Part shown: positions 1 through 64,000 of the stretch, one piece after another
Layout of the letters: each line of letters opens with the position of its first letter
Position numbering within the stretch: the stretch's first letter is position 1
Assembly (NCBI RefSeq): GCF_030013595.1
Contig: NZ_CP122768.1
Strand: one strand, 5' to 3'
DNA: 64,000 nt
Source of the DNA: Escherichia coli
GTDB taxonomy: Bacteria > Pseudomonadota > Gammaproteobacteria > Enterobacterales > Enterobacteriaceae
The notes under the pieces: generated by a model
Databases searched by the model: none
The model's input: only the letters and a program-made list of their open reading frames with translations
What the model was told of the DNA's origin: nothing
Program-made: the position numbers and the translations under genes

Positions 1-115
1 TGTTCGGTTGCTGCAGTCATACACTCCTGCATTGTCCTGTGAACACTGTCTGCAATATCAACTGGCTCTCCGGAAACAAGAAAAACTGTCAGAACAAGCG
101 CAAATGCTGAATTCA
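1..115 (-). CDS. N-terminal part of a small secreted/membrane protein (YdfD-like by operon position); start at 115, continues beyond window start
   Basis: Reverse strand reads MNSAFALVLTVFLVSGEPVDIADSVHRTMQECMTAATE from an ATG overlapping the dicB stop (ATGA); identity inferred from remembered dicB-ydfD order. Confidence 0.45.
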
Positions 116-301
116 TTGTGTACATCCTTTTGGCATCAGACGTAAACGAGCCAGCATTGAAACAATGCATATTTTATTTAATAGCTCCCGTTCTTGTTTT
201 CTCTTGTTAATGGCATCTTCAGTAAATACAGGGTTACTGATAGTGACACCAATTTCAAAACAACCTTCAGACGTATTAACGTTTGGTAATAACGTTTTCA
301 T
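113..301 (-). CDS. dicB: Cell division inhibitor DicB (62 aa)
   Basis: Internal Met of the 113..406 ORF gives MKTLLPNVNTSEGCFEIGVTISNPVFTEDAINKRKQERELLNKICIVSMLARLRLMPKGCTQ, matching remembered DicB; lies downstream of DicF as expected. Confidence 0.8.
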   Translation of the reverse strand: MKTLLPNVNTSEGCFEIGVTISNPVFTEDAINKRKQERELLNKICIVSMLARLRLMPKGCTQ

Positions 302-470
302 TATCGCGTCCTCAACAATGAATTTTGTGATGCAGTGCCTGGTGCCTCCAGGTGACGTTAACCAGTTAACAATTAACGCCGGATACAGAGAATCCACCCA
401 TAACACTGTTTTTGGTTTTAACTGTTCCGCGTGCGCTTAGCCGCATTCACCGCATCACAAAATTCACTTT

Positions 471-528
471 AAAAACGGCGGCAGAGCAGTCACGGAGTAA
501 AACTGATACCGCCAAACGTCACCAGAAA
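471..528 (-). ncRNA. dicF: DicF small regulatory RNA
   Basis: Reverse complement of 471..528 is UUUCUGGUGACGUUUGGCGGUAUCAGUUUUACUCCGUGACUGCUCUGCCGCCGUUUUU, matching remembered DicF; GC stem plus U-run at 3' end; located between early ORFs and dicB. Confidence 0.75.
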
Positions 529-803
529 ATTGATAACAGAGGGCGTTGCAGCGGGGTTGTCACTTAAGCGTATGGTCAACCTGACAACTCGGTGTCCTCA
601 ACGGGGAAGGAATAACCCCGCCATACTTACCGCCGCGCCATTTCGCGGGTTGCCACAACCGGAAGCGCACGGTCGAATTAAATTTAACGACACCGTACAG
701 TGAGACGAACTTCGCCGTGCGCTTTCGTGTTGTGTGCCTGCTTTTAACCACGTCAGGCGAGGTGGTATCCTTCTTATCCCGAATAACCAAGAAGGAAATC
801 TAT

Positions 804-1004
804 ATGACTAAAGAAGAATTTGTCTCTTATATTTTTGATAAAAAGGTTGAAATGTATGCCGCTACTTACGGGTCCTGTAATCCTCTGAATAAACCAGAGG
901 GGAAAGATGATTTCGACAAAATTTACCGCTTCTTGGAGGACCGCTATATCAAAAGGTTAGAGGACGCAGGGATCAAATCCCCAGTGAAGTCACCATTGTC
1001 CTGA
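804..1004 (+). CDS. Hypothetical 66-aa protein, opposite orientation to the dicB operon
   Basis: ATG at 804 preceded by AAGGAA Shine-Dalgarno; product MTKEEFVSYIFDKKVEMYAATYGSCNPLNKPEGKDDFDKIYRFLEDRYIKRLEDAGIKSPVKSPLS; no homolog recognised. Confidence 0.3.
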   Translation: MTKEEFVSYIFDKKVEMYAATYGSCNPLNKPEGKDDFDKIYRFLEDRYIKRLEDAGIKSPVKSPLS

Positions 1005-1338
1005 GAACTTGCAGGACGTCATGATCGTAACTTCCATCCAAACCGCGACGGCAAATTGCTTCTCGTATTACCGGAAGCAGTTCGCTGGAAATCTCGGTGC
1101 ATATTTCACCTGATAATACGCCTGGCTCAAGTGAGAATATTGGTGAACTTACGGTCTTGGTCTCGACAGTTTCAGAGTCAGTGCCAACATTATAAAGCTC
1201 AACGAAAGCGGTCTTGATTTTCCGGGCCAGATCTTTTGCTGGCTCGCTTGCAATATCTTTCCCGATTTCTCGCAGCACAGAATGCAATGTATGAGCTGCT
1301 GTTTTCTGTACATCAGACGGTAAATCTTTAAATTCCAT
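973..1338 (-). CDS. Hypothetical prophage early-operon protein (YdfB/YdfC position)
   Basis: 125-aa ORF (MEFKDLPSDVQK... from second Met) in the leftward operon downstream of the ydfA-like ORF; start 1338 or 1350. Confidence 0.5.
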   Translation of the reverse strand: MEFKDLPSDVQKTAAHTLHSVLREIGKDIASEPAKDLARKIKTAFVELYNVGTDSETVETKTVSSPIFSLEPGVLSGEICTEISSELLPVIREAICRRGLDGSYDHDVLQVLRTMVTSLGI

Positions 1339-1349
1339 CGTCAGCCTCA

Positions 1350-1502
1350 TCAGTCAGTGTTTCTGGCTAACCAGCAACGCGCGCCAGATTCGGTTTTAAA
1401 CGTTTTGCTTTTGGTATACGTCATCGCGGTGAACGTGCCGTCCTGGTTGGGGAACACGCCACATACCAGAGATTCGCTGTTGCCAAGATCGATAGTATCC
1501 AT
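1350..1502 (-). CDS. Small protein YdfA-like (50 aa)
   Basis: Internal Met of ORF 1350..1556 gives MDTIDLGNSESLVCGVFPNQDGTFTAMTYTKSKTFKTESGARCWLARNTD; first gene of the operon leftward of dicA. Confidence 0.5.
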   Translation of the reverse strand: MDTIDLGNSESLVCGVFPNQDGTFTAMTYTKSKTFKTESGARCWLARNTD

Positions 1503-1582
1503 GCTGACCTCATTTCCCCTTAACGCCGGGGTAGCGGAACTGTTTGCTGAGAACACCGTGCGGTGTCTTGATGGAAAGTAAT

Positions 1583-1633
1583 TTAGAATAACCTAACATA
1601 AGAGGCAAGTGTTTTTTGTTAGATTAGTCTAAC
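1583..1633. promoter_or_regulatory. Two palindromic operator-like sites (TTAG-N6-CTAA; GTTAGA-N4-TCTAAC) in the dicB-operon promoter region
   Basis: TTAGAATAACCTAA at 1583..1596 and GTTAGATTAGTCTAAC at 1618..1633, between dicA stop and the leftward operon start. Confidence 0.5.
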
Positions 1634-1670
1634 AAAAAGAGTGGGCGCAACTAATCACTTGAAAAGAATG

Positions 1671-2078
1671 TTATTTTATTGATTTATTTTTACGCGCTTT
1701 AAGCATTTCTTCGAAGAGTTTGTTGAAGTTTTCTACTCTTGCGCGCATTTCAGACAGCAAGGCTTCCTGCTCGGAAGATGGAAGAGCATCGAATAATTCG
1801 ATCAATTCTTTGTGGTTGGGAGTTAGCTCTGTTTCCACATGAAGTTCTTGTGCCGGCACTGGTGCCTTGTCTTCGTCACCAAACATTAGCCATGTAGGTG
1901 AGCACTTCAGAGCATCCGCTAAAGCAAACAATCGTTTTCCGACTGGCTGGGTTTCGTCTCTTTCCCATTGTGAAATTGTGACGTGAGCAACCCCAGCGAG
2001 GCGCGCAGCTTCTCGTTGTGTTAAGCGTAATTCTTTTCGTCGCGCCAGAACTCGCTGGCCTAGGGTTCTTGTATCCAT
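1671..2078 (-). CDS. dicA: Repressor DicA (HTH, XRE family, 135 aa)
   Basis: Full-length similarity to remembered DicA (..TISQWERDETQPVGKRLFALADALKCSPTWLMFGDEDK.. ..MRARVENFNKLFEEMLKARKN..); divergent from a Cro-like gene. Confidence 0.85.
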   Translation of the reverse strand: MDTRTLGQRVLARRKELRLTQREAARLAGVAHVTISQWERDETQPVGKRLFALADALKCSPTWLMFGDEDKAPVPAQELHVETELTPNHKELIELFDALPSSEQEALLSEMRARVENFNKLFEEMLKARKNKSIK

Positions 2079-2080
2079 AG

Positions 2081-2144
2081 TTAGGTAATTCTAATTTTTC
2101 TTGACTTAGGTATCCCGCGCACAATAATGTTAGAAAAGTCTAAC
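2081..2144. promoter_or_regulatory. Divergent dicA/dicC promoter-operator region
   Basis: Palindromes TTAGGTAATTCTAA (2081..2094) and GTTAGAAAAGTCTAAC (2129..2144); candidate rightward promoter TTGACT (2101..2106), 17-bp spacer, ATAATG (2124..2129). Confidence 0.55.
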
Positions 2145-2158
2145 AATAGGAGGCTTTG

Positions 2159-2386
2159 ATGCTTAAAGCTGACGCAATTACTTTTTTTGGCAGCAAAACA
2201 AAGCTTGCCAATGCCGCAGGAGTGAGACTGGCAAGTGTTGCTGCTTGGGGGATACTGGTTCCTGAAGGTCGCGCGATGCGTCTACAGGAGGCATCTGGCG
2301 GGGAGCTTCAGTATGATCCCAAAGTTTATGACGAATATCGTAAGACGAAGCGGGCGGGGCGGTTGAACAATGAAAATCACTCCTGA
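2159..2386 (+). CDS. dicC: Cro-like regulator DicC
   Basis: ATG 6 nt after AGGAGG; 75 aa (MLKADAITFFGSKTKLANAAGVRLASVAAWG...); divergent from dicA. Confidence 0.7.
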   Translation: MLKADAITFFGSKTKLANAAGVRLASVAAWGILVPEGRAMRLQEASGGELQYDPKVYDEYRKTKRAGRLNNENHS

Positions 2387-2891
2387 ACAGGCTCGTGAGG
2401 CTCTGGATGCCTGGATATGTCGACCAGGAATGACACAGGAGCAGGCGACGATATTAATCACTGAAGCATTCTGGGCTTTGAAAGAGCGCCCGAACATCGA
2501 TGTTCAGCGTGTCACAGATGAAGGTGGCGCGGTTGATCAGCGAGCGCTTGGCGTTAATCGAGTGAAGATATTCGAACGCTGGAAGGCTATCGACACTAGG
2601 GATAAGCGTGAAAAGTTCACGGCGCTAGTGCCTGCAATTATGGAGGCTATCCGGATTAATGATTTCAGGTTGTATCGTGAAATTAGTGACGGAAAAAGCA
2701 TCACGTACATGATCGCCGGGTTAAACAAAGAATATGGCGATGTGGTGGAGTCCGGACTGCTTTTTGCTGATCCTGCCGTAGTGGATCGTGAAACTGACGA
2801 ACTTATAGAAAAAGCAATTGCTTTCAAACTTGCGTATCGACTGCAATACCAACAAAAAGCTGGATGGAATTATGAGCCTTCTTTTTGCTGA
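2370..2891 (+). CDS. YdaT-like prophage regulatory protein (CII-position protein)
   Basis: 173-aa ORF directly after the cro-like gene, overlapping its stop; resembles the YdaT family from memory. Confidence 0.55.
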   Translation: MKITPEQAREALDAWICRPGMTQEQATILITEAFWALKERPNIDVQRVTDEGGAVDQRALGVNRVKIFERWKAIDTRDKREKFTALVPAIMEAIRINDFRLYREISDGKSITYMIAGLNKEYGDVVESGLLFADPAVVDRETDELIEKAIAFKLAYRLQYQQKAGWNYEPSFC

Positions 2892-3837
2892 ACGCCCACT
2901 GGTTATAAACACACAGCTTGCGATGAAGATTGGCTTAAATGAAGCCATTGTGTTGCAGCAGTTGCATTACTGGTTGAGAGATACCAATTCCGGCATGGAA
3001 TGTGATGGTGTTCGCTGGATTTACAACACAACGGAACAATGGCTGGAACAGTTCCCATTCTGGCCAGAGTCAACGTTAAAGCGCGCGTTTGCAAGTCTGA
3101 AAACGCTGGGGCTTTTGCGTTGTGAAAAGCTCAATAAATCAAAGCGCGATATGACCAATTTCTACACGATCAACTATGGGAGCGAGCTTTTAGATGGTGG
3201 CAAATTGAACGAATCCATCGGTTCAAAATGCGCCGCTCCATCAGGTCAAAATGACACGATGGAAGAGGTCAAAATGAAACGCTCCATTGGTTCAAAACGA
3301 CCCAATGTCATCGGGTCAAAATGGCCTGATGATCTTACAGAGAATACAACAGAGATTACTACAGAGAATAAAAACACTTTTCGTCCGGAAGCTTCGCAAC
3401 CGGACCCGCAGACCGCTGAACAGGATTTTTTAACCCGGAACCCCGACGCGGTTGTGTTTAGTGCGAAAAAACGCCAGTGGGGTAGCAGGGAGGATTTGGC
3501 GTGTGCGCAGTGGATTTGGGGGCGGATCGTGAACCTTTACGAACAGGCTGCCAGCGACGATGGAGAGATCATGCGACCAAAAGAGCCTAACTGGACAGCC
3601 TGGGCCAATGACGTGCGCACAATGCGGATGCTGGATGGCAGAAGCCACAGACAAATTTGCGAAATGTTTGGTCGGGTACAGCGAGATCCATTCTGGGTAA
3701 AAAACATCATGAGCCCGTCAAAACTCCGCGAAAAATGGGACGAACTGGTCATCCGCTTGGGACGTTCACCTGTACAGCGTTGTGTGAATCATATTTCTGA
3801 ACCGGATACAGAAATTCCGCCTGGTTTCAGGGGATAA
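2872..3837 (+). CDS. Replication initiation protein, lambda O-like
   Basis: Position after cro/cII-like genes; contains iteron-like DNA repeats internally (translated as repeated IGSK motifs), as in lambda O/ori; start at MSLLFAERP. Confidence 0.65.
   Translation: MSLLFAERPLVINTQLAMKIGLNEAIVLQQLHYWLRDTNSGMECDGVRWIYNTTEQWLEQFPFWPESTLKRAFASLKTLGLLRCEKLNKSKRDMTNFYTINYGSELLDGGKLNESIGSKCAAPSGQNDTMEEVKMKRSIGSKRPNVIGSKWPDDLTENTTEITTENKNTFRPEASQPDPQTAEQDFLTRNPDAVVFSAKKRQWGSREDLACAQWIWGRIVNLYEQAASDDGEIMRPKEPNWTAWANDVRTMRMLDGRSHRQICEMFGRVQRDPFWVKNIMSPSKLREKWDELVIRLGRSPVQRCVNHISEPDTEIPPGFRG
3219..3324 (+). repeat. Putative replication origin iterons (about five copies of GGTCAAAATG-like repeat)
   Basis: cGGTTCAAAATG 3219..3230, GGTCAAAATG 3244..3253 and 3267..3276, GGTTCAAAACG 3289..3299, GGGTCAAAATGG 3314..3324, inside the O-like gene. 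Confidence 0.6.
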
Positions 3838-3877
3838 GTGTTGATTTCAGGTCATGAGGTAATTTTAAGGAGGACTT

Positions 3878-4273
3878 GTGGCAAAAGTTTTTACACAGGA
3901 AGAGCGGGAAAAAATTAAAGAGCAGGTGGTCGAACTTGTGCGCCAGAGCGGTCGCGAGACATTACGACAGTTGGAAGCTAAAACAGGTGCGACAAGATAT
4001 CTGATGAGCATTCTTGCCAGAGAGCTGGTTGCCAGTGGTTATGTATACAACTCCGGCTACGGGTTATTCCCGTCTGAACAGGCACGAAAGGACTGGCAAA
4101 ATGCCCGCAAAAAACTCTCTAGGGCGAAGGTGAAGAAACCCGCTGTGGTTGATCCGGACCTTATCTGGTCACTACCTGATGGAGAAATACGTCGCTACGA
4201 CAGTCGTCTAAACATAATCTGTCGCGAGTGCCGGAAGAGCGAAGTTATGCAGCGCATATTGTCGTTTTATTAG
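3878..4273 (+). CDS. Hypothetical 131-aa protein at the position where a helicase loader (P/DnaC) would be expected
   Basis: GTG start 4 nt after TAAGGAGG; no Walker motif seen; function unknown. Confidence 0.5.
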   Translation: MAKVFTQEEREKIKEQVVELVRQSGRETLRQLEAKTGATRYLMSILARELVASGYVYNSGYGLFPSEQARKDWQNARKKLSRAKVKKPAVVDPDLIWSLPDGEIRRYDSRLNIICRECRKSEVMQRILSFY

Positions 4274-4615
4274 GGAAATGTTCGGTATCTATTTAAGTGA
4301 CGAGATTAAAGTGCATTAGTTAAGATGTAAATTGACATTTTCATGGCATAGGGTAGAGGTAGCGTGGTTGTCTGCTTTGTGCCATGAACTGATGTCGCTT
4401 GTGTGCGTGGCAATTAGTGTATAACGGATATCATCAGACTCCAGCAGTAGCATTGCTTGAGCATACTAACATATGAAATCTTTAGTTAACGTAAGATAAA
4501 TTAGATTTAGTTTTTTTGAGTATGAGCTCATAAATAATCAAAAAAACTTGATACGCCATATGACTTTGATTTATTTTGGGAAAATATAAAGGTAATGTAA
4601 TGTAAAGAGGAAAAT

Positions 4616-6103
4616 GTGGACATTAGAGACTGGCTACCAGAATTTCAAGTTTCAGCAGAAACAGATCGGGACTTACAGACCTATTTTTTTAAGCTACCGG
4701 CGATAAAGGATATTATTGAAAGTAGGGCTTGGTTGGTTCTTGGAAGAAAAGGTACTGGTAAAACAGCCATTTATGAACACCTTAGAAGAGGAAAACCAGC
4801 CAATCTCAACGGGTTTTACTCAGTATGTCTAAATTTTAGTGACTATCCATGGCCAGCCCATCAACTTTACAAGGATGCAATGGCTGGAGAACTTTCCGCT
4901 TATCAAAAAAGTTGGATGTATCTTTTTTATATTAAGGCATTATCTAAACTTATTGAAATAAAAAATGATGCTGGAGAGACTTTAAACAAAGATCTAACGT
5001 GGGCACATAATTATATCAAAACTATCTTTGGTAGTCCCGACCCAACTCTTAGGGAGGTTTTGTTTTCAAAAATAACCAGATTAAAAACCATAAAAGGGCC
5101 CAGTGCTGGTCTTAATGAAGTATCATTGGACGCAGGTGAAATTTCGTTAGAGGAAGTTGCTGAGAATGCTCAGCTAAAGCAAAAGCTAAGAGCTAATGCT
5201 TTCACATTGCTTACGTATTTTGAAAAAATTTTTAAAGATAACATTGGTAATGAAAAAATAATTATCGCCCTTGACCAATTAGACGAAAACTGGCTAGAGG
5301 GGCAAATTGAAGAATATAGTAAGGTTTTAATAAATCTGCTAAATGTCTGTAGAAACATAGCATCTGATGAACGCCTCAATGATAAATTAAAAGTCATTCC
5401 CTTCCTACGAACGGATATTTATCATTCTTTGAAATTCAATGATAAAAACAAATTATTGCAAGATAGTGCTATCATAATCTCATGGAATGAAAATAATCTA
5501 AACGATATGTATTATGAGAGGATAAAGAAATACAAACCTAATGATCTCATATTAGATGACGAAAAGGACAGATCTGGGAAAGTATTTGAGGTTTCATTCG
5601 TTAGGCAGGGGACTCCTCCATTTAAATATATATGTCGCCGTTCTTTCTTTAGGCCTAGGGATATTATTGTCTACTTCAACAAAATTAGGGCATGTCATAA
5701 AAATAATGTCTCAGGTCTTTACACTTCCAATGAGCTTTATGAAGCTGACCGTGAAGCATCTATAAGTGTGTACAATGAGGTGATTGATGAATGGTCCAAC
5801 CAATTCCCTGAAATTGAGAACTTACTAACTGTTCTTCAAACTATCCAAGTAGAAACATTCGATTTTAATGATTTCTCCGAGAAGTGCCGTAATGAATTTG
5901 CAGGTATTTCTGATGGGGTGATACGTCAATATATCAACTTCCTGTTTGATAACTCACTTATCGGACAAAAAAAACAAGGTAGATGGGAATACGTAAGTAG
6001 TTTGCCTAACTTAAAAATTAATCTACAAAATGAGTTTAGGACACATCATGCTTTAAAATACAGGTTGCATTTAATAGAAAGCAGACCGAGCCAAAATATT
6101 TAG
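4616..6103 (+). CDS. AAA+/STAND-like P-loop NTPase (495 aa), AT-rich moron; candidate defence gene
   Basis: GTG start 6 nt after AAGAGG; Walker A GRKGTGKT (4742..4765); Walker B-like IIIALDQLDE (5258..5287); AT-rich codon usage unlike flanking phage genes. Confidence 0.8.
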   Translation: MDIRDWLPEFQVSAETDRDLQTYFFKLPAIKDIIESRAWLVLGRKGTGKTAIYEHLRRGKPANLNGFYSVCLNFSDYPWPAHQLYKDAMAGELSAYQKSWMYLFYIKALSKLIEIKNDAGETLNKDLTWAHNYIKTIFGSPDPTLREVLFSKITRLKTIKGPSAGLNEVSLDAGEISLEEVAENAQLKQKLRANAFTLLTYFEKIFKDNIGNEKIIIALDQLDENWLEGQIEEYSKVLINLLNVCRNIASDERLNDKLKVIPFLRTDIYHSLKFNDKNKLLQDSAIIISWNENNLNDMYYERIKKYKPNDLILDDEKDRSGKVFEVSFVRQGTPPFKYICRRSFFRPRDIIVYFNKIRACHKNNVSGLYTSNELYEADREASISVYNEVIDEWSNQFPEIENLLTVLQTIQVETFDFNDFSEKCRNEFAGISDGVIRQYINFLFDNSLIGQKKQGRWEYVSSLPNLKINLQNEFRTHHALKYRLHLIESRPSQNI

Positions 6104-6266
6104 CTTACATCCATCTCCATTAAGAAATCTTGCTATTGTTCTTATGGATCGTCTTTCTGACTGATTTCATATTGGCGAGGTAAAGGTAGTTAAGTAGAAT
6201 GGCTGCGGGTGCTTGAGGCTATCTGCCTCGGGCATGAACACCAAAGGCAGATAGAGAAAAGCCCCA

Positions 6267-8141
6267 GTTAACATTACGCGTCCTGCAAGACGCTTAACAT
6301 TAATCTGAGGCCAATTTCATGCTAGACACATGTAGGTTAGCCTCTTACGTGCCGAAAGGCAAGGAGAAGCAGGCTAGTGTTAACACCAAGCTGTAATGTC
6401 CCCTTTGAACCATTCTAAAATGTCCCCAGACAATTCTCTGGGGGATTTTTCATGATCAAAGAGACTGTTACGATGAGTCATAAGGAACTCCACCGACTTC
6501 AGATTATTCAGGAGTCAATTAATCGACATATTACTCAGGAACAAGCTGCGGCACGCATTGGCATTTCTATTCGGCAGGTTAAACGTCTGGTGCAACGGTA
6601 TAGAAATGAAGGGCCTTCTGGTCTGGTTTCCCACCGACGTGGAAAGCGTCCTAATAATTCCTTTTCTACTGAATTCAGAGCAACAGTAATTTCACTCCTC
6701 AAAGGCCGTTACGCTGATTTTGGACCTACGTTTGCGTGCGAAAAATTGCGCGAGATACACGGTTTATCTTTATCCGTTGAAACTCTCAGAAAGTGGATGA
6801 TAGAAGAGGGGTTATGGCGTGAACGCCGTCGTAAAATTGCCCGTATATATCAACGCCGCATGCGACGACCATCTTACGGTGAACTGATCCAGATTGATGG
6901 CTCACCTCATGACTGGTTTGAAAATCGAGGCCCCAGATGTACACTGATCGTTTTCATTGATGATGCCACCAGTGCGTTGATGGCGTTGCGTTTTGTGCCT
7001 GCTGAAACAACCCGGGCTTACATGGAAACCCTCCGGGGTTACCTTAATGATCATGGCGTACCGCTCGCTCTCTACTCTGATAGACACAGTATATTCAGGG
7101 TAAATAACCCAGAGCGGGAAGGTGAGCTGACCCAGTTCACTCGTGCGATAAAGACACTGGGCATCGAGCCAATCCATGCCAACAGCCCGCAGGCAAAAGG
7201 GCGGGTAGAGCGCGCCAATCAGACACTACAGGACAGGCTGGTCAAAGAAATGCGGCTTCAGAATATCAGTGATATTGAAACAGCAAATGCATGGTTGCCG
7301 ACCTTTATTGAAGCCTATAACAACCGGTTCGCTACGTCGCCTCGTACTACTGATAATGCTCATCTTGATGAGCACCATTCTGAAGAGGAACTGGGTTATA
7401 TCTTCAGCCTACAGGCGAAGCGCGTTCTGTCTAAAAATCTCACTTTCCAGTACAAAAGCAGTGCGTTTCAGGTACGCAGTGAGGGCCGGGGATATCGACT
7501 TAGGCATTCGGTTGTTACTGTATGCGAGAACTTTGACGGTGAAATTAACGTTCTGTATGACGGGAAAGCGCTGGGCTGGGAAAAGTATGTTGATGGCCCG
7601 GAGCCTATACCACTGGATGATGAAAAGAGTGTCCATGAACGAGTGGATAATGCCCGTATTGATTTACGCTCAAAATACTATGTTAAACCTAAAGCTGACC
7701 ATCCCTGGCTTACGCGCCGAACGCAAAGTCATCAGCAAGTTAAGCCCCCGAAGTTACCTAAAAAGAAGCCTGATCCCGATAAAAAAGATTGAAACCAAGA
7801 TCGATTCGGTTGAGTGCATATCCATTCATAGGGTAGATTCTTAAGTCGCGTTTCTGGTGTTCATTTTCGGGTGGTTTGTTACTTGTTTTACCGGGGATAT
7901 GCCAGAAACGCGCTGAGTCAGTCTGGGCGGTGCGCGTAATGAGGCGTTATGGTAAATAGCCTATGCTAATGTCCGCTAAGAGCAAGAAGCGGAAGTTGGC
8001 AGTTTTGTGGACTGTCCCCACAAAAGTGACTACAGAAATAGTTGCAATTCATAATTGATCATGGGTTGTCAGTTAAACTCGTGGCGATTTAAATAGACTA
8101 ATTGGGAGTGCGTCCATTACTTATATCTTGTAATGTTAACT
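6267..8141. mobile_element. Insertion sequence (single-ORF DDE/rve transposase; IS481 or ISNCY-like); boundaries approximate
   Basis: 446-aa transposase ORF; 12-bp inverted match AGTTAACATTAC at 6267..6278 and 8130..8141 proposed as termini; no clear target-site duplication. Confidence 0.45.
6452..7792 (+). CDS. Transposase with N-terminal HTH and integrase-core (DDE) domain
   Basis: 446 aa; HTH (AARIGISIRQVKRLV) and rve-like core (..IQIDGSPHDWF.. ..LYSDRHSIF..); basic lysine-rich C-terminus. Confidence 0.85.
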   Translation: MIKETVTMSHKELHRLQIIQESINRHITQEQAAARIGISIRQVKRLVQRYRNEGPSGLVSHRRGKRPNNSFSTEFRATVISLLKGRYADFGPTFACEKLREIHGLSLSVETLRKWMIEEGLWRERRRKIARIYQRRMRRPSYGELIQIDGSPHDWFENRGPRCTLIVFIDDATSALMALRFVPAETTRAYMETLRGYLNDHGVPLALYSDRHSIFRVNNPEREGELTQFTRAIKTLGIEPIHANSPQAKGRVERANQTLQDRLVKEMRLQNISDIETANAWLPTFIEAYNNRFATSPRTTDNAHLDEHHSEEELGYIFSLQAKRVLSKNLTFQYKSSAFQVRSEGRGYRLRHSVVTVCENFDGEINVLYDGKALGWEKYVDGPEPIPLDDEKSVHERVDNARIDLRSKYYVKPKADHPWLTRRTQSHQQVKPPKLPKKKPDPDKKD

Positions 8142-8228
8142 ATCAGAAATGATACAAAGATAATATGTCTTTAAAGAAAAGGCTGATGGCGAAAAGTGGC
8201 CCGATGAGGGCCACAATACGGCTGTCAC

Positions 8229-8561
8229 TTAGACGTAAATATCAATGGTGCCAGCGGTATTTGTATCGTCTTTTTTCTCTTCTTTTTTATCAGGCTGAAC
8301 TGTCGCGTCTTCATTCTTTTTCTCTGCCTGCTGCCTTAACAACTGCTCCAGTTGAGCCCAGAGGCTTTCAATTTGCTTCTGTACCAATGCAGCCATTTCT
8401 TTTTTCTGCTGTGTCGTCATCCCCTCTTCCGATGAGATTTTCCCAAGCTTTTCAGTCAGCACCTGAATTTGTCTTGTGATTTTGGCTATTTCTGATGTTC
8501 CTTCCGGGGCGGAGTTGTTTGAAATAACGGTTGAGGTATTTCCCTGAATTGTGACAGACAT
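8229..8561 (-). CDS. flxA: FlxA (sigma-28-dependent prophage protein)
   Basis: 110-aa product MSVTIQGNTSTVISNNSAPEGTSEIAKITRQIQVLTEKL... matches remembered FlxA. Confidence 0.8.
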   Translation of the reverse strand: MSVTIQGNTSTVISNNSAPEGTSEIAKITRQIQVLTEKLGKISSEEGMTTQQKKEMAALVQKQIESLWAQLEQLLRQQAEKKNEDATVQPDKKEEKKDDTNTAGTIDIYV

Positions 8562-8584
8562 AGATTTCTCCTTTTAAAAAAGCA

Positions 8585-8611
8585 CTATCGGCATGCACAA
8601 AAAAATCTTTA
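8585..8611 (-). promoter_or_regulatory. Sigma-28 (FliA) promoter of flxA
   Basis: Reverse strand TAAAGATT (8604..8611), 11-nt spacer, GCCGATAG (8585..8592), close to consensus TAAAGTTT-N11-GCCGATAA, just upstream of flxA. Confidence 0.6.
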
Positions 8612-8763
8612 ATCGTATTTCTTGTGTCATTAATTGTTTGATGTTCAGATTGTTTTCCTCGCGGGCTGGCGCGCCTCAGAAAGTAAAGCTTGTTGACAGG
8701 GGTAAACGTTCGGCAATAATTTTCTGCCGCATGCGGGTGTTGCATAAAACGTGTTACGTTCCT

Positions 8764-9069
8764 TTATCGACAGGTCAGGTCACCGCTCACCCGCCGACGA
8801 GAAAGCAACACTGACATGCTAAAGCAAAAAATAGATGAATAAGTTGAGTTGTGCATATGTAGCCTGACCGTCACAAAGTATATGGTGTCTGTACCAGTAA
8901 GATGATGGCCGGACTCTTTAAAAACGAGCTGACCTGCACAATACAGGATGGACTTAGCAATGGCTGCTCCTGGCAGAAAGCGGACAGTGATCACCGTTCT
9001 TACGACTACTTTCTGACTTCCTTCGTGACTTGCCCTAAGCATGTTGTAGTGCGATACTTGTAATGACAT
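8764..9069 (-). CDS. YdfV-like hypothetical ORF (101 aa), doubtful
   Basis: ORF of the length remembered for ydfV between flxA and relB; low-complexity product, overlaps relB operator. Confidence 0.25.
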   Translation of the reverse strand: MSLQVSHYNMLRASHEGSQKVVVRTVITVRFLPGAAIAKSILYCAGQLVFKESGHHLTGTDTIYFVTVRLHMHNSTYSSIFCFSMSVLLSRRRVSGDLTCR

Positions 9070-9082
9070 TTGTAATTACAAG
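9057..9082. promoter_or_regulatory. relBE operator/promoter palindrome (relO)
   Basis: CTTGTAATGACATTTGTAATTACAAG, inverted repeat just upstream of relB. Confidence 0.6.
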
Positions 9083-9093
9083 AGGTGTAAGAC

Positions 9094-9333
9094 ATGGGTA
9101 GCATTAACCTGCGTATTGACGATGAACTTAAAGCGCGTTCTTACGCCGCGCTTGAAAAAATGGGTGTAACTCCTTCTGAAGCGCTTCGTCTCATGCTCGA
9201 GTATATCGCTGACAATGAACGCTTGCCGTTCAAACAGACACTCCTGAGTGATGAAGATGCTGAACTTGTGGAGATAGTGAAAGAACGGCTTCGTAATCCT
9301 AAGCCAGTACGTGTGACGCTGGATGAACTCTGA
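9094..9333 (+). CDS. relB: Antitoxin RelB
   Basis: 79 aa MGSINLRIDDELKARSYAALEKMGVTPSEALRLMLEYIADNERLPF... matches RelB. Confidence 0.9.
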   Translation: MGSINLRIDDELKARSYAALEKMGVTPSEALRLMLEYIADNERLPFKQTLLSDEDAELVEIVKERLRNPKPVRVTLDEL

Positions 9334-9620
9334 TGGCGTATTTTCTGGATTTTGACGAGCGGGCACTAAAGGAATGGCGAAAGCTGGGCTCGACGGTACG
9401 TGAACAGTTGAAAAAGAAGCTGGTTGAAGTAATTGAGTCACCCCGGATTGAAGCAAACAAGCTCCGTGGTATGCCTGATTGTTACAAGATTAAGCTCCGG
9501 TCTTCAGGCTATCGCCTTGTATACCAGGTTATAGACGAGAAAGTTGTCGTTTTCGTGATTTCTGTTGGGAAAAGAGAACGCTCGGAAGTATATAGCGAGG
9601 CGGTCAAACGCATTCTCTGA
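9333..9620 (+). CDS. relE: mRNA interferase toxin RelE
   Basis: 95 aa MAYFLDFDERALKEWRKLGSTVREQLKKKL... matches RelE; start overlaps relB stop. Confidence 0.9.
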   Translation: MAYFLDFDERALKEWRKLGSTVREQLKKKLVEVIESPRIEANKLRGMPDCYKIKLRSSGYRLVYQVIDEKVVVFVISVGKRERSEVYSEAVKRIL

Positions 9621-9691
9621 ACCAAAGCATGACATCTCTGTTTCGCACCGAAGGTGACACTTCTGCTTTGCGTTGACAGGAGAAGCAGGCT

Positions 9692-9847
9692 ATGAAGCAG
9701 CAAAAGGCGATGTTAATCGCCCTGATCGTCATCTGTTTAACCGTCATAGTGACGGCACTGGTAACGAGGAAAGACCTCTGCGAGGTACGAATCCGAACCG
9801 GCCAGACGGAGGTCGCTGTCTTCACAGCTTACGAACCTGAGGAGTAA
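9692..9847 (+). CDS. hokD: Hok-family type I toxin HokD (RelF), 51 aa
   Basis: Translation MKQQKAMLIALIVICLTVIVTALVTRKDLCEVRIRTGQTEVAVFTAYEPEE; below ORF-track size cut-off, found by reading. Confidence 0.8.
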   Translation: MKQQKAMLIALIVICLTVIVTALVTRKDLCEVRIRTGQTEVAVFTAYEPEE

Positions 9848-9915
9848 GAGACCCGGCGAGGGAGAAATCCCTCGCCACCTCTGATGTGTCAGGCATCCTC
9901 AACGCACCCGCACTT

Positions 9916-9945
9916 AACCCGCTTCGGCGGGTTTTTGTTTTTATT
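9916..9945 (+). terminator. Rho-independent terminator after relBE-hokD
   Basis: AACCCGC-TTCG-GCGGGTT hairpin followed by a T-run. Confidence 0.6.
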
Positions 9946-10063
9946 TTCAACGCGTTTGAAGTTCTGGACGGTGCCGGAATAGAATCAAAAATACTTAAGT
10001 AGCGCGCAGGGATAAGAGGGATGGTCCCTTAAAGGGGAGAGCTAATTATCCGGAAGGATTCTG

Positions 10064-10315
10064 ATGATGAACATCGAAGAACTGCGTAAAATTTTTTGTG
10101 AAGATGGCCTCTATGCTGTGTGCGTTGAAAATGGAAATCTTGTTAGTCATTACCGCATTATGTGTTTGCGAAAGAATGGGGCTGCGTTAATTAATTTTGT
10201 GGATGGTCGAGTGACAGACAGATTTATCTTGCGCGAAGGTGAGTTTGTCACTTCATTACAGGCACTGAAAGAGATCGGAATAAAAGCAGGCTTTTCAGCT
10301 TTTGCAGAAGAATAA
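10064..10315 (+). CDS. rem: Rem-like small prophage protein (83 aa)
   Basis: 83-aa ORF MMNIEELRKIFCEDGLYAVCVENG... at the position of rem between hokD and ydfU. Confidence 0.55.
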   Translation: MMNIEELRKIFCEDGLYAVCVENGNLVSHYRIMCLRKNGAALINFVDGRVTDRFILREGEFVTSLQALKEIGIKAGFSAFAEE

Positions 10316-10381
10316 ACTCATCTACAATCTTGCGCGGGGCTGAACTCCCGCTGAGTAACACCGTGCCACCGGAGAAAACCG

Positions 10382-10660
10382 ATGGCACGCAACGTAAAAT
10401 ATTACAATTCTGATAATTCGCCCGTTCTTGCCTGCACGCACGAGCGGTATTCTCACGCATTCAAGTCTGAATGGTTCCAACACCCTCCATGCACTGAAGA
10501 GCAGGCTGAATGGATAATTCAGTGTTACCGCAGGCGCGGATACGAGGTTAAGAAAGCCCTTAGTCTCGACTACCGTCACTGGATAATCTCAGTCAGATTG
10601 CCTTACTCCGAACGCCCACCACGTGCGTCCCGCACTTTCCAGCAACGGATCTGGAGGTAA
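10382..10660 (+). CDS. Hypothetical 92-aa protein immediately upstream of ydfU
   Basis: ORF ends 1 nt before the proposed ydfU GTG start; Cys/His-rich N-terminus. Confidence 0.4.
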   Translation: MARNVKYYNSDNSPVLACTHERYSHAFKSEWFQHPPCTEEQAEWIIQCYRRRGYEVKKALSLDYRHWIISVRLPYSERPPRASRTFQQRIWR

Positions 10661-10661
10661 C

Positions 10662-11711
10662 GTGCGGGTATTACTTAGACCTGTTCTGGTGCCTGAGCTT
10701 GGGCTGGTGGTCCTTAAGCCGGGCCGTGAATCCATACAGATATTTCATAATCCTCGAGTGCTGGTGGAACCGGAACCAAAAAGCATGCGTAATCTGCCAT
10801 CCGGAGTCGTTCCTGCCGTTGGCCAGCCGCTGGCGGAAGACAAAACATTGCTGCCGTTTTTTAGTAACGAACGGGTGATTCGTGCTGCTGGCGGCGTTGG
10901 CTCATTGTCTGACTGGCTATTACGTCATGTTACATCCTGCCAGTGGCCTAATGGCGATTACCATCACACTGAAACAGTCATTCACCGTTATGGTACCGGC
11001 GCAATGGTGTTGTGTTGGCACTGCGACAACCAACTGCGTGACCAGACATCGGAATCACTGGAGCTGCTTGCTCAACAAAATCTGACAGCATGGGTGATTG
11101 ACGTCATCCGTCACGCAATAAGCGGTACGCAGGAGCGGGAATTATCTTTGGCTGAATTATCCTGGTGGGCGGTCTGCAATCAGGTGGTGGATGCACTACC
11201 TGAGGCTGTATCGCGTCGTTCGCTGGGATTACCAGCGGAAAAAATCTGCTCGGTGTACCGCGAAAGCGACATCGTACCGGGAGAGCAGACCGCCACCAGC
11301 ATATTGAAACAACGCACAAAAAATCTTGCACCGTTGCCTTACGCCCACCAGCAACAAAAACTACCACAGGAAAAGACGGTGGTAAGCATCACCGTTGATC
11401 CAGAGTCTCCGGAATCTTTCATGAAGCTGCCTAAACGTCGCCGCTGGGTTAAGGAGAAATACACACGTTGGGTTAAGACACAGCCGTGTGCTTGCTGCGG
11501 TATGCCAGCCGACGATCCGCATCATCTGATTGGTCACGGGCAGGGCGGAATGGGAACAAAAGCACATGATCTCTTTGTGTTGCCTTTGTGCAGAAAGCAT
11601 CACAACGAGCTGCATACGGATACAGTGGCATTTGAAGAGAAGTATGGCTCCCAACTGGAGCTGATATTTCGTTTTATCGATCGCGCGCTGGCAATTGGCG
11701 TACTGGCGTAA
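10662..11711 (+). CDS. ydfU: YdfU-like DUF968 protein with C-terminal HNH-like nuclease motif
   Basis: GTG after GGAGG gives 349 aa; motif CACCG..DDPHHLIGHGQGG..LCRKHHNELH at 11487..11615. Confidence 0.65.
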   Translation: MRVLLRPVLVPELGLVVLKPGRESIQIFHNPRVLVEPEPKSMRNLPSGVVPAVGQPLAEDKTLLPFFSNERVIRAAGGVGSLSDWLLRHVTSCQWPNGDYHHTETVIHRYGTGAMVLCWHCDNQLRDQTSESLELLAQQNLTAWVIDVIRHAISGTQERELSLAELSWWAVCNQVVDALPEAVSRRSLGLPAEKICSVYRESDIVPGEQTATSILKQRTKNLAPLPYAHQQQKLPQEKTVVSITVDPESPESFMKLPKRRRWVKEKYTRWVKTQPCACCGMPADDPHHLIGHGQGGMGTKAHDLFVLPLCRKHHNELHTDTVAFEEKYGSQLELIFRFIDRALAIGVLA

Positions 11712-11724
11712 GTGGAGAACGAGC

Positions 11725-12477
11725 ATGAACCTTGAAGCCTTACCAAAATATTACTCCCCAAAATCTCCAAAATTGAGCGATGACGCTCCAGCGACAGGCA
11801 CCGGTTGTTTAACAATTACGGATGTAATGGCAGCGCAGGGGATGGTGCAGTCGAAAGCACCACTTGGGTTGGCCTTATTTCTGGCAAAAGTTGGTGTTCA
11901 GGACCCTCAGTTTGCGATTGAAGGCCTGCTAAATTACGCGATGGCACTGGATAACCCGACATTGAACAAATTGAGTGAAGAAATCCGGTTACAGATTATT
12001 CCTTACCTCGTGAGTTTTGCCTTTGCTGATTACTCCAGGTCTGCGGCAAGTAAGGCTCGCTGTGAGCATTGTTCAGGTACGGGATTTTATAATGTATTGC
12101 GCGAAGTGGTGAAACACTACAGACGCGGGGAATCTGTAATCAAGGAAGAATGGGTGAAGGAACTATGTCAGCATTGCCATGGTAAGGGCGAAGCCAGCAC
12201 AGCGTGCAGAGGGTGTAAGGGTAAAGGGATTGTTCTGGATGAAAAAAGAACCCGGTTTCATGGCGTACCGGTATATAAGATTTGTGGGCGTTGTAATGGA
12301 AACCGGTTTAGTCGTTTACCGACCACGCTGGCACGACGTCATGTCCAGAAGCTGGTACCAGACCTGACCGATTATCAGTGGTATAAGGGGTATGCGGACG
12401 TCATTGGTAAACTGGTAACAAAGTGCTGGCAGGAAGAAGCATACGCGGAAGCGCAATTGAGGAAGGTGACGAGATAA
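11725..12477 (+). CDS. quuQ: Late-gene antiterminator Q
   Basis: 250 aa from MNLEALPKYY with GGAG upstream; Cys-rich zinc-binding region (CEHCSGTGF..CQHCHGKG..CRGCKGKG); followed by promoter and terminator. Confidence 0.75.
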   Translation: MNLEALPKYYSPKSPKLSDDAPATGTGCLTITDVMAAQGMVQSKAPLGLALFLAKVGVQDPQFAIEGLLNYAMALDNPTLNKLSEEIRLQIIPYLVSFAFADYSRSAASKARCEHCSGTGFYNVLREVVKHYRRGESVIKEEWVKELCQHCHGKGEASTACRGCKGKGIVLDEKRTRFHGVPVYKICGRCNGNRFSRLPTTLARRHVQKLVPDLTDYQWYKGYADVIGKLVTKCWQEEAYAEAQLRKVTR

Positions 12478-12508
12478 ATGATTTTTGCTGAAGATGGCGA
12501 CATGATGT

Positions 12509-12538
12509 TTGCATTTTTCAAAAAATATGGATAAAATT
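12509..12538 (+). promoter_or_regulatory. Candidate late promoter (PR'-like)
   Basis: TTGCAT (12509..12514), 17-bp spacer, TAAAAT (12532..12537), about 35 bp after the Q stop. Confidence 0.4.
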
Positions 12539-12582
12539 TTTTCAACGATGGGCTTTGTATACCCGACGTTAAGAAAAAGTAG

Positions 12583-12610
12583 AAAACCCGCTGATGAGCG
12601 GGTTTTGTGC
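12583..12610 (+). terminator. Rho-independent terminator (tR'-like) downstream of late promoter
   Basis: CCCGCT-GATG-AGCGGG hairpin followed by TTTTGTGCTTT. Confidence 0.6.
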
Positions 12611-12898
12611 TTTAAATGGGGCAATGGTAATGTTGAATCTCATCCCGGGACTCATGTCTGTTAACTTATTATTTAGCTGGTGACTTGGTTATTTGCCTGA
12701 TGTTTAAAATGTTTTCTTCCAGTACAATGTCCCTAAACACAATGAGTCTGCTTATTATATTATTAGCAGAGCTATTACGGCCAAAGTACAGCATAAGCTT
12801 TTAAAGCCAATCAACCAGTCATCAAGACAGACGGGGTTATTCATAAAAACTCTCCATGTGTGATCCGATGGGGCCTGAAATTAAAGCTTTAATATAGC

Positions 12899-13111
12899 TC
12901 ATGAAAGGTAAACATTGGCAGCTGAAGGGCCACGCAGACCATTTATCCGGCAAAATTCCACGCGTAATCCGGTGGTAATTTCTTCTGCATCGCGGAGATT
13001 GAGCGCTGAAACATGAAGCTGGACATCGATACGACCATCGGATGGGGTGATAAGACCCTTGCCGCTTTTGCCGTCAAAGGTTTTGACAATTCCTGTCATT
13101 TTACGGGACAA
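12899..13111 (-). CDS. cspF: Cold shock protein CspF
   Basis: 70 aa [45 protein letters not shown]..., CspA-family fold. Confidence 0.8.
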
Positions 13112-13411
13112 AAAAATTCCTTAATACTGATAACTTGGCGCACTATACACACGTTCCTGAAGAAAGCTATAGTTTTTTGATGGGGTTGAAGATGGCTGGA
13201 TGTCTAAAATAAACATTGCTTCATATGTTCAACTATGCGTTAATGATTGCGTCGGTTTGAAGAACAGACGATATACGAAGTAGTTTACTAAAGCAGTTCT
13301 CATTTCAGGTGTTATTCACTTATTCCTTCTTTGAGTCTCTCCAATTAAGTACGAAGTCGTTTCTGTTATGCAAACCATTTATGCCGAAAGGCTCAAGTTA
13401 AGGAATGTAGA

Positions 13412-13627
13412 ATGTCAAATAAAATGACTGGTTTAGTAAAATGGTTTAACGCTGATAAAGGTTTCGGCTTTATTTCTCCTGTTGATGGTAGTAAAGATGT
13501 GTTTGTGCATTTTTCTGCGATTCAGAATGATAATTATCGAACCTTATTTGAAGGTCAAAAGGTTACCTTCTCTATAGAGAGTGGTGCTAAAGGTCCTGCA
13601 GCAGCAAATGTCATCATTACTGATTAA
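13412..13627 (+). CDS. cspB: Cold shock protein CspB
   Basis: 71 aa [38 protein letters not shown]..., RNP motifs. Confidence 0.9.
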
Positions 13628-13917
13628 AATTCATCGCTCGTCTGTATACGATAACGAAGAAGGCTGATGCCTGAGTAGAGATACGGACAGAGTAGTGAAT
13701 ATTGGATTTCTTTAATAAAAATTAAGGAGGTCCAATACATGAAACAATGGTCAGCATATTTGGCAAAATCTTAATCAGGAAAAGTATGCTAACCATTGTG
13801 GTGAAGTGCAGGTTTGCTGCATGAATAGTTTTACAGCAGAAGCTAACTGCTGGCATGGCAAAACAAAGTGCGTAAGTGGATGACTCCCACAAAAAGCACC
13901 ACAATCTCAAACCCGCT

Positions 13918-13940
13918 CAGGCGGGTTTTTTATTATCTGC
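13918..13940 (+). terminator. Rho-independent terminator after cspB
   Basis: AAACCCGC-TCAG-GCGGGTTTTTT. Confidence 0.55.
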
Positions 13941-13990
13941 TTTAAATATATTATTAAAATATAAAAAATACTTGTTACTAATAAAATCAA

Positions 13991-14161
13991 TCAGGCTACA
14001 GCTTTAAGATTTGTCTGGAATACTTTGTTGCAATGAGGGCAGATCAAAAGGGCACCTTTTTGTACTCTTGAAAAACTGTGTTCTGACTCTTGGGTGCAGT
14101 TTGGGCAGGAACATTTAACGAGATAATTACGGCGTGATTTTGAGTCTTTACGTTCTGACAT
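13991..14161 (-). CDS. Small zinc-ribbon protein (56 aa), hypothetical
   Basis: MSERKDSKSRRNYLVKCSCPNCTQESEHSFSRVQKGALLICPHCNKV... with CxxC..CxxC; AGGAAAAG before ATG. Confidence 0.35.
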   Translation of the reverse strand: MSERKDSKSRRNYLVKCSCPNCTQESEHSFSRVQKGALLICPHCNKVFQTNLKAVA

Positions 14162-14380
14162 AGGCTTTTCCTGTATAAATGGCCGTATACAGTACACTAA
14201 ATATGAAAACATTTCTCGTATTATTATTTTATATATGACTTTCTTTCAAAATAATTACTCACATTTTTAATGTGTATGTTTCTTTAGCGCCGTTGAGAAC
14301 AGCGTGTGCTGTCAAAACTACCCCGTAGACTCCGATCTTTTCAAACATATTGCACCATCCGTGTACATCGGGGTGAGGAT

Positions 14381-14596
14381 ATGAAATCAATGGATAAGTT
14401 AACAACAGGTGTTGCCTATGGCACATCGGCGGGTAATGCTGGTTTCTGGGCATTGCAGTTACTCGATAAAGTAACTCCGTCACAGTGGGCTGCAATCGGT
14501 GTGCTGGGTAGCCTGGTTTTTGGCCTGCTGACGTATCTGACAAATCTTTATTTCAAGATTAAAGAAGACAGGCGTAAGGCTGCGAGAGGAGAATAA
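14381..14596 (+). CDS. essQ: Holin, phage 21 S-type (pinholin class), 71 aa
   Basis: [71 protein letters not shown]; GGGGTGAGG before ATG. Confidence 0.8.
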
Positions 14597-14907
14597 TCCA
14601 ATGACTCAAGGCTATGAACTGGTTGTGAAAGGAGTCCGTAATTTTGAGAATAAAGTTACGGTAACTGTAGCCTTACAGGACAAAGAACGCTTTGACGGTG
14701 AAATTTTTGGCCTGGATGTCGCCATGGACCGTGTTGAAGGAGCTACGCTGGAGTTTTATGAGGCAGCAGCCAGAATGAGCGTCCGGCAAGTCTTCCTGGA
14801 AGTAGCAGAAAAATTGTCAGAAAAGTTGAGTCTTATCTGCAGCATCAGTACTCCTTTAAGATTGAAAATCCTGCCAATAAGCACGAGCGTCCTCATCATA
14901 AATATCT

Positions 14908-15935
<1,028 letters not shown>

Positions 15936-16296
15936 GGTAATATTAAATCGGAACATTTACATCGCGGAATGTAAAATTTAAATAAAAAGGACTCTTCCAT
16001 GAGCCAAAATTCCTGAAATCTTAAGGGTAAGATAAAAGGTCTTAATCAGAATGACACGTTTTATTAATAAATAAAGCTATTCTTTCATTGCTGTGTTTTT
16101 CTTTACAAAAGTAATCCTTGCTATGGGTGGTTAATCATGCGTTAATGGTGTTCTGGTTTGTTACAAATTTATCTGAAGCAGTCATTGTTATAATTTTATT
16201 ATTTGTACCTCTTGAGATTTCCTTGTTGGTTTTTCTCTCTGATATTTTTTTCGGACCATTCTGCCCAAGGGCTAATTTCTTCAAAAGGTAATAATT

Positions 16297-16509
16297 ATGT
16301 CTAACAAAATGACTGGTTTAGTAAAATGGTTTAACCCTGAAAAAGGTTTTGGTTTCATCACGCCGAAAGATGGCAGCAAAGATGTGTTTGTCCATTTCTC
16401 AGCAATTCAGAGCAACGATTTCAAAACATTAACTGAGAATCAGGAAGTTGAATTTGGTATTGAGAACGGACCTAAAGGTCCTGCCGCTGTTCATGTAGTG
16501 GCGCTTTGA
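16297..16509 (+). CDS. cspI: Cold shock protein CspI
   Basis: 70 aa [43 protein letters not shown]... Confidence 0.9.
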
Positions 16510-16780
16510 GGTAGACAATATTACAAACCATATTCACTTTAGATGCCCGTGTTGTCATGGTTCCCAGTATAGAACATCATCTTTTGATGTTTCTGACATG
16601 AATCCTTTCGGGGCAAAATGTATCTTTTGTAAATCAATGATGATTACATTTGATAATATTTCACAATACTTAAATGCCAGCCGTCTGTCGTTGGATTTAA
16701 AAAAGTGAAAATGAAGGCTCCTTCGGGAGCTTTTTGGCTTGGTGTCTATTCGATGGATACTCACATACTACGGTAACATC

Positions 16781-17011
16781 ATGAAAAAAATCATAGTTTT
16801 TTTTAACTCTGAACCAGCAGTGGTAGTGCCAGCGATGACTGGAGTTAACACCATCATGCGTGAATATCCAAATGGCGAAAAAACACACCTTACTGTAATG
16901 GCCGCAGGGTTTCCATCTCTGACCGGAGATCATAAAGTCATTTATGTAGCCGCGGATCGACATGTTACTTCAGAAGAAATTCTGGAAGCAGCAATAAGGC
17001 TCTTGAGTTGA
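16781..17011 (+). CDS. Hypothetical 76-aa protein
   Basis: ATG at 16781 (MKKIIVFFNSEPAVVVPAMTGVN...); no recognised homolog. Confidence 0.3.
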   Translation: MKKIIVFFNSEPAVVVPAMTGVNTIMREYPNGEKTHLTVMAAGFPSLTGDHKVIYVAADRHVTSEEILEAAIRLLS

Positions 17012-17182
17012 TTTGATGCTATTGCATTGATAATTCAGGAAAATTCTCTTTGTCTGTTTGTGTAAAATTTAGACTATCGTATGTTGATTATTGCGATGTT
17101 TCATCTTATCTTTTACACGTTTGCACCATATAATCGACTTACTGTGTAACTGGAAAGTCATAACAGACTAAAAGAGGAAATG

Positions 17183-17356
17183 ATGAATATTGAAAACTTA
17201 AAAACAAAAGCAGAAGCAGATATTTCTGAATATATAACAAAAAAAATTATTGAACTTAAGAAAAAGACCGGGAAAGAAGTTACCAGTATTCAGTTTACCG
17301 CACGGGAAAAAATGACGGGTCTTGAAAGCTATGATGTCAAGATTAATTTAATCTGA
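17183..17356 (+). CDS. gnsB: GnsB-family small protein (57 aa)
   Basis: MNIENLKTKAEADISEYITKKIIELKKKTGKEVTSIQFTAREKMTGLESYDVKINLI after AAAGAGGAAA; below ORF-track cut-off. Confidence 0.7.
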   Translation: MNIENLKTKAEADISEYITKKIIELKKKTGKEVTSIQFTAREKMTGLESYDVKINLI

Positions 17357-17507
17357 TGTATTCAATAATAAAATTTATCCATAAACCTCGTTTTTACGGG
17401 GTTTTGTTATATTTGAATGGTTCCGAATATCTAAATCACAATTGTTGATGGTTTTTATTAAACCAATGCAGTCCGGCTCAGGAGTGAGAGAAGCCGGACG
17501 TTATGGT

Positions 17508-17918
17508 TTAGCGTGGTAAGATCTGTGTAGTTTTCTGGATGCTTTCAGTAAATAGTAATGAATTATCAAAGGTATAGTAATATCTTTTTTGTTCGTGGAT
17601 ATTTGTAACCCACCGAAAAACTCCTGCTTTAGCAAGGTTTCTTCTGTATTCCTGAAATGTGATCTCTCTGGATTTCAGCTTATTAGAGGTCGTTTCTATA
17701 AGATGCCTATCCTTTGAAAATTTGACAGACACAATGTTTTTTAGGCCCTTTAATAACACTGTATTATCATTTTTTAATACAATATGAACATTCTCTGTGG
17801 CTAAATAGTAAATGTAATGTGAGACATTGTGACGTTTTAGCTCAGAATAAAACCATTGATAGTTTAAATCGTTTCGAACTTTATCAAATATTTGTTTAAA
17901 AATGACTACCTGATCCAT
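17508..17918 (-). CDS. ydfO: YdfO-like DUF1398 protein
   Basis: 136 aa from [32 protein letters not shown]... Confidence 0.65.
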
Positions 17919-17975
17919 AGATAAACCTTCCATGTGATATGAGGGGGCGTAGTCTGCACGATTATCTAAATTGCT

Positions 17976-18209
17976 TCAATCTGGTCTGACCTGTTTTCTG
18001 AGCAATTCAGTAATGTCACTCTTTTCTTTGTTTGCTTCAGAAGAAACTCTTTTTTCTGAGCACAGTCTCCGGCGGCAGGCTTCAATGACCCAGGCTGAGA
18101 AATTCCCGGACCCTTTTTGCTCAAGAGCGATGTTAATTTGTTCAATCATTTGGTTAGGAAAGCGGATGTTGCGGGTTGTTGTTCTGCGGGTTCTGTTCTT
18201 CGTTGACAT
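17976..18209 (-). CDS. Small ribbon-helix-helix-like protein (YnfO-like), 77 aa
   Basis: MSTKNRTRRTTTRNIRFPNQMIEQINIALEQKGSGNFSAWVIEACRRRL...; basic N-terminus. Confidence 0.5.
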   Translation of the reverse strand: MSTKNRTRRTTTRNIRFPNQMIEQINIALEQKGSGNFSAWVIEACRRRLCSEKRVSSEANKEKSDITELLRKQVRPD

Positions 18210-18379
18210 GAGGTTGTCCCGTATTCAGTGTCGCTGATTTGTATTGTCTGAAGTTGTTTTTACGTTAAGTTGATGCAGATCAATTAATACGATATCTGCG
18301 TCATAATTGATTATTTGACGTGGTTTGATGGCGTAGATGCACGTTGTGACATGCAGATGATAATTATTATCATTTTGCG

Positions 18380-18597
18380 GGTCCTTTCCGGCGATCCGAC
18401 AGGTTACGGGGCGGCGACCTCGCGGGTTTTCGCTATTTATGAAAATTTTCCGGTTTAAGGCGTTTCCGTTCTTCTTCGTTGTAACTTAATGTTTTTATTT
18501 AAAATACCCCCTGAAAAGAAAGGAAACGACAGGTGCTGAAAACGAGCTTTTGGGCCTCTGTCGTTTCCTTTCTCTGTTTTTGGCCGTGGAATGAACA
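18380..18597 (+). other. Phage cos site (cosQ-cosN-cosB); 12-nt cohesive end GGGCGGCGACCT at 18409..18420
   Basis: Sequence GTTACGGGGCGGCGACCTCGCGGGTTTTCGCTATTTATGAAAATTTTCCGGTTTAAGGCG matches the lambda genome termini from memory; directly upstream of Nu1. Confidence 0.85.
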
Positions 18598-19117
18598 ATG
18601 GAAGTCAACAAAAAGCAGCTGGCTGACATTTTCGGTGCGAGTATCCGTACCATTCAGAACTGGCAGGAACAGGGAATGCCCGTTCTGCGAGGCGGTGGCA
18701 AGGGTAATGAGGTGCTTTATGACTCTGCCGCCGTCATAAAATGGTATGCCGAAAGGGATGCTGAAATTGAGAACGAAAAGCTGCGCCGGGAAGTTGAAGA
18801 ACTGCGGCTGGCCAGCGAGACAGATCTCCAGCCAGGGACTATTGAGTACGAACGCCATCGACTTACGCGTGCGCAGGCCGACGCACAGGAGCTGAAAAAT
18901 GCCAGAGACTCCGCTGAAGTGGTGGAAACCGCATTCTGTACTTTCGTGCTGTCGCGGATCGCAGGTGAAATTGCCAGTATTCTCGACGGGATCCCCCTGT
19001 CGGTGCAGCGGCGTTTTCCGGAACTGGAAAACCGACATGTTGATTTCCTGAAACGGGATATCATCAAAGCCATGAACAAAGCAGCCGCGCTGGATGAACT
19101 GATACCGGGGTTGCTGA

Positions 19118-19143
<26 letters not shown>
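18598..19143 (+). CDS. nu1: Terminase small subunit Nu1
   Basis: 181 aa MEVNKKQLADIFGASIRTIQNWQEQGMPVLRGGGKGNEVLYD..., near-identical to lambda Nu1. Confidence 0.9.
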
Positions 19144-22824
<3,681 letters not shown>

Positions 22825-22844
<20 letters not shown>

Positions 22845-24144
22845 TCTCCCGCATATTGCCAGCATGGCCTTTAATGAGCCGCTGATGCTTGAACCCGCCT
22901 ATGCGCGGGTTTTCTTTTGTGCGCTTGCAGGCCAGCTTGGGATCAGCCGCCTGACGGATGCGGTGTCCGGCGACAGCCTGACTGCCCAGGAGGCACCCGC
23001 GACGCTGGCATTATCCGGTGATGATGACGGACCACGACAGGCCCGCAGTTATCAGGTCATGAACGGCATCGCCGTGCTGCCGGTGTCCGGCACGCTGGTC
23101 AGCCGGACGCGGGCGCTGCAGCCGTACTCGGGGATGACCGGTTACAACGGCATTATCGCCCGTCTGCAACAGGCTGCCAGCGACCCGATGGTGGACGGCA
23201 TTCTGCTCGATATGGACACACCGGGCGGAATGGTGGCGGGAGCATTTGACTGCGCTGACATCATCGCCCGTGTGCGTGACATAAAGCCGGTATGGGCGCT
23301 GGCCAACGACATGAACTGCAGTGCAGGTCAGCTGCTTGCCAGTGCCGCCTCCCGGCGTCTGGTCACGCAGACCGCACGGACAGGCTCCATCGGCGTCATG
23401 ATGGCTCACAGTAATTACGGCGCTGCGCTGGAGAAACAGGGCGTGGAAATCACGCTGATTTACAGCGGCAGCCATAAGGTGGATGGCAACCCCTACAGCC
23501 ATCTTCCGGATGACGTCCGGGAGACACTGCAGTCCCGGATGGATGCAACCCGCCGGATGTTTGCGCAGAAGGTGTCGGCATATACCGGCCTGTCCGTGCA
23601 GGCTGTGCTGGATACCGAGGCTGCAGTGTACAGCGGTCAGGAGGCCATTGATGCCGGACTGGCTGATGAACTTGTCAACAGCACCGATGCGATCACCGTT
23701 ATGCGTGATGCACTGGATGCACGTAAATCCCGTCTCTCAGGAGGGCGAATGACCAAAGAGACTCAATCAACAACTGTTTCAGCCACTGCTTCGCAGGCTG
23801 ACGTTACTGACGTGGTGCCAGCGACGGAGGGCGAAAACGCCAGCGCGGCGCAGCCGGACGTGAACGCGCAGATCACCGCTGCGGTTGCGGCAGAAAACAG
23901 CCGCATTATGGGGATCCTCAACTGTGTGGAGGCTCACGGACGCGAAGAACAGGCCCGCGTGCTGGCAGAAACCCCCGGTATGACCGTGGAAACGGCCCGC
24001 CGCATTCTGGCCGCAGCACCACAGAGTGCACAGGCGCGCAGTGACACTGCGCTGGATCGTCTGATGCAGGGGGCACCGGCACCGCTGGCTGCAGGTAACC
24101 CGGCATCTGATGCCGTTAACGATTTGCTGAACACACCAGTGTAA
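22825..24144 (+). CDS. C: Capsid assembly protease C
   Basis: GTG after AGGAGGAG gives 439 aa MTAELRNLPHIASMAFNEPLMLEP..., lambda gpC. Confidence 0.9.
23749..24144 (+). CDS. nu3: Scaffold protein Nu3 (in-frame internal start within C)
   Basis: Internal ATG in the C frame giving MTKETQSTTVSATASQADVTDVV... as in lambda Nu3. Confidence 0.7.
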   Translation: MTKETQSTTVSATASQADVTDVVPATEGENASAAQPDVNAQITAAVAAENSRIMGILNCVEAHGREEQARVLAETPGMTVETARRILAAAPQSAQARSDTALDRLMQGAPAPLAAGNPASDAVNDLLNTPV

Positions 24145-24153
24145 GGGATGTTT

Positions 24154-24486
24154 ATGACGAGCAAAGAAACCTTTACCCATTACCAGCCGCTGGGCAACAG
24201 TGACCCGGCTCATACCGCAACCGCGCCCGGCGGATTGAGTGCGAAAGCGCCTGCAATGACCCCGCTGATGCTGGACACCTCCACCCGTAAGCTGGTTGCG
24301 TGGGATGGCACCACCGACGGTGCTGCCGTTGGCATTCTGGCGGTTGCTGCTGACCAGACCAGCACCACACTGATGTTCTACAAGTCCGGCACGTTCCGTT
24401 ATGAGGATGTGCTCTGGCCGGAGGCTGCCAGCGACGAGACGAAAAAACGGACCGCGTTTGCCGGAACGGCAATCAGCATCGTTTAA
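24154..24486 (+). CDS. D: Head decoration protein D
   Basis: [33 protein letters not shown]..., lambda gpD. Confidence 0.9.
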
Positions 24487-24541
24487 CCTTACCCTTCATC
24501 ACTAAAGGCCGCCTGTGCGGCTTTTTTTATGGGATTTTTTT

Positions 24542-25567
24542 ATGTCGATGTACACAACCGCCCAGCTGCTGGCGGCAAATGAGAAGAAATTTAAGTTTGA
24601 TCCGCTGTTTCTGCGTCTCTTTTTCCGTGAGAGCTATCCCTTCACCACGGAGAAAGTCTATCTCTCACAAATTCCGGGACTGGTAAACATGGCGCTGTAC
24701 GTTTCGCCGATTGTTTCCGGTGAGGTTATCCGCTCCCGTGGCGGCTCCACCTCTGAATTTACACCGGGATATGTCAAGCCGAAGCATGAGGTGAATCCGC
24801 AGATGACCCTGCGTCGCCTGCCGGATGAAGATCCGCAGAATCTGGCGGACCCGGCTTACCGCCGCCGTCGCATCATCATGCAGAACATGCGAGACGAAGA
24901 GCTGGCCATTGCTCAGGTCGAAGAGATGCAGGCAGTTTCTGCTGTGCTTAAGGGCAAATACACCATGACCGGTGAAGCCTTCGATCCGGTTGAGGTGGAT
25001 ATGGGCCGCAGTGCGGCGAACAACATCACACAGTCCGGTGGTACGGAGTGGAGCAAGCGTGACAAGTCCACGTATGACCCGACCGACGATATCGAAGCCT
25101 ATGCGCTGAACGCCAGCGGAGTGGTGAATATCATCGTGTTTGATCCGAAAGGCTGGGCGCTGTTCCGTTCCTTCAAAGCCGTCAGGGAGAAGCTGGATAC
25201 CCGTCGCGGCTCTCATTCCGAGCTGGAGACAGCGGTAAAAGACCTGGGCGAAGCGGTGTCCTATAAGGGGATGTATGGCGATACGGCGATCGTCGTGTAT
25301 TCCGGACAGTACGTGGAAAACGACGTCAAAAAGAACTTCCTTCCGGACAACACGATGGTGCTGGGGAACACTCAGGCACGCGGTCTGCGCACCTATGGCT
25401 GCATTCAGGATGCGGACGCACAGCGCGAAGGTATTAACGCCTCTGCCCGCTACCCGAAAAACTGGGTGACCACCGGCGATCCGGCGCGTGAGTTCACCAT
25501 GATTCAGTCAGCACCGCTGATGCTGCTGGCTGACCCTGATGCGTTCGTGTCCGTACAACTGGCGTAA
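24542..25567 (+). CDS. E: Major capsid protein E
   Basis: 341 aa MSMYTTAQLLAANEKKFKFDPLFLRLFFRESYPFTTEKVYL..., lambda gpE. Confidence 0.95.
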   Translation: MSMYTTAQLLAANEKKFKFDPLFLRLFFRESYPFTTEKVYLSQIPGLVNMALYVSPIVSGEVIRSRGGSTSEFTPGYVKPKHEVNPQMTLRRLPDEDPQNLADPAYRRRRIIMQNMRDEELAIAQVEEMQAVSAVLKGKYTMTGEAFDPVEVDMGRSAANNITQSGGTEWSKRDKSTYDPTDDIEAYALNASGVVNIIVFDPKGWALFRSFKAVREKLDTRRGSHSELETAVKDLGEAVSYKGMYGDTAIVVYSGQYVENDVKKNFLPDNTMVLGNTQARGLRTYGCIQDADAQREGINASARYPKNWVTTGDPAREFTMIQSAPLMLLADPDAFVSVQLA

Positions 25568-25608
25568 TCATGGCCCTTCGGGGCCATTTTCTCTCTGTGG
25601 AGGAGTCC

Positions 25609-26004
25609 ATGACGAAAGATGAACTGATTGCCCGTCTTCAGGTGCTGGGTGAGCAACTGAACCGTGATGTCAGCCTGACGGGGACGAAAGAAGAACTGGT
25701 GCTCCGTGTGGCAGAGCTGGAAGAGGAGCTTGATGACACGGATGACGCTGCCGGTCAGGACACATCTGTCAGCCCGGAAAATGCGCTGACCGGACATGAA
25801 AATGAGGTGGTATCAGCGCAGCCGGATACCGTGACTGATACGGCTGATCTGGTCACGGTTGTGGCACTGGTGACGCTGCATACTGATGCACTTCACGCCA
25901 CGCGGGATGAGGCTGTGGCATTTGTGCTGCCGGGAACGGCGTTCCGTGTCTCTGCCGGTGTGTCAGCTGAAATGACAGAGCGCGGCCTGGCCAGAATGCA
26001 ATAA
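25609..26004 (+). CDS. FI: DNA packaging protein FI
   Basis: MTKDELIARLQVLGEQLNRDVSLTGTKEELVLRVAELEEEL..., lambda gpFI. Confidence 0.85.
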   Translation: MTKDELIARLQVLGEQLNRDVSLTGTKEELVLRVAELEEELDDTDDAAGQDTSVSPENALTGHENEVVSAQPDTVTDTADLVTVVALVTLHTDALHATRDEAVAFVLPGTAFRVSAGVSAEMTERGLARMQ

Positions 26005-26015
26005 CGGGAGGCGCT

Positions 26016-26369
26016 GTGGCTGATTTCGATAACCTGTTCGATGCTGCCATTGCCCGCGCCGATGAAACGATACGCGGGTACATGGGAACGTCAGCCACCA
26101 TGACATCCGGTGAGCAGTCCGGTGCTGTGATACGTGGTGTTTTTGATGACCCTGAAAATATCAGCTATGCCGGACAGGGCGTGCGCGTTGAAGGCTCCAG
26201 CCCGTCCCTGTTTGTCCGGACTGATGATGTGCGGCAGCTGCGGCGCGGCGACACGCTGACCATCGGTGAGGAAAACTTCTGGATAGACCGGATTTCGCCG
26301 GATGATGGCGGAAGCTGTCATCTCTGGCTTGGGCGGGGCGTACCGCCTGCCGTTAACCGTCGCCGCTGA
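26016..26369 (+). CDS. FII: Head-tail connector FII
   Basis: 117 aa MADFDNLFDAAIARADETIRGYMGTSA..., lambda gpFII. Confidence 0.9.
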   Translation: MADFDNLFDAAIARADETIRGYMGTSATMTSGEQSGAVIRGVFDDPENISYAGQGVRVEGSSPSLFVRTDDVRQLRRGDTLTIGEENFWIDRISPDDGGSCHLWLGRGVPPAVNRRR

Positions 26370-26380
26370 AAGGGGGATGT

Positions 26381-26959
26381 ATGGCCATAAAAGGTCTTGA
26401 GCAGGCCGTTGAAAACCTCAGCCGTATCAGCAGAACGGCGGTGCCCGGTGCCGCCGCAATGGCCATTAACCGCGTTGCTTCATCCGCGATATCGCAGTCG
26501 GCGTCACAGGTTGCCCGTGAGACAAAGGTACGCCGGAAACTGGTAAAGGAAAGGGCCAGGCTGAAAAGGGCCACGGTCAAAAATCCGCAGGCCAGAATCA
26601 GGGTTAACCGGGGGGATTTGCCCGTAATAAAGCTGGGTAACGCGCGGATTGTCCTGTCCCGACGCAGGCGTCGTAAAAAGGGGCAGCGTTCAGCCCTGAA
26701 AGGTGGCGGCAGCGTGCTTGTGGTGGGAAACCGTCGTATTCCCGGCGCGTTTATTCAGCAACTGAAAAATGGCCGCTGGCATGTCATGCAGCGTGTGGCC
26801 GGGAAAAATCGTTACCCCATTGATGTGGTGAAAATCCCGATGGCGGTGCCGCTGACCACGGCGTTTAAACAGAATATTGAGCGGATACGGCGTGAGCGTC
26901 TTCCGAAAGAGCTGGGCTATGCGCTGCAGCATCAACTGAGGATGGTAATAAAGCGATGA
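26381..26959 (+). CDS. Z: Tail completion protein Z
   Basis: 192 aa, lambda gpZ-like. Confidence 0.9.
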   Translation: MAIKGLEQAVENLSRISRTAVPGAAAMAINRVASSAISQSASQVARETKVRRKLVKERARLKRATVKNPQARIRVNRGDLPVIKLGNARIVLSRRRRRKKGQRSALKGGGSVLVVGNRRIPGAFIQQLKNGRWHVMQRVAGKNRYPIDVVKIPMAVPLTTAFKQNIERIRRERLPKELGYALQHQLRMVIKR

Positions 26960-27351
26960 AACATACTGAACTCCGAGCAGCCGTACTGGATGCACTGGAG
27001 AAGCATGACACCGGGGCGACGCTTTTTGATGGTCGCCCCGCTGTTTTTGATGAGGAAGATTTTCCGGCAATTGCCGTTTATCTCACCGGCGCTGAATACA
27101 CGGGCGAAGAGCTGGACAGCGATACCTGGCAGGCGGAGCTGCATATTGAAGTTTTCCTGCCTGCTCAGGTGCCGGATTCAGAGCTGGATGCGTGGATGGA
27201 GTCCCGGATTTATCCGGTGATGAGTGATATCCCGGCACTGTCAGATTTGATCACCAGTATGGTGACCAGCGGCTATGACTATCGGCGCGACGATGATGCG
27301 GGCCTGTGGAGTTCAGCCGATCTGACTTATGTCATTACCTATGAAATGTGA
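26956..27351 (+). CDS. U: Tail terminator protein U
   Basis: 131 aa, lambda gpU-like. Confidence 0.9.
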
Positions 27352-27358
27352 GGACGCT

Positions 27359-28099
27359 ATGCCTGTACCAAATCCTGTAATGCCGGTGAAAGGGGCCGGG
27401 ACCACCCTGTGGGTTTATAAGGGGAGTGGTGACCCTTATGCGAATCCGCTTTCAGACGTTGACTGGTCGCGTCTGGCAAAAGTTAAAGACCTGACGCCCG
27501 GCGAACTGACCGCTGAGTCTTATGACGACAGCTATCTCGATGATGAAGATGCAGACTGGACTGCGACCGGGCAGGGGCAGAAATCTGCCGGAGATACCAG
27601 CTTCACGCTGGCGTGGATGCCCGGAGAGCAGGGGCAGCAGGCGCTGCTGGCGTGGTTTAATGAAGGCGATACCCGTGCCTATAAAATCCGCTTCCCGAAC
27701 GGCACGGTCGATGTGTTCCGTGGCTGGGTCAGCAGTATCGGTAAGGCGGTGACGGCGAAGGAAGTGATTACCCGCACGGTGAAGGTCACCAATGTGGGAC
27801 GTCCGTCGATGGCAGAAGATCGCAGCACGGTGACGGCGACAACCGGCATGACGGTGACACCCGCCAGTGCTTCCGTAGTGAAAGGGCAGAGCACCACGCT
27901 GACCGTGGCATTCCAGCCGGATGGCGCAACCGACAAGAGCTTCCGTGCGGTGTCTGCGGATAAAACAAAAGCCACCGTGTCGGTCAGTGGTATGACCATC
28001 ACCGTGAAAGGTGTTGCTGCAGGCAAGGTCAACATTCCGGTCGTATCCGGTAATGGTGAGTTTGCTGCGGTTGCAGAAATCAACGTCACCGCCAGTTAA
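27359..28099 (+). CDS. V: Major tail protein V
   Basis: [45 protein letters not shown]..., lambda gpV with C-terminal Ig-like domain. Confidence 0.9.
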
Positions 28100-28114
28100 T
28101 CCGGAGAGTCAGCG

Positions 28115-28537
28115 ATGTTCCTGAAAACCGAATCATTTGAACATAACGGTGTGACCGTCACGCTTTCTGAACTGTCAGCCCTGCAGCGTATTGAGCATCT
28201 CGCCCTGATGAAACGGCAGGCAGAACAGGCGGAGTCAGACAGCAACCGGAAGTTTACTGTGGAAGACGCCATCAGAACCGGTGCTTTTGTGGTGGCGATG
28301 TCCCTGTGGCATAACCATCCGCAGAAGACAAAGCTGCCTTCCATGAATGAAGCCGTTAAACAGATTGAGCAGGAAGTGCTTACCACCTGGCCCACAGAGG
28401 CAATTTCTCATGCTGAAAACGTGGTGTACCGGCTGTCCGGTATGTATGAGTTTGTGGTGAATGATGCTCCTGAACAGGCAGAGGACGCCGGGCCTGCAGA
28501 GCCTGTTTCTGCGGGAAAGTGTTCGACGGTGAGCTGA
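28115..28537 (+). CDS. G: Tail assembly chaperone G
   Basis: 140 aa MFLKTESFEHNGVTVTLSELSALQRIEHLALMKRQAEQ..., lambda gpG. Confidence 0.9.
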   Translation: MFLKTESFEHNGVTVTLSELSALQRIEHLALMKRQAEQAESDSNRKFTVEDAIRTGAFVVAMSLWHNHPQKTKLPSMNEAVKQIEQEVLTTWPTEAISHAENVVYRLSGMYEFVVNDAPEQAEDAGPAEPVSAGKCSTVS

Positions 28538-28953
28538 GTTTTGCCCTGAAACTGGCGCGTGAGATGGGGCGACCCGACTGGCGCGCCATGCTTGCCGGGA
28601 TGTCATCCACGGAGTATGCCGACTGGCACCGCTTTTACAGTACCCATTATTTTCATGATGTTCTGCTGGATATGCACTTTTCCGGGCTGACGTACACCGT
28701 GCTCAGCCTGTTTTTCAGCGATCCGGAGATGCATCCGCTGGATTTCAGTCTGCTGAACCGGCGCGAGGCTGACGAAGAGCCTGAAGATGATGTGCTGATG
28801 CAGAAAGCGGCAGGGCTTGCCGGAGGCGTTCGTTTTGGCCCGGACGGGAATGAAGTTATCCCCGCTTCCCCGGATGTGGCGGACATGACGGAGGATGACG
28901 TAATGCTGATGACAGTATCAGAAGGGATCGCAGGAGGAGTCCGGTATGGCTGA
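28115..28953 (+). CDS. T: Tail assembly protein G-T, made by programmed -1 frameshift at G GGA AAG (28513..28519)
   Basis: Slippery heptamer GGGAAAG near the end of G; the -1 frame continues as VFDGELSFALKLAREMGRPDW... to 28953. Confidence 0.75.
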
Positions 28954-31525
28954 ACCGGTAGGCGATCTGGTCGTTGATTTAAGTCTGGATGCGGCCAGAT
29001 TTGACGAGCAGATGGCCAGAGTCAGGCGTCATTTTTCCGGTACGGAAATTGATGCGAAAAAAACAGCGGCAGTCGTTGAACAGTCGCTGAGCCGACAGGC
29101 GCTGGCTGCACAGAAAGCGGGGATTTCCGTCGGGCAGTATAAAGCCGCCATGCGTATGCTGCCTGCACAGTTCACCGACGTGGCCACGCAGCTTGCAGGC
29201 GGGCAAAGCCCGTGGCTGATCCTGCTGCAACAGGGTGGTCAGGTTAAGGACTCCTTCGGCGGGATGATCCCCATGTTCAGGGGGCTTGCCGGTGCGATCA
29301 CCCTGCCGATGGTGGGGGCCACCTCGCTGGCGGTGGCGACCGGTGCGCTGGCGTATGCCTGGTATCAGGGCAACTCAACCCTGTCCGATTTCAACAAAAC
29401 GCTGGTCCTTTCCGGCAATCAGGCGGGACTGACGGCAGATCGTATGCTGGTCCTGTCCAGAGCCGGGCAGGCGGCAGGGCTGACGTTTAACCAGACCAGC
29501 GAGTCACTGACGGCGCTGGTGAATGCCGGTGTGCGTGGTGGTGAGCAGTTTGAGGCGATCAGCCAGAGTGTGGCGCGTTTCTCCTCTGCATCCGGCGTGG
29601 AGGTGGACAAGGTCGCTGAAGCCTTCGGGAAGCTGACCACAGACCCGACGTCGGGACTGACAGCGATGGCACGTCAGTTCCATAACGTGACGGCGGAGCA
29701 GATTGCGTATGTTGCTCAGTTGCAGCGTTCCGGAGATGAAGCCGGGGCATTGCAGGCGGCGAACGAGGCCGCAACGAAAGGGTTTGATGACCAGACCCGC
29801 CGCCTGAAAGAGAACATGGGCACGCTGGAGACCTGGGCAGACAGGACAGCACGGGCATTCAAATCCATGTGGGATTCGGTGCTGGATATTGGTCGCCCGG
29901 ACACTGCCCAGGGAATGCTGGAGAAAGCAGAAAAGGCTTTTGATGAGGCGGACAAAAAATGGCAGTGGTATCAGAGCCGGAGCCACCGGCGCGGTAAAAC
30001 CTCAGCATTTCTTGCCAATCTCCGGGGAGCATGGGAGGACAGAGCGAATGCGCAACTTGGGCTTTCAGCCGCCACGTTGCAGGCCGATCTTGAAAAGGCC
30101 AGAGAGATGGCAGCAAAGGACTGGGCCGAGTCTGAGGCATCACGGCTGAAATATACCGAAGAGGCGCAGAAGGCTTACGAACGCCTGCAGACGCCGCTGG
30201 AGAAATATACCGCCCGTCAGGAAGAACTGAACAAGGCACTGAAGGACGGGAAAATTCTGCAGGCAGATTACAACACGCTGATGGCGGCGGCGAAAAAGGA
30301 CTATGAAGCGACGCTGAAAAAGCCGAAACAGTCCGGCGTGAAGGTGTCTGCGGGCGATCGTCAGGAAGACAGTGCTCATGCTGCCCTGCTGACGCTTCAG
30401 GCAGAACTCCGGACGCTGGAGAAGCATGCCGGAGCAAATGAGAAAATCAGCCAGCAGCGCCGGGATTTGTGGAAGGCGGAGAGTCAGTTCGCGGTACTGG
30501 AGGAGGCGGCGCAACGTCGCCAGCTGTCTGCACAGGAGAAATCCCTGCTGGCGCATAAAGATGAGACGCTGGAGTACAAACGCCAGCTGGCTGCACTTGG
30601 CGACAAGGTTACGTATCAGGAGCGCCTGAACGCGCTGGCGCAGCAGGCGGATAAATTCGCACAGCAGCAACGGGCAAAACGGGCCGCTATTGATGCGAAA
30701 AGCCGGGGGCTGACTGACCGGCAGGCAGAACGGGAAGCCACGGAACAGCGCCTGAAGGAACAGTATGGCGATAATCCTCTGGCGCTGAATAACGTCATGT
30801 CAGAGCAGAAAAAGACCTGGGCGGCTGAAGACCTGCTTCGCGGGAACTGGATGGCAGGCCTCAGGTCCGGCTGGAGCGAGTGGAAAGAGAGTGCCACGGA
30901 CAGTATGTCGCAGGTTAAAAGTGCAGCCACGCAGACCTTTGATGGTATTGCGCAGAATATGGCGGCGATGCTGACCGGCAGTGAACAGAACTGGCGCAGC
31001 TTCACCCGCTCCGTGCTGTCCATGATGACAGAAATTCTGCTTAAGCAGGCAATGGTGGGGATTGTCGGGAGTATCGGCAGCGCTATTGGCGGGGCTGTTG
31101 GTGGCGGCGCATCCGCGTCAGGCGGTACAGCCATTCAGGCCGCTGCGGCGAAATTCCATTTTGCAACCGGAGGATTTACGGGAACCGGCGGCAAATATGA
31201 GCCAGCGGGGATTGTTCACCGTGGTGAATTTGTCTTCACAAAGGAGGCAACCAGCCGGATTGGCGTGGGGAATCTCTACCGGCTGATGCGCGGCTATGCC
31301 ACCGGTGGTTATGTCGGTACACCGGGCAGTCTGGCTGACAGCCGGTCGCAGGCGTCCGGGACGTTTGAGCAGAATAACCATGTGGTGATTAACAACGACG
31401 GCACGAACGGGCAGATAGGTCCGGCTGCTCTGAAGGCGGTGTATGACATGGCCCGCAAGGGTGCCCGTGATGAAATTCAGACACAGATGCGTGATGGTGG
31501 ACTGTTCTCCGGAGGTGGACGATGA
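28946..31525 (+). CDS. H: Tail tape measure protein H
   Basis: 859 aa, lambda gpH-like. Confidence 0.95.
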   Translation: MAEPVGDLVVDLSLDAARFDEQMARVRRHFSGTEIDAKKTAAVVEQSLSRQALAAQKAGISVGQYKAAMRMLPAQFTDVATQLAGGQSPWLILLQQGGQVKDSFGGMIPMFRGLAGAITLPMVGATSLAVATGALAYAWYQGNSTLSDFNKTLVLSGNQAGLTADRMLVLSRAGQAAGLTFNQTSESLTALVNAGVRGGEQFEAISQSVARFSSASGVEVDKVAEAFGKLTTDPTSGLTAMARQFHNVTAEQIAYVAQLQRSGDEAGALQAANEAATKGFDDQTRRLKENMGTLETWADRTARAFKSMWDSVLDIGRPDTAQGMLEKAEKAFDEADKKWQWYQSRSHRRGKTSAFLANLRGAWEDRANAQLGLSAATLQADLEKAREMAAKDWAESEASRLKYTEEAQKAYERLQTPLEKYTARQEELNKALKDGKILQADYNTLMAAAKKDYEATLKKPKQSGVKVSAGDRQEDSAHAALLTLQAELRTLEKHAGANEKISQQRRDLWKAESQFAVLEEAAQRRQLSAQEKSLLAHKDETLEYKRQLAALGDKVTYQERLNALAQQADKFAQQQRAKRAAIDAKSRGLTDRQAEREATEQRLKEQYGDNPLALNNVMSEQKKTWAAEDLLRGNWMAGLRSGWSEWKESATDSMSQVKSAATQTFDGIAQNMAAMLTGSEQNWRSFTRSVLSMMTEILLKQAMVGIVGSIGSAIGGAVGGGASASGGTAIQAAAAKFHFATGGFTGTGGKYEPAGIVHRGEFVFTKEATSRIGVGNLYRLMRGYATGGYVGTPGSLADSRSQASGTFEQNNHVVINNDGTNGQIGPAALKAVYDMARKGARDEIQTQMRDGGLFSGGGR

Positions 31526-31851
31526 AAACCTTCCGCTGGAAAGTGAAACCCGGTATGGATGTGGCTTCGGCCCCTTCTGTAAGAAAGGTGCGCTTTGGTG
31601 ATGGCTATTCCCAGCGAGCGCCTGCCGGGCTGAATGCCAACCTGAAAACGTACAGCGTGACGCTTTCTGTCCCCCGTGAGGAGGCCACGGTACTGGAGTC
31701 GTTTCTGGAAGAGCACGGGGGCTGGAAAGCCTTTCTGTGGACGCCGCCTTATGAGTGGCGGCAGATAAAGGTGACCTGCGCAAAATGGTCGTCGCGGGTC
31801 AGTATGCTGCGTGTTGAGTTCAGCGCAGAGTTTGAACAGGTGGTGAACTGA
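31522..31851 (+). CDS. M: Tail tip protein M
   Basis: 109 aa MKTFRWKVKPGMDVASAPSVRKVRFGDGYSQRAP..., lambda gpM. Confidence 0.9.
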   Translation: MKTFRWKVKPGMDVASAPSVRKVRFGDGYSQRAPAGLNANLKTYSVTLSVPREEATVLESFLEEHGGWKAFLWTPPYEWRQIKVTCAKWSSRVSMLRVEFSAEFEQVVN

Positions 31852-32549
31852 TGCAGGATATCCGGCAGGAAACACTGAATGAATGCACCCGTGCGGAGCA
31901 GTCGGCCAGCGTGGTGCTCTGGGAAATCGACCTGACAGAGGTCGGTGGAGAACGTTATTTTTTCTGTAATGAGCAGAACGAAAAAGGTGAGCCGGTCACC
32001 TGGCAGGGGCGACAGTATCAGCCGTATCCCATTCAGGGGAGTGGTTTTGAACTGAATGGCAAAGGCACCAGTACGCGCCCCACGCTGACGGTTTCTAACC
32101 TGTACGGTATGGTCACCGGGATGGCGGAAGATCTGCAGAGTCTGGTCGGCGGAACGGTGGTCCGGCGTAAGGTTTACGCCCGTTTTCTGGATGCGGTGAA
32201 CTTCGTCAACGGAAACAGTGACGCCGATCCGGAGCAGGAGGTGATCAGCCGCTGGCGCATCGAGCAGTGCAGCGAACTGAGCGTGGTGAGTGCCTCCTTT
32301 GTACTGTCCACGCCGACGGAAACGGATGGCGCTGTTTTTCCGGGACGTATCATGCTGGCCAACACCTGCACCTGGACCTATCGCGGTGACGAGTGCGGTT
32401 ATAGCGGTCCGGCTGTCGCGGATGAATATGACCAGCCAACGTCCGATATCACGAAGGATAAATGCAGCAAATGCCTGAGCGGTTGTAAGTTCCGCAATAA
32501 CGTCGGCAACTTTGGCGGCTTCCTTTCCATTAACAAACTTTCGCAGTAA
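31851..32549 (+). CDS. L: Tail tip protein L
   Basis: 232 aa, lambda gpL-like with C-terminal Cys cluster. Confidence 0.9.
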   Translation: MQDIRQETLNECTRAEQSASVVLWEIDLTEVGGERYFFCNEQNEKGEPVTWQGRQYQPYPIQGSGFELNGKGTSTRPTLTVSNLYGMVTGMAEDLQSLVGGTVVRRKVYARFLDAVNFVNGNSDADPEQEVISRWRIEQCSELSVVSASFVLSTPTETDGAVFPGRIMLANTCTWTYRGDECGYSGPAVADEYDQPTSDITKDKCSKCLSGCKFRNNVGNFGGFLSINKLSQ

Positions 32550-32554
32550 ATCCC

Positions 32555-33298
32555 ATGACACAGACAGAATCAGCGATTCTGGCGCACGCCCGGCGATGTG
32601 CGCCAGCGGAGTCGTGCGGCTTCGTGGTGAGAGCGCCGGAGGGGGAACGATATTTTCCCTGCGTGAATATTTCCGGTGAGCCGGAGGATTATTTCCGGAT
32701 GGCTCCGGAGGACTGGCTGCAGGCAGAGATGCAGGGTGAGATTATGGCACTGGTCCACAGTCATCCCGGTGGTCTGCCCTGGCTGAGTGAGGCTGACCGG
32801 CGGCTGCAGGTGCAGAGTGATTTGCCGTGGTGGCTGGTCTGCCGGGGGGCGATTCATAAGTTCCGCTGTGTGCCGCATCTCACCGGGCGGCGCTTTGAGC
32901 ACGGGGTGACGGACTGTTATACGCTGTTCCGCGATGCCTATCATCTTGCAGGTATCGATTTGCCGGATTTTTACCGACATGATGACTGGTGGAAATCAGG
33001 TCAGAATCTCTATCTGGATAATCTGGAGGCCACAGGGCTGTATCAGGTGCCGTTGTCAGCGGCGCAGCCGGGCGATGTGCTGCTGTGCTGTTTTGGTTCA
33101 TCGGTGCCGAATCATGCCGCCATTTACTGTGGTGACGGCAAGCTGCTGCACCATATTCCTGAACAACTGAGCAAACGAGAGAGGTATACCGACAAATGGC
33201 AGCGACGCACACACTCCCTCTGGCGTCACCAGGCATGGCACGCATCTGCCTTTACGGGGATTTACAACGATTTGTCCGCCGCATCGATCTGCGTGTGA
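32555..33298 (+). CDS. K: Tail assembly protein K
   Basis: 247 aa MTQTESAILAHARRCAPAESCGFVV... with JAB/MPN and NlpC/P60-like regions, lambda gpK. Confidence 0.9.
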   Translation: MTQTESAILAHARRCAPAESCGFVVRAPEGERYFPCVNISGEPEDYFRMAPEDWLQAEMQGEIMALVHSHPGGLPWLSEADRRLQVQSDLPWWLVCRGAIHKFRCVPHLTGRRFEHGVTDCYTLFRDAYHLAGIDLPDFYRHDDWWKSGQNLYLDNLEATGLYQVPLSAAQPGDVLLCCFGSSVPNHAAIYCGDGKLLHHIPEQLSKRERYTDKWQRRTHSLWRHQAWHASAFTGIYNDLSAASICV

Positions 33299-33837
33299 AA
33301 ACGGGGGCCGAAGCTATCCGGGCGCTGGCCATGCAGATCCCGGCGTTTCGTCAGAAGCTGAGCGACGGCTGGTATCAGGTACGCATTGCCGGGCGTGATA
33401 CAGGTGAAACGGAATTATCAGCCCGTCTTAATGAACCGCTGGCAAATGGTGCTGTGATCCATATCGTGCCGCGTCTGGCAGGAGCCAAAAGTGGCGGTGT
33501 GTTTCAGGCTGTGCTGGGGGCGGCTGTTATGGCGGTTGCTATATGGATGCCGGGGGTAGGAATTATGGCGAGTAATCTGCTGTTTTCTCTCGGTGCCAGT
33601 ATGACGCTTGGCGGTGTTGCACAGATGCTGGCCCCTAAACCCAAAACCCCCCGCACACAGACAACGGATAACGGCAAACAGAATACGTATTTCTCCTCAC
33701 TGGATAACATGGTTGCCCAGGGCAATGTTCTGCCCGTTCTGTACGGTGAAATGCGCGTGGGGTCGCGGGTGGTTTCTCAGGAGATCAGCACGGCAGACGA
33801 AGGGGATGGTGGTCAGGTTGTGGTGATTGGTCGCTGA
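33196..33837 (+). CDS. I: Tail assembly protein I
   Basis: MAATHTLPLASPGMARICLYGDLQRF..., lambda gpI; start overlaps the 3' end of K. Confidence 0.85.
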   Translation: MAATHTLPLASPGMARICLYGDLQRFVRRIDLRVKTGAEAIRALAMQIPAFRQKLSDGWYQVRIAGRDTGETELSARLNEPLANGAVIHIVPRLAGAKSGGVFQAVLGAAVMAVAIWMPGVGIMASNLLFSLGASMTLGGVAQMLAPKPKTPRTQTTDNGKQNTYFSSLDNMVAQGNVLPVLYGEMRVGSRVVSQEISTADEGDGGQVVVIGR

Positions 33838-33897
33838 TACAACATGTTTTATGTGAAACCGCCTGCGGGCGGTTTTATCGTTTATGGAGCATGACGA

Positions 33898-36800
33898 ATG
33901 GGTAAAGGCAGCAGTAAGGGGCATACCCCGCGCGAAGCGAAGGACAACCTGAAATCCACGCAGCTGCTGAGTGTGATTGATGCCATCAGCGAAGGGCCGG
34001 TTGAAGGTCCGGTGGATGGATTAAAAAGCGTGCTGCTGAACAGTACGCCAGTGCTGGACAGTGAGGGGAATACCAACATCTCCGGCGTCACGGTGGTGTT
34101 CCGGGCCGGTGAGCAGGAGCAGACACCGCCGGAGGGATTTGAATCCTCCGGCTCCGAGACGGTGCTGGGTACGGAAGTGAAATACGACACGCCGATCACC
34201 CGGACCATCACGTCGGCAAACATTGACCGACTGCGTTTTACCTTCGGCGTGCAGGCACTGGTGGAAACCACCTCAAAGGGGGACAGGAATCCGTCGGAAG
34301 TCCGCCTGCTGGTTCAGATACAGCGTAACGGTGGCTGGGTGACGGAAAAAGACATCACCATTAAGGGCAAAACCACCTCGCAGTATCTGGCCTCGGTGGT
34401 GGTGGGTAACCTGCCGCCGCGCCCGTTCACTATACGGATGCGCAGGATGACGCCGGACAGCACCACAGACCAGCTGCAGAACAAAACGCTCTGGTCGTCA
34501 TACACCGAAATCATCGATGTGAAACAGTGCTACCCGAACACGGCACTGGTCGGCGTGCAGGTGGACTCGGAGCAGTTCGGCAGCCAGCAGGTGAGCCGTA
34601 ATTATCATCTGCGCGGGCGTATTCTGCAGGTGCCGTCGAACTATAACCCGCAGACGCGGCAATACAGCGGTATCTGGGACGGAACGTTTAAGCCAGCATA
34701 CAGCAACAACATGGCCTGGTGTCTGTGGGATATGCTGACCCATCCACGCTACGGCATGGGGAAACGTCTTGGTGCGGCGGATGTGGACAAATGGGCGCTG
34801 TATGTCATCGGCCAGTACTGCGACCAGTCGGTGCCGGACGGCTTTGGCGGCACGGAGCCGCGCATCGCCTGTAATGCGTACCTGACCACACAGCGCAAGG
34901 CCTGGGATGTGCTCAGTGATTTCTGCTCGGCGATGCGCTGTATGCCGGTATGGAACGGGCAGACGCTGACGTTCGTGCAGGACCGACCGTCGGATAAGGT
35001 GTGGACCTATAACCGCAGTAATGTGGTGATGCCGGATGATGGCGCACCATTCCGCTACAGCTTCAGCGCCCTGAAAGACCGCCATAATGCCGTTGAGGTG
35101 AACTGGATTGACCCGGATAACGGCCAGGAGACGGCGACAGAGCTTGTGGAGGACTCGCAGGCCATTGCCCGTTACGGTCGTAACGTCACGAAGATGGATG
35201 CGTTTGGCTGTACCAGCCGGGGGCAGGCGCACCGCGCCGGGCTGTGGCTGATTAAAACAGAACTGCTGGAAACGCAGACCGTGGACTTCAGCGTGGGTGC
35301 CGAAGGGCTTCGCCATGTACCGGGCGATGTCATTGAAATCTGCGATGATGACTATGCCGGTATCAGCACCGGCGGGCGCGTGCTGGCGGTGAACAGCCAG
35401 ACCCGGACGCTGACGCTCGACCGTGAAATCACGCTGCCATCCTCCGGCACCACGCTGATAAGCCTGGTTGACGGAAGTGGCAATCCGGTCAGCGTGGAGG
35501 TCCAGTCCGTCACCGACGGCGTGAAGGTGAAAGTGAGCCGGGTTCCTGACGGCGTTGCCGAGTACAGCGTGTGGGGGCTGAAGCTGCCGACGCTGCGCCA
35601 GCGCCTGTTCCGCTGTGTGAGTATCCGTGAGAACGACGACGGTACGTATGCCATCACTGCAGTGCAGCATGTACCGGAGAAAGAAGCCATCGTGGATAAC
35701 GGGGCGCACTTTGACGGTAACCAGAGCGGCACGGTGAATGGTGTCACGCCGCCAGCAGTGCAGCATCTGACCGCAGAAGTCACCGCAGACAGCGGGGAAT
35801 ATCGGGTGCTGGCCCGCTGGGACACGCCGAAGGTGGTGAAGGGCGTGAGCTTCCTGCTTCGCCTGACCGTGGCAGCGGATGACGGCAGTGAGCGGCTGGT
35901 CAGCACGGCCCGGACGACGGAAACCACTTACCGCTTCACACAACTGGCTCTGGGGAACTACAGGCTGACAGTCCGGGCAGTAAATGCGTGGGGGCAGCAG
36001 GGCGATCCGGCGTCGGTATCGTTCCGGATTGCCGCACCGGCAGCGCCGTCGCGGATTGAGCTGACGCCGGGCTATTTTCAGATAACCGCCACGCCGCATC
36101 TTGCGGTTTATGATCCGACGGTACAGTTTGAGTTCTGGTTCTCGGAAAAGCGGATTGCGGATATCAGGCAGGTTGAAACCACAGCACGCTATCTTGGCAC
36201 GGCGCTGTACTGGATAGCCGCCAGTATCAATATCAAACCGGGCCATAATTATTATTTTTACGTTCGCAGTGTGAACACCGTTGGCAAATCGGCATTCGTG
36301 GAGGCTGTTGGTCAGCCGAGTGATGACGCATCCGGCTATCTGGATTTTTTCAAAGGCGAGATAGGGAAAACCCATCTGGCTCAGGAGCTGTGGACGCAGA
36401 TTGATAACGGTCAGCTTGCGCCTGACCTGGCTGAAATCAGGACGTCCATTACGGATGTCAGCAATGAAATCACACAGACCGTCAATAAGAAACTGGAAGA
36501 CCAGAGTGCAGCAATTCAGCAGATACAGCAGGTTCAGGTTGATACAAGTAATAACCTGAACAGCATGTGGGCTGTGAAGTTGCAGCAGATGCAGGACGGA
36601 CGCCTTTATATTGCGGGTATCGGTGCCGGTATTGAGAACACCCCCGACGGCATGCAGAGTCAGGTGCTGCTGGCGGCAGACAGGATTGCGATGATTAATC
36701 CTGCAAATGGCAACACAAAACCGATGTTTGTTGGTCAGGGTGATCAGATATTCATGAATGAAGTGTTCCTGAAATATCTGACGGCTCCCACCATTACCAG

Positions 36801-37377
36801 CGGCGGTAATCCTCCTGCATTTTCCCTGACACCGGACGGAAAGCTGACCGCTAAAAATGCAGATATCAGTGGCAGTGTGAATGCGAACGCCGGGACGCTC
36901 AACAACGTTACGATAAATGAAAACTGTCAGATTAAAGGGAAACTGTCAGCCAACCAGATTGAAGGCGATATTGTCAAAACAGTGGGTAAGGCTTTCCCGC
37001 GGGACTCCCGGGCACCGGAGCGGTGGCCATCAGGGACCATTACCGTCAGGATTTATGACGATCAGCCGTTTGACCGGCAGATTGTTATTCCGGCGGTGGC
37101 ATTCAGCGGTGCTAAACATGAGAGAGAGCATACTGATATTTACTCCTCATGCCGCCTGATAGTGAAGAAAAATGGTGCTGAAATTTATAACCGTACCGCG
37201 CTGGATAATACGCTGATTTACAGTGGTGTTATTGATATGCCAGCTGGTCACGGCCACATGACGCTGGAGTTTTCGGTGTCAGCATGGCTGGTAAATGACT
37301 GGTATCCCACAGCAAGTATCAGCGATTTGCTGGTTGTGGTGATGAAGAAAGCCACCGCAGGCATCAGTATCAGCTGA
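33898..37377 (+). CDS. J: Central tail fibre / host specificity protein J
   Basis: 1159 aa [54 protein letters not shown]..., lambda gpJ-like. Confidence 0.95.
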
Positions 37378-37396
37378 ATTTTATAACCCATATACG

Positions 37397-37420
37397 GGCG
37401 CCAGAAATGGCGCCTTTTTT
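37397..37420 (+). terminator. Rho-independent terminator between J and lom
   Basis: GGCGCC-AGAAAT-GGCGCC followed by TTTTTT. Confidence 0.6.
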
Positions 37421-37444
37421 ATTGCAGAAAAGCGAGAGGTAATT

Positions 37445-38044
37445 ATGCGTAAAGTTTGTGCAGCCATTTTGTCCACAGCCATCTGTCTGGCCGTATCCGG
37501 TGCGCCTGCATGGGCGTCTGAGCAGCAGGCCACACTGAGCGCAGGGTATCTTCATGCCCGTACGAACGCTCCCGGCAGCGATAATCTGAACGGGATTAAC
37601 GTGAAATACCGTTATGAGTTTACGGACACGCTGGGGCTGATTACGTCATTCAGTTATGCCAACGCTGAAGATGAGCAAAAAACGCATTACAGCGATACCC
37701 GCTGGCATGAAGATTCCGTGCGTAACCGCTGGTTCAGCGTAATGGCGGGGCCGTCTGTGCGCGTGAATGAATGGTTCAGCGTGTATGCGATGGCGGGTGT
37801 GGCTTACAGCCGTGTGTCGACTTTCTTCGGGGATTATCTCCGCGTAACTGACAACAAGGGGAAAACGCACGATGTGCTGACCGGAAGTGATGACGGTCGC
37901 CACAGCAACACGTCTCTGGCGTGGGGGGCTGGCGTGCAGTTTAACCCGACCGAATCCGTGGCCATTGATATTGCTTATGAAGGCTCCGGCAGTGGTGACT
38001 GGCGCACTGACGGTTTCATCGTGGGTGTCGGTTATAAATTCTGA
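37445..38044 (+). CDS. lom: Outer membrane protein Lom (Ail/Lom family)
   Basis: 199 aa [38 protein letters not shown]..., signal peptide plus beta-barrel. Confidence 0.9.
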
Positions 38045-38070
38045 TTAGCCAGGTAACACAGTGTTATGAC

Positions 38071-38097
38071 AGCCCGTCGGTTCAGGCGGGCTTTTTT
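38071..38097 (+). terminator. Rho-independent terminator after lom
   Basis: AGCCCG-TCGGTTCAG-GCGGGCT followed by TTTTTTG. Confidence 0.6.
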
Positions 38098-38102
38098 GTG
38101 GG

Positions 38103-41100
38103 GTGAATATGGCAGTAAAGATTTCAGGTGTACTGAAAGACGGCACAGGAAAACCGGTACAGAACTGCACAATCCAGCTGAAAGCAAAACGTAACAGCAC
38201 CACGGTGGTGGTGAACACGCTGGCCTCAGAAAATCCGGATGAAGCCGGGCGTTACAGCATGGACGTTGAGTACGGTCAGTACAGCGTTATTCTGTTGGTG
38301 GAAGGATTCCCGCCGTCACATGCCGGGACCATCACCGTGTATGAAGACTCCCGACCCGGTACGCTGAATGATTTTCTCGGTGCCATGACGGAGGATGATG
38401 CCCGGCCAGAGGCACTGCGCCGTTTTGAGCTGATGGTGGAAGAGGTGGCGCGTAACGCGTCCGCGGTGGCACAGAACACGGCAGCCGCGAAGAAGTCAGC
38501 CGGCGATGCCGGCACATCAGCCCGTGAGGCGGCAACCCATGCGACTGATGCTGCAGGCTCAGCACGCGCAGCCAGCACGTCAGCCGGACAGGCCGCGTCG
38601 TCGGCTCAGTCAGCGTCTTCCAGCGCAGGAACGGCATCAACAAAGGCCAGTGAAGCATCGAAAAGTGCTGCTGCTGCAGAGTCCTCAAAAAGCGCGGCAG
38701 CTACCAGTGCCAGTGCCGCGAAAACGTCAGAAACGAATGCCGCAGCGTCACAACAATCAGCAGCCACTTCTGCATCCACCGCGACCACGAAAGCGTCAGA
38801 AGCTGCCACCTCAGCCCGGGATGCGGCGGCCTCAAAAGAGGCAGCGAAATCATCAGAAACGAACGCATCCTCGAGCGCCAGTAGCGCAACTTCCTCGGCA
38901 ACGGCGGCAGGAAATTCCGCGAAGGCGGCAAAAACGTCCGAGACGAACGCTAAGTCTTCTGAGACGGCAGCGGGACAGAGCGCCTCAGCTGCGGCAGGCT
39001 CAAAAACAGCGGCTGCATCATCTGCCAGCGCCGCGTCAACAAGTGCCGGGCAGGCCTCAGCCAGTGCCACCGCCGCCGGAAAATCGGCAGAAAGCGCCGC
39101 ATCATCCGCTTCAACAGCCACAACGAAGGCTGGCGAAGCCACTGAACAGGCCAGCGCAGCAGCGAGTTCTGCTTCCGCAGCGAAGACATCCGAAACGAAC
39201 GCGAAAGCGTCGGAAACCAGCGCAGAATCCTCAAAAACGGCTGCCGCATCGTCAGCCAGTTCGGCGGCGTCATCGGCATCATCGGCGTCTGCTTCAAAAG
39301 ATGAGGCGACCAGACAGGCGTCAGCAGCGAAGGGCAGCGCCACGACAGCATCCACGAAGGCGACAGAGGCAGCTGGTAGTGCGACAGCGGCAGCTCAGAG
39401 CAAAAGTACGTCGGAATCTGCAGCAACGCGTGCCGAGACAGCAGCAAAACGGGCAGAGGATATTGCATCTGCCGTGGCGCTTGAGGATGCGAGCACGACG
39501 AAAAAGGGGATAGTACAGCTCAGCAGTGCGACCAACAGTACGTCTGAAACGCTGGCGGCAACGCCAAAGGCAGTAAAATCAGCCTATGACAATGCAGAGA
39601 AACGTCTGCAGAAAGACCAGAACGGCGCTGATATACCCGATAAGGGACGCTTCCTGAACAACATTAACGCGGTCAGTAAAACAGACTTTGCTGATAAGCG
39701 TGGTATGCGTTATGTGCGGGTTAACGCTCCTGCAGGTGCAACATCTGGAAAATATTACCCTGTTGTTGTTATGCGTTCTGCTGGCTCAGTAAGCGAACTG
39801 GCATCAAGGGTCATTATCACCACGGCAACGCGAACCGCAGGCGATCCGATGAATAACTGCGAGTTTAACGGATTTGTTATGCCTGGTGGCTGGACTGACA
39901 GGGGGCGTTATGCTTATGGAATGTTCTGGCAATATCAAAACAATGAACGAGCCATCCACTCAATAATGATGAGTAATAAGGGCGATGATTTGCGCTCTGT
40001 GTTCTATGTTGATGGCGCTGCTTTCCCTGTTTTTGCGTTTATCGAAGATGGCCTGTCAATATCCGCACCTGGTGCTGATCTCGTTGTTAATGATACGACC
40101 TATAAGTTTGGGGCAACAAATCCAGCGACTGAATGTATCGCGGCGGACGTTATCCTTGATTTTAAGAGTGGGCGTGGTTTTTATGAGTCTCATTCGTTAA
40201 TCGTTAACGATAATTTGTCGTGCAAAAAACTTTTTGCCACAGACGAAATTGTAGCGCGTGGTGGTAATCAGATTCGAATGATAGGTGGGGAGTATGGTGC
40301 ATTATGGCGTAATGATGGCGCTAAAACTTACCTGCTGCTTACCAATCAAGGTGATGTTTATGGTGGCTGGAATACATTAAGACCGTTTGCTATTGATAAC
40401 GCAACCGGCGAACTGGTTATTGGAACCAAACTGTCCGCAAGTCTGAACGGTAATGCATTAACAGCAACAAAGCTGCAAACGCCAAGACGGGTTTCTGGTG
40501 TTGAGTTTGATGGTTCCAGAGATATTACTTTAACCGCCGCGCATGTGGCTGCTTTTGCCAGAAGGGCAACGGATACATATGCCGATGCGGATGGTGGCGT
40601 TCCCTGGAATGCCGAATCAGGTGCTTACAATGTCACCCGCTCTGGCGACAGCTATATTCTGGTTAACTTCTATACCGGAGTCGGAAGTTGCCGGACCCTG
40701 CAGATGAAGGCGCATTACAGAAATGGTGGTCTGTTCTACCGTTCTTCAAGAGACGGTTATGGTTTTGAGGAAGACTGGGCAGAAGTTTATACCTCGAAAA
40801 ATCTTCCACCAGAAAGCTACCCAGTCGGCGCACCAATCCCGTGGCCATCAGATACCGTTCCGTCTGGTTATGCCCTGATGCAGGGGCAGACTTTTGACAA
40901 ATCTGCTTACCCGAAACTTGCAGCCGCTTATCCGTCAGGCGTGATCCCTGATATGCGTGGCTGGACGATTAAGGGCAAACCTGCCAGTGGTCGGGCCGTA
41001 TTGTCTCAGGAACAGGACGGCATTAAATCGCATACCCACAGCGCCAGCGCATCCAGTACGGATTTGGGGACGAAAACCACATCGTCGTTTGATTACGGCA

Positions 41101-41459
41101 CTAAATCCACGAATAACACCGGGGCGCATACCCATAGTGTTAGCGGTACGGCTGCTTCAGCCGGTGCACATACCCATTCGATGACATTTGTTTCAGGTGG
41201 TTCCAGTGGTGCTCCGGGAAGTGGAGCATCTGATTATTCTAAATACAGTGTTAACACTTCTTCTGCAGGCGCTCATACGCACTCTGTATCGGGTACTGCT
41301 GCAAGCGCAGGTGCACACGCACATACTGTGGGTATTGGTGCTCATACGCACTCCGTTGCGATTGGTTCACATGGACACACCATCACCGTTAACGCTGCTG
41401 GTAACGCGGAAAACACCGTCAAAAACATCGCATTTAACTATATTGTGAGGCTTGCATAA
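38103..41459 (+). CDS. stf: Side tail fibre protein Stf (long form, 1118 aa)
   Basis: Conserved N-terminus, long Ala/Ser-rich repeat region, C-terminal tip with repeated GAHTHS motifs; followed by tfa. Confidence 0.9.
38650..39450 (+). repeat. Degenerate tandem coding repeats inside stf (unit encodes A-K-T/S-S-E-T-N-A)
   Basis: Repeated gcgaaaacgtcagaaacgaatgc-like units; produces long spurious ORFs in other frames and on the opposite strand. Confidence 0.6.
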
Positions 41460-42034
41460 TGGCATTCAGAATGAGTGAACAACCACGGACCATAAAAATT
41501 TATAATCTGCTGGCCGGAACTAATGAATTTATTGGTGAAGGTGATGCATATATTCCGCCTCATACAGGTCTGCCAGCAAACAGTACCGATATTGCACCGC
41601 CAGATATTCCGGCTGGCTTCGTGGCTGTTTTCAACAGTGATGAGTCATCGTGGCATCTCGTTGAAGATCATCGGGGTAAAATGGTTTATGACGTGGCTTC
41701 CGGCGACGCGTTATTTATTTCTGAACTCGGTCCGTTACCGGAAAATGTTACCTGGTTATCGCCGGAAGGGGAGTTTCAGAAGTGGAACGGTACAGTCTGG
41801 GTGAAGGATACGGAAGCAGAAAAACTGTTCCGGATCCGGGAGGCGGAAGAAACAAAAAACAGCCTGATGCAGGTAGCCAGTGAGCATATAGCGCCACTTC
41901 AGGATGCTGTAGATCTGGAAATCGCAACGGAGGAAGAAACCTCATTGCTGGAAGCCTGGAAAAAGTATCGGGTGTTGCTGAACCGTGTTGATACATCAAC
42001 TGCACAGGATATTGAATGGCCAGCACTGCCGTAG
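41459..42034 (+). CDS. tfa: Tail fibre assembly protein Tfa
   Basis: 191 aa [42 protein letters not shown]...; start overlaps stf stop. Confidence 0.85.
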
Positions 42035-42131
42035 GGTAAAACATATAAATTCTATAATTAGATGTATCTTTCCATTTACGGCAAGGAAGGGGGCTTGGAA
42101 GACGTAAAGCATCTCACACCGAGATTATTTT

Positions 42132-42722
42132 TTATATGTCAGGTGTCTGAAGTTTTGCTTTGGCTCTTAAAATGGTTTGCCGCGAGGTTTTGAATTCCCG
42201 GGCAATGGCACTTATACTTACACCTGACTTAATTCGTTCGAATACCACCTGTTTCTGTTCTTCATTTAACACAGGTGGTCGACCAAAACGTTTCCCTGCG
42301 CCGCGGGCTCTTACTATCCCGGAATGAGTGCGTTCAAGTAAAAGGTCTCGTTCAAATTCAGCGACTGCTGAAATTACGTGCATCATCATTTTTCCTGTTG
42401 GACTGGTCAGGTCAATGCCCCCCAATGCTAAGCAATGCACTCTGATACCTGTTTCGGTCAGTTGTTCCACTGTTTTCCTGATATCCATTGCATTACAACC
42501 AAGGCGATCCAGTTTTGTCACAATCAATTGATCACCACATTTCAGGCGAGCAAGCAACCGGTTAAAACCAGGACGCTCACTGGTTGCTGCTGAGCCGCTA
42601 ATGTGTTCTTCGATTATTTGCTGAGGTTTGATTTTAAAACCTGCACTTTCGATTTCCCGGCGTTGATTTTCGGTGGTCTGATCCAGCGTTGATATCCGAC
42701 AGTAAGCAAAAATTCGAGACAT
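42132..42722 (-). CDS. pinQ: Serine recombinase / DNA invertase PinQ-like
   Basis: 196 aa [29 protein letters not shown]...; catalytic Ser region plus C-terminal HTH. Confidence 0.85.
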
Positions 42723-43038
42723 AGTGAGACTCTATACGAAATTGGTGTTCATATCATAATGCATCTCAGAAAATAATTTTGATTATTTTTGTGCATATTT
42801 GTATGTACACGTTCGAAAATAAACGAATGCGTATGCAACCCCGTAATTTTGGTGAGACCCAAAATCGATTTTGTGAAAAATGGCTTTAACTCGGTTTGTT
42901 TTTCGAGTTCCGGGCAGACTCAAGGAAGAAGAATAGTGTTGCGTGTTATTTTAACCAGATTTCAATTTGTTTGGTCGTGGAAAAGTGGAGCAAAATGTTG
43001 TTAAAGTGGAAAAATGATAAAAAAGTAAGTTTGTTATA

Positions 43039-43272
43039 TTACATTTTACCATTTAAATTTTGGTTGTCTTTAAGAACTGATATCGCTGTTTGTAATAATT
43101 CTTTGTTATCCAGCCATGATTTTTTCTTTATGTTTCCTTCAATGTAATCAAGCAATGTTCTGGTATTGATAGGTCTTCCCTGTTTTGCTACTTCCACTAC
43201 AGCATCCCCTAGGATAATTCTTACTTCAGGAAGCTGCGCAGGGAACCACTTTAGGGTGTCTTTTGATTTCAT
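43039..43272 (-). CDS. ydfK: YdfK-like small prophage protein (77 aa)
   Basis: MKSKDTLKWFPAQLPEVRIILGDAVVEVAKQGRPINTRTLLDYIEG...; AAGGAA before ATG. Confidence 0.7.
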   Translation of the reverse strand: MKSKDTLKWFPAQLPEVRIILGDAVVEVAKQGRPINTRTLLDYIEGNIKKKSWLDNKELLQTAISVLKDNQNLNGKM

Positions 43273-44056
43273 GAAGATATTCCTTAAAATATTATTGATT
43301 TTCATTGCGATATTGTATGTCTGATTCAGGATATGTTGACTTATACATCGGTTTTGTCTGGGTTATTGGATATGCCAATCCCTAATTTTATTAGGGCATG
43401 ACTAAAAATGCTGAATATGATAAGGAGAGAAGTGATTATCAGTATGCTGTTCATATAGCCTCGAATTAGTAATGTGTTATATATGATATAGTTGACAATT
43501 TTTATCTTGGGTGTTCTTAAAGTTCGTAGATAAACATTGTCGTTTCAGGTATACAGGAATGCTAACAGGTGGCGGCAAAAATCAGGCGGTTTATGGCGCA
43601 ATCTGAAGTGGCAACTGCAAACTATCTTATGCAGAGACTCTACACGGATTGGGTTTAAAAGTATACATAGATAACAATTTTTATCTGAAGAAGAAAAATA
43701 TCAAGGTGATATAGCCTATATGCCTTTGATGCGGAGGAATGAATGTGATGGGAGTGATGTATCTGAATAGTTGAAAAACCGCAGACACGCCTTATGCAAG
43801 AACGTGCTGCGGTTGGCTGGTAAATTTTTCGATAGTGCGAGTATTGAATGATTTCCAGCCGTTATTGATTTTACGCGTAAATCCATGAAAAAACTACTTA
43901 TCTGTTGGGGAGTTTTTTGGGGCATATATGGGACAGAAATAGGCCCCAGATAGACACTGAGATCGAACTTAGGATGCTTTTAAAAAAATGCAACTATCTG
44001 AAAAAACCTAGAAAACGCCAAGGAAACCACAGGATGGGAAAAAACACCTGTGAATT

Positions 44057-45340
44057 ATGGATTTCCAGTTATATTCGCTCGGCGCAGCGTTAGTGTTTCA
44101 TGAAATATTTTTTCCTGAATCATCAACGGCAATGGCGTTAATTCTGGCAATGGGAACCTACGGTGCAGGTTATGTGGCGCGTATTGTCGGAGCATTTATT
44201 TTCGGCAAAATGGGCGACAGAATCGGGCGTAAAAAAGTACTCTTTATTACCATCACCATGATGGGGATCTGTACCACCTTAATTGGTGTGTTACCGACCT
44301 ATGCACAGATTGGTGTTTTTGCACCCATCTTGCTGGTGACGCTGCGTATTATTCAGGGATTGGGTGCAGGTGCGGAAATTTCCGGTGCCGGTACGATGCT
44401 GGCGGAATATGCGCCAAAAGGTAAGCGCGGAATTATCTCCTCATTTGTGGCTATGGGGACTAACTGCGGAACCTTGAGCGCAACGGCAATCTGGGCCTTT
44501 ATGTTCTTCATTCTCAGTAAAGAGGAACTGCTTGCGTGGGGATGGCGTATACCGTTCCTGGCGAGCGTTGTCGTGATGGTCTTTGCTATCTGGTTGCGTA
44601 TGAATCTGAAAGAAAGCCCGGTCTTTGAGAAGGTTAACGACAGCAACCAACCGACAGCAAAACCTGCACCTGCTGGTAGCATGTTCCAGAGCAAATCCTT
44701 CTGGCTGGCAACAGGGCTGCGTTTTGGTCAGGCTGGTAACTCCGGTTTAATTCAGACTTTCCTTGCAGGCTATTTAGTGCAGACGTTATTGTTTAACAAA
44801 GCAATTCCAACAGATGCATTGATGATCAGTTCGATTCTCGGCTTTATGACCATTCCGTTCCTTGGTTGGTTATCCGATAAAATTGGTCGCCGGATCCCGT
44901 ATATTATTATGAATACCTCTGCGATTGTGCTGGCGTGGCCAATGCTTTCTATCATCGTAGATAAAAGCTATGCCCCGAGCACCATTATGGTTGCACTGAT
45001 TGTGATTCATAACTGTGCGGTGCTGGGATTATTTGCTCTGGAAAACATTACCATGGCAGAAATGTTCGGCTGTAAAAACCGCTTTACCCGGATGGCTATT
45101 TCTAAAGAAATTGGTGGTCTTATCGCTTCCGGTTTTGGTCCTATCCTAGCGGGTATTTTCTGCACCATGACGGAATCCTGGTATCCGATCGCCATTATGA
45201 TCATGGCATATTCAGTGATTGGTTTAATCTCTGCGCTGAAAATGCCAGAAGTGAAAGACCGTGATTTAAGTGCACTGGAAGATGCCGCGGAAGATCAACC
45301 GCGTGTTGTAACAGCTGCGCAACCTTCAAGAAGTCTGTAA
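44057..45340 (+). pseudogene. ydfJ: MFS transporter YdfJ, 5'-truncated by prophage integration
   Basis: ORF begins MDFQLYSLGAALVFHEIFFPESS, which corresponds to the middle of TM1 in related full-length MFS proteins (about 30 N-terminal residues missing); in-frame stop directly upstream. Confidence 0.65.
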
Positions 45341-45429
45341 ATCCTCCATCCCTTCTCTTACCGGAGAGGGGATTTTTTATTCATATAACAAAACATGCAG
45401 CTTGCCATATTTAAATTTAAGGAATTGTT

Positions 45430-46890
45430 ATGGGAAATAATTTGTTATCAGCAAAAGCGACACTCCCTGTTTATGATCGTAATAACCTGGCCCCAAGAAT
45501 TGTTCATTTAGGCTTTGGTGCATTTCACCGTGCGCATCAGGGCGTGTATGCCGATATTCTTGCTACAAAACATTTCAGTGATTGGGGATATTATGAGGTC
45601 AATTTAATCGGCGGCGAACAGCAAATTGCCGATTTACAACAGCAAGATAATCTTTATACCGTTGCGGAAATGTCGGCCGATGCGTGGACGGCTCGCGTCG
45701 TTGGCGTCGTTAAAAAAGCCTTGCACGTACAGATTGATGGCTTAGAAACCGTGTTGGCTGCGATGTGTGAACCGCAAATCGCGATTGTCTCTCTGACAAT
45801 CACCGAAAAAGGGTATTTCCACTCTCCGGCGACCGGACAGTTAATGCTCGATCACCCGATGGTCGTTGCCGACGTACAAAATCCCCACCAGCCGAAAACT
45901 GCAACAGGGGTGATTGTCGAGGCGCTGGCTCGCCGTAAAGCGGCAGGACTTCCCGCATTTACCGTCATGTCATGTGACAACATGCCAGAAAACGGTCATG
46001 TTATGCGCGACGTTGTCACTTCCTACGCGCAAGCTGTTGATGTAAAACTGGCACAATGGATCGAAGAAAACGTGACTTTCCCATCAACAATGGTGGACCG
46101 TATTGTGCCCGCAGTGACGGAGGATACGCTGGCGAAAATCGAACAACTTACCGGTGTGCGCGATCCTGCTGGCGTTGCCTGTGAACCTTTCCGCCAGTGG
46201 GTAATAGAAGATAACTTTGTTGCCGGACGTCCGGAATGGGAAAAAGCGGGAGCCGAACTGGTTAGTGATGTGCTGCCTTATGAAGAGATGAAGTTGCGCA
46301 TGCTCAACGGCAGTCATTCATTCCTGGCGTATCTGGGGTATCTTGCCGGATATCAGCACATTAATGACTGCATGGAAGATGAACATTATCGTCATGCAGC
46401 GTATGCCTTGATGTTGCAGGAACAAGCGCCGACGTTGAAAGTGCAGGGTGTTGATTTGCAAGATTACGCTAACCGATTAATTGAACGCTATAGCAACCCG
46501 GCGCTACGTCATCGAACCTGGCAGATTGCGATGGATGGCAGCCAGAAATTGCCACAGCGGATGTTGGATTCTGTTCGCTGGCTTCTGGCGCATGACAGCA
46601 AGTTCGATCTGCTGGCGCTGGGCGTCGCAGGTTGGATGCGTTATGTCGGTGGTGTTGATGAACAGGGAAATCCGATAGAAATCAGTGACCCACTGTTACC
46701 TGTTATTCAGAAGGCTGTACAAAGTAGTGCCGAAGGGAAAGCGCGCGTCCAGTCATTGCTGGCGATTAAGGCGATCTTTGGTGATGATTTGCCAGACAAT
46801 AGCTTGTTTACTGCAAAAGTGACGGAAGCGTACTTGTCTTTATTAGCGCATGGTGCGAAAGCGACCGTGGCGAAATATTCCGTGAAGTAA
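45430..46890 (+). CDS. ydfI: Mannitol-dehydrogenase-family oxidoreductase YdfI
   Basis: 486 aa with N-terminal Rossmann motif [12 protein letters not shown]. Confidence 0.85.
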
Positions 46891-46898
46891 AAAAAGCA

Positions 46899-46919
46899 AT
46901 GCCGCCATCGGCGGCATTC
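46899..46919. terminator. Bidirectional terminator hairpin between ydfI and ydfZ
   Basis: AATGCCGCC-ATC-GGCGGCATT. Confidence 0.5.
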
Positions 46920-46925
46920 ACACGC

Positions 46926-47129
46926 TTAGTTCATGCCGAGACGAATCAGGTCCAGAGGTGCCAGTTTCTCTTCACAACCTTCAACAACTACGGTTTTTCC
47001 GCGGCGGATTTGCTCAGCGGTCAGACCTTCAGTATCAATCGACAGGATCTTGCCAGTGTGACCGGTGCCGCTAACCATAACACGGCTGCCAGTGGTGATT
47101 GCGTTACGGTTACGATCGTAGGTCGTCAT
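46926..47129 (-). CDS. ydfZ: Small protein YdfZ (67 aa)
   Basis: [45 protein letters not shown]... Confidence 0.8.
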
Positions 47130-47305
47130 AGGTGTTTTCTCCTTTCTGATTTACAGTCGAAGCCCACGTAACGGGCGCAATATAAATACTCCTGTCGAGT
47201 GAAATATTTTTTGTTTTTGATCAAGCTCACATCTTTTTTGATGCATGCATGAGCCATAAGGCGGGGGGAGAGACTCTCACCCCGAATGGGATGAGAGGAA
47301 ATGAA

Positions 47306-47992
47306 TTACTCTTCGCTAAACCAGTCGCTGTTTTCCTGGCGGATCTGGCGCACGGATTCGCTGATTTCCTGCAAATGTTGCGTCATTGCACGTTCTACCG
47401 CATCGCCATCACGTTTTTGCAGGGCAGAGAAAATATCAAGATGCTGGCGTAACAGCATTTCTGGTGGAGAAACGTGGTCGAAACTCATATAGCGCACGCG
47501 ATCAACGGTCGCTTTCAGGTTCTCAATGGTATCCCACGCCAGTTGACAGTCGGCAATCTGCGTCAGGAGTTGATGGAAGTTGTCATCAAGTTCAAAAAAA
47601 TCATCCAGTTGCTTGCGCTCAATGGCAATGCGTTGCTGGTGAAGATTTTGTTCCAGTTGGTAGCACTGGCTTTCGGTAATCATGCTCGCCGCCCGACGCG
47701 CCACCGCGCACTCAATGGCCTGACGGATAAAACTGCCGTTGCGCACCTGGGCCATGGAAATTTTGTTGACGTAGCTGCCACGCTGCGGACGAATTTGAAT
47801 CAGGCCGTTTTCCGCCAGTTTAATAAAGGCTTCACGAACCGGCTGGCGTGACACATTGAAACGAACAGAAACTTCTTTTTCCGACAACGGTGTGCCTGGT
47901 GCAATCAGGCAATGGACAATGTCGCGACGAAGAATACGATAAATCTGCTGATTGACAGGCTGTGTGGGATTAAGTTGCGTTTCGACGGTCAT
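47306..47992 (-). CDS. ydfH: GntR/FadR-family transcriptional regulator YdfH
   Basis: 228 aa with N-terminal GntR HTH and FCD-like C-terminal domain. Confidence 0.8.
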
Positions 47993-48080
47993 TCGTTCTT
48001 GCTTGTGAGTGAGTTAACTGCATGAGTCTACCACTTTTTTGTGACAAGCAATAACCCGGCAGTTACGCCGGGTATAAAAA

Positions 48081-48827
48081 TTACTGACGGTGGACATTCA
48101 GTCCGGCATAGCTTTGGGTAACCGGCATCATTTCCAGGGTATTGATATTAACGTGAGCAGGCAGCGTTGATACCCACCAGACGGCTTCGCTGACATCTTC
48201 TGGCGTCAATGCAACGGTATTTTGATAGGTTTTTTCCGCTTTACCGTCATCGCCTTTAAAGCGGACATTGGAAAACTCGGTGCCACCCACCAGACCCGGT
48301 TCGATGTCGGTGACGCGCACCGCCGTACCATGCAGGTCCGTACGCAGATTCAGGCTAAACTGACGAACAAACGCTTTCGTCGCACCGTAAACGTTACCAC
48401 CGGCATACGGCCAGCTACCTGCCGTTGAGCCAATGTTAATAATATGACCATGATTACGTTCAACCATACCCGGTAAGACGGCGCGCGTCATATATACCAG
48501 GCCTTTATTGTTGGTATCAATCATCGTTTCCCAGTCTTCAACGCTGGCTTTATGCGCAGGCTCCATGCCCAACGCCAGGCCGGCATTATTTACCAGGATA
48601 TCAATATTGCTCCACTCGGCAGGAAGCGATGCCAGCATCTCTTCAATAGCGGCGCGGTTGCGAACGTCCAGTTGGGCGATATAAAGATTATCTCCCAGTT
48701 CGTCTTTTAACTCCTGCAACCGCTCCTGGCGACGGCCAGTGGCGATAACTTTATGCCCTTGTTGAATAAAACGACGAGTAATGCATTCACCAAAACCTGC
48801 CGTTGCTCCAGTTACTAAAACGATCAT
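48081..48827 (-). CDS. ydfG: Short-chain dehydrogenase (NADP-dependent 3-hydroxy acid dehydrogenase) YdfG
   Basis: MIVLVTGATAGFGECITRRF... with TGATAGFG Rossmann motif and YxxxK. Confidence 0.85.
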   Translation of the reverse strand: MIVLVTGATAGFGECITRRFIQQGHKVIATGRRQERLQELKDELGDNLYIAQLDVRNRAAIEEMLASLPAEWSNIDILVNNAGLALGMEPAHKASVEDWETMIDTNNKGLVYMTRAVLPGMVERNHGHIINIGSTAGSWPYAGGNVYGATKAFVRQFSLNLRTDLHGTAVRVTDIEPGLVGGTEFSNVRFKGDDGKAEKTYQNTVALTPEDVSEAVWWVSTLPAHVNINTLEMMPVTQSYAGLNVHRQ

Positions 48828-48963
48828 CTCACTGTTCCTCAACGCTTTTGTGTGTCAATAACATAGCACGTGATGCTTAAGAGCGGGTAATACTGGTTTG
48901 CAAGATTGCACTCCGTTATCAGTAAGCCTACGCTATGGAACACCTCGCGTTCAGGAGAAGAAA

Positions 48964-51009
48964 ATGACAACAATGAATCCTTTCCTTGTGCAAAGCACAC
49001 TGCCGTATCTGGCTCCCCATTTTGATCAAATTGCCAATCATCACTATCGCCCGGCATTCGATGAGGGAATGCAGCAAAAGCGGGCAGAAATTGCTGCCAT
49101 CGCGCTTAACCCGCAAACACCTGATTTCAACAATACTATTCTGGCACTGGAACAAAGCGGAGAATTACTTACCCGCGTTACCAGCGTCTTTTTTGCGATG
49201 ACTGCGGCGCATACTAATGATGAATTACAGCGTCTTGATGAACAGTTTTCCGCTGAACTGGCGGAACTGGCTAATGATATCTATCTGAACGGTGAATTAT
49301 TCGCGCGGGTAGATGCTGTCTGGCAACGCCGTGAATCCCTGGGACTTGATAGTGAATCCATCCGCCTGGTGGAGGTCATTCATCAACGTTTTGTCCTTGC
49401 CGGAGCCAAACTTGCACAAGCTGATAAAGCAAAATTAAAAGTCCTGAATACAGAAGCTGCGACCCTGACCAGCCAGTTTAACCAGCGGTTACTGGCAGCA
49501 AATAAATCCGGCGGTCTGGTTGTGAACGATTTCGCGCAGCTGGCAGGAATGAGTGAGCAAGAGATTGCGCTGGCGGCAGAGGCGGCTCGCGAGAAAGGTC
49601 TGGATAACAAATGGCTGATTCCGTTGCTGAATACCACCCAGCAACCAGCGCTTGCTGAACTGCGCGATCGCGCGACGCGTGAAAAACTGTTCACTGCGGG
49701 CTGGACGCGAGCGGAAAAAAATGATGCCAATGATACCCGCGCTATCATTCAACGTCTGGTGGAGATCCGCGCGCAGCAGGCGAAACTGCTTGGTTTCCCT
49801 CATTATGCCGCATGGAAAATCGCCGATCAGATGGCAAAAACGCCAGAAGCAGCACTCAACTTTATGCGGGAAATTGTTCCAGCGGCGCGTCAACGTGCGA
49901 GCGATGAATTAGCCTCCATACAGGCGGTTATCGATAAGCAGCAGGGCGGGTTTAGCGCGCAGCCGTGGGACTGGGCATTTTATGCCGAGCAGGTAAGACG
50001 TGAGAAATTCGATCTCGATGAATCGCAGCTCAAGCCATATTTTGAATTAAACACGGTGTTGAATGAAGGTGTATTCTGGACCGCGAATCAGCTCTTCGGT
50101 ATTAAGTTTGTCGAACGTTTTGATATTCCTGTCTACCATCCTGACGTTCGTGTATGGGAAATTTTTGATCATAATGGCGTGGGGCTGGCGTTATTTTACG
50201 GTGATTTCTTCGCCCGTGATTCAAAAAGCGGCGGTGCATGGATGGGCAATTTTGTTGAGCAATCAACGCTTAATGAAACGCATCCGGTAATTTATAACGT
50301 CTGCAATTATCAGAAACCCGCTGCCGGTGAGCCTGCGTTGTTACTCTGGGATGATGTCATAACCTTATTCCATGAATTTGGTCATACGTTGCACGGCCTC
50401 TTTGCCCGCCAGCGTTATGCCACACTTTCCGGCACCAACACGCCGCGTGATTTTGTCGAATTTCCGTCGCAAATCAACGAACACTGGGCAACGCATCCGC
50501 AGGTATTCGCTCGCTACGCCCGGCATTATCAGAGCGGGGCAGCAATGCCTGACGAACTGCAACAGAAAATGCGTAATGCCAGCCTGTTCAATAAAGGGTA
50601 TGAGATGAGCGAACTGCTTAGCGCCGCACTTCTCGATATGCGCTGGCATTGCCTGGAAGAAAACGAAGCAATGCAGGATGTCGATGATTTCGAATTGCGG
50701 GCGCTGGTGGCAGAAAATATGGATCTTCCCGCTATACCGCCACGCTATCGCAGCAGTTATTTCGCCCATATTTTTGGTGGCGGATATGCCGCAGGTTATT
50801 ACGCTTATCTGTGGACGCAAATGTTGGCCGATGATGGTTACCAGTGGTTTGTTGAGCAGGGCGGATTAACGCGTGAAAATGGGCGGCGTTTTCGCGAGGC
50901 GATTCTTTCCAGAGGTAACAGCGAAGATCTGGAACGCCTGTATCGACAATGGCGCGGTAAGGCACCTCAGATTATGCCGATGCTGCAACATCGTGGCTTG
51001 AACGTATAA
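48964..51009 (+). CDS. dcp: Peptidyl-dipeptidase Dcp (M3 metallopeptidase)
   Basis: 681 aa from MTTMNPFLVQS... after AGGAGAAG; HEFGH zinc motif. Confidence 0.9.
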   Translation: MTTMNPFLVQSTLPYLAPHFDQIANHHYRPAFDEGMQQKRAEIAAIALNPQTPDFNNTILALEQSGELLTRVTSVFFAMTAAHTNDELQRLDEQFSAELAELANDIYLNGELFARVDAVWQRRESLGLDSESIRLVEVIHQRFVLAGAKLAQADKAKLKVLNTEAATLTSQFNQRLLAANKSGGLVVNDFAQLAGMSEQEIALAAEAAREKGLDNKWLIPLLNTTQQPALAELRDRATREKLFTAGWTRAEKNDANDTRAIIQRLVEIRAQQAKLLGFPHYAAWKIADQMAKTPEAALNFMREIVPAARQRASDELASIQAVIDKQQGGFSAQPWDWAFYAEQVRREKFDLDESQLKPYFELNTVLNEGVFWTANQLFGIKFVERFDIPVYHPDVRVWEIFDHNGVGLALFYGDFFARDSKSGGAWMGNFVEQSTLNETHPVIYNVCNYQKPAAGEPALLLWDDVITLFHEFGHTLHGLFARQRYATLSGTNTPRDFVEFPSQINEHWATHPQVFARYARHYQSGAAMPDELQQKMRNASLFNKGYEMSELLSAALLDMRWHCLEENEAMQDVDDFELRALVAENMDLPAIPPRYRSSYFAHIFGGGYAAGYYAYLWTQMLADDGYQWFVEQGGLTRENGRRFREAILSRGNSEDLERLYRQWRGKAPQIMPMLQHRGLNV

Positions 51010-51373
51010 ACACCACCAATGGCTGGCCTGGATTTATCGCCAGACCAGCCTCGTTATAGCAGTAATTGCAGCAGCTGGGTGAGGGCAAACTTCACCGCTA
51101 ATGCGAATGCCGTTTCGCAGTCGCCAGCAAAATTACTTTTTTTGTATACCCTTCCGTTATAATAATTTTCAAATTTATAAATCTGATTGTTCTGAAATAT
51201 GTTTAAGACTCTTTAATCTTCTTCTTACTTTAGTGAGTTAAATTCTCTTAATATTTGACAGCTAGTTGCCTGATTTTAAATGCCTTATAACAATTGGCAG
51301 TATTCTTATTTGTCAATTATAAAAATAGCAACCAGACTTAATAAGTCAAACCAAACGCAATTAAGGAGTCAGT

Positions 51374-51766
51374 ATGAAATTTCAGGCCATTGTATTAGCA
51401 AGTTTTCTTGTCATGCCTTATGCGTTGGCAGATGACCAGGGCGGATTAAAACAGGATGCAGCGCCACCGCCGCCTCATGCAATAGAAGATGGCTATCGCG
51501 GAACCGATGATGCAAAAAAAATGACCGTTGATTTCGCAAAAACCATGCATGATGGCGCTTCGGTTTCACTACGCGGTAATTTGATTTCTCACAAAGGAGA
51601 GGACCGTTACGTTTTTCGCGATAAGAGCGGTGAAATTAATGTTGTTATTCCTGCGGCAGTCTTTGATGGACGAGAAGTTCAGCCGGACCAGATGATCAAC
51701 ATTAGCGGTAGTCTGGATAAGAAAAGCGCTCCGGCCGTCGTTCGGGTCACTCATTTGCAGAAATAA
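51374..51766 (+). CDS. ydeI: OB-fold periplasmic protein YdeI (YgiW/BOF family)
   Basis: 130 aa with signal peptide [19 protein letters not shown]. Confidence 0.8.
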
Positions 51767-51803
51767 AAATAAATTAGCCTGATGGCCTGAACTACTGGGC
51801 CAT

Positions 51804-51835
51804 TAGGTTATTGGGTTATTGGGTTATTGGGTTAT
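51804..51835 (+). repeat. Short tandem repeat (GGGTTATT, about 3.5 copies)
   Basis: aggttattgggttattgggttattgggttat downstream of ydeI. Confidence 0.5.
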
Positions 51836-52036
51836 GCTATTTGTCATCCTTTTAATTGCGATAATGCAGGCTTAATTTACAGAATTAAACACTTTTTTAT
51901 CTGCTGATTTTGTTTCAAATCACAATGTTATCTCAGAGGTGATTCATAACTTCGGATTTCTATGAAAATATTGACGTAATTTTGCTTTTCTCTCGTTAGA
52001 ATAGCGCGCACAAGGAACTGTGAAAAAGGAGTGGCA

Positions 52037-52927
52037 ATGATCAAGAAGACAACGGAAATTGATGCCATCTTGTTAAATCTCAATAAGGCTATCGATGCCC
52101 ACTACCAGTGGCTGGTAAGTATGTTTCGCAGCGTAGTCGCGAGAGATGCCAGTAAGCCAGAAATAACGGATAACCATTCTTATGGACTGTGCCAGTTTGG
52201 TCGGTGGATTGATCATCTGGGACCACTCGATAACGATGAATTACCTTATGTTCGGCTAATGGATTCTGCCCATCAACATATGCATAACTGTGGTCGGGAA
52301 TTAATGCTGGCTATTGTTGAAAATCACTGGCAGGACGCGCATTTCGACGCCTTTCAGGAAGGGTTGCTTTCTTTTACTGCGGCATTAACCGATTACAAAA
52401 TTTATTTGCTGACGATCCGTAGCAATATGGATGTTTTGACGGGATTGCCGGGTCGTCGGGTTCTTGATGAATCCTTTGATCATCAGTTACGCAACGCTGA
52501 GCCTCTGAATCTTTATTTAATGTTGTTGGATATTGACCGATTTAAATTGGTTAATGATACCTACGGGCATTTAATCGGCGATGTAGTATTACGCACCCTG
52601 GCAACTTACTTAGCCAGTTGGACGCGCGATTACGAAACGGTTTATCGCTACGGTGGCGAAGAATTTATCATTATTGTCAAAGCGGCTAATGATGAAGAAG
52701 CATGTCGTGCAGGTATCAGAATTTGCCAGTTAGTCGATAACCATGCCATCACACATTCTGAAGGGCATATCAACATTACTGTGACAGCAGGTGTGAGTCG
52801 CGCATTTCCTGAAGAGCCTCTGGATGTGGTCATTGGAAGAGCGGACCGGGCAATGTATGAGGGTAAGCAAACCGGAAGAAATCGCTGTATGTTTATTGAC
52901 GAACAAAACGTGATTAACCGAGTTTAA
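52037..52927 (+). CDS. dgcZ: Zinc-sensing diguanylate cyclase DgcZ (YdeH)
   Basis: 296 aa MIKKTTEIDAILLNLNKAIDAHYQWL... with GGEEF motif (RYGGEEFIII). Confidence 0.85.
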   Translation: MIKKTTEIDAILLNLNKAIDAHYQWLVSMFRSVVARDASKPEITDNHSYGLCQFGRWIDHLGPLDNDELPYVRLMDSAHQHMHNCGRELMLAIVENHWQDAHFDAFQEGLLSFTAALTDYKIYLLTIRSNMDVLTGLPGRRVLDESFDHQLRNAEPLNLYLMLLDIDRFKLVNDTYGHLIGDVVLRTLATYLASWTRDYETVYRYGGEEFIIIVKAANDEEACRAGIRICQLVDNHAITHSEGHINITVTAGVSRAFPEEPLDVVIGRADRAMYEGKQTGRNRCMFIDEQNVINRV

Positions 52928-53367
52928 GCTCCGTTTAACATTCATTGAGAAAACTGATGCTACTGTGTCAACGATCCGTTATCAGTGCAGGAAAATGCCT
53001 GTTAGCGTAAAAGCAAAACACAAATCTATCCATGCAAGCATTCACCGCCGGTTTACTGGCGGTTTTTTTTCGCCGTCATAAAAATCAGGCCCCTTGTACA
53101 CAGTTGTAACAAGGGGCCGGTTAGGTGAGGGATTATCTCCGTTCATTAGTCATCCCATTTGTGGCTGAAATACGCGGCCAGAAAACCAGAAAATAAAATT
53201 ATTCCCAGTACGGCCATAAAAACATTCATATTACCCAGCATTATTTGCCTCCGTTTATGGTGTGGTGTGTTTCCTCGCTTACCTTAATTTTCATCTCAAT
53301 GAGAAAGATATTAGCAGAGGTAACCTAAACGAAGGCTGAATTAAATTTTTATTGTGTTCGACTTAAA

Positions 53368-54555
53368 TCAACAAAGCGCGGGCTGCCCCCACGGTCTTGC
53401 ACGAATTCCTTTTAACATAAGCACCCACGCAGCAATGATCACCAACGCTAAGATGATAAACAGCGAGAAAGGCGGCAGACTGGTAAGCACTATGCCACTC
53501 ACTAATGGGTTAATCGCCGCACCAAGCCAGCCTAAAGACTGAGCGGAAAAATAGCTGGCTTTCATTCCTGGCGGTGCAATATGGTCAATCAACATATACT
53601 CGCCCGGCGCATAAATGATTTCACCGACAGTAAATACCGCAGCTGACATACCCCACAATAGCAGGCTGTTGCCGGAAAAAATAAAACCGACCAGCCCAAT
53701 GACGAAACAGAGGGTGCCTGCTGTCATCAGCGCGCGGATGTTAGCCGGGTTAAGGCGGCGGCCCACGGAATATTGCAACGTAACCACCATGGCAGCATTC
53801 ACCGGAAGAACAACCGCGACCACCTTTTCGGCAAAATCACCATCAGCAATCACCATCACATATTGTGAAATGCATGAAGCAAATGCGCCGCTAACAAAAG
53901 AAGCCAGAAAGCCAGAGCAGGTAAACCACAACAGTGCTTTATCTTGTAATAAAACTTTCGGCGACCAGACACTGCCTGTTTCCGTGGCGATGATTTTCTC
54001 GCTGCGCTTTACCCAAATTTGAATGAAAAGCATGGGAAACGCGGAACAGATAGCTGCCAGCCAAAAGGGCAGATTGATGCTCTGCATCACCAACAGCGTG
54101 CCGAGCGGCGGACCGATGGTCCAGCCAATGTTGAGCATGGTGTAGTTGATTGAGAAGATTTTCGTTTTGCTGGTGGAGGAAAGATTGTCGGCAAACCAGG
54201 CTTTCAACACGGTAGCAAAAACGGAATAGGCGCAGTTAATAAGGGCAAAAAAGAGCACCACCAGCGTCACGTTATTCACTAAAGGAATGGCAATAAAACC
54301 GCTGGCGAAGGCGGTAATTGCAAGTAACATATAGCGTTTCTTGTCGAACTTATCCGCCAGGATACCAAAACCGAGGCTAAAAACGACGCCAATAGTGAGC
54401 GCAATTGTCATCGCATAACCGATTAGATCGACACTCAGGCTGTACTGGCGACTCAAGTAAATGGTCATAAACGGCAGCGTAGCGCCGCGTCCGATGGTTA
54501 ATAACAACGACGAGGCAAGAAGGGCGCTGGTAGAGCGTCGTAGGGATAAGTTCAT
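53368..54555 (-). CDS. ydeE: MFS transporter YdeE
   Basis: 395 aa, 12-TM MFS-like. Confidence 0.8.
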   Translation of the reverse strand: MNLSLRRSTSALLASSLLLTIGRGATLPFMTIYLSRQYSLSVDLIGYAMTIALTIGVVFSLGFGILADKFDKKRYMLLAITAFASGFIAIPLVNNVTLVVLFFALINCAYSVFATVLKAWFADNLSSTSKTKIFSINYTMLNIGWTIGPPLGTLLVMQSINLPFWLAAICSAFPMLFIQIWVKRSEKIIATETGSVWSPKVLLQDKALLWFTCSGFLASFVSGAFASCISQYVMVIADGDFAEKVVAVVLPVNAAMVVTLQYSVGRRLNPANIRALMTAGTLCFVIGLVGFIFSGNSLLLWGMSAAVFTVGEIIYAPGEYMLIDHIAPPGMKASYFSAQSLGWLGAAINPLVSGIVLTSLPPFSLFIILALVIIAAWVLMLKGIRARPWGQPALC

Positions 54556-54749
54556 TTGTCTGTCCGGCAGTGCGTTTCGTTATGTTTTGTTTTAGAGATG
54601 TAAAGAAATAGCATGGCAAAAATCCGAAGTATAGCGACTTATTTGCGCATTAATGCCGTCGTAATCGGCGACTAACGAATCAACTGTTAAAGAAAAGTAA
54701 ATTCAGCTAAGTTGATTGCTTACAAAAGATGAAATTCAGAGGCGGTAGA

Positions 54750-55649
54750 ATGTCGCGAAAAGATGGGGTGTTGGCGCTACTGGTAGTGGTCGTATGGGGG
54801 CTAAATTTTGTGGTCATCAAAGTGGGGCTTCATAACATGCCACCGCTGATGCTGGCCGGTTTGCGCTTTATGCTGGTCGCTTTTCCGGCCATCTTTTTTG
54901 TCGCACGACCGAAAGTACCACTGAATTTGTTGCTGGGGTATGGATTAACCATCAGTTTTGCGCAGTTTGCTTTTCTTTTTTGTGCCATTAACTTCGGTAT
55001 GCCTGCTGGACTGGCTTCGCTGGTGTTACAGGCACAGGCGTTTTTTACTATCGTACTTGGCGCATTTACTTTCGGTGAGCGGCTGCATGGCAAACAATTG
55101 GCGGGGATTGCCTTAGCGATTTTTGGCGTACTGGTGTTAATCGAAGATAGTCTGAACGGTCAGCATGTGGCGATGCTCGGCTTTATGTTGACCCTGGCGG
55201 CAGCATTTAGTTGGGCGTGTGGCAACATCTTCAATAAAAAGATCATGTCGCACTCAACGCGCCCGGCGGTGATGTCGCTGGTAATCTGGAGCGCATTAAT
55301 CCCAATCATTCCCTTCTTTGTTGCCTCGCTGATTCTCGATGGTTCCGCAACCATGATTCACAGTCTGGTCACTATCGATATGACCACCATCTTGTCTCTG
55401 ATGTATCTGGCGTTTGTGGCGACAATTGTTGGTTATGGGATCTGGGGGACGTTACTGGGACGCTATGAAACCTGGCGGGTTGCACCGTTATCGTTACTGG
55501 TGCCCGTAGTAGGACTGGCAAGTGCGGCACTATTGTTGGATGAACGCTTAACGGGTCTACAATTTTTCGGTGCGGTGCTCATTATGACCGGGCTGTATAT
55601 CAATGTATTTGGCTTGCGGTGGCGTAAAGCGGTAAAGGTTAGAGGCTAA
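54750..55649 (+). CDS. eamA: Cysteine/O-acetylserine exporter EamA
   Basis: 299 aa MSRKDGVLALLVVVVWGLNFVVIKVGLHNMPPLMLAGLRF..., DMT superfamily. Confidence 0.85.
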   Translation: MSRKDGVLALLVVVVWGLNFVVIKVGLHNMPPLMLAGLRFMLVAFPAIFFVARPKVPLNLLLGYGLTISFAQFAFLFCAINFGMPAGLASLVLQAQAFFTIVLGAFTFGERLHGKQLAGIALAIFGVLVLIEDSLNGQHVAMLGFMLTLAAAFSWACGNIFNKKIMSHSTRPAVMSLVIWSALIPIIPFFVASLILDGSATMIHSLVTIDMTTILSLMYLAFVATIVGYGIWGTLLGRYETWRVAPLSLLVPVVGLASAALLLDERLTGLQFFGAVLIMTGLYINVFGLRWRKAVKVRG

Positions 55650-55693
55650 ACCATACGCACAGAATGTGATGCCAGCACTCTGTGCGTATGCTT

Positions 55694-56392
55694 TTATCGC
55701 GGGAAAAAGTACTTTACCTGGAACTCGAAAATATTGCTGTAAAGTAACGAATAATCCAGCGGAATAGAGTTACTGTCCACAGCCTGGGTCTGAATTTTAA
55801 GTATGGGATCCCGTGGGCTGATCCGTAAAATACTGGCGATTTCTGGGGTAGGAAAAGTAGGGGAGAAAGTTTCAAAGGTGCCAATGATTTTGATCCCGCA
55901 TTCGTTCTCAATATACGAAAATTTGGATTTTTGCATATGTGCTACGGTTAAATCAGGAAAACGTGCCACTGACATCCACGTTTCTTCTAATTGTGCTGCA
56001 TTATCCTCAATGAATCGCAGTCTCTTTATGTAATAAACCTGCTCACCAGTCACTAAATTCAGCTCAGTCGCAATAGGGGGAGAAGCATCCTGCACTTCAA
56101 ATTTCATAATCTGACTTCCTGCCTCCTTGCCGCTTTTATGCGCAATTTCACTGAAGCTGTTCATGTGATCAATGTGTGCAACAAAATTCTTTTTTTGAAT
56201 ATATGTTCCTGAACCATGCTTTCTATGAATAATTCCTTCGCCTTCCAGCAAGGATAATGCCTTACGCAGGGTATTACGCGAAACATTATAACGAACAGCG
56301 AGTTCAGCTTCTGACGGCAACAAATCACCAACATGCCATGAATAGCCATTGATCTCGGATTTAAGTAAGCGGGCAATCTTTTGAAAAATCAC
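55694..56392 (-). CDS. GntR-family regulator (HTH plus UTRA-like effector domain)
   Basis: 232 aa; GntR HTH (ELAVRYNVSRNTLRKALSLLEGEGII); divergent from a PTS operon. Confidence 0.8.
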   Translation of the reverse strand: MIFQKIARLLKSEINGYSWHVGDLLPSEAELAVRYNVSRNTLRKALSLLEGEGIIHRKHGSGTYIQKKNFVAHIDHMNSFSEIAHKSGKEAGSQIMKFEVQDASPPIATELNLVTGEQVYYIKRLRFIEDNAAQLEETWMSVARFPDLTVAHMQKSKFSYIENECGIKIIGTFETFSPTFPTPEIASILRISPRDPILKIQTQAVDSNSIPLDYSLLYSNIFEFQVKYFFPR

Positions 56393-56590
56393 TTTTGCAC
56401 CTTTTAAGAGCCATTGAAAACAAGGAGTTGAGTCCTGATTGGTTTATCGTATGGCCGAGTCGTTTAATTATTACCCTGATGTTGAACAACTTTATTGCTG
56501 TATTACTGTGATCAATGTACCAGGACGTATAGCTACTGCGGGATATGATATTTACACAATGTAATCTGTTATATACCAGTAAGGGAAAAT

Positions 56591-56902
56591 ATGAAAAAGA
56601 TATTGTTAGTTTGCGCTGCGGGCATGTCAACCAGTATGCTGGTTAAACGTATGATTGATCATGCTAACGCTATTTCACTTGAAGTTAATATTTCCGCATT
56701 GGCGATTGCAGAGGCTAAAGGGAAAATTAAAAATAACGAAGTTGACGTTGTTTTACTTGGCCCGCAAGTTCGCTTTCAGAAACCAGAGATTGAAGCTGTT
56801 GCACAGGGGAAAATGCCTGTAGCTGTTATCGAGATGAAAGACTATGGCACCATGAACGGACAGGCAGTTCTTGAATTTGCGATGAAACTACTGCAAGAGT
56901 AA
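56591..56902 (+). CDS. PTS enzyme IIB, lactose/cellobiose family
   Basis: 103 aa MKKILLVCAAGMSTSMLVKRM... with catalytic Cys in CAAGMSTS. Confidence 0.85.
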   Translation: MKKILLVCAAGMSTSMLVKRMIDHANAISLEVNISALAIAEAKGKIKNNEVDVVLLGPQVRFQKPEIEAVAQGKMPVAVIEMKDYGTMNGQAVLEFAMKLLQE

Positions 56903-57016
56903 GAATCTAATATTATTAAACTATTACCTGAACTAACTTTTCACACATCATAAAATGGATATGGCATACATGCTTTATTGGGATGTATAAATATCCAGAA
57001 CAACAGGTATAAAAAA

Positions 57017-58339
57017 ATGGGATTAATGACCTCATTCGAACGTGGAATGGAACGTTTTCTTGTTCCAGTTGCTATCAAGTTAAACTCACAAAAACATGTT
57101 GCAGCGGTGAGAGATGGATTCGTTTTTACGTTTCCAATTATCATGGCAAGCTCATTAATTATATTAATAAACTTTGCCATATTATCGCCAGACGGCTTTA
57201 TTGCCGGACTGCTGCATCTGAACAGCGTTTTTCCCAACCTTGAAAAAGCACAAGCTATTTTTACTCCGGTAATGAATGGCTCTGTAAATATCATGTCAAT
57301 TATGATTGCTTTCCTGGTCGCCAGAAATATGGCGATTAGCTATGAGCAAGATGATCTTTTATGCGGATTAACGGCAATAGGAGCATTTTTTATTGTTTAT
57401 ACGCCATATCAGATGATAGATGGGCAAGCATTCCTGACGACCAAATATCTCGGCGCACAGGGGTTGTTTGTTGCTGTTATCGTTGCATTAATCACCAGTG
57501 AAATATTTTGTCGCTTAGCTCGAAACCCAAAAATCACCATAACGATGCCGGCAGCTGTACCTCCTGCGGTAGCGCGTTCATTTAAAGTTTTATTGCCAAT
57601 ATTTTTTGTCATGGTGTTCTTTTCCGCACTTAATTATTGCCTGACACTGATATCCCCGGCAGGATTAAACGATCTCATTTACACATTAATCCAGACGCCG
57701 CTCAAACATATGGGAACGAATATCTTTGCGGTAATTATCCTGGGAGCTGTGGGTAATTTCCTGTGGGTGCTGGGTATCCACGGACCTAATACCACGTCGG
57801 CAATTCGAGAAACTGTTTTTTCTGAGGCTAATCTGGAGAATCTCTCCTGGGCCGCTCAACACGGCACTACCTGGGGCGCGCCATATCCGATTACCTGGAC
57901 TTCTATTAATGATGCATTCGCCAACTGCGGCGGTTCAGGTATGACGTTGGGATTATTGTTGGCTATTTTTATCGCGTCTAAGCGTGCGGAATACCGTGAT
58001 CTGGCAAAAATGTCGTTTATCCCCGGTATTTTCAATATCAATGAACCGATAATGTTCGGCCTTCCTATTGTACTTAACCCCATCATGATGGTGCCGTTTA
58101 TTCTGGTTCCCATTGTTAATTGTGCCATTGGTTACTTCTTTGTTTCGATGGAAATTATTCCACCGGTTGCTTATGCCGTGCCCTGGACTACGCCCGGACC
58201 TTTAATTGCTTTCCTCGGAACCGGGGGAAACTGGCTGGCGTTACTGGTGGGTTTTTTATGTTTAGGTGTGGCGACAATGATCTATTTACCTTTTGTTATT
58301 GCCGCCAACAAGGTCAATAACATGACAACTAACGGATAA
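57017..58339 (+). CDS. PTS enzyme IIC, lactose/cellobiose family permease
   Basis: about 440 aa polytopic membrane protein; operon context IIB-IIC-IIA. Confidence 0.85.
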   Translation: MGLMTSFERGMERFLVPVAIKLNSQKHVAAVRDGFVFTFPIIMASSLIILINFAILSPDGFIAGLLHLNSVFPNLEKAQAIFTPVMNGSVNIMSIMIAFLVARNMAISYEQDDLLCGLTAIGAFFIVYTPYQMIDGQAFLTTKYLGAQGLFVAVIVALITSEIFCRLARNPKITITMPAAVPPAVARSFKVLLPIFFVMVFFSALNYCLTLISPAGLNDLIYTLIQTPLKHMGTNIFAVIILGAVGNFLWVLGIHGPNTTSAIRETVFSEANLENLSWAAQHGTTWGAPYPITWTSINDAFANCGGSGMTLGLLLAIFIASKRAEYRDLAKMSFIPGIFNINEPIMFGLPIVLNPIMMVPFILVPIVNCAIGYFFVSMEIIPPVAYAVPWTTPGPLIAFLGTGGNWLALLVGFLCLGVATMIYLPFVIAANKVNNMTTNG

Positions 58340-58366
58340 TCCCATTTACACAGGAAGGAGATGTTG

Positions 58367-58678
58367 ATGTTTGCAGATGAAGAACTTGTTATGGAGTTAC
58401 TGATCAACGCGGGACAGGCACGTTCTGATGCGATGGAAGCCATACGTTGTGCCGGGCAAAAAGACTGGCAGGGCGCAACTCAGCTAATGGCCAGTTCGGA
58501 ATTAGCCTGTCTTCAGGCACATAAGATTCAGACCGCGTTAATTAGTCAGGATGAAGGTTGTGGCAAAATAGAAGTTAATTTAATTCTGGTTCATGCACAG
58601 GATCATTTGATGAATGCAATATTATGCCAGGATTTAGCCAGGGAAATTATTTCATTAAGAAAAGAGCTCCATCCCTGA
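58367..58678 (+). CDS. PTS enzyme IIA, lactose/cellobiose family
   Basis: about 103 aa MFADEELVMELLINAGQARSDAMEAIR...; ATG 6 nt after AGGAAGGAG. Confidence 0.8.
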   Translation: MFADEELVMELLINAGQARSDAMEAIRCAGQKDWQGATQLMASSELACLQAHKIQTALISQDEGCGKIEVNLILVHAQDHLMNAILCQDLAREIISLRKELHP

Positions 58679-58730
58679 TTTTTTCCTCCAGTGCGATAGC
58701 TGGAGGAAATTATTACACTCTTAAGGATAA

Positions 58731-61871
<3,141 letters not shown>

Positions 61872-61927
61872 GACTTCAGGAAGATATTACGGAGATGTCA
61901 GGCTCTGTGATCAGAGCCTGACAATAA

Positions 61928-62146
61928 CTACATAGCGTGTTGATTATAATAGGGCACGCCGAGCGCATCCGACTTATCACTGCCAGTATCCATGTGATTT
62001 AAATCAAACGGTGGCTGTTCCTGCGATGGGGGAACAACCACGACATTGGCACAGGAAGTAACAACCGGCTGCGTGGTTTGTTCCGCAATGCCCTGCGTGG
62101 AAAAGAGAATAAGCGCAGCTGCTATTGCGGATAAAAGTGGTTTCAT
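61928..62146 (-). CDS. marB: MarB periplasmic protein
   Basis: 72 aa with signal peptide MKPLLSAIAAALILFSTQGIA; downstream of marA. Confidence 0.8.
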   Translation of the reverse strand: MKPLLSAIAAALILFSTQGIAEQTTQPVVTSCANVVVVPPSQEQPPFDLNHMDTGSDKSDALGVPYYNQHAM

Positions 62147-62177
62147 GATTGCCTCAGTGACGTTGTCACGTTATCAA

Positions 62178-62561
62178 CTAGCTGTTGTAATGATTTAATG
62201 GATGTAAAAAGCGCGATTCGCCCTGCATATTGGTCATCCGGTATTTATGCGGCGGAACATCAAAGTAATTTTTGAAGGTTCGGGTCAGAGTTTGTTGCGA
62301 CTCGAAGCCATATCGTTCTGCCAGATAGAGTATCGGCTCGTTACTTTCCTTCAGCTTTTGCGCGATTTCCGTCATCTTACGGCTGCGGATGTATTGGCCT
62401 AATGAATGACCGGTTTCTTTTTTAAACATCCGTTGCAGGTGCCATTTGGAGTAACCCGAACGCTCTGACACTTTCTCCAGTGACAGTGGCGATTCCAGGT
62501 TGTCCTCGATCCAGTCCAAAATGCTATGAATGGTAATAGCGTCAGTATTGCGTCTGGACAT
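62178..62561 (-). CDS. marA: Transcriptional activator MarA (AraC/XylS family)
   Basis: 127 aa [62 protein letters not shown]... Confidence 0.9.
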
Positions 62562-62581
62562 CGTCATACCTCTTTTTTTGT

Positions 62582-63016
62582 TTACGGCAGGACTTTCTTA
62601 AGCAAATGCTCAAGTGTTGCCACTTCGTCCGCCGTCAGGTTTTTTGTTAATTCTTGATGCAGGTCCTGGCCAACTAATTGATGGCATTGTTCACATATTG
62701 CCGCGCCGCTGGTGGTAAGTTTTACCAGTACGCCGCGCTTGTCATTCGGGTTCGGCAACCTTTCCACCCAGCCTTTACAGACCAGGCGATCCAGCATACG
62801 GGTCAGCGCTCCCAGGTCGACCGACAACACTTTTTTCAGTTCAACCGGAGTAATACACGCCGCGCAGCGGATAGAGCAGAGCACCTTAAACTGTGCCGCG
62901 GTAATATCCAGCGGAGACAGATACTCATTAAGCAGGCGATCTTTCTTCTGATTAACCATATGGATTAAGCGACCCAATGGAATAATTTCATTGAACAGAT
63001 CGCTGGTACTTTTCAC
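62582..63016 (-). CDS. marR: Repressor MarR
   Basis: 144 aa [50 protein letters not shown]... Confidence 0.9.
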
Positions 63017-63227
63017 ATTAGTTGCCCTGGCAAGTAATTAGTTGCAGGGGATAATATTGCCCAGGCAAGTATAAGTCAAATGAATGAATTGACCGATGCC
63101 ACGTTTTGCTAAATCGGTTCAAGTTTTGGTCAGTGCGATGCAAGGCTAGCTAAAGAGTGACACTTTATCGTTGTTTACCCCTTATACTTTTCGCTGATAA
63201 CCCAGATACACAGGATAACAACCACCA
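63017..63227. promoter_or_regulatory. marO operator/promoter region between marR and marC
   Basis: Two TTGCC-N-GGCAA palindromes (TTGCCCTGGCAA near 63021; TTGCCCAGGCAA near 63056) consistent with MarR binding sites. Confidence 0.65.
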
Positions 63228-63893
63228 ATGTTAGATTTGTTTAAAGCAATAGGCCTGGGGCTGGTGGTGTTACTGCCGTTAGCTAACCCATTAACAACTG
63301 TCGCGTTATTTCTTGGCCTGGCAGGCAACATGAACAGTGCCGAACGTAATCGTCAGTCGTTGATGGCCTCGGTGTACGTATTTGCCATCATGATGGTGGC
63401 GTATTACGCCGGGCAACTGGTGATGGATACATTTGGCATTTCGATTCCCGGTCTGCGAATTGCAGGCGGCTTAATCGTCGCGTTTATCGGTTTTCGGATG
63501 CTCTTTCCGCAACAGAAAGCGATTGATTCACCGGAGGCGAAAAGCAAGTCGGAAGAGCTGGAAGATGAACCCAGCGCCAATATTGCTTTTGTACCACTGG
63601 CAATGCCAAGTACCGCCGGTCCGGGAACCATTGCAATGATTATTAGCTCGGCGTCCACAGTGCGTCAGAGTTCAACCTTCGCTGATTGGGTGCTGATGGT
63701 TGCGCCGCCGCTGATCTTTTTCCTGGTGGCGGTTATTTTGTGGGGAAGTCTACGCAGCTCTGGCGCAATTATGCGGCTGGTGGGTAAGGGGGGCATTGAA
63801 GCGATCTCCCGTCTGATGGGATTCCTGCTGGTATGTATGGGGGTGCAGTTTATTATTAACGGCATCCTGGAAATCATTAAAACGTACCACTAA
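63228..63893 (+). CDS. marC: Inner membrane protein MarC
   Basis: 221 aa [33 protein letters not shown]... Confidence 0.85.
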
Positions 63894-63896
63894 AAA

Positions 63897-63917
63897 AGGC
63901 CCAAATGGGCCTTTCAA
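63897..63917 (+). terminator. Terminator hairpin after marC
   Basis: AGGCCCAAATGGGCCT followed by TTC. Confidence 0.45.
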
Positions 63918-64000
63918 CTATTGTGTCTGTTCTTCGAGTGTCACTGGCCAGCGGCGGAAAATGATGATTGACCATATTAACGCGGCAAAGGCAGGCACCG

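Follow-up and report, generated by a model that had tools for sequence, protein, structure and literature searches.

The window, a stretch of 64,000 nt of Escherichia coli DNA (contig NZ_CP122768.1), carries at its left edge the distal part of a dicBF operon on the minus strand. In the direction of transcription the operon end consists of an untranslated leader, the small RNA DicF, a spacer, the cell division inhibitor gene dicB, and the beginning of ydfD. Upstream of these lie two further small operon genes, a putative PL-type promoter, and a DicA-like immunity repressor gene facing a DicC/Cro-like regulator gene. A Qin-like lambdoid prophage takes up the window from position 1 to about 43500. 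The module is already known and ordinary: it is of the textbook kind and very common in E. coli prophages.

DicF and its terminator

An Rfam scan of the whole window returned a single DicF match (RF00039) at 476-527 on the minus strand. It covers the entire model (1-52 of 52) with 72.5 bits (gathering score 48); all consensus pairs are formed and no non-canonical pairs were flagged. By the K-12 annotation DicF is 53 nt long and occupies 476-528 (minus strand). Its 5' end therefore falls exactly on 528, the right-hand coordinate given in the preliminary description, which had reported DicF as present with its terminator and had proposed an Rfam search as the check. The report of DicF and its terminator was correct. 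The terminator stem pairs 507-513 with 477-483, and a U-tract follows at 471-475 (minus strand). In the minimum-energy fold (-16.6 kcal/mol) a 7-bp GGCGGUA/UGCCGCC stem, with an inner 5-bp stem, precedes GUUUUU. A simple consensus terminator scanner did not flag the DicF terminator because its rule admits loops of 3-8 nt, while both the fold and the Rfam structure contain the hairpin.

The RNA is identical to K-12 DicF at 52 of 53 positions. The sole difference, C53G, concerns the last base, which faces U15 at the bottom of the terminator stem. In 11 collected DicF copies the sequence is invariant save for this position, where both C and G occur, and the isolated phages Tritos and HannyBb share the G53 allele. 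DicF sits in the untranslated leader 5' of dicB, within a lambdoid prophage's early-left operon, and the precursor region is kept.

In K-12 the 3' region of DicF pairs with the ftsZ ribosome-binding site, as shown by compensatory mutations, and the 5' region pairs with xylR and pykA (PMC5069750). The repression targets besides ftsZ are xylR, pykA, and manX, and the K-12 RNA is known to bind Hfq and to be processed by RNase E as well as RNase III (PMC10448788). A duplex between DicF and the -60 to +30 region of K-12 ftsZ (the host's own ftsZ lies outside the window) was calculated with RNAduplex; its energy of -39.6 kcal/mol was equalled by 43 of 500 shuffles. Since the duplex is not clearly apart from the shuffles, the pairing claim rests on the identity of nucleotides 1-52 with the K-12 RNA whose ftsZ pairing had been validated by compensatory mutations (PMC5069750).

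DicB

The dicB gene (113-301, minus strand) is complete and encodes 62 aa. Its reading frame runs uninterrupted from the ATG at 301 to a TGA stop at 113-115, and a Shine-Dalgarno sequence (GAGGA, 309-313) is found 7 nt upstream of the ATG. The protein matches both Pfam PF05358 (136 bits, cut-off 27) and the NCBIfam model NF049927 'cell division inhibition protein DicB' (132.3 bits, cut-off 100) over their full length (1-62 of 62). Alignment to K-12 DicB gave 61 of 62 identical residues, the only difference being A61T. The preliminary description had called dicB intact and suggested this alignment; the start, ribosome-binding site, stop, and full-length domain matches agree with that claim, and no inactivating change was found. 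In RefSeq the protein is WP_000854560.1, the same as in BL21(DE3), strain C, and the pig isolate HCP5S3_I2. A61T, together with V23D in YdfD, is a common allele of the B and C strains.

Synonymous change exceeds non-synonymous change per site in all five dicB comparisons (dN/dS 0.15-0.86). Against diverged copies the ratio is 0.15-0.45 and the N-terminal half is strongly conserved; against a close O157 copy it is 0.86, on 11 differences.

K-12 DicB takes MinC to the septum and also blocks phages that inject their DNA via ManYZ (PMC10448788). The roles previously cited for DicF (ftsZ) and DicB (MinC) agree with the literature (PMC10448788, PMC5069750). The accompanying label of a host-division hijack module fits these division roles but is incomplete, as it leaves aside the exclusion of ManYZ-dependent phages by DicB and the repression of xylR, pykA, and manX by DicF.

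The third ORF is ydfD

The 5' part of a third ORF occupies 1-116 (minus strand); the window edge leaves 38 of its 63 codons. Its ATG at 116-114 overlaps the dicB TGA at 115-113 (ATGA), and a Shine-Dalgarno sequence, AAGGA, lies 9 nt upstream of the start. The overlap suggests that translation of this ORF is coupled to that of dicB. The 38 codons in the window translate to MNSAFALVLTVFLVSGEPVDIADSVHRTMQECMTAATE. In the preliminary description the ORF was rightly said to leave the window at the left edge, although its start was put at 115, one base off.

The 38 visible residues match Pfam DUF1482 (PF07358) with 45.5 bits over profile positions 1-35 of 57 (cut-off 25). Positions 1-116 are identical to the relative L001, and in relatives identical over this segment the ORF is annotated as the 63-aa 'lysis protein YdfD' (RefSeq WP_001083270.1). 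The full-length YdfD of a relative identical over the in-window part of the gene matches phrog_1092 with 121.5 bits. The gene is complete in strain C (100% identity over window positions 1-745) and in other relatives with 99.5-99.9% identity. Over the visible part 36 of 38 residues are identical to K-12 YdfD, the differences being V6A and V23D. Judged by these matches, the third ORF is ydfD, a known lysis gene and not an uncharacterised secreted protein. Its position in the operon, on which the preliminary description had relied, pointed to the right gene.

In the YdfD homologues compared, C32 and C45 are kept in eight of eight, including the most diverged, and the motif EQKIPG-C-P persists in all of them, down to about 40% identity. 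The V23D substitution of the present copy directly follows the hydrophobic segment. In 2016, Masuda and colleagues reportedly found that the C-terminal 42 residues of YdfD are still toxic without the hydrophobic N-terminus. YdfD causes rapid lysis, which is prevented by co-expressed DicB or SulA (PMC8835842). It is reported to bind and inhibit the cytoplasmic enzyme IspG and to be rescued by IspG or the product of this enzyme, a model that comes from a single study (PMC8835842).

Leader and spacer

The untranslated leader upstream of DicF (529-691, minus strand) is the 5' part of the 190-nt precursor and is conserved with K-12. Near-identity to K-12 begins about 160 nt upstream of dicF and covers this precursor. 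RNase III makes the 5' end of the 190-nt species and RNase E makes the 5' end of the 53-nt DicF (PMC10448788), while the DicF 3' end arises by Rho-independent termination or by RNase III acting on read-through RNA (PMC10448788, PMC5069750). In the window an RNase III site is predicted by homology near 665 and an RNase E site at the DicF 5' end. The fold of the 301-nt precursor region was not significant (z-score -1.58) and contained no clear long RNase III stem, so no cleavage stem was assigned.

The dicF-dicB spacer (302-475, minus strand), which is the dicB leader, is 99% identical to K-12. A hairpin, CCUGGAGGCACCAGG, is found at 338-352, just upstream of the dicB ribosome-binding site. The spacer and the first dicB codons (269-478, minus strand) also give a sub-threshold match to the Rfam family STnc100 (RF02076), with 34.5 bits against a gathering score of 47, over the whole model (1-206 of 206). 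At the same position the other dicF-dicB copies tested (six of six, K-12 among them) score 33-40 bits. The best-conserved piece of the match is the hairpin CCUGG-AGGCA-CCAGG. STnc100 has recently been linked to PasD prophage sRNAs (bioRxiv 10.64898/2026.05.13.724894). These scores allow a doubtful proposal, namely that the spacer of about 175 nt is a diverged structured RNA of the STnc100/PasD kind and forms a second RNA element of the module. Such an RNA would regulate dicB translation in cis or be processed separately as an sRNA. Nothing else in the analysis is even slightly new, and this lead is weak.

A diverged copy of the module in E. coli TUM2830 (L010, 1424-2712) has an antirepressor cassette inserted between dicF and dicB. 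The cassette contains a Rha-family gene with C4 antisense RNA and isrK (78 and 69 bits), and its insertion left a truncated dicB fragment in addition to a full dicB. The dicF-dicB spacer is thus an insertion point for immunity-type modules.

Upstream operon genes and the immunity region

Upstream of the leader the operon contains a variable cassette. Its 121-aa ORF of unassigned function (973-1338, minus strand; phrog_33007) stands where K-12 has ydfB and ydfC. A 66-aa ORF (804-1004, plus strand; hypothetical protein WP_000159335.1, phrog_34441), a candidate gene, lies on the strand opposite the operon transcript and overlaps the 121-aa ORF 3' end to 3' end. The cassette was detected in 399 of 5426 complete E. 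coli genomes. Identity is at least 99% in 397 of these 399 copies, which are too alike for a test of coding selection on the 66-aa ORF; by tblastn this ORF was found in only one phage record. In the O157 and Stx-phage copies the antisense place is taken by a 77-aa ORF that is not homologous to the 66-aa ORF.

The first gene of the operon is ydfA-like (1350-1502, minus strand; 50 aa, DUF1391, Pfam PF07151 with 92.7 bits). DNA identity between the surrounding region and K-12 dicA-3'/dicBp/ydfA is 82%. Alignment to the K-12 dicA-ydfA spacer points to a dicBp-like (PL-type) promoter with operators at 1580-1634 (minus strand). The predicted hexamers are TTGCCT (-35, 1603-1608) and TAAATT (-10, 1580-1585), separated by a 17-nt spacer.

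The immunity repressor gene (1671-2078, minus strand; 135 aa, HTH_3) matches the NCBIfam model NF007257 'transcriptional repressor DicA' with 224.7 bits (cut-off 101), and its product is only 57% identical to K-12 DicA. The divergent gene encodes a DicC/Cro-like regulator (2156-2386, plus strand; Pfam P22_Cro, 47.8 bits, cut-off 30.2) which is 86% identical to K-12 DicC. In a palindrome search of the whole 64 kb the perfect 18-bp palindrome TGTTAG-N6-CTAACA was found at two places only: one (2128-2145) in the divergent control region between the two genes (2079-2145), the other (1617-1634) at the putative promoter. Imperfect copies are found at 1581-1598 and 2079-2096. These palindromes are probably OL/OR-type operators of the DicA-like repressor, with an immunity specificity unlike that of K-12 DicA.

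The antirepressor gene rem (10064-10315, plus strand) was located by tblastn, with 83 of 83 residues identical to Rem of a collinear genome. In K-12, DicA represses dicBp, a PL-like promoter; Rem relieves this repression, as do spontaneous switching, urea, and heat, and deletion of dicA derepresses the promoter 22-fold (PMC10448788). Expression of the K-12 operon occurs in stationary phase; a subpopulation of cells also turns it on spontaneously, and urea and heat act as inducers (PMC10448788). By analogy, Rem is assumed to control the repressor of the present prophage as well, despite its divergence and the differing operators.

The prophage and its surroundings

The prophage keeps terminase, portal, capsid, tail, Q antiterminator, and lysis genes, and within it lie relBE, hokD, rem, cspB/cspF/cspI, and gnsB. 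Collinearity with the Qin-like prophage of HCP5S3_I2 extends over 47 kb of the window, minus one IS66 insertion; unlike in the closest genome, the region of the S49 prohead protease is uninterrupted and contains no IS66. In near-identical relatives rspB, int, xis, and the exonuclease gene lie left of the window. On the right side, inside the window, ydfK/ynfT is followed by the chromosomal ydfJ. The prophage occupies the rspB/ydfJ site, which is the site of Qin in K-12.

The Rfam scan also returned several other RNA families above threshold. A sok antitoxin match (111 bits) lies at 6207-6373 (plus strand), flanked by a gene for an Sll1717-family P-loop ATPase (4616-6103) and by a transposase ORF of the ISEsa1 type (6452-7792), with no obvious hok ORF beside it. 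It may be a remnant of a hok/sok locus truncated by the IS element. No Rfam sok match was found at the annotated hokD (about 9691-9846). Thermoregulator leaders of the cspA type are present at 13251-13643 and 16152-16536 (plus strand), at the prophage genes cspB and cspI. An IS009 match (41802-42000, plus strand) is located inside the tail-fibre gene, and an STnc560 match (52939-53152, plus strand) in the chromosomal part beyond the prophage.

Distribution

Window positions 1-745 align to K-12 Qin (NC_000913.3, 1649162-1649909) with 96.1% identity overall. Within the core, which begins some 160 nt upstream of dicF and reaches the window edge, identity is about 99%. Because the promoter-proximal cassette differs from K-12 (ydfB, ydfC), what is conserved and widely shared is the leader-dicF-dicB-ydfD block.

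The 745-bp block was found in 3777 of 5426 complete E. coli genomes (about 70%), presence being defined as at least 80% of the block. The median is two matching places per genome and the maximum is ten. The block also occurs in 59 phage records, including Stx-converting phages and the genomes of Tritos, mEp460_ev081, and HannyBb. In Tritos and HannyBb the gene order dicF-dicB-ydfD-exonuclease-xis-int was confirmed.

Proposed mechanism and alternative explanations

The stretch is very probably the distal dicBF operon of a Qin-like lambdoid prophage at rspB/ydfJ, with intact DicF and DicB, the start of ydfD, and a mechanism like that of K-12. The sequence contradicts nothing in this reading. The identity, completeness, and context of the parts are directly observed. 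The mechanism outlined below would apply by analogy, since each step is taken from the literature on the near-identical K-12 copy.

The DicA-like repressor, bound to the palindromic operators, would keep the PL-type promoter (about 1580-1608) shut. Once repression is lifted by Rem, spontaneous switching, or stress, a polycistronic minus-strand RNA would be made in the order ydfA-like gene, 121-aa ORF, long leader, dicF, dicB, ydfD. RNase III and RNase E would excise DicF from the leader, and its 3' end would be formed by the intrinsic terminator or, on read-through transcripts, by RNase III. With Hfq, DicF would pair with the ftsZ ribosome-binding site and lower FtsZ synthesis, and would additionally repress xylR, pykA, and manX. 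DicB would be expressed from transcripts that continue past the terminator. DicB would then recruit MinC to the septum, where FtsZ rings would be broken up, and would also block the DNA entry of ManYZ-using phages. The ATGA overlap would couple ydfD translation to dicB. YdfD would cause division-dependent lysis, reportedly by inhibition of IspG, and would be held back for as long as DicB blocks division.

It is possible, but rather unlikely, that a benefit to the lysogen is the main reason why the module is retained. Division inhibition would then be a side effect of over-expression; DicB would serve in superinfection exclusion through the ManYZ block, and DicF would retune sugar metabolism. 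Such a benefit is in line with the ManYZ-dependent phage protection that DicB gives and with DicF repressing pykA, xylR, and manX (PMC10448788). It also agrees with the abundance of the block in E. coli genomes, often in several copies, and its persistence in degraded prophages such as K-12 Qin. However, complete phages that have been isolated carry the module equally, and there it sits in the early-left operon beside the exonuclease gene, xis, and int. This location fits a role in lytic development like that of lambda Kil, and the two roles are not exclusive.

A different function for YdfD, as a small exported protein with a cleavable signal peptide that acts in the periplasm or outside the cell, is quite improbable. 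The preliminary description had noted a signal-peptide-like N-terminus, and part of this stands: the hydrophobic core is only about 13 residues long (A4-G16), and V-S-G before E17 fits the -3/-1 rule. The invariant C32 and C45 could in addition indicate a disulfide. The n-region (MNS), however, has no positive charge. YdfD is a lysis protein whose reported target, IspG, is cytoplasmic, and the reported binding to IspG and rescue by this enzyme or its product (PMC8835842) argue against export. Earlier work, as cited in PMC8835842, also has the C-terminal domain alone retaining reduced killing activity. The designation as a small secreted protein is thus unsupported.

That the copy is a silent relic, intact in sequence yet permanently repressed or untranscribed and without current function, is very improbable: K-12 Qin is strongly repressed by DicA, as the effect of the dicA deletion illustrates (PMC10448788), and the antisense 66-aa ORF lies in the path of the transcript, but no inactivating change was found in DicF, dicB, the visible ydfD, the promoter hexamers, the operators, the repressor, or rem, the K-12 operon is switched on under the circumstances described above (PMC10448788), and the dN/dS of dicB is below one in all five comparisons.

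Beyond correct annotation the finding of a dicBF operon matters little. It provides exact coordinates for DicF, dicB, and the ydfD start and corrects the third gene to the lysis protein YdfD. It also places the module in a Qin-like prophage that is far more complete than the K-12 reference and has a different immunity specificity. The strain could serve for study of the module in a prophage which retains head, tail, lysis, and terminase genes, although the left arm of the prophage lies outside the window and there is an ISEsa1 copy in the early-right region.

Comparison with known systems

The closest studied system is the dicBF operon of Qin in K-12 MG1655 (dicF b1574, dicB b1575, ydfD b1576), which has the same gene order, spacing, and ATGA overlap. 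Qin lies at the same site beside rspB and shows the same layout of a DicA-type repressor, a divergent DicC/Cro-like gene, and ydfA. Beyond about 160 nt upstream of dicF, however, its mosaic differs from that of the window: ydfB and ydfC take the place of the 121-aa ORF and the antisense 66-aa ORF, and both the repressor (57% identical) and the operators are different. K-12 Qin has also lost the head, tail, lysis, and terminase genes that the present prophage retains.

The Qin-like prophages of B/BL21(DE3), strain C, and HCP5S3_I2 are 99.5-100% identical over the module and the upstream operon, with identical DicB (WP_000854560.1) and YdfD (WP_001083270.1). In strains B and C an IS3-associated deletion removed late genes, whereas the window carries far more of the prophage. 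Phages Tritos, mEp460_ev081, and HannyBb have the 745-bp block at 96-99% identity. In Tritos and HannyBb the run from dicF to int is downstream of the repressor gene, as in the relatives of the window. The immunity regions and promoter-proximal small genes of the module-carrying phages differ; Tritos, like K-12, has a ydfABC-like trio.

Lambda Kil is likewise a small product of a PL-type early-left operon, and it blocks FtsZ ring assembly on prophage induction. Kil is a protein that acts on FtsZ with ZipA and has no sequence relationship to the dicF/dicB module, whereas the module uses an antisense sRNA and a protein that recruits MinC.

What the first reader, a model, noticed from the sequence alone, without database searches (positions are those of the whole stretch)
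804..1004. Small ORF with a strong Shine-Dalgarno sequence, encoded opposite to the dicB operon
AAGGAA then ATG at 804 gives a 66-aa hydrophilic protein. It lies in the roughly 440-nt gap between the early ORF ending at 973 and DicF, and its 3' end overlaps that early gene. If expressed, it would be transcribed convergently against the dicB operon; it could be a moron or an antisense regulatory element.
Basis: seen in the sequence. Interest (0 to 1): 0.35.

Follow-up and report, generated by a model that had tools for sequence, protein, structure and literature searches.

The report
Small prophage gene in swap slot
The 66-codon reading frame is a real, conserved small prophage gene of unknown function, and it is one of at least a dozen unrelated small genes that different E. 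coli prophages carry at this same spot behind one shared control sequence.

Summary
AAGGAA (792-797) and ATG 804 open a 66-aa hydrophilic ORF (804-1004, +) that lies between DicF (476-527, -) and a convergent early gene (973-1350, -), overlapping it by 32 nt.

An ORF this long is not unusual by chance (17% of shuffles), but the conservation shows it is a gene:
- dN/dS is 0.08-0.30.
- Indels are in frame.
- The Shine-Dalgarno is kept in relatives down to 41% identity.

RefSeq already annotates it as a hypothetical protein (WP_000159335.1; REL606 ECB_RS08150; phrog_34441). No function, fold match or paper was found.

New here: the ~68 nt upstream (736-803) are a conserved cassette with a promoter-like extended -10 and two stem-loops. 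One stem-loop pairs with the Shine-Dalgarno.
- In 142 of 151 instances the cassette is followed about 30 nt later by a small ORF.
- These ORFs fall into 12 unrelated families, including ymfI of K-12 prophage e14.
- The cassette occurs in about a third of complete E. coli genomes.

Most likely this is a moron-like cargo gene transcribed on its own, antisense to the dicB operon. Expression, the transcription start and the protein's function remain untested.

The parts
804..1004 (+). Gene B: 66-aa small protein (phrog_34441; RefSeq WP_000159335.1 family), stop codon included
   Evidence: ORF read. Annotated in RefSeq genomes. PHROG match E 1.7e-49. dN/dS 0.08-0.30. AF2 model of two helices, residues 3-21 and 31-54, pLDDT 76.6.
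789..797 (+). Shine-Dalgarno region AAGAAGGAA (core AAGGA 792-796), 6-7 nt before the ATG
   Evidence: Read. A Shine-Dalgarno is kept at the same distance in all six divergent homologues, with different sequences (AAGGAA, GGGAGG, GGAGG).
736..803 (+). Conserved 5' cassette shared by unrelated cargo genes
   Evidence: Alignments A6 and A8. Conservation starts sharply at GCCTG, with 42 different upstream contexts. In 142 of 151 instances a small ORF from one of 12 families follows. A 60-nt variant matches 1736 of 5426 E. coli genomes.
736..758 (+). Inverted repeat 1: GCCTG (736-740), 13 nt, CAGGC (754-758). It encloses the -35-like hexamer.
   Evidence: Read. It is almost invariant, with one compensatory variant, GCCGGG/CCCGGC, in L037. 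Its role was not tested.
744..771 (+). Promoter-like sequence: TTAACC (744-749), 16-nt spacer, TG (763-764), TATCCT (766-771). The predicted start is near 778.
   Evidence: Inference from the sequence and from the limits of conservation. The consensus scan, which does not score extended -10 sites, did not list it. Not shown experimentally.
768..796 (+). Hairpin 2: TCCTTCTT (768-775) pairs with AAGAAGGA (789-796), which is the Shine-Dalgarno.
   Evidence: RNAfold gives -9.8 kcal/mol. Compensatory changes occur in at least 7 lineages. Own-partner duplexes average -10.3 against -7.6 kcal/mol for swapped partners, with 0 of 5000 permutations reaching this.
973..1350 (-). Gene A: convergent early-left gene (121 aa from ATG 1338, 125 aa from 1350). 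A conserved N-terminal domain is joined to a C-terminal domain that travels with B.
   Evidence: ORF. phrog_33007 E 1.3e-82, and the N-terminal 50 aa match several PHROGs. Homologues with other C-termini exist. Found in 400 E. coli genomes against 397 for B.
973..1004 (.). 32-nt 3' overlap of the convergent genes A and B
   Evidence: Overlaps of 32-56 nt are kept in L007, L008, L012 and L013.
528..772 (-). Leader of the DicF precursor. This block is conserved in most E. coli, and its far end is the cassette.
   Evidence: Megablast finds 4317 of 5426 genomes matching, most of them only 530-745 or 530-772. RNase III and RNase E processing of this leader in K-12 is described in PMC10448788.
476..527 (-). 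DicF sRNA (context)
   Evidence: Rfam RF00039, 72.5 bits.

Best explanation
Gene B (804-1004, +) is a genuine protein-coding accessory gene of a Qin/mEp460-type lambdoid prophage. It occupies a cargo slot at the far end of the first early-left genes. There, a conserved cassette of about 68 nt (736-803) is followed in different prophages by any of at least 12 unrelated small genes, so B is one interchangeable cargo.

Shown: the reading frame is under purifying selection, the cassette is conserved, the cargo families are diverse, and the stem-loop that pairs with the Shine-Dalgarno is kept by compensatory changes.

Inferred:
- The cassette holds its own sigma-70 extended -10 promoter (TTAACC, 16 nt, TGgTATCCT). 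B would therefore be transcribed independently of the DicA-repressed dicB operon, and so also in the lysogen.
- The transcript would start near 778, giving an unstructured leader with a free Shine-Dalgarno. Longer plus-strand transcripts that read through the cassette would have the Shine-Dalgarno sequestered.
- No terminator follows, and B converges on gene A. B transcription and early-left transcription would therefore interfere with each other, excludon-style.

The product is a soluble two-helix hairpin of 7.7 kDa that most likely acts by binding another protein. Its target and biological role (host modulation, exclusion or defence, or control of a phage early function) are unknown.
For: Coding:
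- dN/dS is 0.08-0.30 in the B frame and about 1 or more in most other frames (at or below 0.6 in a few close pairs). The exception is the closed antisense frame that shares wobble positions.
- Variable columns by codon position are 16/15/37, p = 0.001.
- dS equals that of the neighbouring gene, while dN/dS is lower than in that gene's C-terminal half.
- The frame is intact in all full-length homologues, and indels are in frame in L012 and L013.
- A Shine-Dalgarno is kept in all of them.
- The gene is annotated by PGAP and present in PHROGs.

Slot and cassette:
- The 20-nt core occurs in at least 120 viral contigs.
- In 142 of 151 instances a Shine-Dalgarno and ATG follow about 30 nt downstream, opening ORFs of 12 unrelated families.
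- Conservation begins at GCCTG after 42 different upstream contexts.
- The cassette precedes ECs_2282 in O157 and ymfI in K-12 e14.
- A 60-nt variant matches 1736 of 5426 E. coli genomes.

Other support:
- Hairpin covariation is documented.
- Moron-like traits: presence/absence polymorphism and GC of 40.3% against 45.8% locally.
- Indirect expression evidence from the homologous slot: ymfI-ymfJ is listed as a convergent excludon from K-12 RNA-seq (PMC12288877).
- Fold: a two-helix hairpin.
Against: - No transcript, transcription start, ribosome-profiling or peptide evidence for B itself could be reached.
- The promoter is only a sequence inference: 4/6 and 4/6 hexamer matches plus TG. The consensus scan did not list it.
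- The 5' arm of the covarying hairpin overlaps that -10 element. The predicted mRNA would therefore lack the arm, leaving the selected structure without a shown role. If the true start lies upstream, the Shine-Dalgarno would be sequestered instead.
- No terminator was found.
- There is no family, fold or defence-system match that hints at a function.
- The gene family is very narrow: 1 hit in 100,044 species-representative genomes.
Confidence: 0.6

Rival explanations
1. B and the C-terminal domain of the convergent protein A form a two-component module. B would be made constitutively from the opposite strand and would bind, neutralise or modulate the A C-terminal domain. A is made only when the early-left operon is derepressed. 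The logic resembles the opposite-strand immunity genes of pore-forming colicins, or an antidote to an early toxic function.
For: - B and A co-occur almost one to one in E. coli (397 against 400 genomes).
- The roughly 45-aa C-terminal domain of A accompanies B in three otherwise different contexts: the window type, L012 with a different N-terminus, and Cedecea L004, where it stands alone between cro and cII.
- The N-terminal domain of A occurs elsewhere with other C-termini and with other convergent partners.
Against: - The physical overlap alone would keep the two together.
- In L013, B (41-45% identity) is paired with a convergent gene that is not detectably homologous to the A C-terminal domain (hhalign probability 0.2%).
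- An AF2 model of A-linker-B with a paired alignment is poor (pLDDT 44.7, pTM 0.28), although a 5-sequence alignment makes this weak evidence.
- Most other cargos of the slot face unrelated genes.
Confidence: 0.2
2. The main function is at the RNA level. Transcription from the cassette into the early-left operon silences leaky expression of A/ydfA and the toxic dicF-dicB genes, by transcriptional interference and RNase III cleavage of the duplex. The encoded peptide would be secondary.
For: - The layout is convergent with a conserved 3' overlap and no terminator.
- The homologous ymfI-ymfJ pair is listed as an excludon.
- The dicB operon products are toxic and under layered control (PMC10448788).
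Against: - An RNA-only function does not explain purifying selection on the amino-acid sequence, in-frame indels or a conserved Shine-Dalgarno and start.
- It also does not explain why 12 different protein families are maintained in the slot.
- Synonymous sites are not unusually constrained.
Confidence: 0.12
3. The ORF is a chance frame that annotation pipelines propagate. Its conservation would reflect constraints on the sense transcript (the untranslated spacer of the DicF precursor).
For: - ORFs of this length arise in 17% of shuffles.
- The region lies inside a processed precursor RNA.
- There is no expression evidence.
Against: - Substitutions concentrate at third positions of the B frame.
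- The gene occurs in Cedecea and L013 in prophages without DicF.
- Most dicB operons lack this stretch altogether.
Confidence: 0.04

Closest known systems
Morons of lambdoid phages (independently transcribed extra genes inserted between genes of a phage operon; concept of Hendrix, Juhala and colleagues, cited from my own knowledge)
   Same: B is a small extra gene present in some but not all otherwise homologous early-left operons. Its GC content is lower, it lies on the opposite strand, and a promoter-like sequence sits directly upstream.
   Different: There is no terminator of its own, and it overlaps the neighbouring gene. Its upstream control region is not private: it is a cassette shared with at least 11 unrelated genes at the same position.
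PeSL cassettes (promoter-early stem-loop) of T4-like phages (PMC2839356, PMC4122927)
   Same: Both are short conserved motifs that combine a promoter with a stem-loop. Both border small, unrelated genes of mostly unknown function and mark a point of genetic exchange.
   Different: This element is in temperate lambdoid prophages, not T4-like phages. Only one copy lies on the 5' side of a single slot. One stem-loop pairs with the ribosome-binding site rather than acting as a terminator. Promoter activity and recombination at the motif were not tested here.
Excludons, in particular ymfI-ymfJ of K-12 prophage e14 (PMC12288877)
   Same: ymfI lies behind the same cassette. It is convergent with, and overlaps, the first early-left gene next to the prophage repressor, exactly as B does with A.
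   Different: YmfI and YmfJ are unrelated in sequence to B and A. Overlapping transcripts are documented for e14 only, not for B.
Opposite-strand immunity genes of pore-forming colicins, and OOP antisense RNA against cII in lambda (from my own knowledge)
   Same: Each is a constitutively expressed small gene or RNA that converges on a repressor-controlled gene and overlaps its 3' end.
   Different: No toxin activity is known for A. B is soluble and not a membrane protein. No interaction was predicted.
phrog_34441 / RefSeq WP_000159335.1
   Same: B matches phrog_34441 over its full length (E 1.7e-49). The window protein differs from WP_000159335.1 by one residue (K14 for T14).
   Different: These entries carry no function. 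They say only that the ORF has been called before.

Membership tests
phrog_34441 | Full-length match to the family profile | tested here: met
   E 1.7e-49, residues 1-66 on profile positions 1-66.
Moron | Present or absent between otherwise homologous phage operons | tested here: met
   4317 genomes carry the DicF leader but only 385-397 carry B. E597 and K-12 have other sequence there.
Moron | Own promoter | tested here: inconclusive
   A conserved TTAACC-16-TGgTATCCT lies at 744-771. It was not listed by the consensus scan, and no transcription-start data are available.
Moron | Own factor-independent terminator | tested here: not met
   No terminator-like sites in 400-1700 on either strand. 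The gene instead runs into gene A.
Moron | Base composition differs from the surrounding phage genes | tested here: met
   GC is 40.3% against 45.8% (1-3000) and 48.7% (whole window).
Moron | Expressed from the repressed prophage | not testable with these tools
   No RNA-seq or Ribo-seq data could be reached. REL606, BL21 and ATCC 8739 carry the gene.
PeSL-like mobile regulatory cassette | Short conserved motif containing stem-loop(s) next to a promoter consensus | tested here: met
   Alignments A6 and A8, sharp conservation limits and hairpin covariation. Promoter activity was not tested.
PeSL-like mobile regulatory cassette | Borders unrelated, exchangeable small ORFs | tested here: met
   12 unrelated cargo families in 142 instances.
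PeSL-like mobile regulatory cassette | Motif copies on both sides of the exchanged segment, serving as recombination points | tested here: not met
   The motif lies only on the 5' side of the cargo. The window holds a single copy. The other boundary lies inside or next to the convergent gene.
Excludon | Convergent genes whose transcripts overlap | tested here: inconclusive
   The genes overlap by 32 nt and no terminator separates them. Overlapping transcripts are documented only for the homologous slot ymfI-ymfJ.
Type I toxin-antitoxin | Small hydrophobic membrane toxin | tested here: not met
   GRAVY -0.73, no hydrophobic segment, and two amphipathic helices.
ECs_2282 / Lar-type zinc-ribbon proteins (occupy the same slot in O157) | Match to NF047912 and paired CxxC motifs | tested here: not met
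   No NCBIfam hit for B. B has a single Cys. The Pfam Zn_ribbon_16 hit has E 0.088, below the cut-off.
Known anti-phage defence systems (PADLOC) | Match to a PADLOC model | tested here: not met
   No hit for B or A.
Cognate partner of the A C-terminal domain (toxin-antidote-like pair) | Obligate co-occurrence and a predicted complex | tested here: inconclusive
   Co-occurrence is 397 against 400 genomes, and the pair is found in L012 and Cedecea. However, L013 has a non-homologous partner and the fusion model has pTM 0.28.

The most novel reading that the evidence does not exclude
Lambdoid prophages of enterobacteria carry a mobile regulatory cassette of about 70-85 nt. It marks a hypervariable slot next to the immunity region, in which unrelated small genes (B, ymfI, ECs_2282, a BssS-like protein, a 3-TM membrane protein and others) are exchanged.

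The cassette's -10 region doubles as an anti-Shine-Dalgarno arm. Only transcripts started at the cassette promoter would then be translated, while read-through transcripts (for example late transcripts of the circular phage) would be translationally silent. On this reading the cargos would form a pool of lysogen-expressed host-modulating, exclusion or counter-defence proteins.
Probability: 0.3. Interest if true: 0.65.

Novelty: new variant of a known kind. Interest (0 to 1): 0.45.

Why it matters
The ORF itself is an already annotated hypothetical protein, so calling it a gene is not new. The useful part is its context.

The same short control cassette precedes at least 12 unrelated small genes of unknown function. 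It occurs in about a third of complete E. coli genomes, including the laboratory strains K-12 (ymfI in e14), REL606/BL21 (this gene) and O157 (ECs_2282). That gives these orphan genes a common handle:
- one promoter and leader to test,
- one position to search for further cargos,
- easy genetics in standard strains.

If the cargos are expressed in lysogens, this is a compact hotspot for prophage accessory functions beside the immunity region. The arrangement also bears on how the toxic dicF-dicB operon is kept silent.

Tried and rejected
- **Family and structure searches for B all came back empty.** No hits above cut-off in Pfam, NCBIfam or PADLOC. No PDB sequence hit. No Foldseek match in PDB or BFVD with E <= 0.001. 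afdb50 was not available.
- **Remote homologues.** An HMM search of 1.84 billion representatives added only two true relatives, P0020 and P0022. A repetitive 1401-aa protein and a WD40 protein look like chance or compositional matches. The scan of species-representative genomes gave one locus.
- **sRNA-17 of E. coli K1.** This is a 193-nt sRNA in an mEp460-like prophage (PMC7719688). I suspected it was the same locus, but the published sequence differs and is absent from the window.
- **AF2 of an A-linker-B fusion.** The model has low confidence and gives no support for a complex.
- **The 106-aa plus-strand ORF in E597.** I first set it aside as a shadow of a 205-aa minus ORF (phrog_35040). 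I later reinstated it as a probable cargo, because it sits behind the cassette with a Shine-Dalgarno and ATG, and related ORFs recur in 20 instances.
- **An 'empty slot with terminator'.** L053, L137 and L138 looked at first like proof of plus-strand transcription. I rejected this: these loci and L108 lack the rest of the cassette and are probably chance matches to the 20-nt pattern.
- **Promoter upstream of the cassette.** None is conserved across 42 upstream contexts.
- **Literature.** Searches for the accession, locus tag and PHROG id found nothing. Nothing turned up for ECs_2282 either.

Full report
**Setting.** Window 1-2900 is the immunity and early-left region of a Qin/mEp460-type lambdoid prophage.
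- On the minus strand lie dicB (113-301), DicF (476-527; Rfam RF00039, 72.5 bits), a 121/125-aa gene here called A (973-1350), a DUF1391/YdfA gene (1350-1556) and a DicA-like repressor (1671-2078).
- On the plus strand lie a DicC/Cro-like gene (2156-2386) and a YdaT gene.
- The finding, here called B, is the plus-strand ORF 804-1004.

**Observation.**
- AAGGAA is at 792-797, a 6-nt spacer follows, and ATG is at 804. The ORF is 66 codons.
- The gap between DicF and the stop of A is 445 nt, and the 3' overlap with A is 32 nt.
- The protein is hydrophilic: GRAVY -0.73, pI 6.2.
- The ORF alone is not remarkable. 17% of shuffles of 528-1004 give an ATG ORF of this length, and several other ORFs of 57-76 aa lie in the same gap.

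**Is it a gene?** Yes, with high confidence.
- RefSeq annotates it as a hypothetical protein (WP_000159335.1). Examples are strain 720632 and REL606 (ECB_RS08150). It is also annotated in the functional temperate phage mEp460_ev081. It is the whole of phrog_34441 (E 1.7e-49).
- It occurs in 397 of 5426 complete E. coli genomes, including REL606, BL21 derivatives and ATCC 8739. The DicF leader next to it occurs in 4317.
- Divergent homologues exist with identities of 92, 91, 88, 86, 71 (Cedecea), 55 and 41-45%. All are 65-73 aa, intact, and have indels in whole codons.
- Pairwise dN/dS is 0.08-0.30. Most other frames give about 1 or more (a few close pairs fall to 0.4-0.6). The antisense frame that shares wobble positions also scores low, but it is closed by stops.
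- Variable alignment columns fall 16/15/37 on codon positions 1/2/3, p = 0.001.
- dS equals that of gene A (0.25-0.5), so no extra RNA-level constraint is visible. dN/dS is lower than in A's C-terminal half, which is 0.24-0.60.
- A Shine-Dalgarno at the right distance is kept in all lineages, although its sequence changes.

**What the protein looks like.**
- AlphaFold2 with a 7-sequence alignment gives two helices (3-21 and 31-54) joined by a variable loop, with a short tail that is constrained by the overlap with A. pLDDT is 76.6.
- Nothing informative matches it in Pfam, NCBIfam, PADLOC, PDB sequences, PDB folds or viral folds.
- All database names are 'hypothetical', and no paper mentions it.
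- The family is very narrow. There are 12 hits among 1.84 billion representatives, of which two are new true relatives. Only one locus turned up among 100,044 species-representative genomes.

**Relation to gene A.**
- A has a conserved N-terminal domain of about 50 aa. That domain also occurs with quite different C-termini in Enterobacter, Serratia and metagenomic prophages.
- The C-terminal domain seen in the window (LPxIREAIxRRGLDGxYDH...TSLG) accompanies B in three settings. These are E. coli-type prophages, L012 (with another N-terminus) and Cedecea, where the pair sits between cro and cII. In E. coli, A and B co-occur in 400 and 397 genomes. This suggested a two-gene module.
- Three results argue against an obligate pair. 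In L013, B faces a gene with no detectable similarity to that domain. An AF2 model of A-linker-B is poor (pLDDT 44.7, pTM 0.28). The overlap alone would link the two genes physically.
- I keep this as a rival explanation at about 0.2.

**The unexpected part: a shared cassette and a cargo slot.**
- The other N-domain proteins each have a different small gene converging on their 3' end: 76, 81, 72 and at least 83 aa. Two of these belong to phrog_21180 and phrog_28250, and none resembles B.
- Upstream of B (window, L007, L008, L012) and of two of those unrelated genes lies the same element.
- I scanned IMG/VR for its 20-nt core, TCAGGCNNGGTGRTATYCTT (window 753-772). It hit at least 120 contigs.
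- Across all loci held, 142 of 151 instances have a Shine-Dalgarno and ATG about 30 nt downstream. These open ORFs of 50-148 aa in 12 unrelated families:
  - phrog_3311: 44 instances
  - B: 32 instances
  - a 105-aa three-TM protein: 20 instances
  - phrog_4753: 10 instances
  - an ECs_2282-like zinc ribbon: 9 instances
  - phrog_10348, 5286, 28250 and 21180, an 84-aa family, another zinc ribbon and a BssS-family protein
- Four of the nine instances without an ORF lack the rest of the element and look like chance matches.
- Conservation starts abruptly at GCCTG after 42 different upstream contexts and runs to the start codon.
- The cassette also precedes ECs_2282 in O157:H7 and ymfI in the e14 prophage of K-12. 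There, ymfI converges on and overlaps ymfJ, next to the repressor ymfK. YmfI and YmfJ are unrelated to B and A.
- A 60-nt variant matches 1736 of 5426 E. coli genomes, in up to five places each.
- In K-12 Qin the cassette is degraded and no cargo follows.

**Anatomy of the cassette in the window.**
- Inverted repeat 1 is GCCTG (736-740), 13 nt, CAGGC (754-758). It encloses a -35-like TTAACC (744-749).
- Sixteen nt further on comes TGgTATCCT (763-771), an extended -10 form with the key A and T in place.
- Hairpin 2 pairs TCCTTCTT (768-775) with AAGAAGGA (789-796). The second arm is the Shine-Dalgarno.
- Hairpin 2 is clearly selected. The arms change together in at least seven lineages: TCCTTTTA/TAAAAGGA, ATCCTTAAAA/TTTTAAGGAT, TCCTTTTAAGT/ACTTGAAAGGA, TCCTTG/CAAGGA, TCCTCTGAG/CTCGAGAGGA, TTCTTGG/CCAAGAA and TGCTGG/CCAGCA.
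- Own-partner duplexes are more stable than swapped ones, -10.3 against -7.6 kcal/mol, with 0 of 5000 permutations reaching this. Shared ancestry inflates that test, but the number of independent arm variants does not depend on it.

**How it most likely works, and what remains open.**
- The only promoter-like sequence that is conserved lies inside the cassette, and nothing upstream is conserved. I therefore infer that the cargo, B included, is transcribed from TTAACC-16-TGgTATCCT with a start near 778. This would be independent of the DicA-controlled promoter, which drives the opposite strand.
- Such an mRNA has an open leader (-0.3 kcal/mol). An RNA that includes 761-806 folds the Shine-Dalgarno into a stem of -9.8 kcal/mol.
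- One reading is that the stem silences translation of read-through transcripts. Another is that the real start lies upstream and the stem regulates translation. A third is that the stem acts in the sense early-left RNA, where the same arms can pair. G-U pairs favour the plus strand in two or three lineages and the minus strand in one. This is unresolved.
- No terminator follows B. Its transcription would therefore run into A, ydfA and the early-left promoter region.
- The homologous e14 pair ymfI-ymfJ is listed among the convergent excludons of K-12 derived from RNA-seq (PMC12288877). In an SOS time course, ymfJ rises far more than ymfI: LFC 4.8 against 2.0 (PMC11002266). This is indirect support for transcription of the slot and for mutual interference, not evidence for B itself.
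- Work on the K-12 dicBF operon found no further sense-strand promoters and describes RNase III and RNase E processing of the DicF leader. It did not examine the antisense strand (PMC10448788).

**Comparison with known systems.**
- B behaves like a moron: it shows presence/absence polymorphism, lower GC, the opposite strand and its own promoter-like signal. It lacks a terminator, and its control region is shared rather than private.
- The closest described analogue of the cassette is the PeSL motif of T4-like phages. That motif is a conserved promoter plus stem-loop bordering exchangeable small ORFs (PMC2839356, PMC4122927). Here the host phages are temperate lambdoids, the motif is single and lies only on the 5' side, and one stem involves the ribosome-binding site.
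- B is not a type I toxin (it is hydrophilic), not a zinc ribbon like the O157 cargo, and not a known defence protein.

**Verdict.**
- The interpretation as a moron-like gene transcribed against the dicB operon is supported by conservation and context, but expression is unproven.
- The gene is already annotated and its function is unknown.
- The added value is the conserved cassette and the multi-family cargo slot, which I could not find described. I rate this as a new variant of a known kind, with interest about 0.45.

Noticed in passing
L002 (E. coli E597) 2777-3097 (+): An unannotated 106-aa ORF with three predicted membrane segments sits behind the same cassette, with AAGGA and ATG in place. 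It overlaps a 205-aa minus-strand ORF (phrog_35040) that PGAP treats as a truncated ydfB pseudogene. Related 105-aa ORFs follow the cassette in 20 instances, so the plus-strand gene may be the real one.
   Followed up: partly
L162 (K-12 derivative, e14 prophage) 2501-2914: ymfI of e14 is preceded by the same cassette (TGgTATGCT, hairpin arms TGCTGG/CCAGCA). It converges on and overlaps ymfJ by 63 nt. K-12 data on ymfI could therefore settle where the cassette's transcript starts.
   Followed up: partly
L003 (O157:H7 TR01) 3083-3352: The gene for the ECs_2282-family zinc-binding protein is another cargo of the cassette (hairpin arms TCCTCTGAG/CTCGAGAGGA). A separate 54-aa plus-strand ORF, WP_001331716.1 (2673-2837), abuts the ydfC stop and spans the degraded Qin-type cassette. 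Its reality is doubtful.
   Followed up: partly
L004 (Cedecea) 3568-3912 (-): The homologue of A's C-terminal domain stands alone here (start MGKEQ...). It has lost its stop, so the open frame runs antisense through all of B. Gene callers chose B. The substitution pattern does not support the extension.
   Followed up: partly
window 845-846 (codon 14 of B): The window has Lys14 (AAG) where nearly all relatives have Thr (ACG). This exact variant is on 62 contigs in the protein collection.
   Followed up: no
L034 and L035, around 3001-3051 and 1957-2007: In two viral contigs B is cut off after codon 16, probably by a rearrangement or insertion.
   Followed up: no
window 269-478 (-): A sub-threshold Rfam match to STnc100 (34.5 bits against a gathering score of 47, E 7.8e-5) covers the spacer between DicF and dicB.
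   Followed up: no
window 6207-6373 (+); 13251-13643 and 16152-16536 (+); 41802-42000 (+); 52939-53152 (+): Rfam gathering-level hits elsewhere in the window: sok antitoxin RNA, two cspA thermoregulator leaders, IS009 and STnc560.
   Followed up: no
window 1557-1670 and 2079-2155: Repeats of TTAGA...TCTAAC type (for example ttagattagtctaac and tgttagaaaagtctaaca) flank the DicA-like gene. They are probably the operators of the immunity switch. They are unrelated to the inverted repeat in the cassette.
   Followed up: no
P0008 (Logan assembly), homologue of B: This copy differs from the others only by S->F, P->L and R->C changes, all of them C->T at the DNA level. The source reads may come from deaminated or chemically converted DNA.
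   Followed up: no
P0021 (1401 aa, from the 1.84-billion-protein library): A repetitive, eukaryote-like protein matches the B profile in seven repeats (motif FDxLEERYLxRNEEAG). This is probably compositional or convergent.
   Followed up: no
L001 (strain 720632) 1550-2877: An IS600 insertion has split dicB into a truncated pseudogene beside an intact copy, next to the B locus.
   Followed up: no

Follow-up and report, generated by a model that had tools for sequence, protein, structure and literature searches.

Four copies of the palindrome TTAG-N6-CTAA flank dicA in this prophage, and our results support the view that they are the operators of a CI/Cro-like switch, located at the PR-like and PL-like promoters on the two sides of the repressor gene. 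The pattern (TTAGNNNNNNCTAA, searched on both strands) has exactly four matches in the window, i.e. in the whole 64-kb stretch of DNA that was analysed, and all four lie inside 562 bp around the gene of a 135-aa DicA homologue. In 100 dinucleotide-preserving shuffles the expected count was 0.51 and the maximum 2, so that none of them (0/100) reached four. The four sites had been proposed from the sequence alone, and exact search recovers them at the proposed places on either side of dicA. The 16-bp ranges initially given for two of them (1618-1633 and 2129-2144) are correct as one-base extensions of the symmetry (GTTAG...CTAAC). The original prediction also called for a search of the motif elsewhere in the prophage; run over the whole 64-kb window, this search found no fifth exact match.

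The palindromes and their context

The elements of the module are the following, with the palindromes numbered as operators 1 to 4:

113-301, minus strand: dicB (Pfam DicB, 136 bits)
476-527, minus strand: DicF RNA (Rfam, 72.5 bits)
973-1338, minus strand: hypothetical gene in the operon 113..1502
1350-1502, minus strand: DUF1391/ydfA-like coding sequence, first gene of the repressed operon 113..1502
1580-1608, minus strand: putative dicB-operon promoter (dicBp, PL-like), placed by homology to K-12; TTGCCT (1608-1603), 17 bp, TAAATT (1585-1580)
1583-1596: operator 1, TTAGAATAACCTAA, exact match, weight-matrix score 23.1 bits
1619-1632: operator 2, TTAGATTAGTCTAA, exact match, 26.6 bits, the top score in the window
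1671-2078, minus strand: dicA-like repressor gene, 135 aa, WP_000381212.1, 57% identical to K-12 DicA
2081-2094: operator 3, TTAGGTAATTCTAA, exact match, 22.5 bits
2101-2128, plus strand: dicC promoter (PR-like); TTGACT (2101-2106), 16 bp, AATAAT (2123-2128); 10/12 consensus positions
2106-2110, plus strand: isolated half-site TTAGG; its first base is the last one of the dicC -35 hexamer
2130-2143: operator 4, TTAGAAAAGTCTAA, exact match, 25.6 bits
2159-2386, plus strand: dicC-like (Cro-like) gene, 75 aa, P22_Cro 1.1e-12, 86% identical to K-12 DicC
2370-2891, plus strand: YdaT-family gene downstream of dicC (YdaT_toxin, 1.2e-5)
10064-10315, plus strand: rem, an open reading frame annotated as rem in a 99.8%-identical genome

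The sites differ in the extent of their symmetry. It reaches arms of 11 bp in operator 2 (1613-1623 and 1628-1638) and the arms are just 4-5 bp in operators 1, 3 and 4. The full TGTTAG...CTAACA symmetry is present in operators 2 and 4, which read TTGTTAGATTAGTCTAACAA and ATGTTAGAAAAGTCTAACAA (2127-2146) in their 20-bp forms, and is present on one side only in operators 1 and 3. All eight half-sites are TTAGA or TTAGG. The centres of operators 1 and 2 are 36 bp apart and those of operators 3 and 4 are 49 bp apart. These spacings are not whole helical turns, which makes cooperativity between sites uncertain.

The sites also stand out when scored with information from other loci. We used a 20-bp weight matrix trained on the sites of other DicA proteins only, leaving out loci encoding the DicA of the window or its 94%-identical MDTKTLGQR variant. 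The four operators score between 22.5 and 26.6 bits, and the runner-up (63228-63247) has 11.5 bits, the mean maximum of randomised sequence. Scanning the 64-kb window with this matrix for further operators, e.g. near rem, dicF or host genes, revealed nothing above chance. When one mismatch was allowed, 12 sites were found in the window against 17 expected, with no extra site near the dicA locus.

Domain and identity searches upheld the earlier gene assignments (dicA, dicC and the dicB operon). DicA matches the HTH_3 domain (Pfam, 1.5e-14) and, in residues 1-71, the N-terminal domain of P22 C2 (1.3e-18). It has an XRE/P22 C2-type helix-turn-helix, with recognition helix V-x-ISQWER, followed by a helical C-terminal part. 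Its C-terminal half aligns with that of K-12 DicA, and a Pfam search at E <= 0.01 returned no match to Peptidase_S24. The protein thus has the features of DicA-type repressors: an XRE/C2-type helix-turn-helix, a length of ~135 aa and no LexA/S24 self-cleavage domain. The YdaT-family gene is a candidate analogue of CII; in prophage CP-933P, YdaT activates a PRE-like promoter (PMC8630535).

Proposed operators and promoters on either side of dicA

We compared the operators across ~160 DicA-type prophage loci. About 150 were usable, with 116 distinct intergenic pairs and ~50 different DicA proteins, the most distant of which share roughly 52-66% identity. The operator slots are kept across these loci. 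The search pattern itself imposes TTAG and CTAA; next to them, contacted and flanking positions carry ~1-2 bits and the central positions ~0.5-1.5 bits. Judged from these alignments, the combination of kept outer bases and variable central bases is the classic footprint of an operator.

A rightward promoter adjoining one of the palindromes had been predicted upstream of dicC. It is indeed present, but the -10 hexamer then proposed, ATAATG, is one base out of register (consensus match 1/6). The core of operator 4 starts one base after the -10 AATAAT and its 20-bp form covers the expected start point. The homologous promoter of K-12 (TTGACT-17-TATCTT) has the same layout relative to the operator, and operator 4 shares position and core with K-12 Oc (TTGTTAGTCATAACTAACAA), within which the dicC start point of K-12 was mapped by 5'RACE (PMC3441716). 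The 20-bp dyad typical of Oc, TTGTTAG-N6-CTAACAA, is found in operators 4 and 2, and operator 4 also lies, as Oc does, across the start point and next to the -10 at dicC (AATAAT, one base, then TTAG at 2130). The distance of this operator from the dicA ATG is kept at -65/-66/-72 in all lineages.

Operator 3 ends 2 bp upstream of the dicA ATG and overlaps a candidate dicA -10, TAGAAT (2093-2088, minus strand). This TAGAAT, 9 bp upstream of the ATG, is conserved, and across loci the slot is invariant, as TTAGAAT in the class of the window (W) or TTAGCAT in that of K-12 (K). Reading the sequence upstream of the ATG, we saw no Shine-Dalgarno sequence. The dicA mRNA of K-12 has a leader of less than 10 nt, i.e. 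it is leaderless (PMC4681348). Given this leader and its place next to the ATG, operator 3 would cover the core of the dicA promoter and the start point, so that a protein bound there would repress dicA. By analogy with lambda, operator 3 is more likely an OR3-like shut-off site for dicA. The lone TTAGG half-site is probably what is left of a middle operator. At this place, related lineages carry a complete third site, GTAGAGAAACCTAA at -40 or TTAACAATAACTAA at -47, 25-26 bp from its neighbours, and the window retains the half-site only.

On the other side of dicA, the putative dicB-operon promoter aligns with K-12 dicBp (TTGACC-17-TAATCT), from which its placement derives; it matches 8/12 consensus positions, below the threshold of the promoter scan. 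Operator 1 lies inside the spacer of this promoter and overlaps 3 bp of its -10. At the equivalent place, within TTGACC-17-TAATCT, K-12 has TTAGTCATGGCTAA. This slot holds an exact site in nearly all lineages compared and a site with a single mismatch in one; two or three lineages are without any site downstream of dicA. Operator 2 is 10 bp upstream of the -35 of dicBp, and its 11-bp arms follow the dicA stop codon at a distance of 33 nt. Across loci, the slot lies at +37 to +44 from that codon, often with one mismatch in the K-12 class; the position holds a perfect palindrome in the window and is degenerate in K-12. The comparative footprint thus places a predicted DicA operator in the dicBp spacer and -10, with a helper site upstream. 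The Reg-Seq paper describes the DicA site at dicB as one of low evidence and unknown location (PMC7567609). The K-12 counterpart of operator 1, at 1,648,414-1,648,427, would fill this position.

Proteins that probably read the operators

Much of the functional evidence comes from K-12. There, Oc binds DicA in vivo and a change of CTAA to CTCA abolishes binding; occupancy of Oc requires dicA, and DicA bound at Oc activates dicA (PMC3441716). A DicA site at dicC was also recovered by Reg-Seq (PMC7567609). Deletion of dicA raises the activity of dicBp 22-fold and deletion of dicC leaves it unchanged (PMC10448788), so DicA must act at or near operators 1 and 2. In the gSELEX paper on single-target regulators, the dicB operon is the only DicA target given, with no site stated, and the main text of a transcription factor compendium (PMC12059191) contains neither DicA nor DicC. 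That DicA represses the dicB operon and dicC is a fact of K-12 which we carry over to the allele of the window. More generally, all functional evidence for the operators is borrowed from K-12, whose repressor shares 57% identity with the DicA of the window.

The original prediction regarded DicA as a CI-like repressor acting at both promoters. Binding at Oc, 22-fold repression of dicBp and the comparative footprint support this core. Yet the palindromes do not stand as sites of DicA alone. K-12 DicC uses a TT(A/C/T)G...C(G/A/T)AA palindrome, its strongest ChIP-seq signal is in the dicC/dicA promoter region, and two sites flanking dicA were inferred from these data (PMC11430063). The presence of the DicC motif on either side of dicA in K-12 points to the palindromes of the window as shared CI/Cro-type operators.

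One might go further and propose that the palindromes are mainly DicC sites, and that DicA reads only operator 4, and perhaps operator 1, through features beyond the TTAG/CTAA core. The ChIP-seq maximum of DicC at the dicC/dicA promoter and its TTNG...CNAA palindrome would fit this proposal, as would the full symmetry common to operators 2 and 4 and one-sided in operators 1 and 3. Furthermore, K-12 DicA bound Oc in an in vivo assay but neither Om nor Oa, which are the other two operators predicted between dicA and dicC (PMC3441716, data not shown), which means that the TTAG-N6-CTAA core is insufficient for DicA binding. From the operator names, Oa is presumed to be the ATG-proximal palindrome, i.e. 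the homologue of operator 3. However, this assay used single sites in vivo at low DicA and could have missed weak or cooperative binding. The proposal is also at odds with the effects of the two deletions on dicBp and with the observation that position 5 of the half-site follows the class of the DicA recognition helix at dicBp sites as well. We consider it unlikely, although worth keeping in mind.

The sites could also be non-functional relics of the switch of an ancestral phage, now carried by a defective prophage. The prophage has insertions of IS66, ISEsa1 and IS3, its replication region is rearranged and its middle operator has been reduced to a half-site. But dicB, DicF and ydfD have remained intact, and in K-12 their derepression is toxic (PMC10448788, PMC3441716), which implies selection on DicA and on its dicBp operator. 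Moreover, dicA, dicC and rem are full length, and E. coli B REL606 shares all four sites and an identical DicA protein with the window, with the four cores exact in both genomes while the central bases differ. It is thus very improbable that the sites are relics. The earlier claim of an intact switch holds for the dicA/dicC/dicB module (open reading frames, promoters, operators and rem) and fails for the prophage as a whole, which is defective.

A host factor as main binder, either YjdC or an H-NS/Cnu complex, in place of the prophage proteins seems more improbable still. YjdC does bind the dic locus, as shown by ChIP-qPCR, and affects dic expression (PMC9283627), and the CnuK9E-H-NS complex antagonises DicA at Oc (PMC3441716). 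Yet the half-site changes with the class of the prophage repressor and not with the host, the motif occurs nowhere else in the 64 kb, and occupancy of Oc in K-12 depends on dicA (PMC3441716).

Finally, the inverted repeats might act as RNA hairpins that terminate or stabilise the dicA or dicB-operon transcript, as the long arms of operator 2 shortly after the dicA stop and a weak, hairpin-only match of this operator to an unrelated Rfam model could suggest, but we give this almost no credit: the short arms of operators 1, 3 and 4 argue against it, operators 3 and 4 lie at or upstream of start points, and it is the letters TTAG/CTAA that recur, at each of the four sites and across lineages, not pairing-preserving substitutions. 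Apart from that weak match, DicF was the sole element returned by Rfam searches (gathering threshold on 1-6000, E <= 10 on 1450-1650); neither the palindromes nor the operon leader gave a hit. We reject a terminator at operator 2: the terminator scan finds no such site at 1580-1640, and the A/U-rich stem is followed by no U-run on either strand.

We therefore favour, with good confidence, a lambda/P22-type bistable switch formed by DicA (CI/C2-like) and DicC (Cro-like), with the palindromes as its operators. The operator would be the 14-bp core TTAGR-N4-YCTAA, extended in operators 2 and 4 to ~18-20 bp (TGTTAGR-N4-YCTAACA); a dimer would place one helix-turn-helix on each half-site and leave the 4 bp in the centre uncontacted. 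At operator 4, over the dicC start point, DicA would block transcription of dicC-ydaT. At operator 1, probably aided by operator 2, it would occupy the spacer and -10 of dicBp and keep ydfA, DicF and dicB silent; since division is stopped by both DicB and DicF, the cell depends on this silencing. A protein bound at operator 3, where the -10 and the start point of a presumably leaderless dicA mRNA lie, would turn dicA off. This site would most likely be preferred by DicC, and perhaps also be used by DicA in excess, as in lambda OR3. We infer rather than observe the assignment of operators 1-3 to particular proteins and any cooperativity between sites. Repression would be relieved by the Rem antirepressor, which relieves DicA repression in K-12 (PMC10448788), or by instability of DicA; cleavage through RecA is not expected, because DicA is devoid of a peptidase domain. 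One might also speculate that DicA oligomers bridge the two operator pairs, ~500 bp apart, looping out dicA. If true, this could explain why isolated Oa and Om of K-12 fail to bind DicA.

Nothing but DicA protects the cell from two potent division inhibitors, DicB and DicF, and for this reason dicA behaves as essential in K-12. The allele of the window is that of E. coli B (REL606 and BL21), and its operators are thus relevant to work on filamentation and prophage expression in the B lineage.

Possible immunity classes and related switches

The inner base of the half-site separates the window from K-12. Position 5 is a purine in 63/68 half-sites of the repressor class of the window and a pyrimidine in 60/62 of the K-12 class, and a second comparison gave the same split, which follows two or three clades and thus represents few independent evolutionary events. 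The TTAGY of K-12 is accordingly absent from the window, which has TTAGR. This difference, which is new here, suggests different immunity specificities. The half-sites may fall into three types: GTTAGR in the window and E. coli B, GTTAGY in K-12, and TTAGR preceded by a base other than G at loci whose repressors have SQAALGKL as helix 2. We tentatively propose, as a possibility for which the case is not quite even, that DicA/DicC systems form at least two, perhaps three, hetero-immune operator classes and that the Qin immunity cassette has been exchanged between strains at a single locus. If the classes are hetero-immune, several DicA-type prophages in one genome would control their own copies of dicB and DicF separately. 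The TTAGR/TTAGY split would then offer a simple basis for immunity specificity among repressors that are close to P22 C2, a protein of known structure.

The closest known system is the Qin immunity region of K-12 (dicC-dicA-dicBp; Bejar et al. 1986/1988, Yun et al. 2012, Ragunathan et al. 2023), with the same gene order and chromosomal locus (ydfJ side). Besides Oc, Om and Oa, operators at dicBp are predicted in it. Its TTAG-N6-CTAA cores are placed as in the window relative to the dicA ATG, to the -10 of dicC and to the spacer of dicBp; the repressor also has 135 aa and lacks a cleavage domain, and rem is present. In contrast, the window has other open reading frames in place of ydfB/ydfC and a YdaT-family gene after dicC.

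In P22, the half-site is TTAAG, against TTAGR in the window, and there are three operators per side; unlike DicA, P22 C2 ends in an S24 domain for self-cleavage and is inducible through RecA. The DNA-binding domain of C2 (2R1J, 3JXB) and a nearly identical recognition helix are common to the DicA of the window (E 1.3e-18). The operators of C2 span 18 bp, with contacts at 2-7 and 12-17 and four uncontacted central bases (PMC4267663), the same pattern of conserved outer and variable central positions as in window-type operators.

The layout of lambda OR/OL is also recognisable: a divergent repressor/cro pair shares operators over both promoters, PR and PRM (here operators 3 and 4), and a second set lies at PL (here operators 1 and 2, at the promoter placed by K-12 homology). 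A leaderless repressor mRNA and bistability are further points in common with the dic system of K-12 (PMC10448788, PMC4681348). Lambda has three operators per region, spaced ~23-26 bp, whereas the window has two and a half-site between dicA and dicC, and two at dicBp; some relatives have three at 25-26 bp. Other differences are that the dic regions are separated by only ~500 bp, with the repressor gene as the sole gene between them, that the C-terminal part of the repressor is unrelated, and that dic induction is expected to proceed via an antirepressor. Prophage CP-933P of E. coli O157:H7 (PaaR2/YdaS/YdaT, PMC8630535) is likewise lambdoid and defective. Its repressor gene is leaderless and its expression bistable, as in the dic system of K-12; in it, too, a Cro-like gene is followed by a YdaT-family gene and palindromes lie over PRM-, PR- and PL-like promoters. 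It differs in repressor family, in the consensus of the repeats (GTTTAGTAA) and in carrying a toxin-antitoxin pair inside the repressor operon. The accepted picture of lambdoid switches is left unchanged by our results.

We also considered the leader RNA of the dicB operon, with its element at 1516-1567, as a counterpart of HK022 putL. HK022 was not among the matches of a blastn search of 50,697 phage records, there is no evident sequence similarity between the leader and the HK022 PL-nun interval, and a loose structural regular expression, run over the window to find the leader pseudoknot a second time (as in putR), gave chance-level matches only. MAFFT and RNAalifold on the whole leader yielded one 4-bp helix only, as the hairpin region was misaligned; a short alignment with anchors, in which pairs were counted explicitly, took its place. 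The leader RNA of the dicB operon is conserved.

Four palindromes in the Qin immunity region

The locus is that of a Qin prophage at its usual place beside ydfJ, as read from a 99.8%-identical genome where the prophage carries rem, Q, lysis, head and tail genes and is interrupted by IS66, ISEsa1 and IS3 elements. The region around dicA contains:

113-301, minus strand, dicB (Pfam DicB, 136 bits)
476-527, minus strand, DicF RNA (Rfam, 72.5 bits)
973-1338, minus strand, hypothetical gene without Pfam match
1350-1502, minus strand, DUF1391/ydfA-like gene
1671-2078, minus strand, dicA-like ORF of 135 aa (HTH_3 domain; 57% identity to K-12 DicA)
2159-2386, plus strand, dicC-like ORF of 75 aa (P22_Cro family; 86% identity to K-12 DicC)
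2370-2891, plus strand, YdaT-family gene

The motif TTAGNNNNNNCTAA has exactly four matches in the 64-kb window, at 1583-1596, 1619-1632, 2081-2094 and 2130-2143 (sites 1 to 4). Dinucleotide-preserving shuffles gave a mean of 0.51 and never reached four. Allowing one mismatch across the window added no site near the locus and revealed no enrichment. We also scored the window with a 20-bp weight matrix trained solely on sites beside other DicA proteins; loci with the window's own DicA, or with the variant 94% identical to it, were left out of the training. The four sites score 22.5-26.6 bits, and the next best position in the window 11.5 bits, the level of randomised sequence. By exact count, shuffles and weight matrix, the four TTAG-N6-CTAA palindromes of the original prediction are thus real and correctly located, and the search beyond the locus that it proposed, run over the 64-kb window, yielded these four and no others. 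Two of them gain one symmetric base (GTTAG...CTAAC), so that their 16-bp versions were right, and at site 2 (1619) the symmetry extends to 11-bp arms (1613-1623 and 1628-1638). E. coli B REL606 has an identical DicA protein and four sites at equal offsets, with central bases of site 2 that differ from those of the window.

A consensus scan places the rightward dicC promoter at TTGACT (2101-2106), 16 bp, AATAAT (2123-2128). The predicted TTGACT stands; the -10 had been read as ATAATG, in the same stretch and one base out of register. Site 4 starts one base past AATAAT and therefore covers the expected start point. On the minus strand, the leftward dicB-operon promoter (dicBp) reads TTGCCT (1608-1603), 17 bp, TAAATT (1585-1580). 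It matches the consensus at only 8 of 12 positions and is accepted on the strength of a base-for-base alignment with TTGACC-17-TAATCT of K-12, whose spacer also holds TTAG-N6-CTAA. Site 1 occupies the spacer plus three bases of the -10; site 2 lies upstream of the -35, at a distance of 10 bp. A gap of 2 bp separates site 3 from the dicA ATG, which no Shine-Dalgarno sequence precedes in the window. Within site 3, TAGAAT (2093-2088, minus strand) lies 9 bp before the ATG at 2078, a placement that would fit the -10 of a near-leaderless dicA transcript; the K-12 dicA mRNA leader is shorter than 10 nt (PMC4681348).

Conservation and specificity classes

We drew 160 loci from viral contigs, each with a gene for a relative of the window's DicA or of K-12 DicA. 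Some 150 of them could be used; they comprise 116 distinct intergenic pairs and about 50 different repressor proteins, and nearly all keep the site slots.

Slots of the sites, with the middle operator of some lineages
-65 to -72 from the dicA ATG: slot of the K-12 operator Oc
-15 to -22 from the dicA ATG: ATG-proximal slot
+37 to +44 from the dicA stop: seen in lineages whose dicA-dicBp spacer is short
+69 to +78 from the dicA stop: in these lineages as well, always 36 bp downstream of the preceding slot
-40 (loci L054-L082) or -47 (L148-L150) from the dicA ATG: middle operator

The middle dicA-dicC site lies 25-26 bp from its neighbours, a spacing like that of lambda OR. What the window retains of it is a lone half-site, TTAGG (2106-2110), which runs into the -35 of dicC.

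When diverged representatives are aligned, half-sites and promoter hexamers stand out as the conserved blocks. The search pattern itself fixes TTAG and CTAA; the adjoining contacted and flanking positions hold about 1-2 bits, the central ones about 0.5-1.5 bits. An operator read by a helix-turn-helix dimer would be expected to show conserved outer positions around a variable centre in this way. Over its N-terminal 70 residues, DicA matches the DNA-binding domain of P22 C2 (E 1.3e-18) and keeps most of the recognition helix. Each P22 operator is an 18-bp dyad contacted at positions 2-7 and 12-17, the central four being read only indirectly (PMC4267663). Site 4 in this notation is T-GTTAGA-AAAG-TCTAAC-A, and the contacted/non-contacted split of P22 C2 coincides with the conserved/variable split of DicA-type sites.

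The half-site varies with the repressor: TTAGR tracks the recognition helix VAHVTISQWE (window, E. coli B) and TTAGY tracks ISHVSVSQWE (K-12), as seen on comparing loci L003-L162 with the K-12 locus, L001.

Bases adjoining the core, by repressor type
VAHVTISQWE: G at flanking position -1 in 53/60 (TQR-type helix 2); purine at position 5 in 63/68
VAHVTISQWE, helix 2 SQAALGKL: G at -1 in 0/18; purine at position 5 in 18/18
ISHVSVSQWE: G at -1 in 47/76; pyrimidine at position 5 in 60/62

In P22-style numbering, the base that tells the classes apart is the innermost of the contacted ones. DicC, too, has a different recognition helix in each of the two main classes (RLASVAAW versus RLASLYSW), and the hexamer in the site-3 slot is invariant within each, TAGAAT for the window class and TAGCAT for that of K-12. 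Sequence comparison suggests that the repressor classes may have distinct immunities, and that hetero-immune DicA/DicC cassettes may have been exchanged at one Qin locus. The classes are clades, however, and the independent changes behind them are therefore few. The position-5 base offers a testable immunity determinant. The system is a Qin/P22-like immunity switch with variant operator specificity.

Which protein binds which site

In K-12 Qin, the core stands at homologous places as TTAGTCATAACTAA (Oc), TTAGCATTAGCTAA beside the dicA ATG and TTAGTCATGGCTAA in the dicBp spacer. Yun et al. found the 20-mer Oc, TTGTTAGTCATAACTAACAA, occupied in vivo in a dicA-dependent manner, a single A-to-C change (CTAA to CTCA) removing occupancy; by 5'RACE of the dicC start point Oc spans the -10 and the start region, dicA is stimulated by Oc-bound DicA, and the other predicted operators, Om and Oa, showed no DicA binding in the same in vivo assay (PMC3441716). 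Reg-Seq recovered the DicA site at dicC and lists that at dicB as low-evidence, location unknown (PMC7567609). Deletion of dicA raises dicBp 22-fold, Rem relieves DicA repression, and spontaneous switching requires DicC (PMC10448788). The window has a full-length rem (10064-10315, plus strand, 83 aa), the gene of this antirepressor, which may also act on the window's 57%-identical DicA.

By extension from K-12, DicA would bind the Oc homologue and repress both promoters: dimers at site 4 would block the dicC start, and DicA at site 1 would block dicBp, with site 2 probably helping. Since site 3 covers the dicA promoter, its occupation would turn dicA off. The analogy with OR3, together with the K-12 result for Oa and the ChIP data on DicC, leads us to infer that site 3 is OR3-like and bound mainly by the Cro-like DicC; the protein assignments of sites 1 and 2, and cooperativity, are likewise presumptive. 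Of use here are the predicted position of the DicA operator at dicBp and the OR3-like reading of the ATG-proximal site.

The ChIP motif of K-12 DicC is itself a palindrome, TT(A/C/T)G...C(G/A/T)AA (PMC11430063), and the original reading of the sites as DicA operators, sound in outline, was too DicA-centred. Assigning all palindromes to DicC conflicts with dicBp repression, which is dicA-dependent and dicC-independent. If a host factor were the binder, the link between half-site and prophage repressor class would go unexplained. That the sites are relics is unlikely, as their cores are exact while central bases drift, and dicB, DicF and ydfD are intact and toxic. RNA hairpins or terminators fail: there is no U-run, arms are short in three of the four sites, and identical letters recur rather than compensatory changes.

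Other prophage features and the dicB-operon leader

Two overlapping hypothetical ORFs without Pfam match, 804-1004 (plus strand) and 973-1338 (minus strand), meet tail to tail over about 30 nt and stand in for K-12 ydfB and ydfC between the ydfA-like gene and DicF. At 4616-6103 (plus strand), where K-12 Qin has other genes, lies a 495-aa P-loop ATPase, assigned to the Sll1717 family by the annotation of a near-identical genome; it is flanked by a DUF977 gene and a truncated ISEsa1 transposase, with IS remnants adjoining, and may be inserted cargo or a defence-type gene. At about 24,800-27,500, a position deduced from the near-identical genome, an IS66-family element (tnpA, tnpB, ISCro1-type transposase) splits the S49 head-protease gene, and this otherwise fairly complete Qin prophage is therefore defective for morphogenesis.

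The leader between dicBp and the ydfA-like ATG at 1502 (minus strand, 1567-1516) is a conserved structured RNA. It opens with a hairpin, GACACC/GCAC/GGUGUU (1567-1552), whose stem covaries among lineages, followed by an invariant GUUC (1540-1537) and two 4-bp helices that interleave as an H-type pseudoknot:

1536-1533 with 1527-1524, minus strand, helix A
1531-1528 with 1519-1516, minus strand, helix B

On 26 distinct sequences, 88.8% of the cells pair and 5 of the 8 pairs have changes on both sides, values reached by 0 of 500 shuffles; sliding the 3' partners by 1-3 columns gave 29-55% pairing. Neither an Rfam match nor evident similarity to HK022 putL was seen for the element, and the window contains no second copy of it. 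It may act in put- or nut-like antitermination, in processing or stability, or in the control of ydfA translation.

Follow-up and report, generated by a model that had tools for sequence, protein, structure and literature searches.

The stretch of DNA analysed here (the window; 64,000 nt of Escherichia coli sequence) carries a prophage early region with a lambdoid layout, in which a repressor gene, a pR-like promoter and cro-like, cII-like, O-like and DUF977/Ren-like genes follow one another. Positions below are those of the window.

1671-2078, - strand: DicA-type repressor gene
2101-2128, + strand: pR-like promoter TTGACT-16-AATAAT, upstream of the cro-like gene (consensus scan only)
2156-2386: Cro/DicC-like gene (Pfam and PHROGs)
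2370-2891: cII/YdaT-like gene (Pfam and PHROGs)
2872-3837, + strand: intact O-like replication initiator gene, 321 aa (ORF list; PHROG 391)
3878-4273: DUF977/Ren-like gene, next after the O-like gene
6452-7792: insertion sequence (IS), downstream

The host element is a Qin/mEp460-type lambdoid prophage. DicF RNA lies upstream of the O-like region and, together with the DicA/DicC-type immunity region, is a Qin-like mark; a search with Rfam returned zero RNA families in the origin region described below. An inserted Sll1717-type ATPase gene follows the DUF977/Ren-like gene, and this gene and the IS lie approximately 0.8-4 kb downstream of the O-like gene and origin region. Transcription from the pR-like promoter would cross the cro-like, cII/YdaT-like and O-like genes and the origin within the last of these. 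Of 5426 complete genomes, 4625 matched some part of the 2.8-kb early region and 523 matched at least 80% of it, E. coli chromosomes being the closest; in the matching genome records the O-like gene is labelled only as 'hypothetical' or 'helix-turn-helix protein'.

We took the ATG at 2872 as the start of the O-like gene, following the annotation of phage mEp460_ev081; the mechanically called ORF begins at a TTG at 2818. The gene is 99.1% identical in nucleotide sequence to the mEp460_ev081 CDS, and its product matched PHROG 391, 'replication initiation O-like', with an E value of 4.4e-92 (aa 17-321 on profile positions 11-298 of 298). The protein had zero Pfam matches at E <= 0.01, including to PF04492 (Phage_rep_O), against which lambda O scores 123 bits, and NCBIfam named no family, such that among the profile databases tried (Pfam, NCBIfam and PHROGs) only PHROGs names the initiator. 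By its sequence, the gene at 2872-3837 is an O-type initiator, with the following parts.

2872-3190, + strand: N-terminal winged-helix domain, about aa 1-106, presumed to bind the iterons (AlphaFold, Foldseek)
3310-3753, + strand: segment homologous to lambda O, aa 147-294 against lambda O aa 135-270 (BLASTP, 34% identity, E 5e-28)
3775-3834, + strand: C-terminal tail QRCVNHISEPDTEIPPGFRG, with 14 of 20 residues identical to the last 20 of E. coli DnaT; predicted disordered

In the AlphaFold model, aa 10-105 have a pLDDT above 93 and the order of helices and strands typical of winged-helix proteins. When this model was compared with the PDB using Foldseek, all matches were winged-helix DNA binders, among them 4pql and the Rep-DNA complex 5kbj, and all were weak (E of at least 0.027); a specific structural family can therefore not be claimed. 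A folded helical C-terminal domain was predicted at approximately aa 205-295 (pLDDT 82-92 at aa 201-270, falling to 64-79 by aa 300). Between the two folded domains lies a linker that is predicted to be disordered, with a pLDDT below 52 at approximately aa 111-170 and values that are still low up to aa 200.

Five closely spaced repeats at 3219-3324 had been described in an earlier note on this DNA, made from the sequence alone, and they are present as described, with repeat finders and shuffle tests in agreement. Searching the whole 64-kb window for the pattern GKTCAAAAYG gave five matches on the + strand, at 3221, 3244, 3267, 3290 and 3314, and repeat finding grouped these as one five-copy family with spacings of 23, 23, 23 and 24 nt, for which Tandem Repeats Finder reported a period of 23. 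Outside the array there were zero matches on either strand in the 64 kb. The chance expectation for the window is 0.95 matches, and five were reached in none of 100 dinucleotide-preserving shuffles; allowing one mismatch added seven scattered single matches in the window, which is the chance rate (6.5 expected). All five copies lie inside the ORF at 2872-3837 (+ strand), where they encode about aa 115-153, and their extended 23-nt consensus is CATCrGGTCAAAATGaCCyGATG.

3214-3236, + strand: iteron 1, core GTTCAAAATG at 3221-3230; reads IGSK in frame; weak dyad, 6/11
3237-3259, + strand: iteron 2, core GGTCAAAATG at 3244-3253; reads SGQND; dyad CATCAGGTCAA-A-ATGACACGATG, 8/11
3260-3282, + strand: iteron 3, core GGTCAAAATG at 3267-3276; reads EVKMK; least symmetric copy, 5/11
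3283-3306, + strand: iteron 4, core GTTCAAAACG at 3290-3299; reads IGSK; dyad, 8/11
3307-3331, + strand: iteron 5, core GGTCAAAATG at 3314-3323; reads IGSK; dyad CATCGGGTCAA-A-ATGGCCTGATG, 8/11

Dyad symmetry about the central A thus reaches 8/11 in copies 2, 4 and 5 and 6/11 and 5/11 in copies 1 and 3, on a scale where the background is 5.25 +/- 1.06 and goes no higher than 9. Iteron 3 is also the most variable copy among relatives. The shuffle tests, along with the conservation presented below, rule out chance or functionless slippage as the source of the array. Curvature prediction, which had been proposed as a check on the array, gave a mildly positive outcome that is not diagnostic: in a wedge model, the array was modestly raised, with a mean of 20.7 degrees versus 14.1 +/- 7.5 for the region, but its peak, at the 98th percentile, was below the regional maximum, which lies elsewhere, whereas a lambda control calculated in the same way peaked on its own iterons, at 46 degrees. 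The predicted curvature therefore neither helps nor hurts the interpretation of the array much.

Two further elements follow the repeats on the same strand.

3337-3372, + strand: A-rich stretch of three tandem 12-nt units, ACAGAGAATACA / ACAGAGATTACT / ACAGAGAATAAA (repeat finders)
3383-3405, + strand: inverted repeat GTCCGG-N11-CCGGAC, with the palindrome GAAGCTTC (a tentative part)

The earlier note had placed an AT-rich stretch at about 3330-3380. GC content is indeed lowered there, at 0.325-0.375 over 3330-3389 versus approximately 0.48 for the whole gene, but the stretch is only moderately AT-rich, with 39% A on the coding strand, and is better named by its three 12-nt units. We presume that these units, at 3337-3372, are the DNA-unwinding element. 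Relatives differ in length only by complete units of the ACAGAGAATACA repeat, 12 or 24 nt at a time. The stem of the inverted repeat is weak, without significance when taken alone in any one genome, and was equalled in 24 of 300 shuffles here; it sits where lambda has its palindrome, on the right-hand side of the AT-rich region, and third codon positions across 3379-3411 are near-invariant (mean diversity 0.0045) while positions 1 and 2 vary (0.061). The array, the 12-mers and the inverted repeat all encode the low-confidence linker between the two folded domains of the AlphaFold model.

The repeats had also been described as translating into repeated IGSK motifs. This holds for copies 1, 4 and 5; copies 2 and 3 are in other frames and read SGQND and EVKMK, all three frames being used across the array. 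Since the 23-nt period is not a multiple of 3, the copies do not all fall in one frame, and the conserved object is therefore the DNA and not a feature of the peptide. Codon-position diversity was calculated from 60 distinct O-like gene sequences from viral contigs, which are 89-100% identical; relatives that are all at least 89% identical are suited to diversity statistics and unsuited to distant comparison. Among these 60 relatives, diversity at codon position 3 exceeded that at positions 1 and 2 in both flanking domains, at 0.106 versus 0.0145 in the N-terminal domain (ratio 7.3) and 0.140 versus 0.019 in the C-terminal domain (ratio 7.2), and this approximately 7-fold third-position excess is the normal signature of protein-level selection. 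Across 3214-3411 the same ratio was 0.71 (Fisher p = 3e-6). By part, it was 1.06 in the iterons, 1.08 in the 12-mer repeats and 0.08 in the inverted-repeat segment. Third-position diversity was 0.020 within 3214-3411 versus 0.125 outside (Mann-Whitney p = 2e-8), and the least diverse 198-nt interval of the gene begins at 3223-3235. Diversity at positions 1 and 2 was not lowered within 3214-3411, which argues for constraint on the DNA and against an overall patch of low diversity. In close relatives, 3214-3411 is under DNA-level rather than protein-level constraint. As the linker is predicted to be disordered, coding constraint there would be weak, and the candidate origin, which encodes this linker, would sit where the protein makes the fewest coding demands.

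Rather than being absent from homologous O-like genes, arrays of this kind are common at the same spot. A tblastn search placed the N-terminal domain in 139 phage records, spread over many hosts; a protein homologue search with this domain returned mostly short unannotated fragments. We compared 16 genes that encode the domain, the window's included, with lambda and SfII as outgroups, and in 13 of the 16 a short direct-repeat cluster lies directly after the N-terminal domain (about aa 88-127), well above codon-shuffled controls. The carriers are the window prophage, mEp460_4F5, Klebsiella ST147-VIM1phi7.2, Providencia PSTCR8lys, Hafnia yong2, Erwinia PEp14, Klebsiella SopranoGao, Staphylococcus 96, Bacillus BMBtp2, Stenotrophomonas QH16, Lactobacillus mv4, Burkholderia BcepMigl and Vibrio SSP002; among the 16 genes, those of Pseudomonas AF and a Flavobacterium phage had no significant cluster. 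In 12 of the 13 arrays the dominant period was 22-23 nt or its double, 45-46 nt, and in Vibrio SSP002 it was 28 nt; the copies within homologue arrays fall in differing reading frames. In most arrays the centre of the repeat is constant, of the CAAAATG type, and the arms vary. Repeat units from six of the phages are as follows.

Window prophage: GGTCAAAATG
Hafnia yong2: GGACAAAWTGTCC
Erwinia PEp14: GGGCAAAWTGCCC
Staphylococcus phage 96: GGACAAAATGG
Bacillus BMBtp2: GTCAAAATGAATCAATG
Stenotrophomonas QH16: CCCTACCCAAAATGGGG

The arms read GGTCA in the window prophage, GGACA in Hafnia and GGGCA in PEp14, and they are altered in SopranoGao and Staphylococcus phage 96 too. The repeats of Lactobacillus mv4 and Burkholderia BcepMigl differ in sequence from these. 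The downstream elements recur as well. ACAGAGAnTAC units follow the iterons in most homologues, being found 3' of them in enterobacterial, Pseudomonas, Erwinia, Staphylococcus, Bacillus and Lactobacillus phages, with one Bacillus copy frame-shifted: in phage BMBtp2 the CAGAGAnTAC unit is kept in a shifted frame. In Lactobacillus phage mv4, GTCCGG...CCGGAC likewise lies 3' of the 12-mers. Exchange of modules among these genes separates the repeats from the C-terminal domain, as Klebsiella phages have the same N-terminal module and GGTCAAAATG with a different C-terminal domain (Phg_2220_C), and SfII-type phages combine the same C-terminal domain with an N-terminal domain and repeats that are both unrelated. 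The repeats therefore travel with the N-terminal module and not with the C-terminal domain. The module junction falls at approximately 3368-3415, just 3' of the origin.

A lambdoid origin, sited midway along O, consists of O-binding iterons and an AT-rich tract (PMC7466680), and the locus resembles lambda ori in several respects. Its array is within the initiator gene, in the linker between N- and C-terminal domains; its spacing of 23-24 nt compares with 20, 24 and 23 nt for lambda's four annotated iterons; the iteron centre is an A-tract in both, TCAAAAYG here and TCAAAACG in lambda; and a stretch that is A-rich and purine-rich on the coding strand comes next, and then an inverted repeat. The C-terminal domains are homologous, with the 34% identity given above; the start of the alignment with lambda O falls at the last repeat, which places the array where lambda has its iterons. 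The two also differ. The N-terminal DNA-binding domain of the window's protein is of another family, without the PF04492 match; there are five repeats here and four in lambda, with arms GGTCA/TGACC versus TCCCTC/GAGGGA; the A-rich part here is built from 12-nt ACAGAGAnTAC units, and the stretch is 60% AT versus 64% in lambda over 70 nt; predicted curvature is weaker here, in the wedge model; and the window's phage type has no P gene and a DnaT-like tail that lambda O lacks.

Other systems were compared as well. The Stx phages 933W and P27 have six iterons in O, and iteron number varies among relatives (PMC7466680). Like the window, they have a lambdoid origin midway through O in which the number of iterons varies, but their O proteins are closely related to lambda O along the full length and are partnered by P, whereas the window's gene shares the C-terminal domain only. 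The O genes of the SfII, SfIV and mEp460_4F5 type ('O protein family', 'primosomal protein') share the C-terminal domain at approximately 73% nucleotide identity, the ...PAGFRG tail, the lack of a downstream P gene and a repeat array in the linker; SfII differs in its unrelated N-terminal domain and its unrelated, in-frame repeats, GAYCCGTCA. In plasmids of the RepA_N type the origin lies inside the rep gene, midway along it. Their initiators (staphylococcal RepA, PDB 4pql and 5kbj), which have an iteron-binding winged-helix N-terminal domain, were among the top structural matches, but only with weak scores (E about 0.03-0.07, TM 0.5-0.56 on the target), there is no detectable sequence relationship, and these are plasmid replicons of Gram-positive bacteria and not phages. 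The rep gene of Lactococcus phage TP901-1 (recorded as 'replication protein, experimental') has a mid-gene repeat cluster with a 15-nt period, and its internal repeats are reportedly essential for replication. As a homologue of the window's protein TP901-1 rep was rejected, the best BLASTP E value being 2.2 and the repeats differing in both period and sequence.

We conclude that the five repeats are very probably the initiator-binding sites, or iterons, of the prophage's replication origin, located inside the linker-coding part of the initiator gene. Here origin function is inferred from position, conservation and analogy with lambda. The earlier proposal of a lambda-like ori inside the O-like gene is supported by the C-terminal homology, the position of the array, the A-rich stretch and small inverted repeat that come after it, the arrays of homologues and the DNA-level constraint, and the cis-acting unit of the candidate origin would span about 3214-3411. 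Given the observed anatomy, DNA-level conservation and positional match to lambda ori, initiation could, by analogy with lambda, proceed in four steps. Rightward transcription from the pR-like promoter would lead to synthesis of the O-like protein, whose N-terminal winged-helix domain would bind, probably as dimers, to the partly dyad-symmetric sites spaced at 23 bp. The resulting nucleoprotein complex would stress the adjoining A-rich 12-mers at 3337-3372 and cause them to open, and the lambda-O-like C-terminal domain, perhaps with the help of the DnaT-like tail, would then recruit the host helicase machinery.

Iterons in plasmids also serve copy control, and sequence alone cannot separate binding of an initiator from the firing of replication. 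The array could on these grounds be a set of binding sites with another role, such as autoregulation, copy control, exclusion or incompatibility, or the binding of a host protein, with the origin elsewhere. We regard this as quite improbable, since all elements of the lambda-type set (iterons, A-rich repeats and inverted repeat) are present, correctly ordered and oriented, and the 64 kb contain no second cluster of the motif. In addition, the early region showed no other candidate array, DnaA-box-like or otherwise, and the constrained block extends beyond the repeats to cover the A-rich and palindrome parts.

An origin by descent might also be silent in this strain. The related Qin prophage of K-12 is cryptic, and the DicF RNA and DicA/DicC-type immunity region here are Qin-like; as the IS at 6452-7792 and the inserted Sll1717-type ATPase gene lie downstream, this copy of the prophage may not be inducible. 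It is nevertheless very improbable that the prophage is defective and the array a relic. The prophage has an intact initiator ORF, 99% identical to the gene of phage mEp460_ev081, its repressor, cro-like and cII-like genes and pR-like promoter are likewise intact, and the ORF list shows a full run of large downstream ORFs with spacing like that of a lambdoid late and structural region. The parental mEp460 has been reported to complete both the lytic and lysogenic cycles (bioRxiv 10.1101/2022.06.30.498228), and the conservation in 60 relatives indicates that selection still acts on the element as a class. This question bears on activity in one strain and not on the identity of the element.

That a repeated IGSK peptide in the linker, for example an interaction or modification motif, is what matters, with the DNA repeat as its shadow, is barely credible: three of the five copies do read IGSK, and a linker motif, TE(I/N)TTE, is kept as peptide in many homologues, but the 23-nt period spreads the copies over all three frames, positions in the array that change amino acids are as variable as third positions (1.06) against the 7-fold excess in the flanks, the linker is predicted to be disordered, and the BMBtp2 CAGAGAnTAC unit is in a shifted frame.

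No P-, DnaC- or DnaB-type loader gene was found after the initiator gene here, nor in the mEp460, SfII and Klebsiella relatives. In a BLASTP comparison with K-12 DnaT, aa 302-321 alone were aligned. The label of DnaT (primosomal protein I) that some phage records carry was rejected for the O-like protein as a whole, which scored 16.3 bits against the NCBIfam DnaT model, with a cut-off of 201, through its last 20 residues only. Relatives whose C-terminal domains differ also end in ...P(A/P)GFR(G/S), the matches of three other PHROGs to the O-like protein are confined to the tail or lie mainly there, and one distant homologue has a full DnaT DNA-binding domain. Deletion of residues 154-179 from DnaT roughly halves its affinity for ssDNA (PMC4132743). 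The DnaT literature searched does not state a binding partner for the last 20 residues, and the literature searched held nothing that links a DnaT tail to phage initiators or O-like proteins, nor anything on this origin family; matches to 'Replication protein O' in DnaT papers were text-matching artefacts. As a hypothesis only, the DnaT-like tail may couple the initiator to the host primosome and so replace P. A tail that plugs the initiator into the host primosome or DnaB-DnaC would explain the absence of a P gene.

As a possibility that we think rather doubtful, the locus may be one example of an origin design that is deeply conserved and common to phages of both Proteobacteria and Firmicutes. 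This design would combine a winged-helix domain not covered by Pfam with iterons, ACAGAGAnTAC 12-mers and a hairpin, to which interchangeable helicase-recruiting modules and, in enterobacteria, a DnaT tail (...IPPGFRG) would be joined. Within it, the iterons may be mostly 22-23 nt apart, with a fixed centre of the CAAAATG type and variable arms, and the 12-mers are perhaps a sequence-specific unwinding or single-strand-binding element, beyond mere AT-richness. No description of such a design, with iterons, 12-mers and hairpin, was found in the literature searched.

The layout is real but ordinary, being the classic lambda arrangement in a less-studied family of initiators, and the main finding will not surprise specialists in phage replication. 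It does locate the probable origin of a very common type of E. coli prophage, and it provides a clean example of a cis-acting DNA element within a coding sequence that is detectable by codon-position statistics alone. The occurrence of the 12-mers across phyla, and of the DnaT tail on phages that have no loader gene, bears on how host helicase may be recruited without a P-type protein.

The prophage is Qin-like, since both the DicF antisense RNA and a DicA/DicC-type repressor pair are present. The DicF locus, and features of the region downstream of the initiator gene, are as follows.

476-527, minus strand: DicF antisense RNA (Rfam RF00039, 72.5 bits)
4616-6103, plus strand: Sll1717-family P-loop ATPase, 495 aa (NCBIfam, 250 bits)
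6207-6373, plus strand: sok antitoxin RNA (Rfam RF01794, 111 bits)
6452-7792, plus strand: transposase-like ORF, 446 aa, directly after the sok RNA

The Sll1717-family ATPase gene, for which Pfam gives no match, has the Ren-like gene on one side and the hok/sok-IS region on the other, and is possibly a defence cargo gene. In mEp460_ev081, a phage with a 99.1% nucleotide-identical O-like gene, its slot is instead filled by a different gene. The transposase-like ORF is probably an IS element inserted beside the hok/sok module.

Within the O-like initiator gene, features beyond the five iterons include the following.

3337-3372: 12-nt unit ACAGAGAnTAC, also at the matching position in comparison loci L088, L089, L090, L091, L092 and L096
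3775-3834: DnaT-like C-terminal tail, aa 302-321, also in L002, L003, L005 and L006

The 12-nt unit is conserved at the DNA level in initiator genes from phages of Enterobacteria, Pseudomonas, Erwinia, Staphylococcus, Bacillus and Lactobacillus. One Bacillus phage copy is read in another frame. These observations suggest a sequence-specific element and not simply AT-rich DNA.

The last residues of the O-like protein, QRCVNHISEPDTEIPPGFRG, share 14 of 20 identities with the final 20 residues of host DnaT, and the likeness to DnaT is limited to this tail. The same ...PAGFR(G/S) terminus is found on the related initiators, whose C-terminal domains differ. These phages all lack a P- or DnaC-like gene, and we found no explanation in the searchable literature for a DnaT-like tail on phage initiators.

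Nucleotide similarity to phages that have only the N-terminal module in common stops at ~3415, while similarity to those that have only the C-terminal module in common starts at ~3368, which places the recombination junction of the initiator modules at ~3368-3415, directly past the origin. A homologue in Stenotrophomonas phage QH16 (L093, 1483-2349) shares the N-terminal domain and has the Pfam DnaT DNA-binding domain as its C-terminal module (PF17948, E = 1.5e-13); other homologues contain DnaB_2 or Phg_2220_C. Judged from these domain assignments, the presumed origin-binding domain thus pairs with interchangeable recruitment modules.

Follow-up and report, generated by a model that had tools for sequence, protein, structure and literature searches.

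Introduction

The concept of the moron, owed to Juhala and Hendrix, offers a close precedent for the locus examined here, which lies in a window of 64,000 nucleotides of Escherichia coli DNA (assembly GCF_030013595.1, contig NZ_CP122768.1), the window being the whole stretch that was analysed. As in lambda-type morons, one extra gene, atypical in composition and preceded by an upstream region of its own, is set between conserved phage genes and lies beside a Ren-like gene, lambda ren itself directly following P; unlike morons, the gene is not followed by a detectable intrinsic terminator, none having been found between the ATPase open reading frame that constitutes the extra gene and hok. All the features located below (the DUF977 gene, both flanks, the cassette with its ATPase gene and upstream repeat, the hok leader and the neighbouring 3.3-kb insertion) are given on the plus strand.

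The P2 old/tin hotspot, the interval between P2 gpA and the portal gene, and other prophage and satellite defence hotspots have been described by Rousset et al. 2022 (PMC9122126). The slot described here resembles the P2 old/tin hotspot in that conserved phage genes flank a strain-variable content which includes anti-phage genes, but it belongs to Qin/Rac-type lambdoid prophages and runs from a DUF977 gene to the hok/sok locus. The P2 hotspot itself, in the gpA-to-portal interval, houses in Serratia a homologue of our ATPase that is 81% identical; the RefSeq accession of the ATPase did not appear in the tables of PMC9122126 (nine tables, two of them in part), and no description of the DUF977-hok/sok slot was found in the accessible literature.

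As regards the protein, the closest described relatives are the antiviral STAND NTPases (Avs, bNACHT) and the NTP-dependent conflict systems surveyed by Kaur et al. 2020 (PMC7159879), together with the ORC/Cdc6 initiators and the "archaeal ATPase" proteins (PDB 2fna, 2qen, 1fnn, 2qby). Unlike Avs and bNACHT, the 495-residue ATPase lacks both an effector at its N terminus and a repeat sensor at its C terminus; unlike ORC/Cdc6, with which and with the archaeal proteins it shares a sequence identity of 10-16%, it carries a helical insertion in its ATPase core and is encoded by mobile cargo untied to origin or replisome genes. BREX BrxC and RADAR RdrA are defence ATPases of the same structural neighbourhood, but they act in multi-gene systems, whereas the ATPase under study has no conserved partner.

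An exchangeable cassette between conserved flanks

Alignment with related prophages, which the sequence-only reading had proposed as a means of defining an inserted segment, delimited an exchangeable cargo cassette at 4389-6127 (1,739 bp, 34.6% G+C) that consists of its own upstream region and one gene and that, by blastn, is missing between identical flanks in loci L003 and L004. The left anchor of the slot is the DUF977 gene (3878-4273; Pfam DUF977, 2.9e-26; PHROG "Ren-like exclusion protein", phrog_142, 1.2e-42), the final gene of a conserved early/replication block; this gene is conserved in 4,166 of 5,426 complete E. coli genomes, and with DUF977-type modules so frequent the slot belongs to prophages that are among the most common in E. 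coli. Next comes a conserved flank of 115 bp (4274-4388, 38.3% G+C), common to prophages with differing cargo, in which blastn homology to loci L003, L004 and L006 stops at 4384-4388, the inverted repeat TGGCATA (4344-4350) / TGTGCCA (4378-4384) standing immediately before the break. The same flank holds the TTGACA (4332-4337) that had been pointed out as a -35 element lacking a convincing -10; its position is correct, no acceptable -10 hexamer lies 16-18 nt downstream, and its TTGAC is kept in seven loci of an eight-locus alignment. Since 4274-4388, TTGACA included, is conserved across prophages with different cargo, it lies outside the acquired segment, and the island span of 4274-6451 put forward at first is too wide: the exchangeable part is 4389-6127, and the low-G+C block stops at about 6206.

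On the right, the conserved flank begins with 6128-6206, which contains the last 11 codons of a 29-residue hydrophobic open reading frame, intact in other strains, and then a hok promoter-like site (TTGGCG-17-TAGAAT, 6172-6200). It leads to the right anchor of the slot, the hok mRNA leader/sok antisense region (6207-6376; Rfam RF01794, 111.2 bits against a gathering score of 59, E 4.4e-25), which with 49.4% G+C is outside the low-G+C island and which in NRG857C is contiguous with the hokD coding sequence. In flank alignments the left junction adjoins the conserved short inverted repeat and the right junctions vary with the type of cargo. An origin of the slot by site-specific recombination was considered, but this variability on the right speaks rather for ordinary recombination, the flanks being mosaic.

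The interval from the DUF977 gene to hok/hokD was sampled in 11 E. coli loci, which revealed at least eight different contents. Where hokD is present, the occupants are the ATPase; a 340-residue unknown; a toxSAS-like RelA/SpoT protein (PADLOC PDC-S33, 5.3e-119); a methyltransferase together with a SMEK-domain protein; QueH, alone or accompanied by a KwaB-like protein; an orphan methyltransferase; or two unknowns. Loci without hokD have a 314-residue unknown followed by PD-T7-1 (8.3e-157). The KwaB-like and SMEK-domain occupants were identified by annotation, and an MTase_II/orphan MTase match among the occupants reached 4.5e-45. The slot thus displays what characterizes a hotspot, namely conserved flanking phage genes around a variable content with known defence genes among the occupants, and even this small sample already contains PD-T7-1, toxSAS-like RelA/SpoT, KwaB-like and SMEK-domain proteins as well as several complete unknowns. 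The data show that conserved flanks exchange their cargo and that the junctions are heterogeneous, from which we infer recombination between related prophages rather than the action of the neighbouring IS.

The Sll1717-family ATPase

The sole gene of the cassette (4616-6103; 495 residues) has a GTG start preceded by AGAGGA. Its designation as an NTPase, made initially without database searches, is upheld by NCBIfam NF047389, "P-loop ATPase, Sll1717 family", at 250.4 bits (E 3.8e-74; curated cutoff 75 bits), residues 13-484 aligning with profile positions 5-454 of 454; the protein is therefore a member of this family, and the RefSeq name, Sll1717 family P-loop ATPase, agrees. In a set of 88 sequences the Walker A residues G43, K45, G46, G48 and K49 and the Walker B residue D220 do not vary, and D223 is conserved to at least 90%, which corresponds to a STAND-type Walker A (GxxxxGK[ST]) and to a Walker B (hhhhD) with a second acidic residue. 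R265, P347/R348 and H477 are also conserved, at positions expected from secondary structure, and may represent the STAND sensor-1 arginine, a GxP-type lid proline and an MHD-like winged-helix histidine. The predicted model shows an AAA+ core resembling that of ORC/Cdc6 or STAND proteins, followed by a lid and, at the C terminus, a winged helix, the fold of the ORC/Cdc6 initiator clade; the core contains a helical insertion of about 115 residues (94-210).

An effector domain was found neither by Pfam nor as an extra domain of the model anywhere in the 495 residues, and the protein ends after the winged helix, so that it departs from the tripartite effector/NOD/sensor architecture of STAND proteins; only distant relatives are fused to EAD7, GT4-conflict and cold-shock domains, the role of EADs being described in PMC7159879. 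A Pfam search with the ATPase returned no match, STAND included; the STAND matches of relatives are all sub-threshold, and relatives match PF24389 weakly (best 1.3e-7). Neither Pfam nor linkage to origin or replisome genes assigns the protein to ORC/Cdc6. A sequence search of the PDB yielded only a chance armadillo match (E 0.15), tblastn against 50,697 GenBank phage records a single weak Lactococcus phage match (24% identity), and a fold search of BFVD generic AAA+ proteins only. The ATPase is under strong purifying selection, with a dN/dS of about 0.07 and invariant nucleotide-binding motifs.

The full-length cassette is present in 40 of the 5,426 E. coli genomes, with NRG857c as a natural carrier and no copy in E. 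coli K-12, and the gene is broken by IS3 in two STEC strains, which indicates that it is dispensable. Copies of the open reading frame without the flanks, 69-79% identical in nucleotides, are found in Klebsiella and Serratia, there in P2-like prophages, and in Vibrio. Close homologues (62-89% identity) from several phyla occupy the P2 old/tin hotspot, other prophage cargo positions and restriction islands. Besides the Serratia homologue mentioned above, they are found in a slot of a P2-like tail region in Klebsiella (89%), adjoining a prophage integrase in Proteus (88%), in the order integrase, ATPase, HsdR, GmrSD in Providencia (89%), in a Tenacibaculum island (63%) that also encodes GmrSD, a PIF1 helicase and a reverse transcriptase, and beside a filamentous prophage in Vibrio cholerae (71%). 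Relatives are encoded on 40 IMG/VR viral contigs, and some homologues reside in ordinary chromosome, e.g. beside methionine-salvage genes in Enterobacter (locus L014). Immediate neighbours include type I and type III restriction-modification, AbiEii, UzuA, MADS, KwaA and Dsr1, a record of presence and not of enrichment over background. The GC3 of the homologues stays at 0.19-0.32 though their host flanks span 27%-54% G+C, even where dS is saturated. These data show a stand-alone nucleotide-switch ATPase whose gene travels between hotspots of prophages and defence islands in different phyla and stays AT-rich. The separate horizontal acquisition that had been suspected from composition is well supported by the presence of the cassette in so few E. 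coli genomes, by unrelated cargo between the same flanks and by the recurrence of the open reading frame without them; nor does the segment form a contiguous piece of ancestral sequence in phage lineages that are unrelated.

Function of the cassette

Taken together, we would put at about 55% the reading that this is a one-gene, moron-type cassette in a cargo slot of Qin/Rac-type lambdoid prophages whose ATPase is a single-gene sentinel against phages or mobile elements. The cargo gene probably serves anti-phage defence, a function that, like the mechanism, we infer. The cassette occupies a recombination-prone slot between the DUF977 (Ren-like) gene and the hok/sok locus and would be exchanged by recombination between related prophages; the lysogen would then express the ATPase from the AT-rich upstream region, and the protein would act as the sentinel. 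With low confidence, a phage-derived trigger might release an ADP-locked monomer, the ATP-bound protein might oligomerise, and the oligomer might bind DNA or a host factor through its winged helix and helical insertion, to the effect that phage replication would be blocked or infection would become abortive; the killing or blocking step is speculative because the protein has no recognisable effector domain.

A search of PADLOC-DB v2.0.0 matched no validated model and only one candidate, PDC-M28C (E 4.1e-5, residues 212-304), and neither a paper on the Sll1717 ATPase family nor a report of phage resistance was found in the accessible literature. A bolder proposal, which we advance only tentatively, is that the gene constitutes a new single-gene system, a minimal STAND/ORC-like switch that has no enzymatic effector, only the winged helix and the helical insertion, and that would stop infection either by assembling, in an ATP-dependent manner, on the DNA of phage or host or by capturing a replication factor; the separate suggestion that the DUF977-hok/sok interval is an uncatalogued defence hotspot is made with the same reserve. 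If the ATPase does defend against phage, it would illustrate how a switch of the STAND/ORC type can dispense with a dedicated effector, and if the interval is a defence hotspot, it could be mined for further systems. A strongly conserved and widely transferred ATPase family, named Sll1717, has been singled out as a candidate defence gene.

The alternative that fares best, unlikely as we hold it to be, is that the cargo has nothing to do with defence, the ATPase being, for example, a MalT-like regulator of the STAND type that binds DNA under nucleotide control, or else a gene that is purely selfish or addictive, maintained by horizontal transfer with no benefit to the host against phages. A regulator should keep its target or a neighbour, yet no conserved partner gene emerged across about 82 loci; moreover, the gene recurs in slots where defence genes have been recorded, in the literature or in the present data, and its relatives are fused to effector-associated domains.

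Much less probable is a part in prophage replication, whereby the ATPase would serve as initiator or helicase loader in the manner of ORC/Cdc6 or DnaC, in concert with the O-like initiator, and its composition would be incidental. The gene does directly follow DUF977 and the O-like initiator (phrog_391, 5e-92), its best structural matches include Cdc6/ORC, DnaA, TnsC and MuB, and a gene for a helicase loader is not recognisable in the Qin-type module while a Rac-type relative has a DnaC-like "ATP-binding protein"; however, prophages with near-identical O-like and DUF977 genes carry unrelated genes in its place, homologues lie away from replication genes, be it in P2 cargo slots, in restriction islands or in plain chromosome, and the ATPase is AT-rich whereas the replication genes are not.

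The neighbouring IS-bearing insertion

The sequence-only reading had the island bounded by an IS, but its right boundary is the hok/sok leader. The IS-bearing unit starts at 6377, 250 bp beyond the cassette, as an independent 3.3-kb insertion (6377-9677) that carries an ISNCY/IS1202-like transposase gene (6452-7792; NF033594 at 464 bits), ydfW, flxA, ydfV and relBE and that splits the hok leader from hokD (9692-9847). A 15-bp direct repeat at 6362-6376 and 9678-9692 brackets the insertion and leaves the ATPase out, its two ends, compared as an inverted repeat, agree in 21 of 28 positions, and it is absent from locus L001.

The start of the transposase gene only 350 bp after the ATPase open reading frame might suggest that the IS delivered the island as the passenger of a composite or IS-associated transposon. 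The chances of this are next to nil, and delivery by the IS is contradicted by the repeats, which exclude the ATPase, and by the carriers that lack the IS: in 38 of the 40 full-length carriers the ATPase is followed directly by the intact leader and hokD (the carriers among the matches listed all align only to 6376). Conversely, the IS-bearing unit occurs in about 759 genomes, nearly all of them without the ATPase; an IS or repeat was sought at the left edge of the cassette and none was found, so that neither IS ends nor a target duplication bracket the island in the manner of a composite transposon.

Base composition and upstream signals

The low G+C of the stretch is confirmed: it amounts to 36.4% over 4274-6451, 33.6% in the upstream 4274-4615 and 35.1% in the ATPase open reading frame, and 4274-6103 as a whole has 34.8%, the window having 48.7%; no more than 0.18% of stretches of 1830 bp are as low. 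The neighbours contrast with it, at 48.3% on the left (2156-4273) and 47.4% in the transposase gene; the GC3 of the ATPase gene is 0.31 versus 0.44-0.52 in adjoining genes, and A/T runs of at least 6 reach 4.9/kb within the island versus 1.6/kb elsewhere in the window. What had been seen by eye (AT-richness of gene and upstream region, homopolymeric runs, contrast with the flanking genes) therefore stands once computed. An AT-rich island as such is ordinary for prophage cargo, and since it is what such cargo should look like, the observation by itself teaches little; the sampled alternative occupants of the slot have 34-38% G+C. That low G+C might be an intrinsic, ancestral trait of this lambdoid region without any acquisition, a view that other low-G+C patches and AT-rich alternative cargo could favour, is of negligible probability given that the cassette is present or absent between identical flanks and that the same open reading frame occurs in unrelated phage types and phyla.

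Silencing of the cassette by H-NS is plausible on composition alone: with 34.6% G+C against 48.7% in the window, its AT content is well above average and of the xenogeneic kind, owing to which H-NS may dampen expression of the ATPase. The nucleation motif TCGATAAATT, allowing up to two mismatches, has five sites in the cassette, nothing beyond what AT-richness entails, and 83 sites in the window versus 70 expected, a difference that is not significant.

Within 4389-4640 a search for a small partner gene gave only short unconserved open reading frames, and a search for structured RNA a fold energy no better than that of shuffles (z = -0.9). At 4509-4577 an AT-rich inverted repeat (4509-4523 / 4534-4548) precedes the site that, upstream of the ATPase gene, looks most like a promoter (TTGATA, 18 nt, TATTTT; 4548-4577), these being consensus matches only. 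Promoter-like sites upstream number 8 versus 7.3 expected from shuffles, without excess, and being no commoner than in shuffled sequence they are not evidence of promoter function.

Further low-G+C patches are found within the prophage at 12.5-13.7 kb, 15.5-17.7 kb and 42.2-43.5 kb of the window.

Results

A Qin-type lambdoid prophage of E. coli makes up the window. Upstream of the interval 4274-6451 lie a DicF RNA (476-527, minus strand, 72.5 bits), a cI-like repressor gene (1671-2078, minus strand) followed by cro, a YdaT-family gene, the gene for an O-like replication initiator (2818-3837; phrog_391 at 5e-92) and a DUF977 gene (3878-4273; PHROGs annotation 'Ren-like exclusion protein'); on the 3' side the order is transposase, flxA, relBE, hokD, rem, a DUF968 gene and the late genes. 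A sub-threshold STnc100-like match sits beside DicF (the two together within 269-527, minus strand), and a weak isrK-like match (9856-9937; 25.6 bits, below the gathering score) directly downstream of hokD.

The low G+C that the sequence-only reading ascribed to this interval is real and not marginal: 4274-6103 has 34.8% G+C, where the genes to its left have 48.3%, the transposase gene 47.4% and the window overall 48.7%, and just 0.18% of segments of equal length are as low. Third-codon-position G+C of the ORF is 0.31 (0.44-0.52 in neighbouring genes), and the homopolymeric A/T runs reported earlier are indeed there, runs of at least six being three times as dense as elsewhere in the window. 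The TTGACA at 4332-4337 was also rightly said to want a convincing -10, there being no usable one downstream. As a compositional island, the segment is ordinary.

An island is thus present; its ends, placed at 4274 and 6451 by the same reading, are corrected by blastn and alignments to 4389 and 6127, the wider interval being a mix of a conserved flank (its first 115 bp, 4274-4388), the low-G+C cassette proper and a last 250-320 bp (6128-6451) comprising a conserved hok/sok region of 46-49% G+C and the first bases of an unrelated insertion. In blastn searches against related prophages with other cargo, left homology runs from the replication genes to 4384-4388 (in one lineage it stops at 4283), and right-hand homology restarts at 6128 and extends to 6376. 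An eight-locus alignment finds the 115-bp segment after DUF977 conserved regardless of the cargo that follows, including a TTGAC hexamer and, at 4344-4384, a short inverted repeat (TGGCAYA ... TGTGCCA); the cargo sequences diverge a few bases past this repeat, which could be a regulatory or recombination-related site. Right junctions vary with cargo type, and this heterogeneity makes ordinary recombination across mosaic flanks a more probable means of exchange than a site-specific process. The right junction in the window cuts a 29-codon hydrophobic ORF, intact copies of which occur at four other loci. This ORF (VLVLKCALAITAVMAIYCLAIVLMDRLSD), which may encode an unannotated small membrane peptide or toxin, follows an AGGAGG Shine-Dalgarno sequence and lies directly upstream of the hok promoter in those four loci (intact copy at 7772-7861 of locus L003); its last 11 codons are left in the window (6128-6163).

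Separate horizontal acquisition, as originally proposed, is what the comparative data bear out: the island is a rare, exchangeable one-gene cassette in a variable prophage slot. The whole interval 4274-6451 is 100% identical in two pig isolates, whose flanks are 99.8-99.9% identical, and about 38 further E. coli chromosomes match as far as position 6376, at 99.6-99.8%. Across 11 sampled loci anchored on the DUF977 gene, with hok or its replacement as the right end, the slot has at least eight different contents: the ATPase; a 340-aa protein without family match (L003); a RelA/SpoT-domain protein (L004, 6314-7339; PADLOC candidate PDC-S33, 5e-119); a SMEK-domain protein (L016, 4554-5453) with a methyltransferase; QueH, alone or with a KwaB-like-domain protein (L017, 5971-6993); two ORFs without family match (L020); an orphan methyltransferase; and a 314-aa protein without family match followed by PD-T7-1 (L006, 8759-10108; 8e-157). 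The slot occurs behind differing immunity and replication modules, both Qin-like and Rac-like, and its alternative cargo is likewise AT-rich (34-38% G+C).

The IS, which had been taken as one boundary of the island, is not one. In NRG857C the ATPase gene is followed by the hok leader and then by a contiguous hokD, and the other carriers lacking the IS junction, where listed, show the same arrangement. In the window a 3,301-bp block (6377-9677; ISNCY/IS1202-like transposase, ydfW, flxA, ydfV, relB and relE) is placed exactly between the hok/sok leader and the ribosome-binding site and CDS of hokD (9692-9847). It is bracketed by a perfect 15-bp direct repeat, AGGAGAAGCAGGCTA (block and repeats together span 6362-9692), its ends match at 21 of 28 positions as an imperfect inverted repeat, and it is found in about 759 E. 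coli genomes, almost none of which carry the ATPase; it resembles a transposon with relBE on board. Its own direct repeats, the IS-free ATPase carriers and its occurrence mostly apart from the ATPase make the block an independent event, ruling out the IS as deliverer of the island: of the earlier interpretation, horizontal acquisition stands, now as a mobile gene in an exchangeable cassette, and the IS boundary falls. The K-12 match to the block begins only at 7608, and the K-12 Qin order (intK/ydfW-flxA-relBE-leaderless hokD) looks like a deletion derivative.

The single gene of the cassette (4616-6103) has a GTG start after AGAGGA, identical to the RefSeq start, and encodes a 'P-loop ATPase, Sll1717 family' (NCBIfam NF047389, 250 bits); a Pfam search found no domain, and the matching PHROG is one of unknown function. 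In an alignment of 88 sequences, with identities down to 21%, the Walker A residues G43, K45, G46, G48 and K49, D220 of Walker B, R265, R302, P347 and R348 are invariant, and D223 and H477 nearly so. The AlphaFold model is confident (pLDDT 89, pTM 0.87) and comprises an alpha/beta ATPase core, a long helical insertion (residues 94-210, of which 159-177 form a disordered loop), a helical lid and a C-terminal winged helix; ORC4, Orc1 and Cdc6 chains rank top in Foldseek against the PDB, aligning over the full length, and relatives weakly match the Pfam ORC-CDC6-like, AAA_16 and nSTAND families. Judging from secondary-structure positions, R265 would be the STAND sensor-1 arginine, P347 the GxP proline and H477 an MHD-like histidine; the protein lacks both an effector and a sensor repeat domain. 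In E. coli STEC313 and STEC367 the gene is interrupted by an IS3-family insertion, so that it is dispensable and can be lost.

The gene is intact, under constraint and horizontally mobile by itself. With 1,373 clusters at 50% identity that have E below 1e-3, the family is large, and the close clade is unusually conserved, the E. coli protein sharing 62-72% identity with those of Vibrio, Nitrosomonas, Arcobacteraceae, Tenacibaculum, Flavobacterium, Bdellovibrionaceae and a Patescibacteria MAG; dN/dS is about 0.07 among Enterobacterales copies, and in comparisons with the copies from Klebsiella, Serratia and Vibrio synonymous sites have reached saturation. All copies have 28-35% G+C (GC3 0.19-0.32), even where the surrounding prophage is at 54%, so that AT-richness is a lasting property of the mobile gene and not merely a sign of recent arrival. 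Contexts include the P2 gpA-portal old/tin slot in Serratia, a documented defence hotspot (PMC9122126), a P2-like tail-region slot in Klebsiella, a site adjoining a prophage integrase in Proteus, and 40 IMG/VR contigs. In Providencia the gene belongs to an integrase-ATPase-HsdR-GmrSD island, in Tenacibaculum it shares an island with GmrSD, a reverse transcriptase and a helicase, in V. cholerae it lies beside a filamentous prophage, and in Enterobacter it sits in a small islet together with a TacA/GNAT toxin-antitoxin pair. The ORF alone is common to all these contexts, nucleotide homology beginning at most a few bases from the start codon, and none of the neighbouring gene families is found at more than four of about 82 loci, which argues that the gene acts by itself or together with core host factors.

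Discussion

Taken together, these findings make the cassette prophage hotspot cargo of a known kind, whose uncharacterised ATPase is a candidate single-gene defence worth an experiment; we put the probability that it acts against phages or mobile elements at roughly 0.55. It is found alongside defence genes and in documented defence hotspots. Restriction-modification, AbiEii, Uzume, MADS, Kiwa or Dsr1 proteins form a visible minority of 150 immediate neighbours, a raw count that is at most suggestive of a defence link. Longer and more distant relatives (P0164, P0170, P0249 and P0253) are fused to a 'GT4-conflict' glycosyltransferase domain, to two EAD7 domains or to an N-terminal cold-shock domain, which links the family to NTP-dependent conflict systems, in which EAD7 has been assigned the role of recruiting effectors (Kaur et al. 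2020, PMC7159879). The DUF977-hok slot itself, with contents that vary between strains, has the arrangement known from prophage defence hotspots; we found no description of it in the part of the literature that was accessible. Its occupants without family match (340 aa in L003, 314 aa in L006, two ORFs in L020) are candidate new defence genes.

A role outside defence, whether as a regulator or as a gene that is purely selfish, is a less probable but real alternative for the ATPase. Despite the protein's likeness to ORC and Cdc6 chains, a part in prophage replication is unlikely, since the gene is missing from prophages whose replication genes are the same.

Of the proposals made here, the defensive role is the one in which we place most confidence. 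With less, we propose that the lysogen would express the gene from the AT-rich upstream region, where the best candidate promoter, by consensus matches only, is 4548-4577, preceded by an AT-rich inverted repeat. With least confidence, the protein may act as a nucleotide-gated switch, which could use the winged helix and helical insertion either to oligomerise on DNA or to capture a factor of host or phage origin.

E. coli H-NS silences foreign AT-rich DNA, and its binding to the island, predicted from 31-35% G+C and the A/T tracts, is plausible; a nucleation-motif scan of the window adds nothing. Further low-G+C patches (33-40%) lie at 12500-13700, 15500-17700, 42250-43500 and 56000-57000; the first of them overlaps a match to a cspA-type thermoregulator (13251-13643, 159 bits), located where the prophage has its cspB/cspF region.
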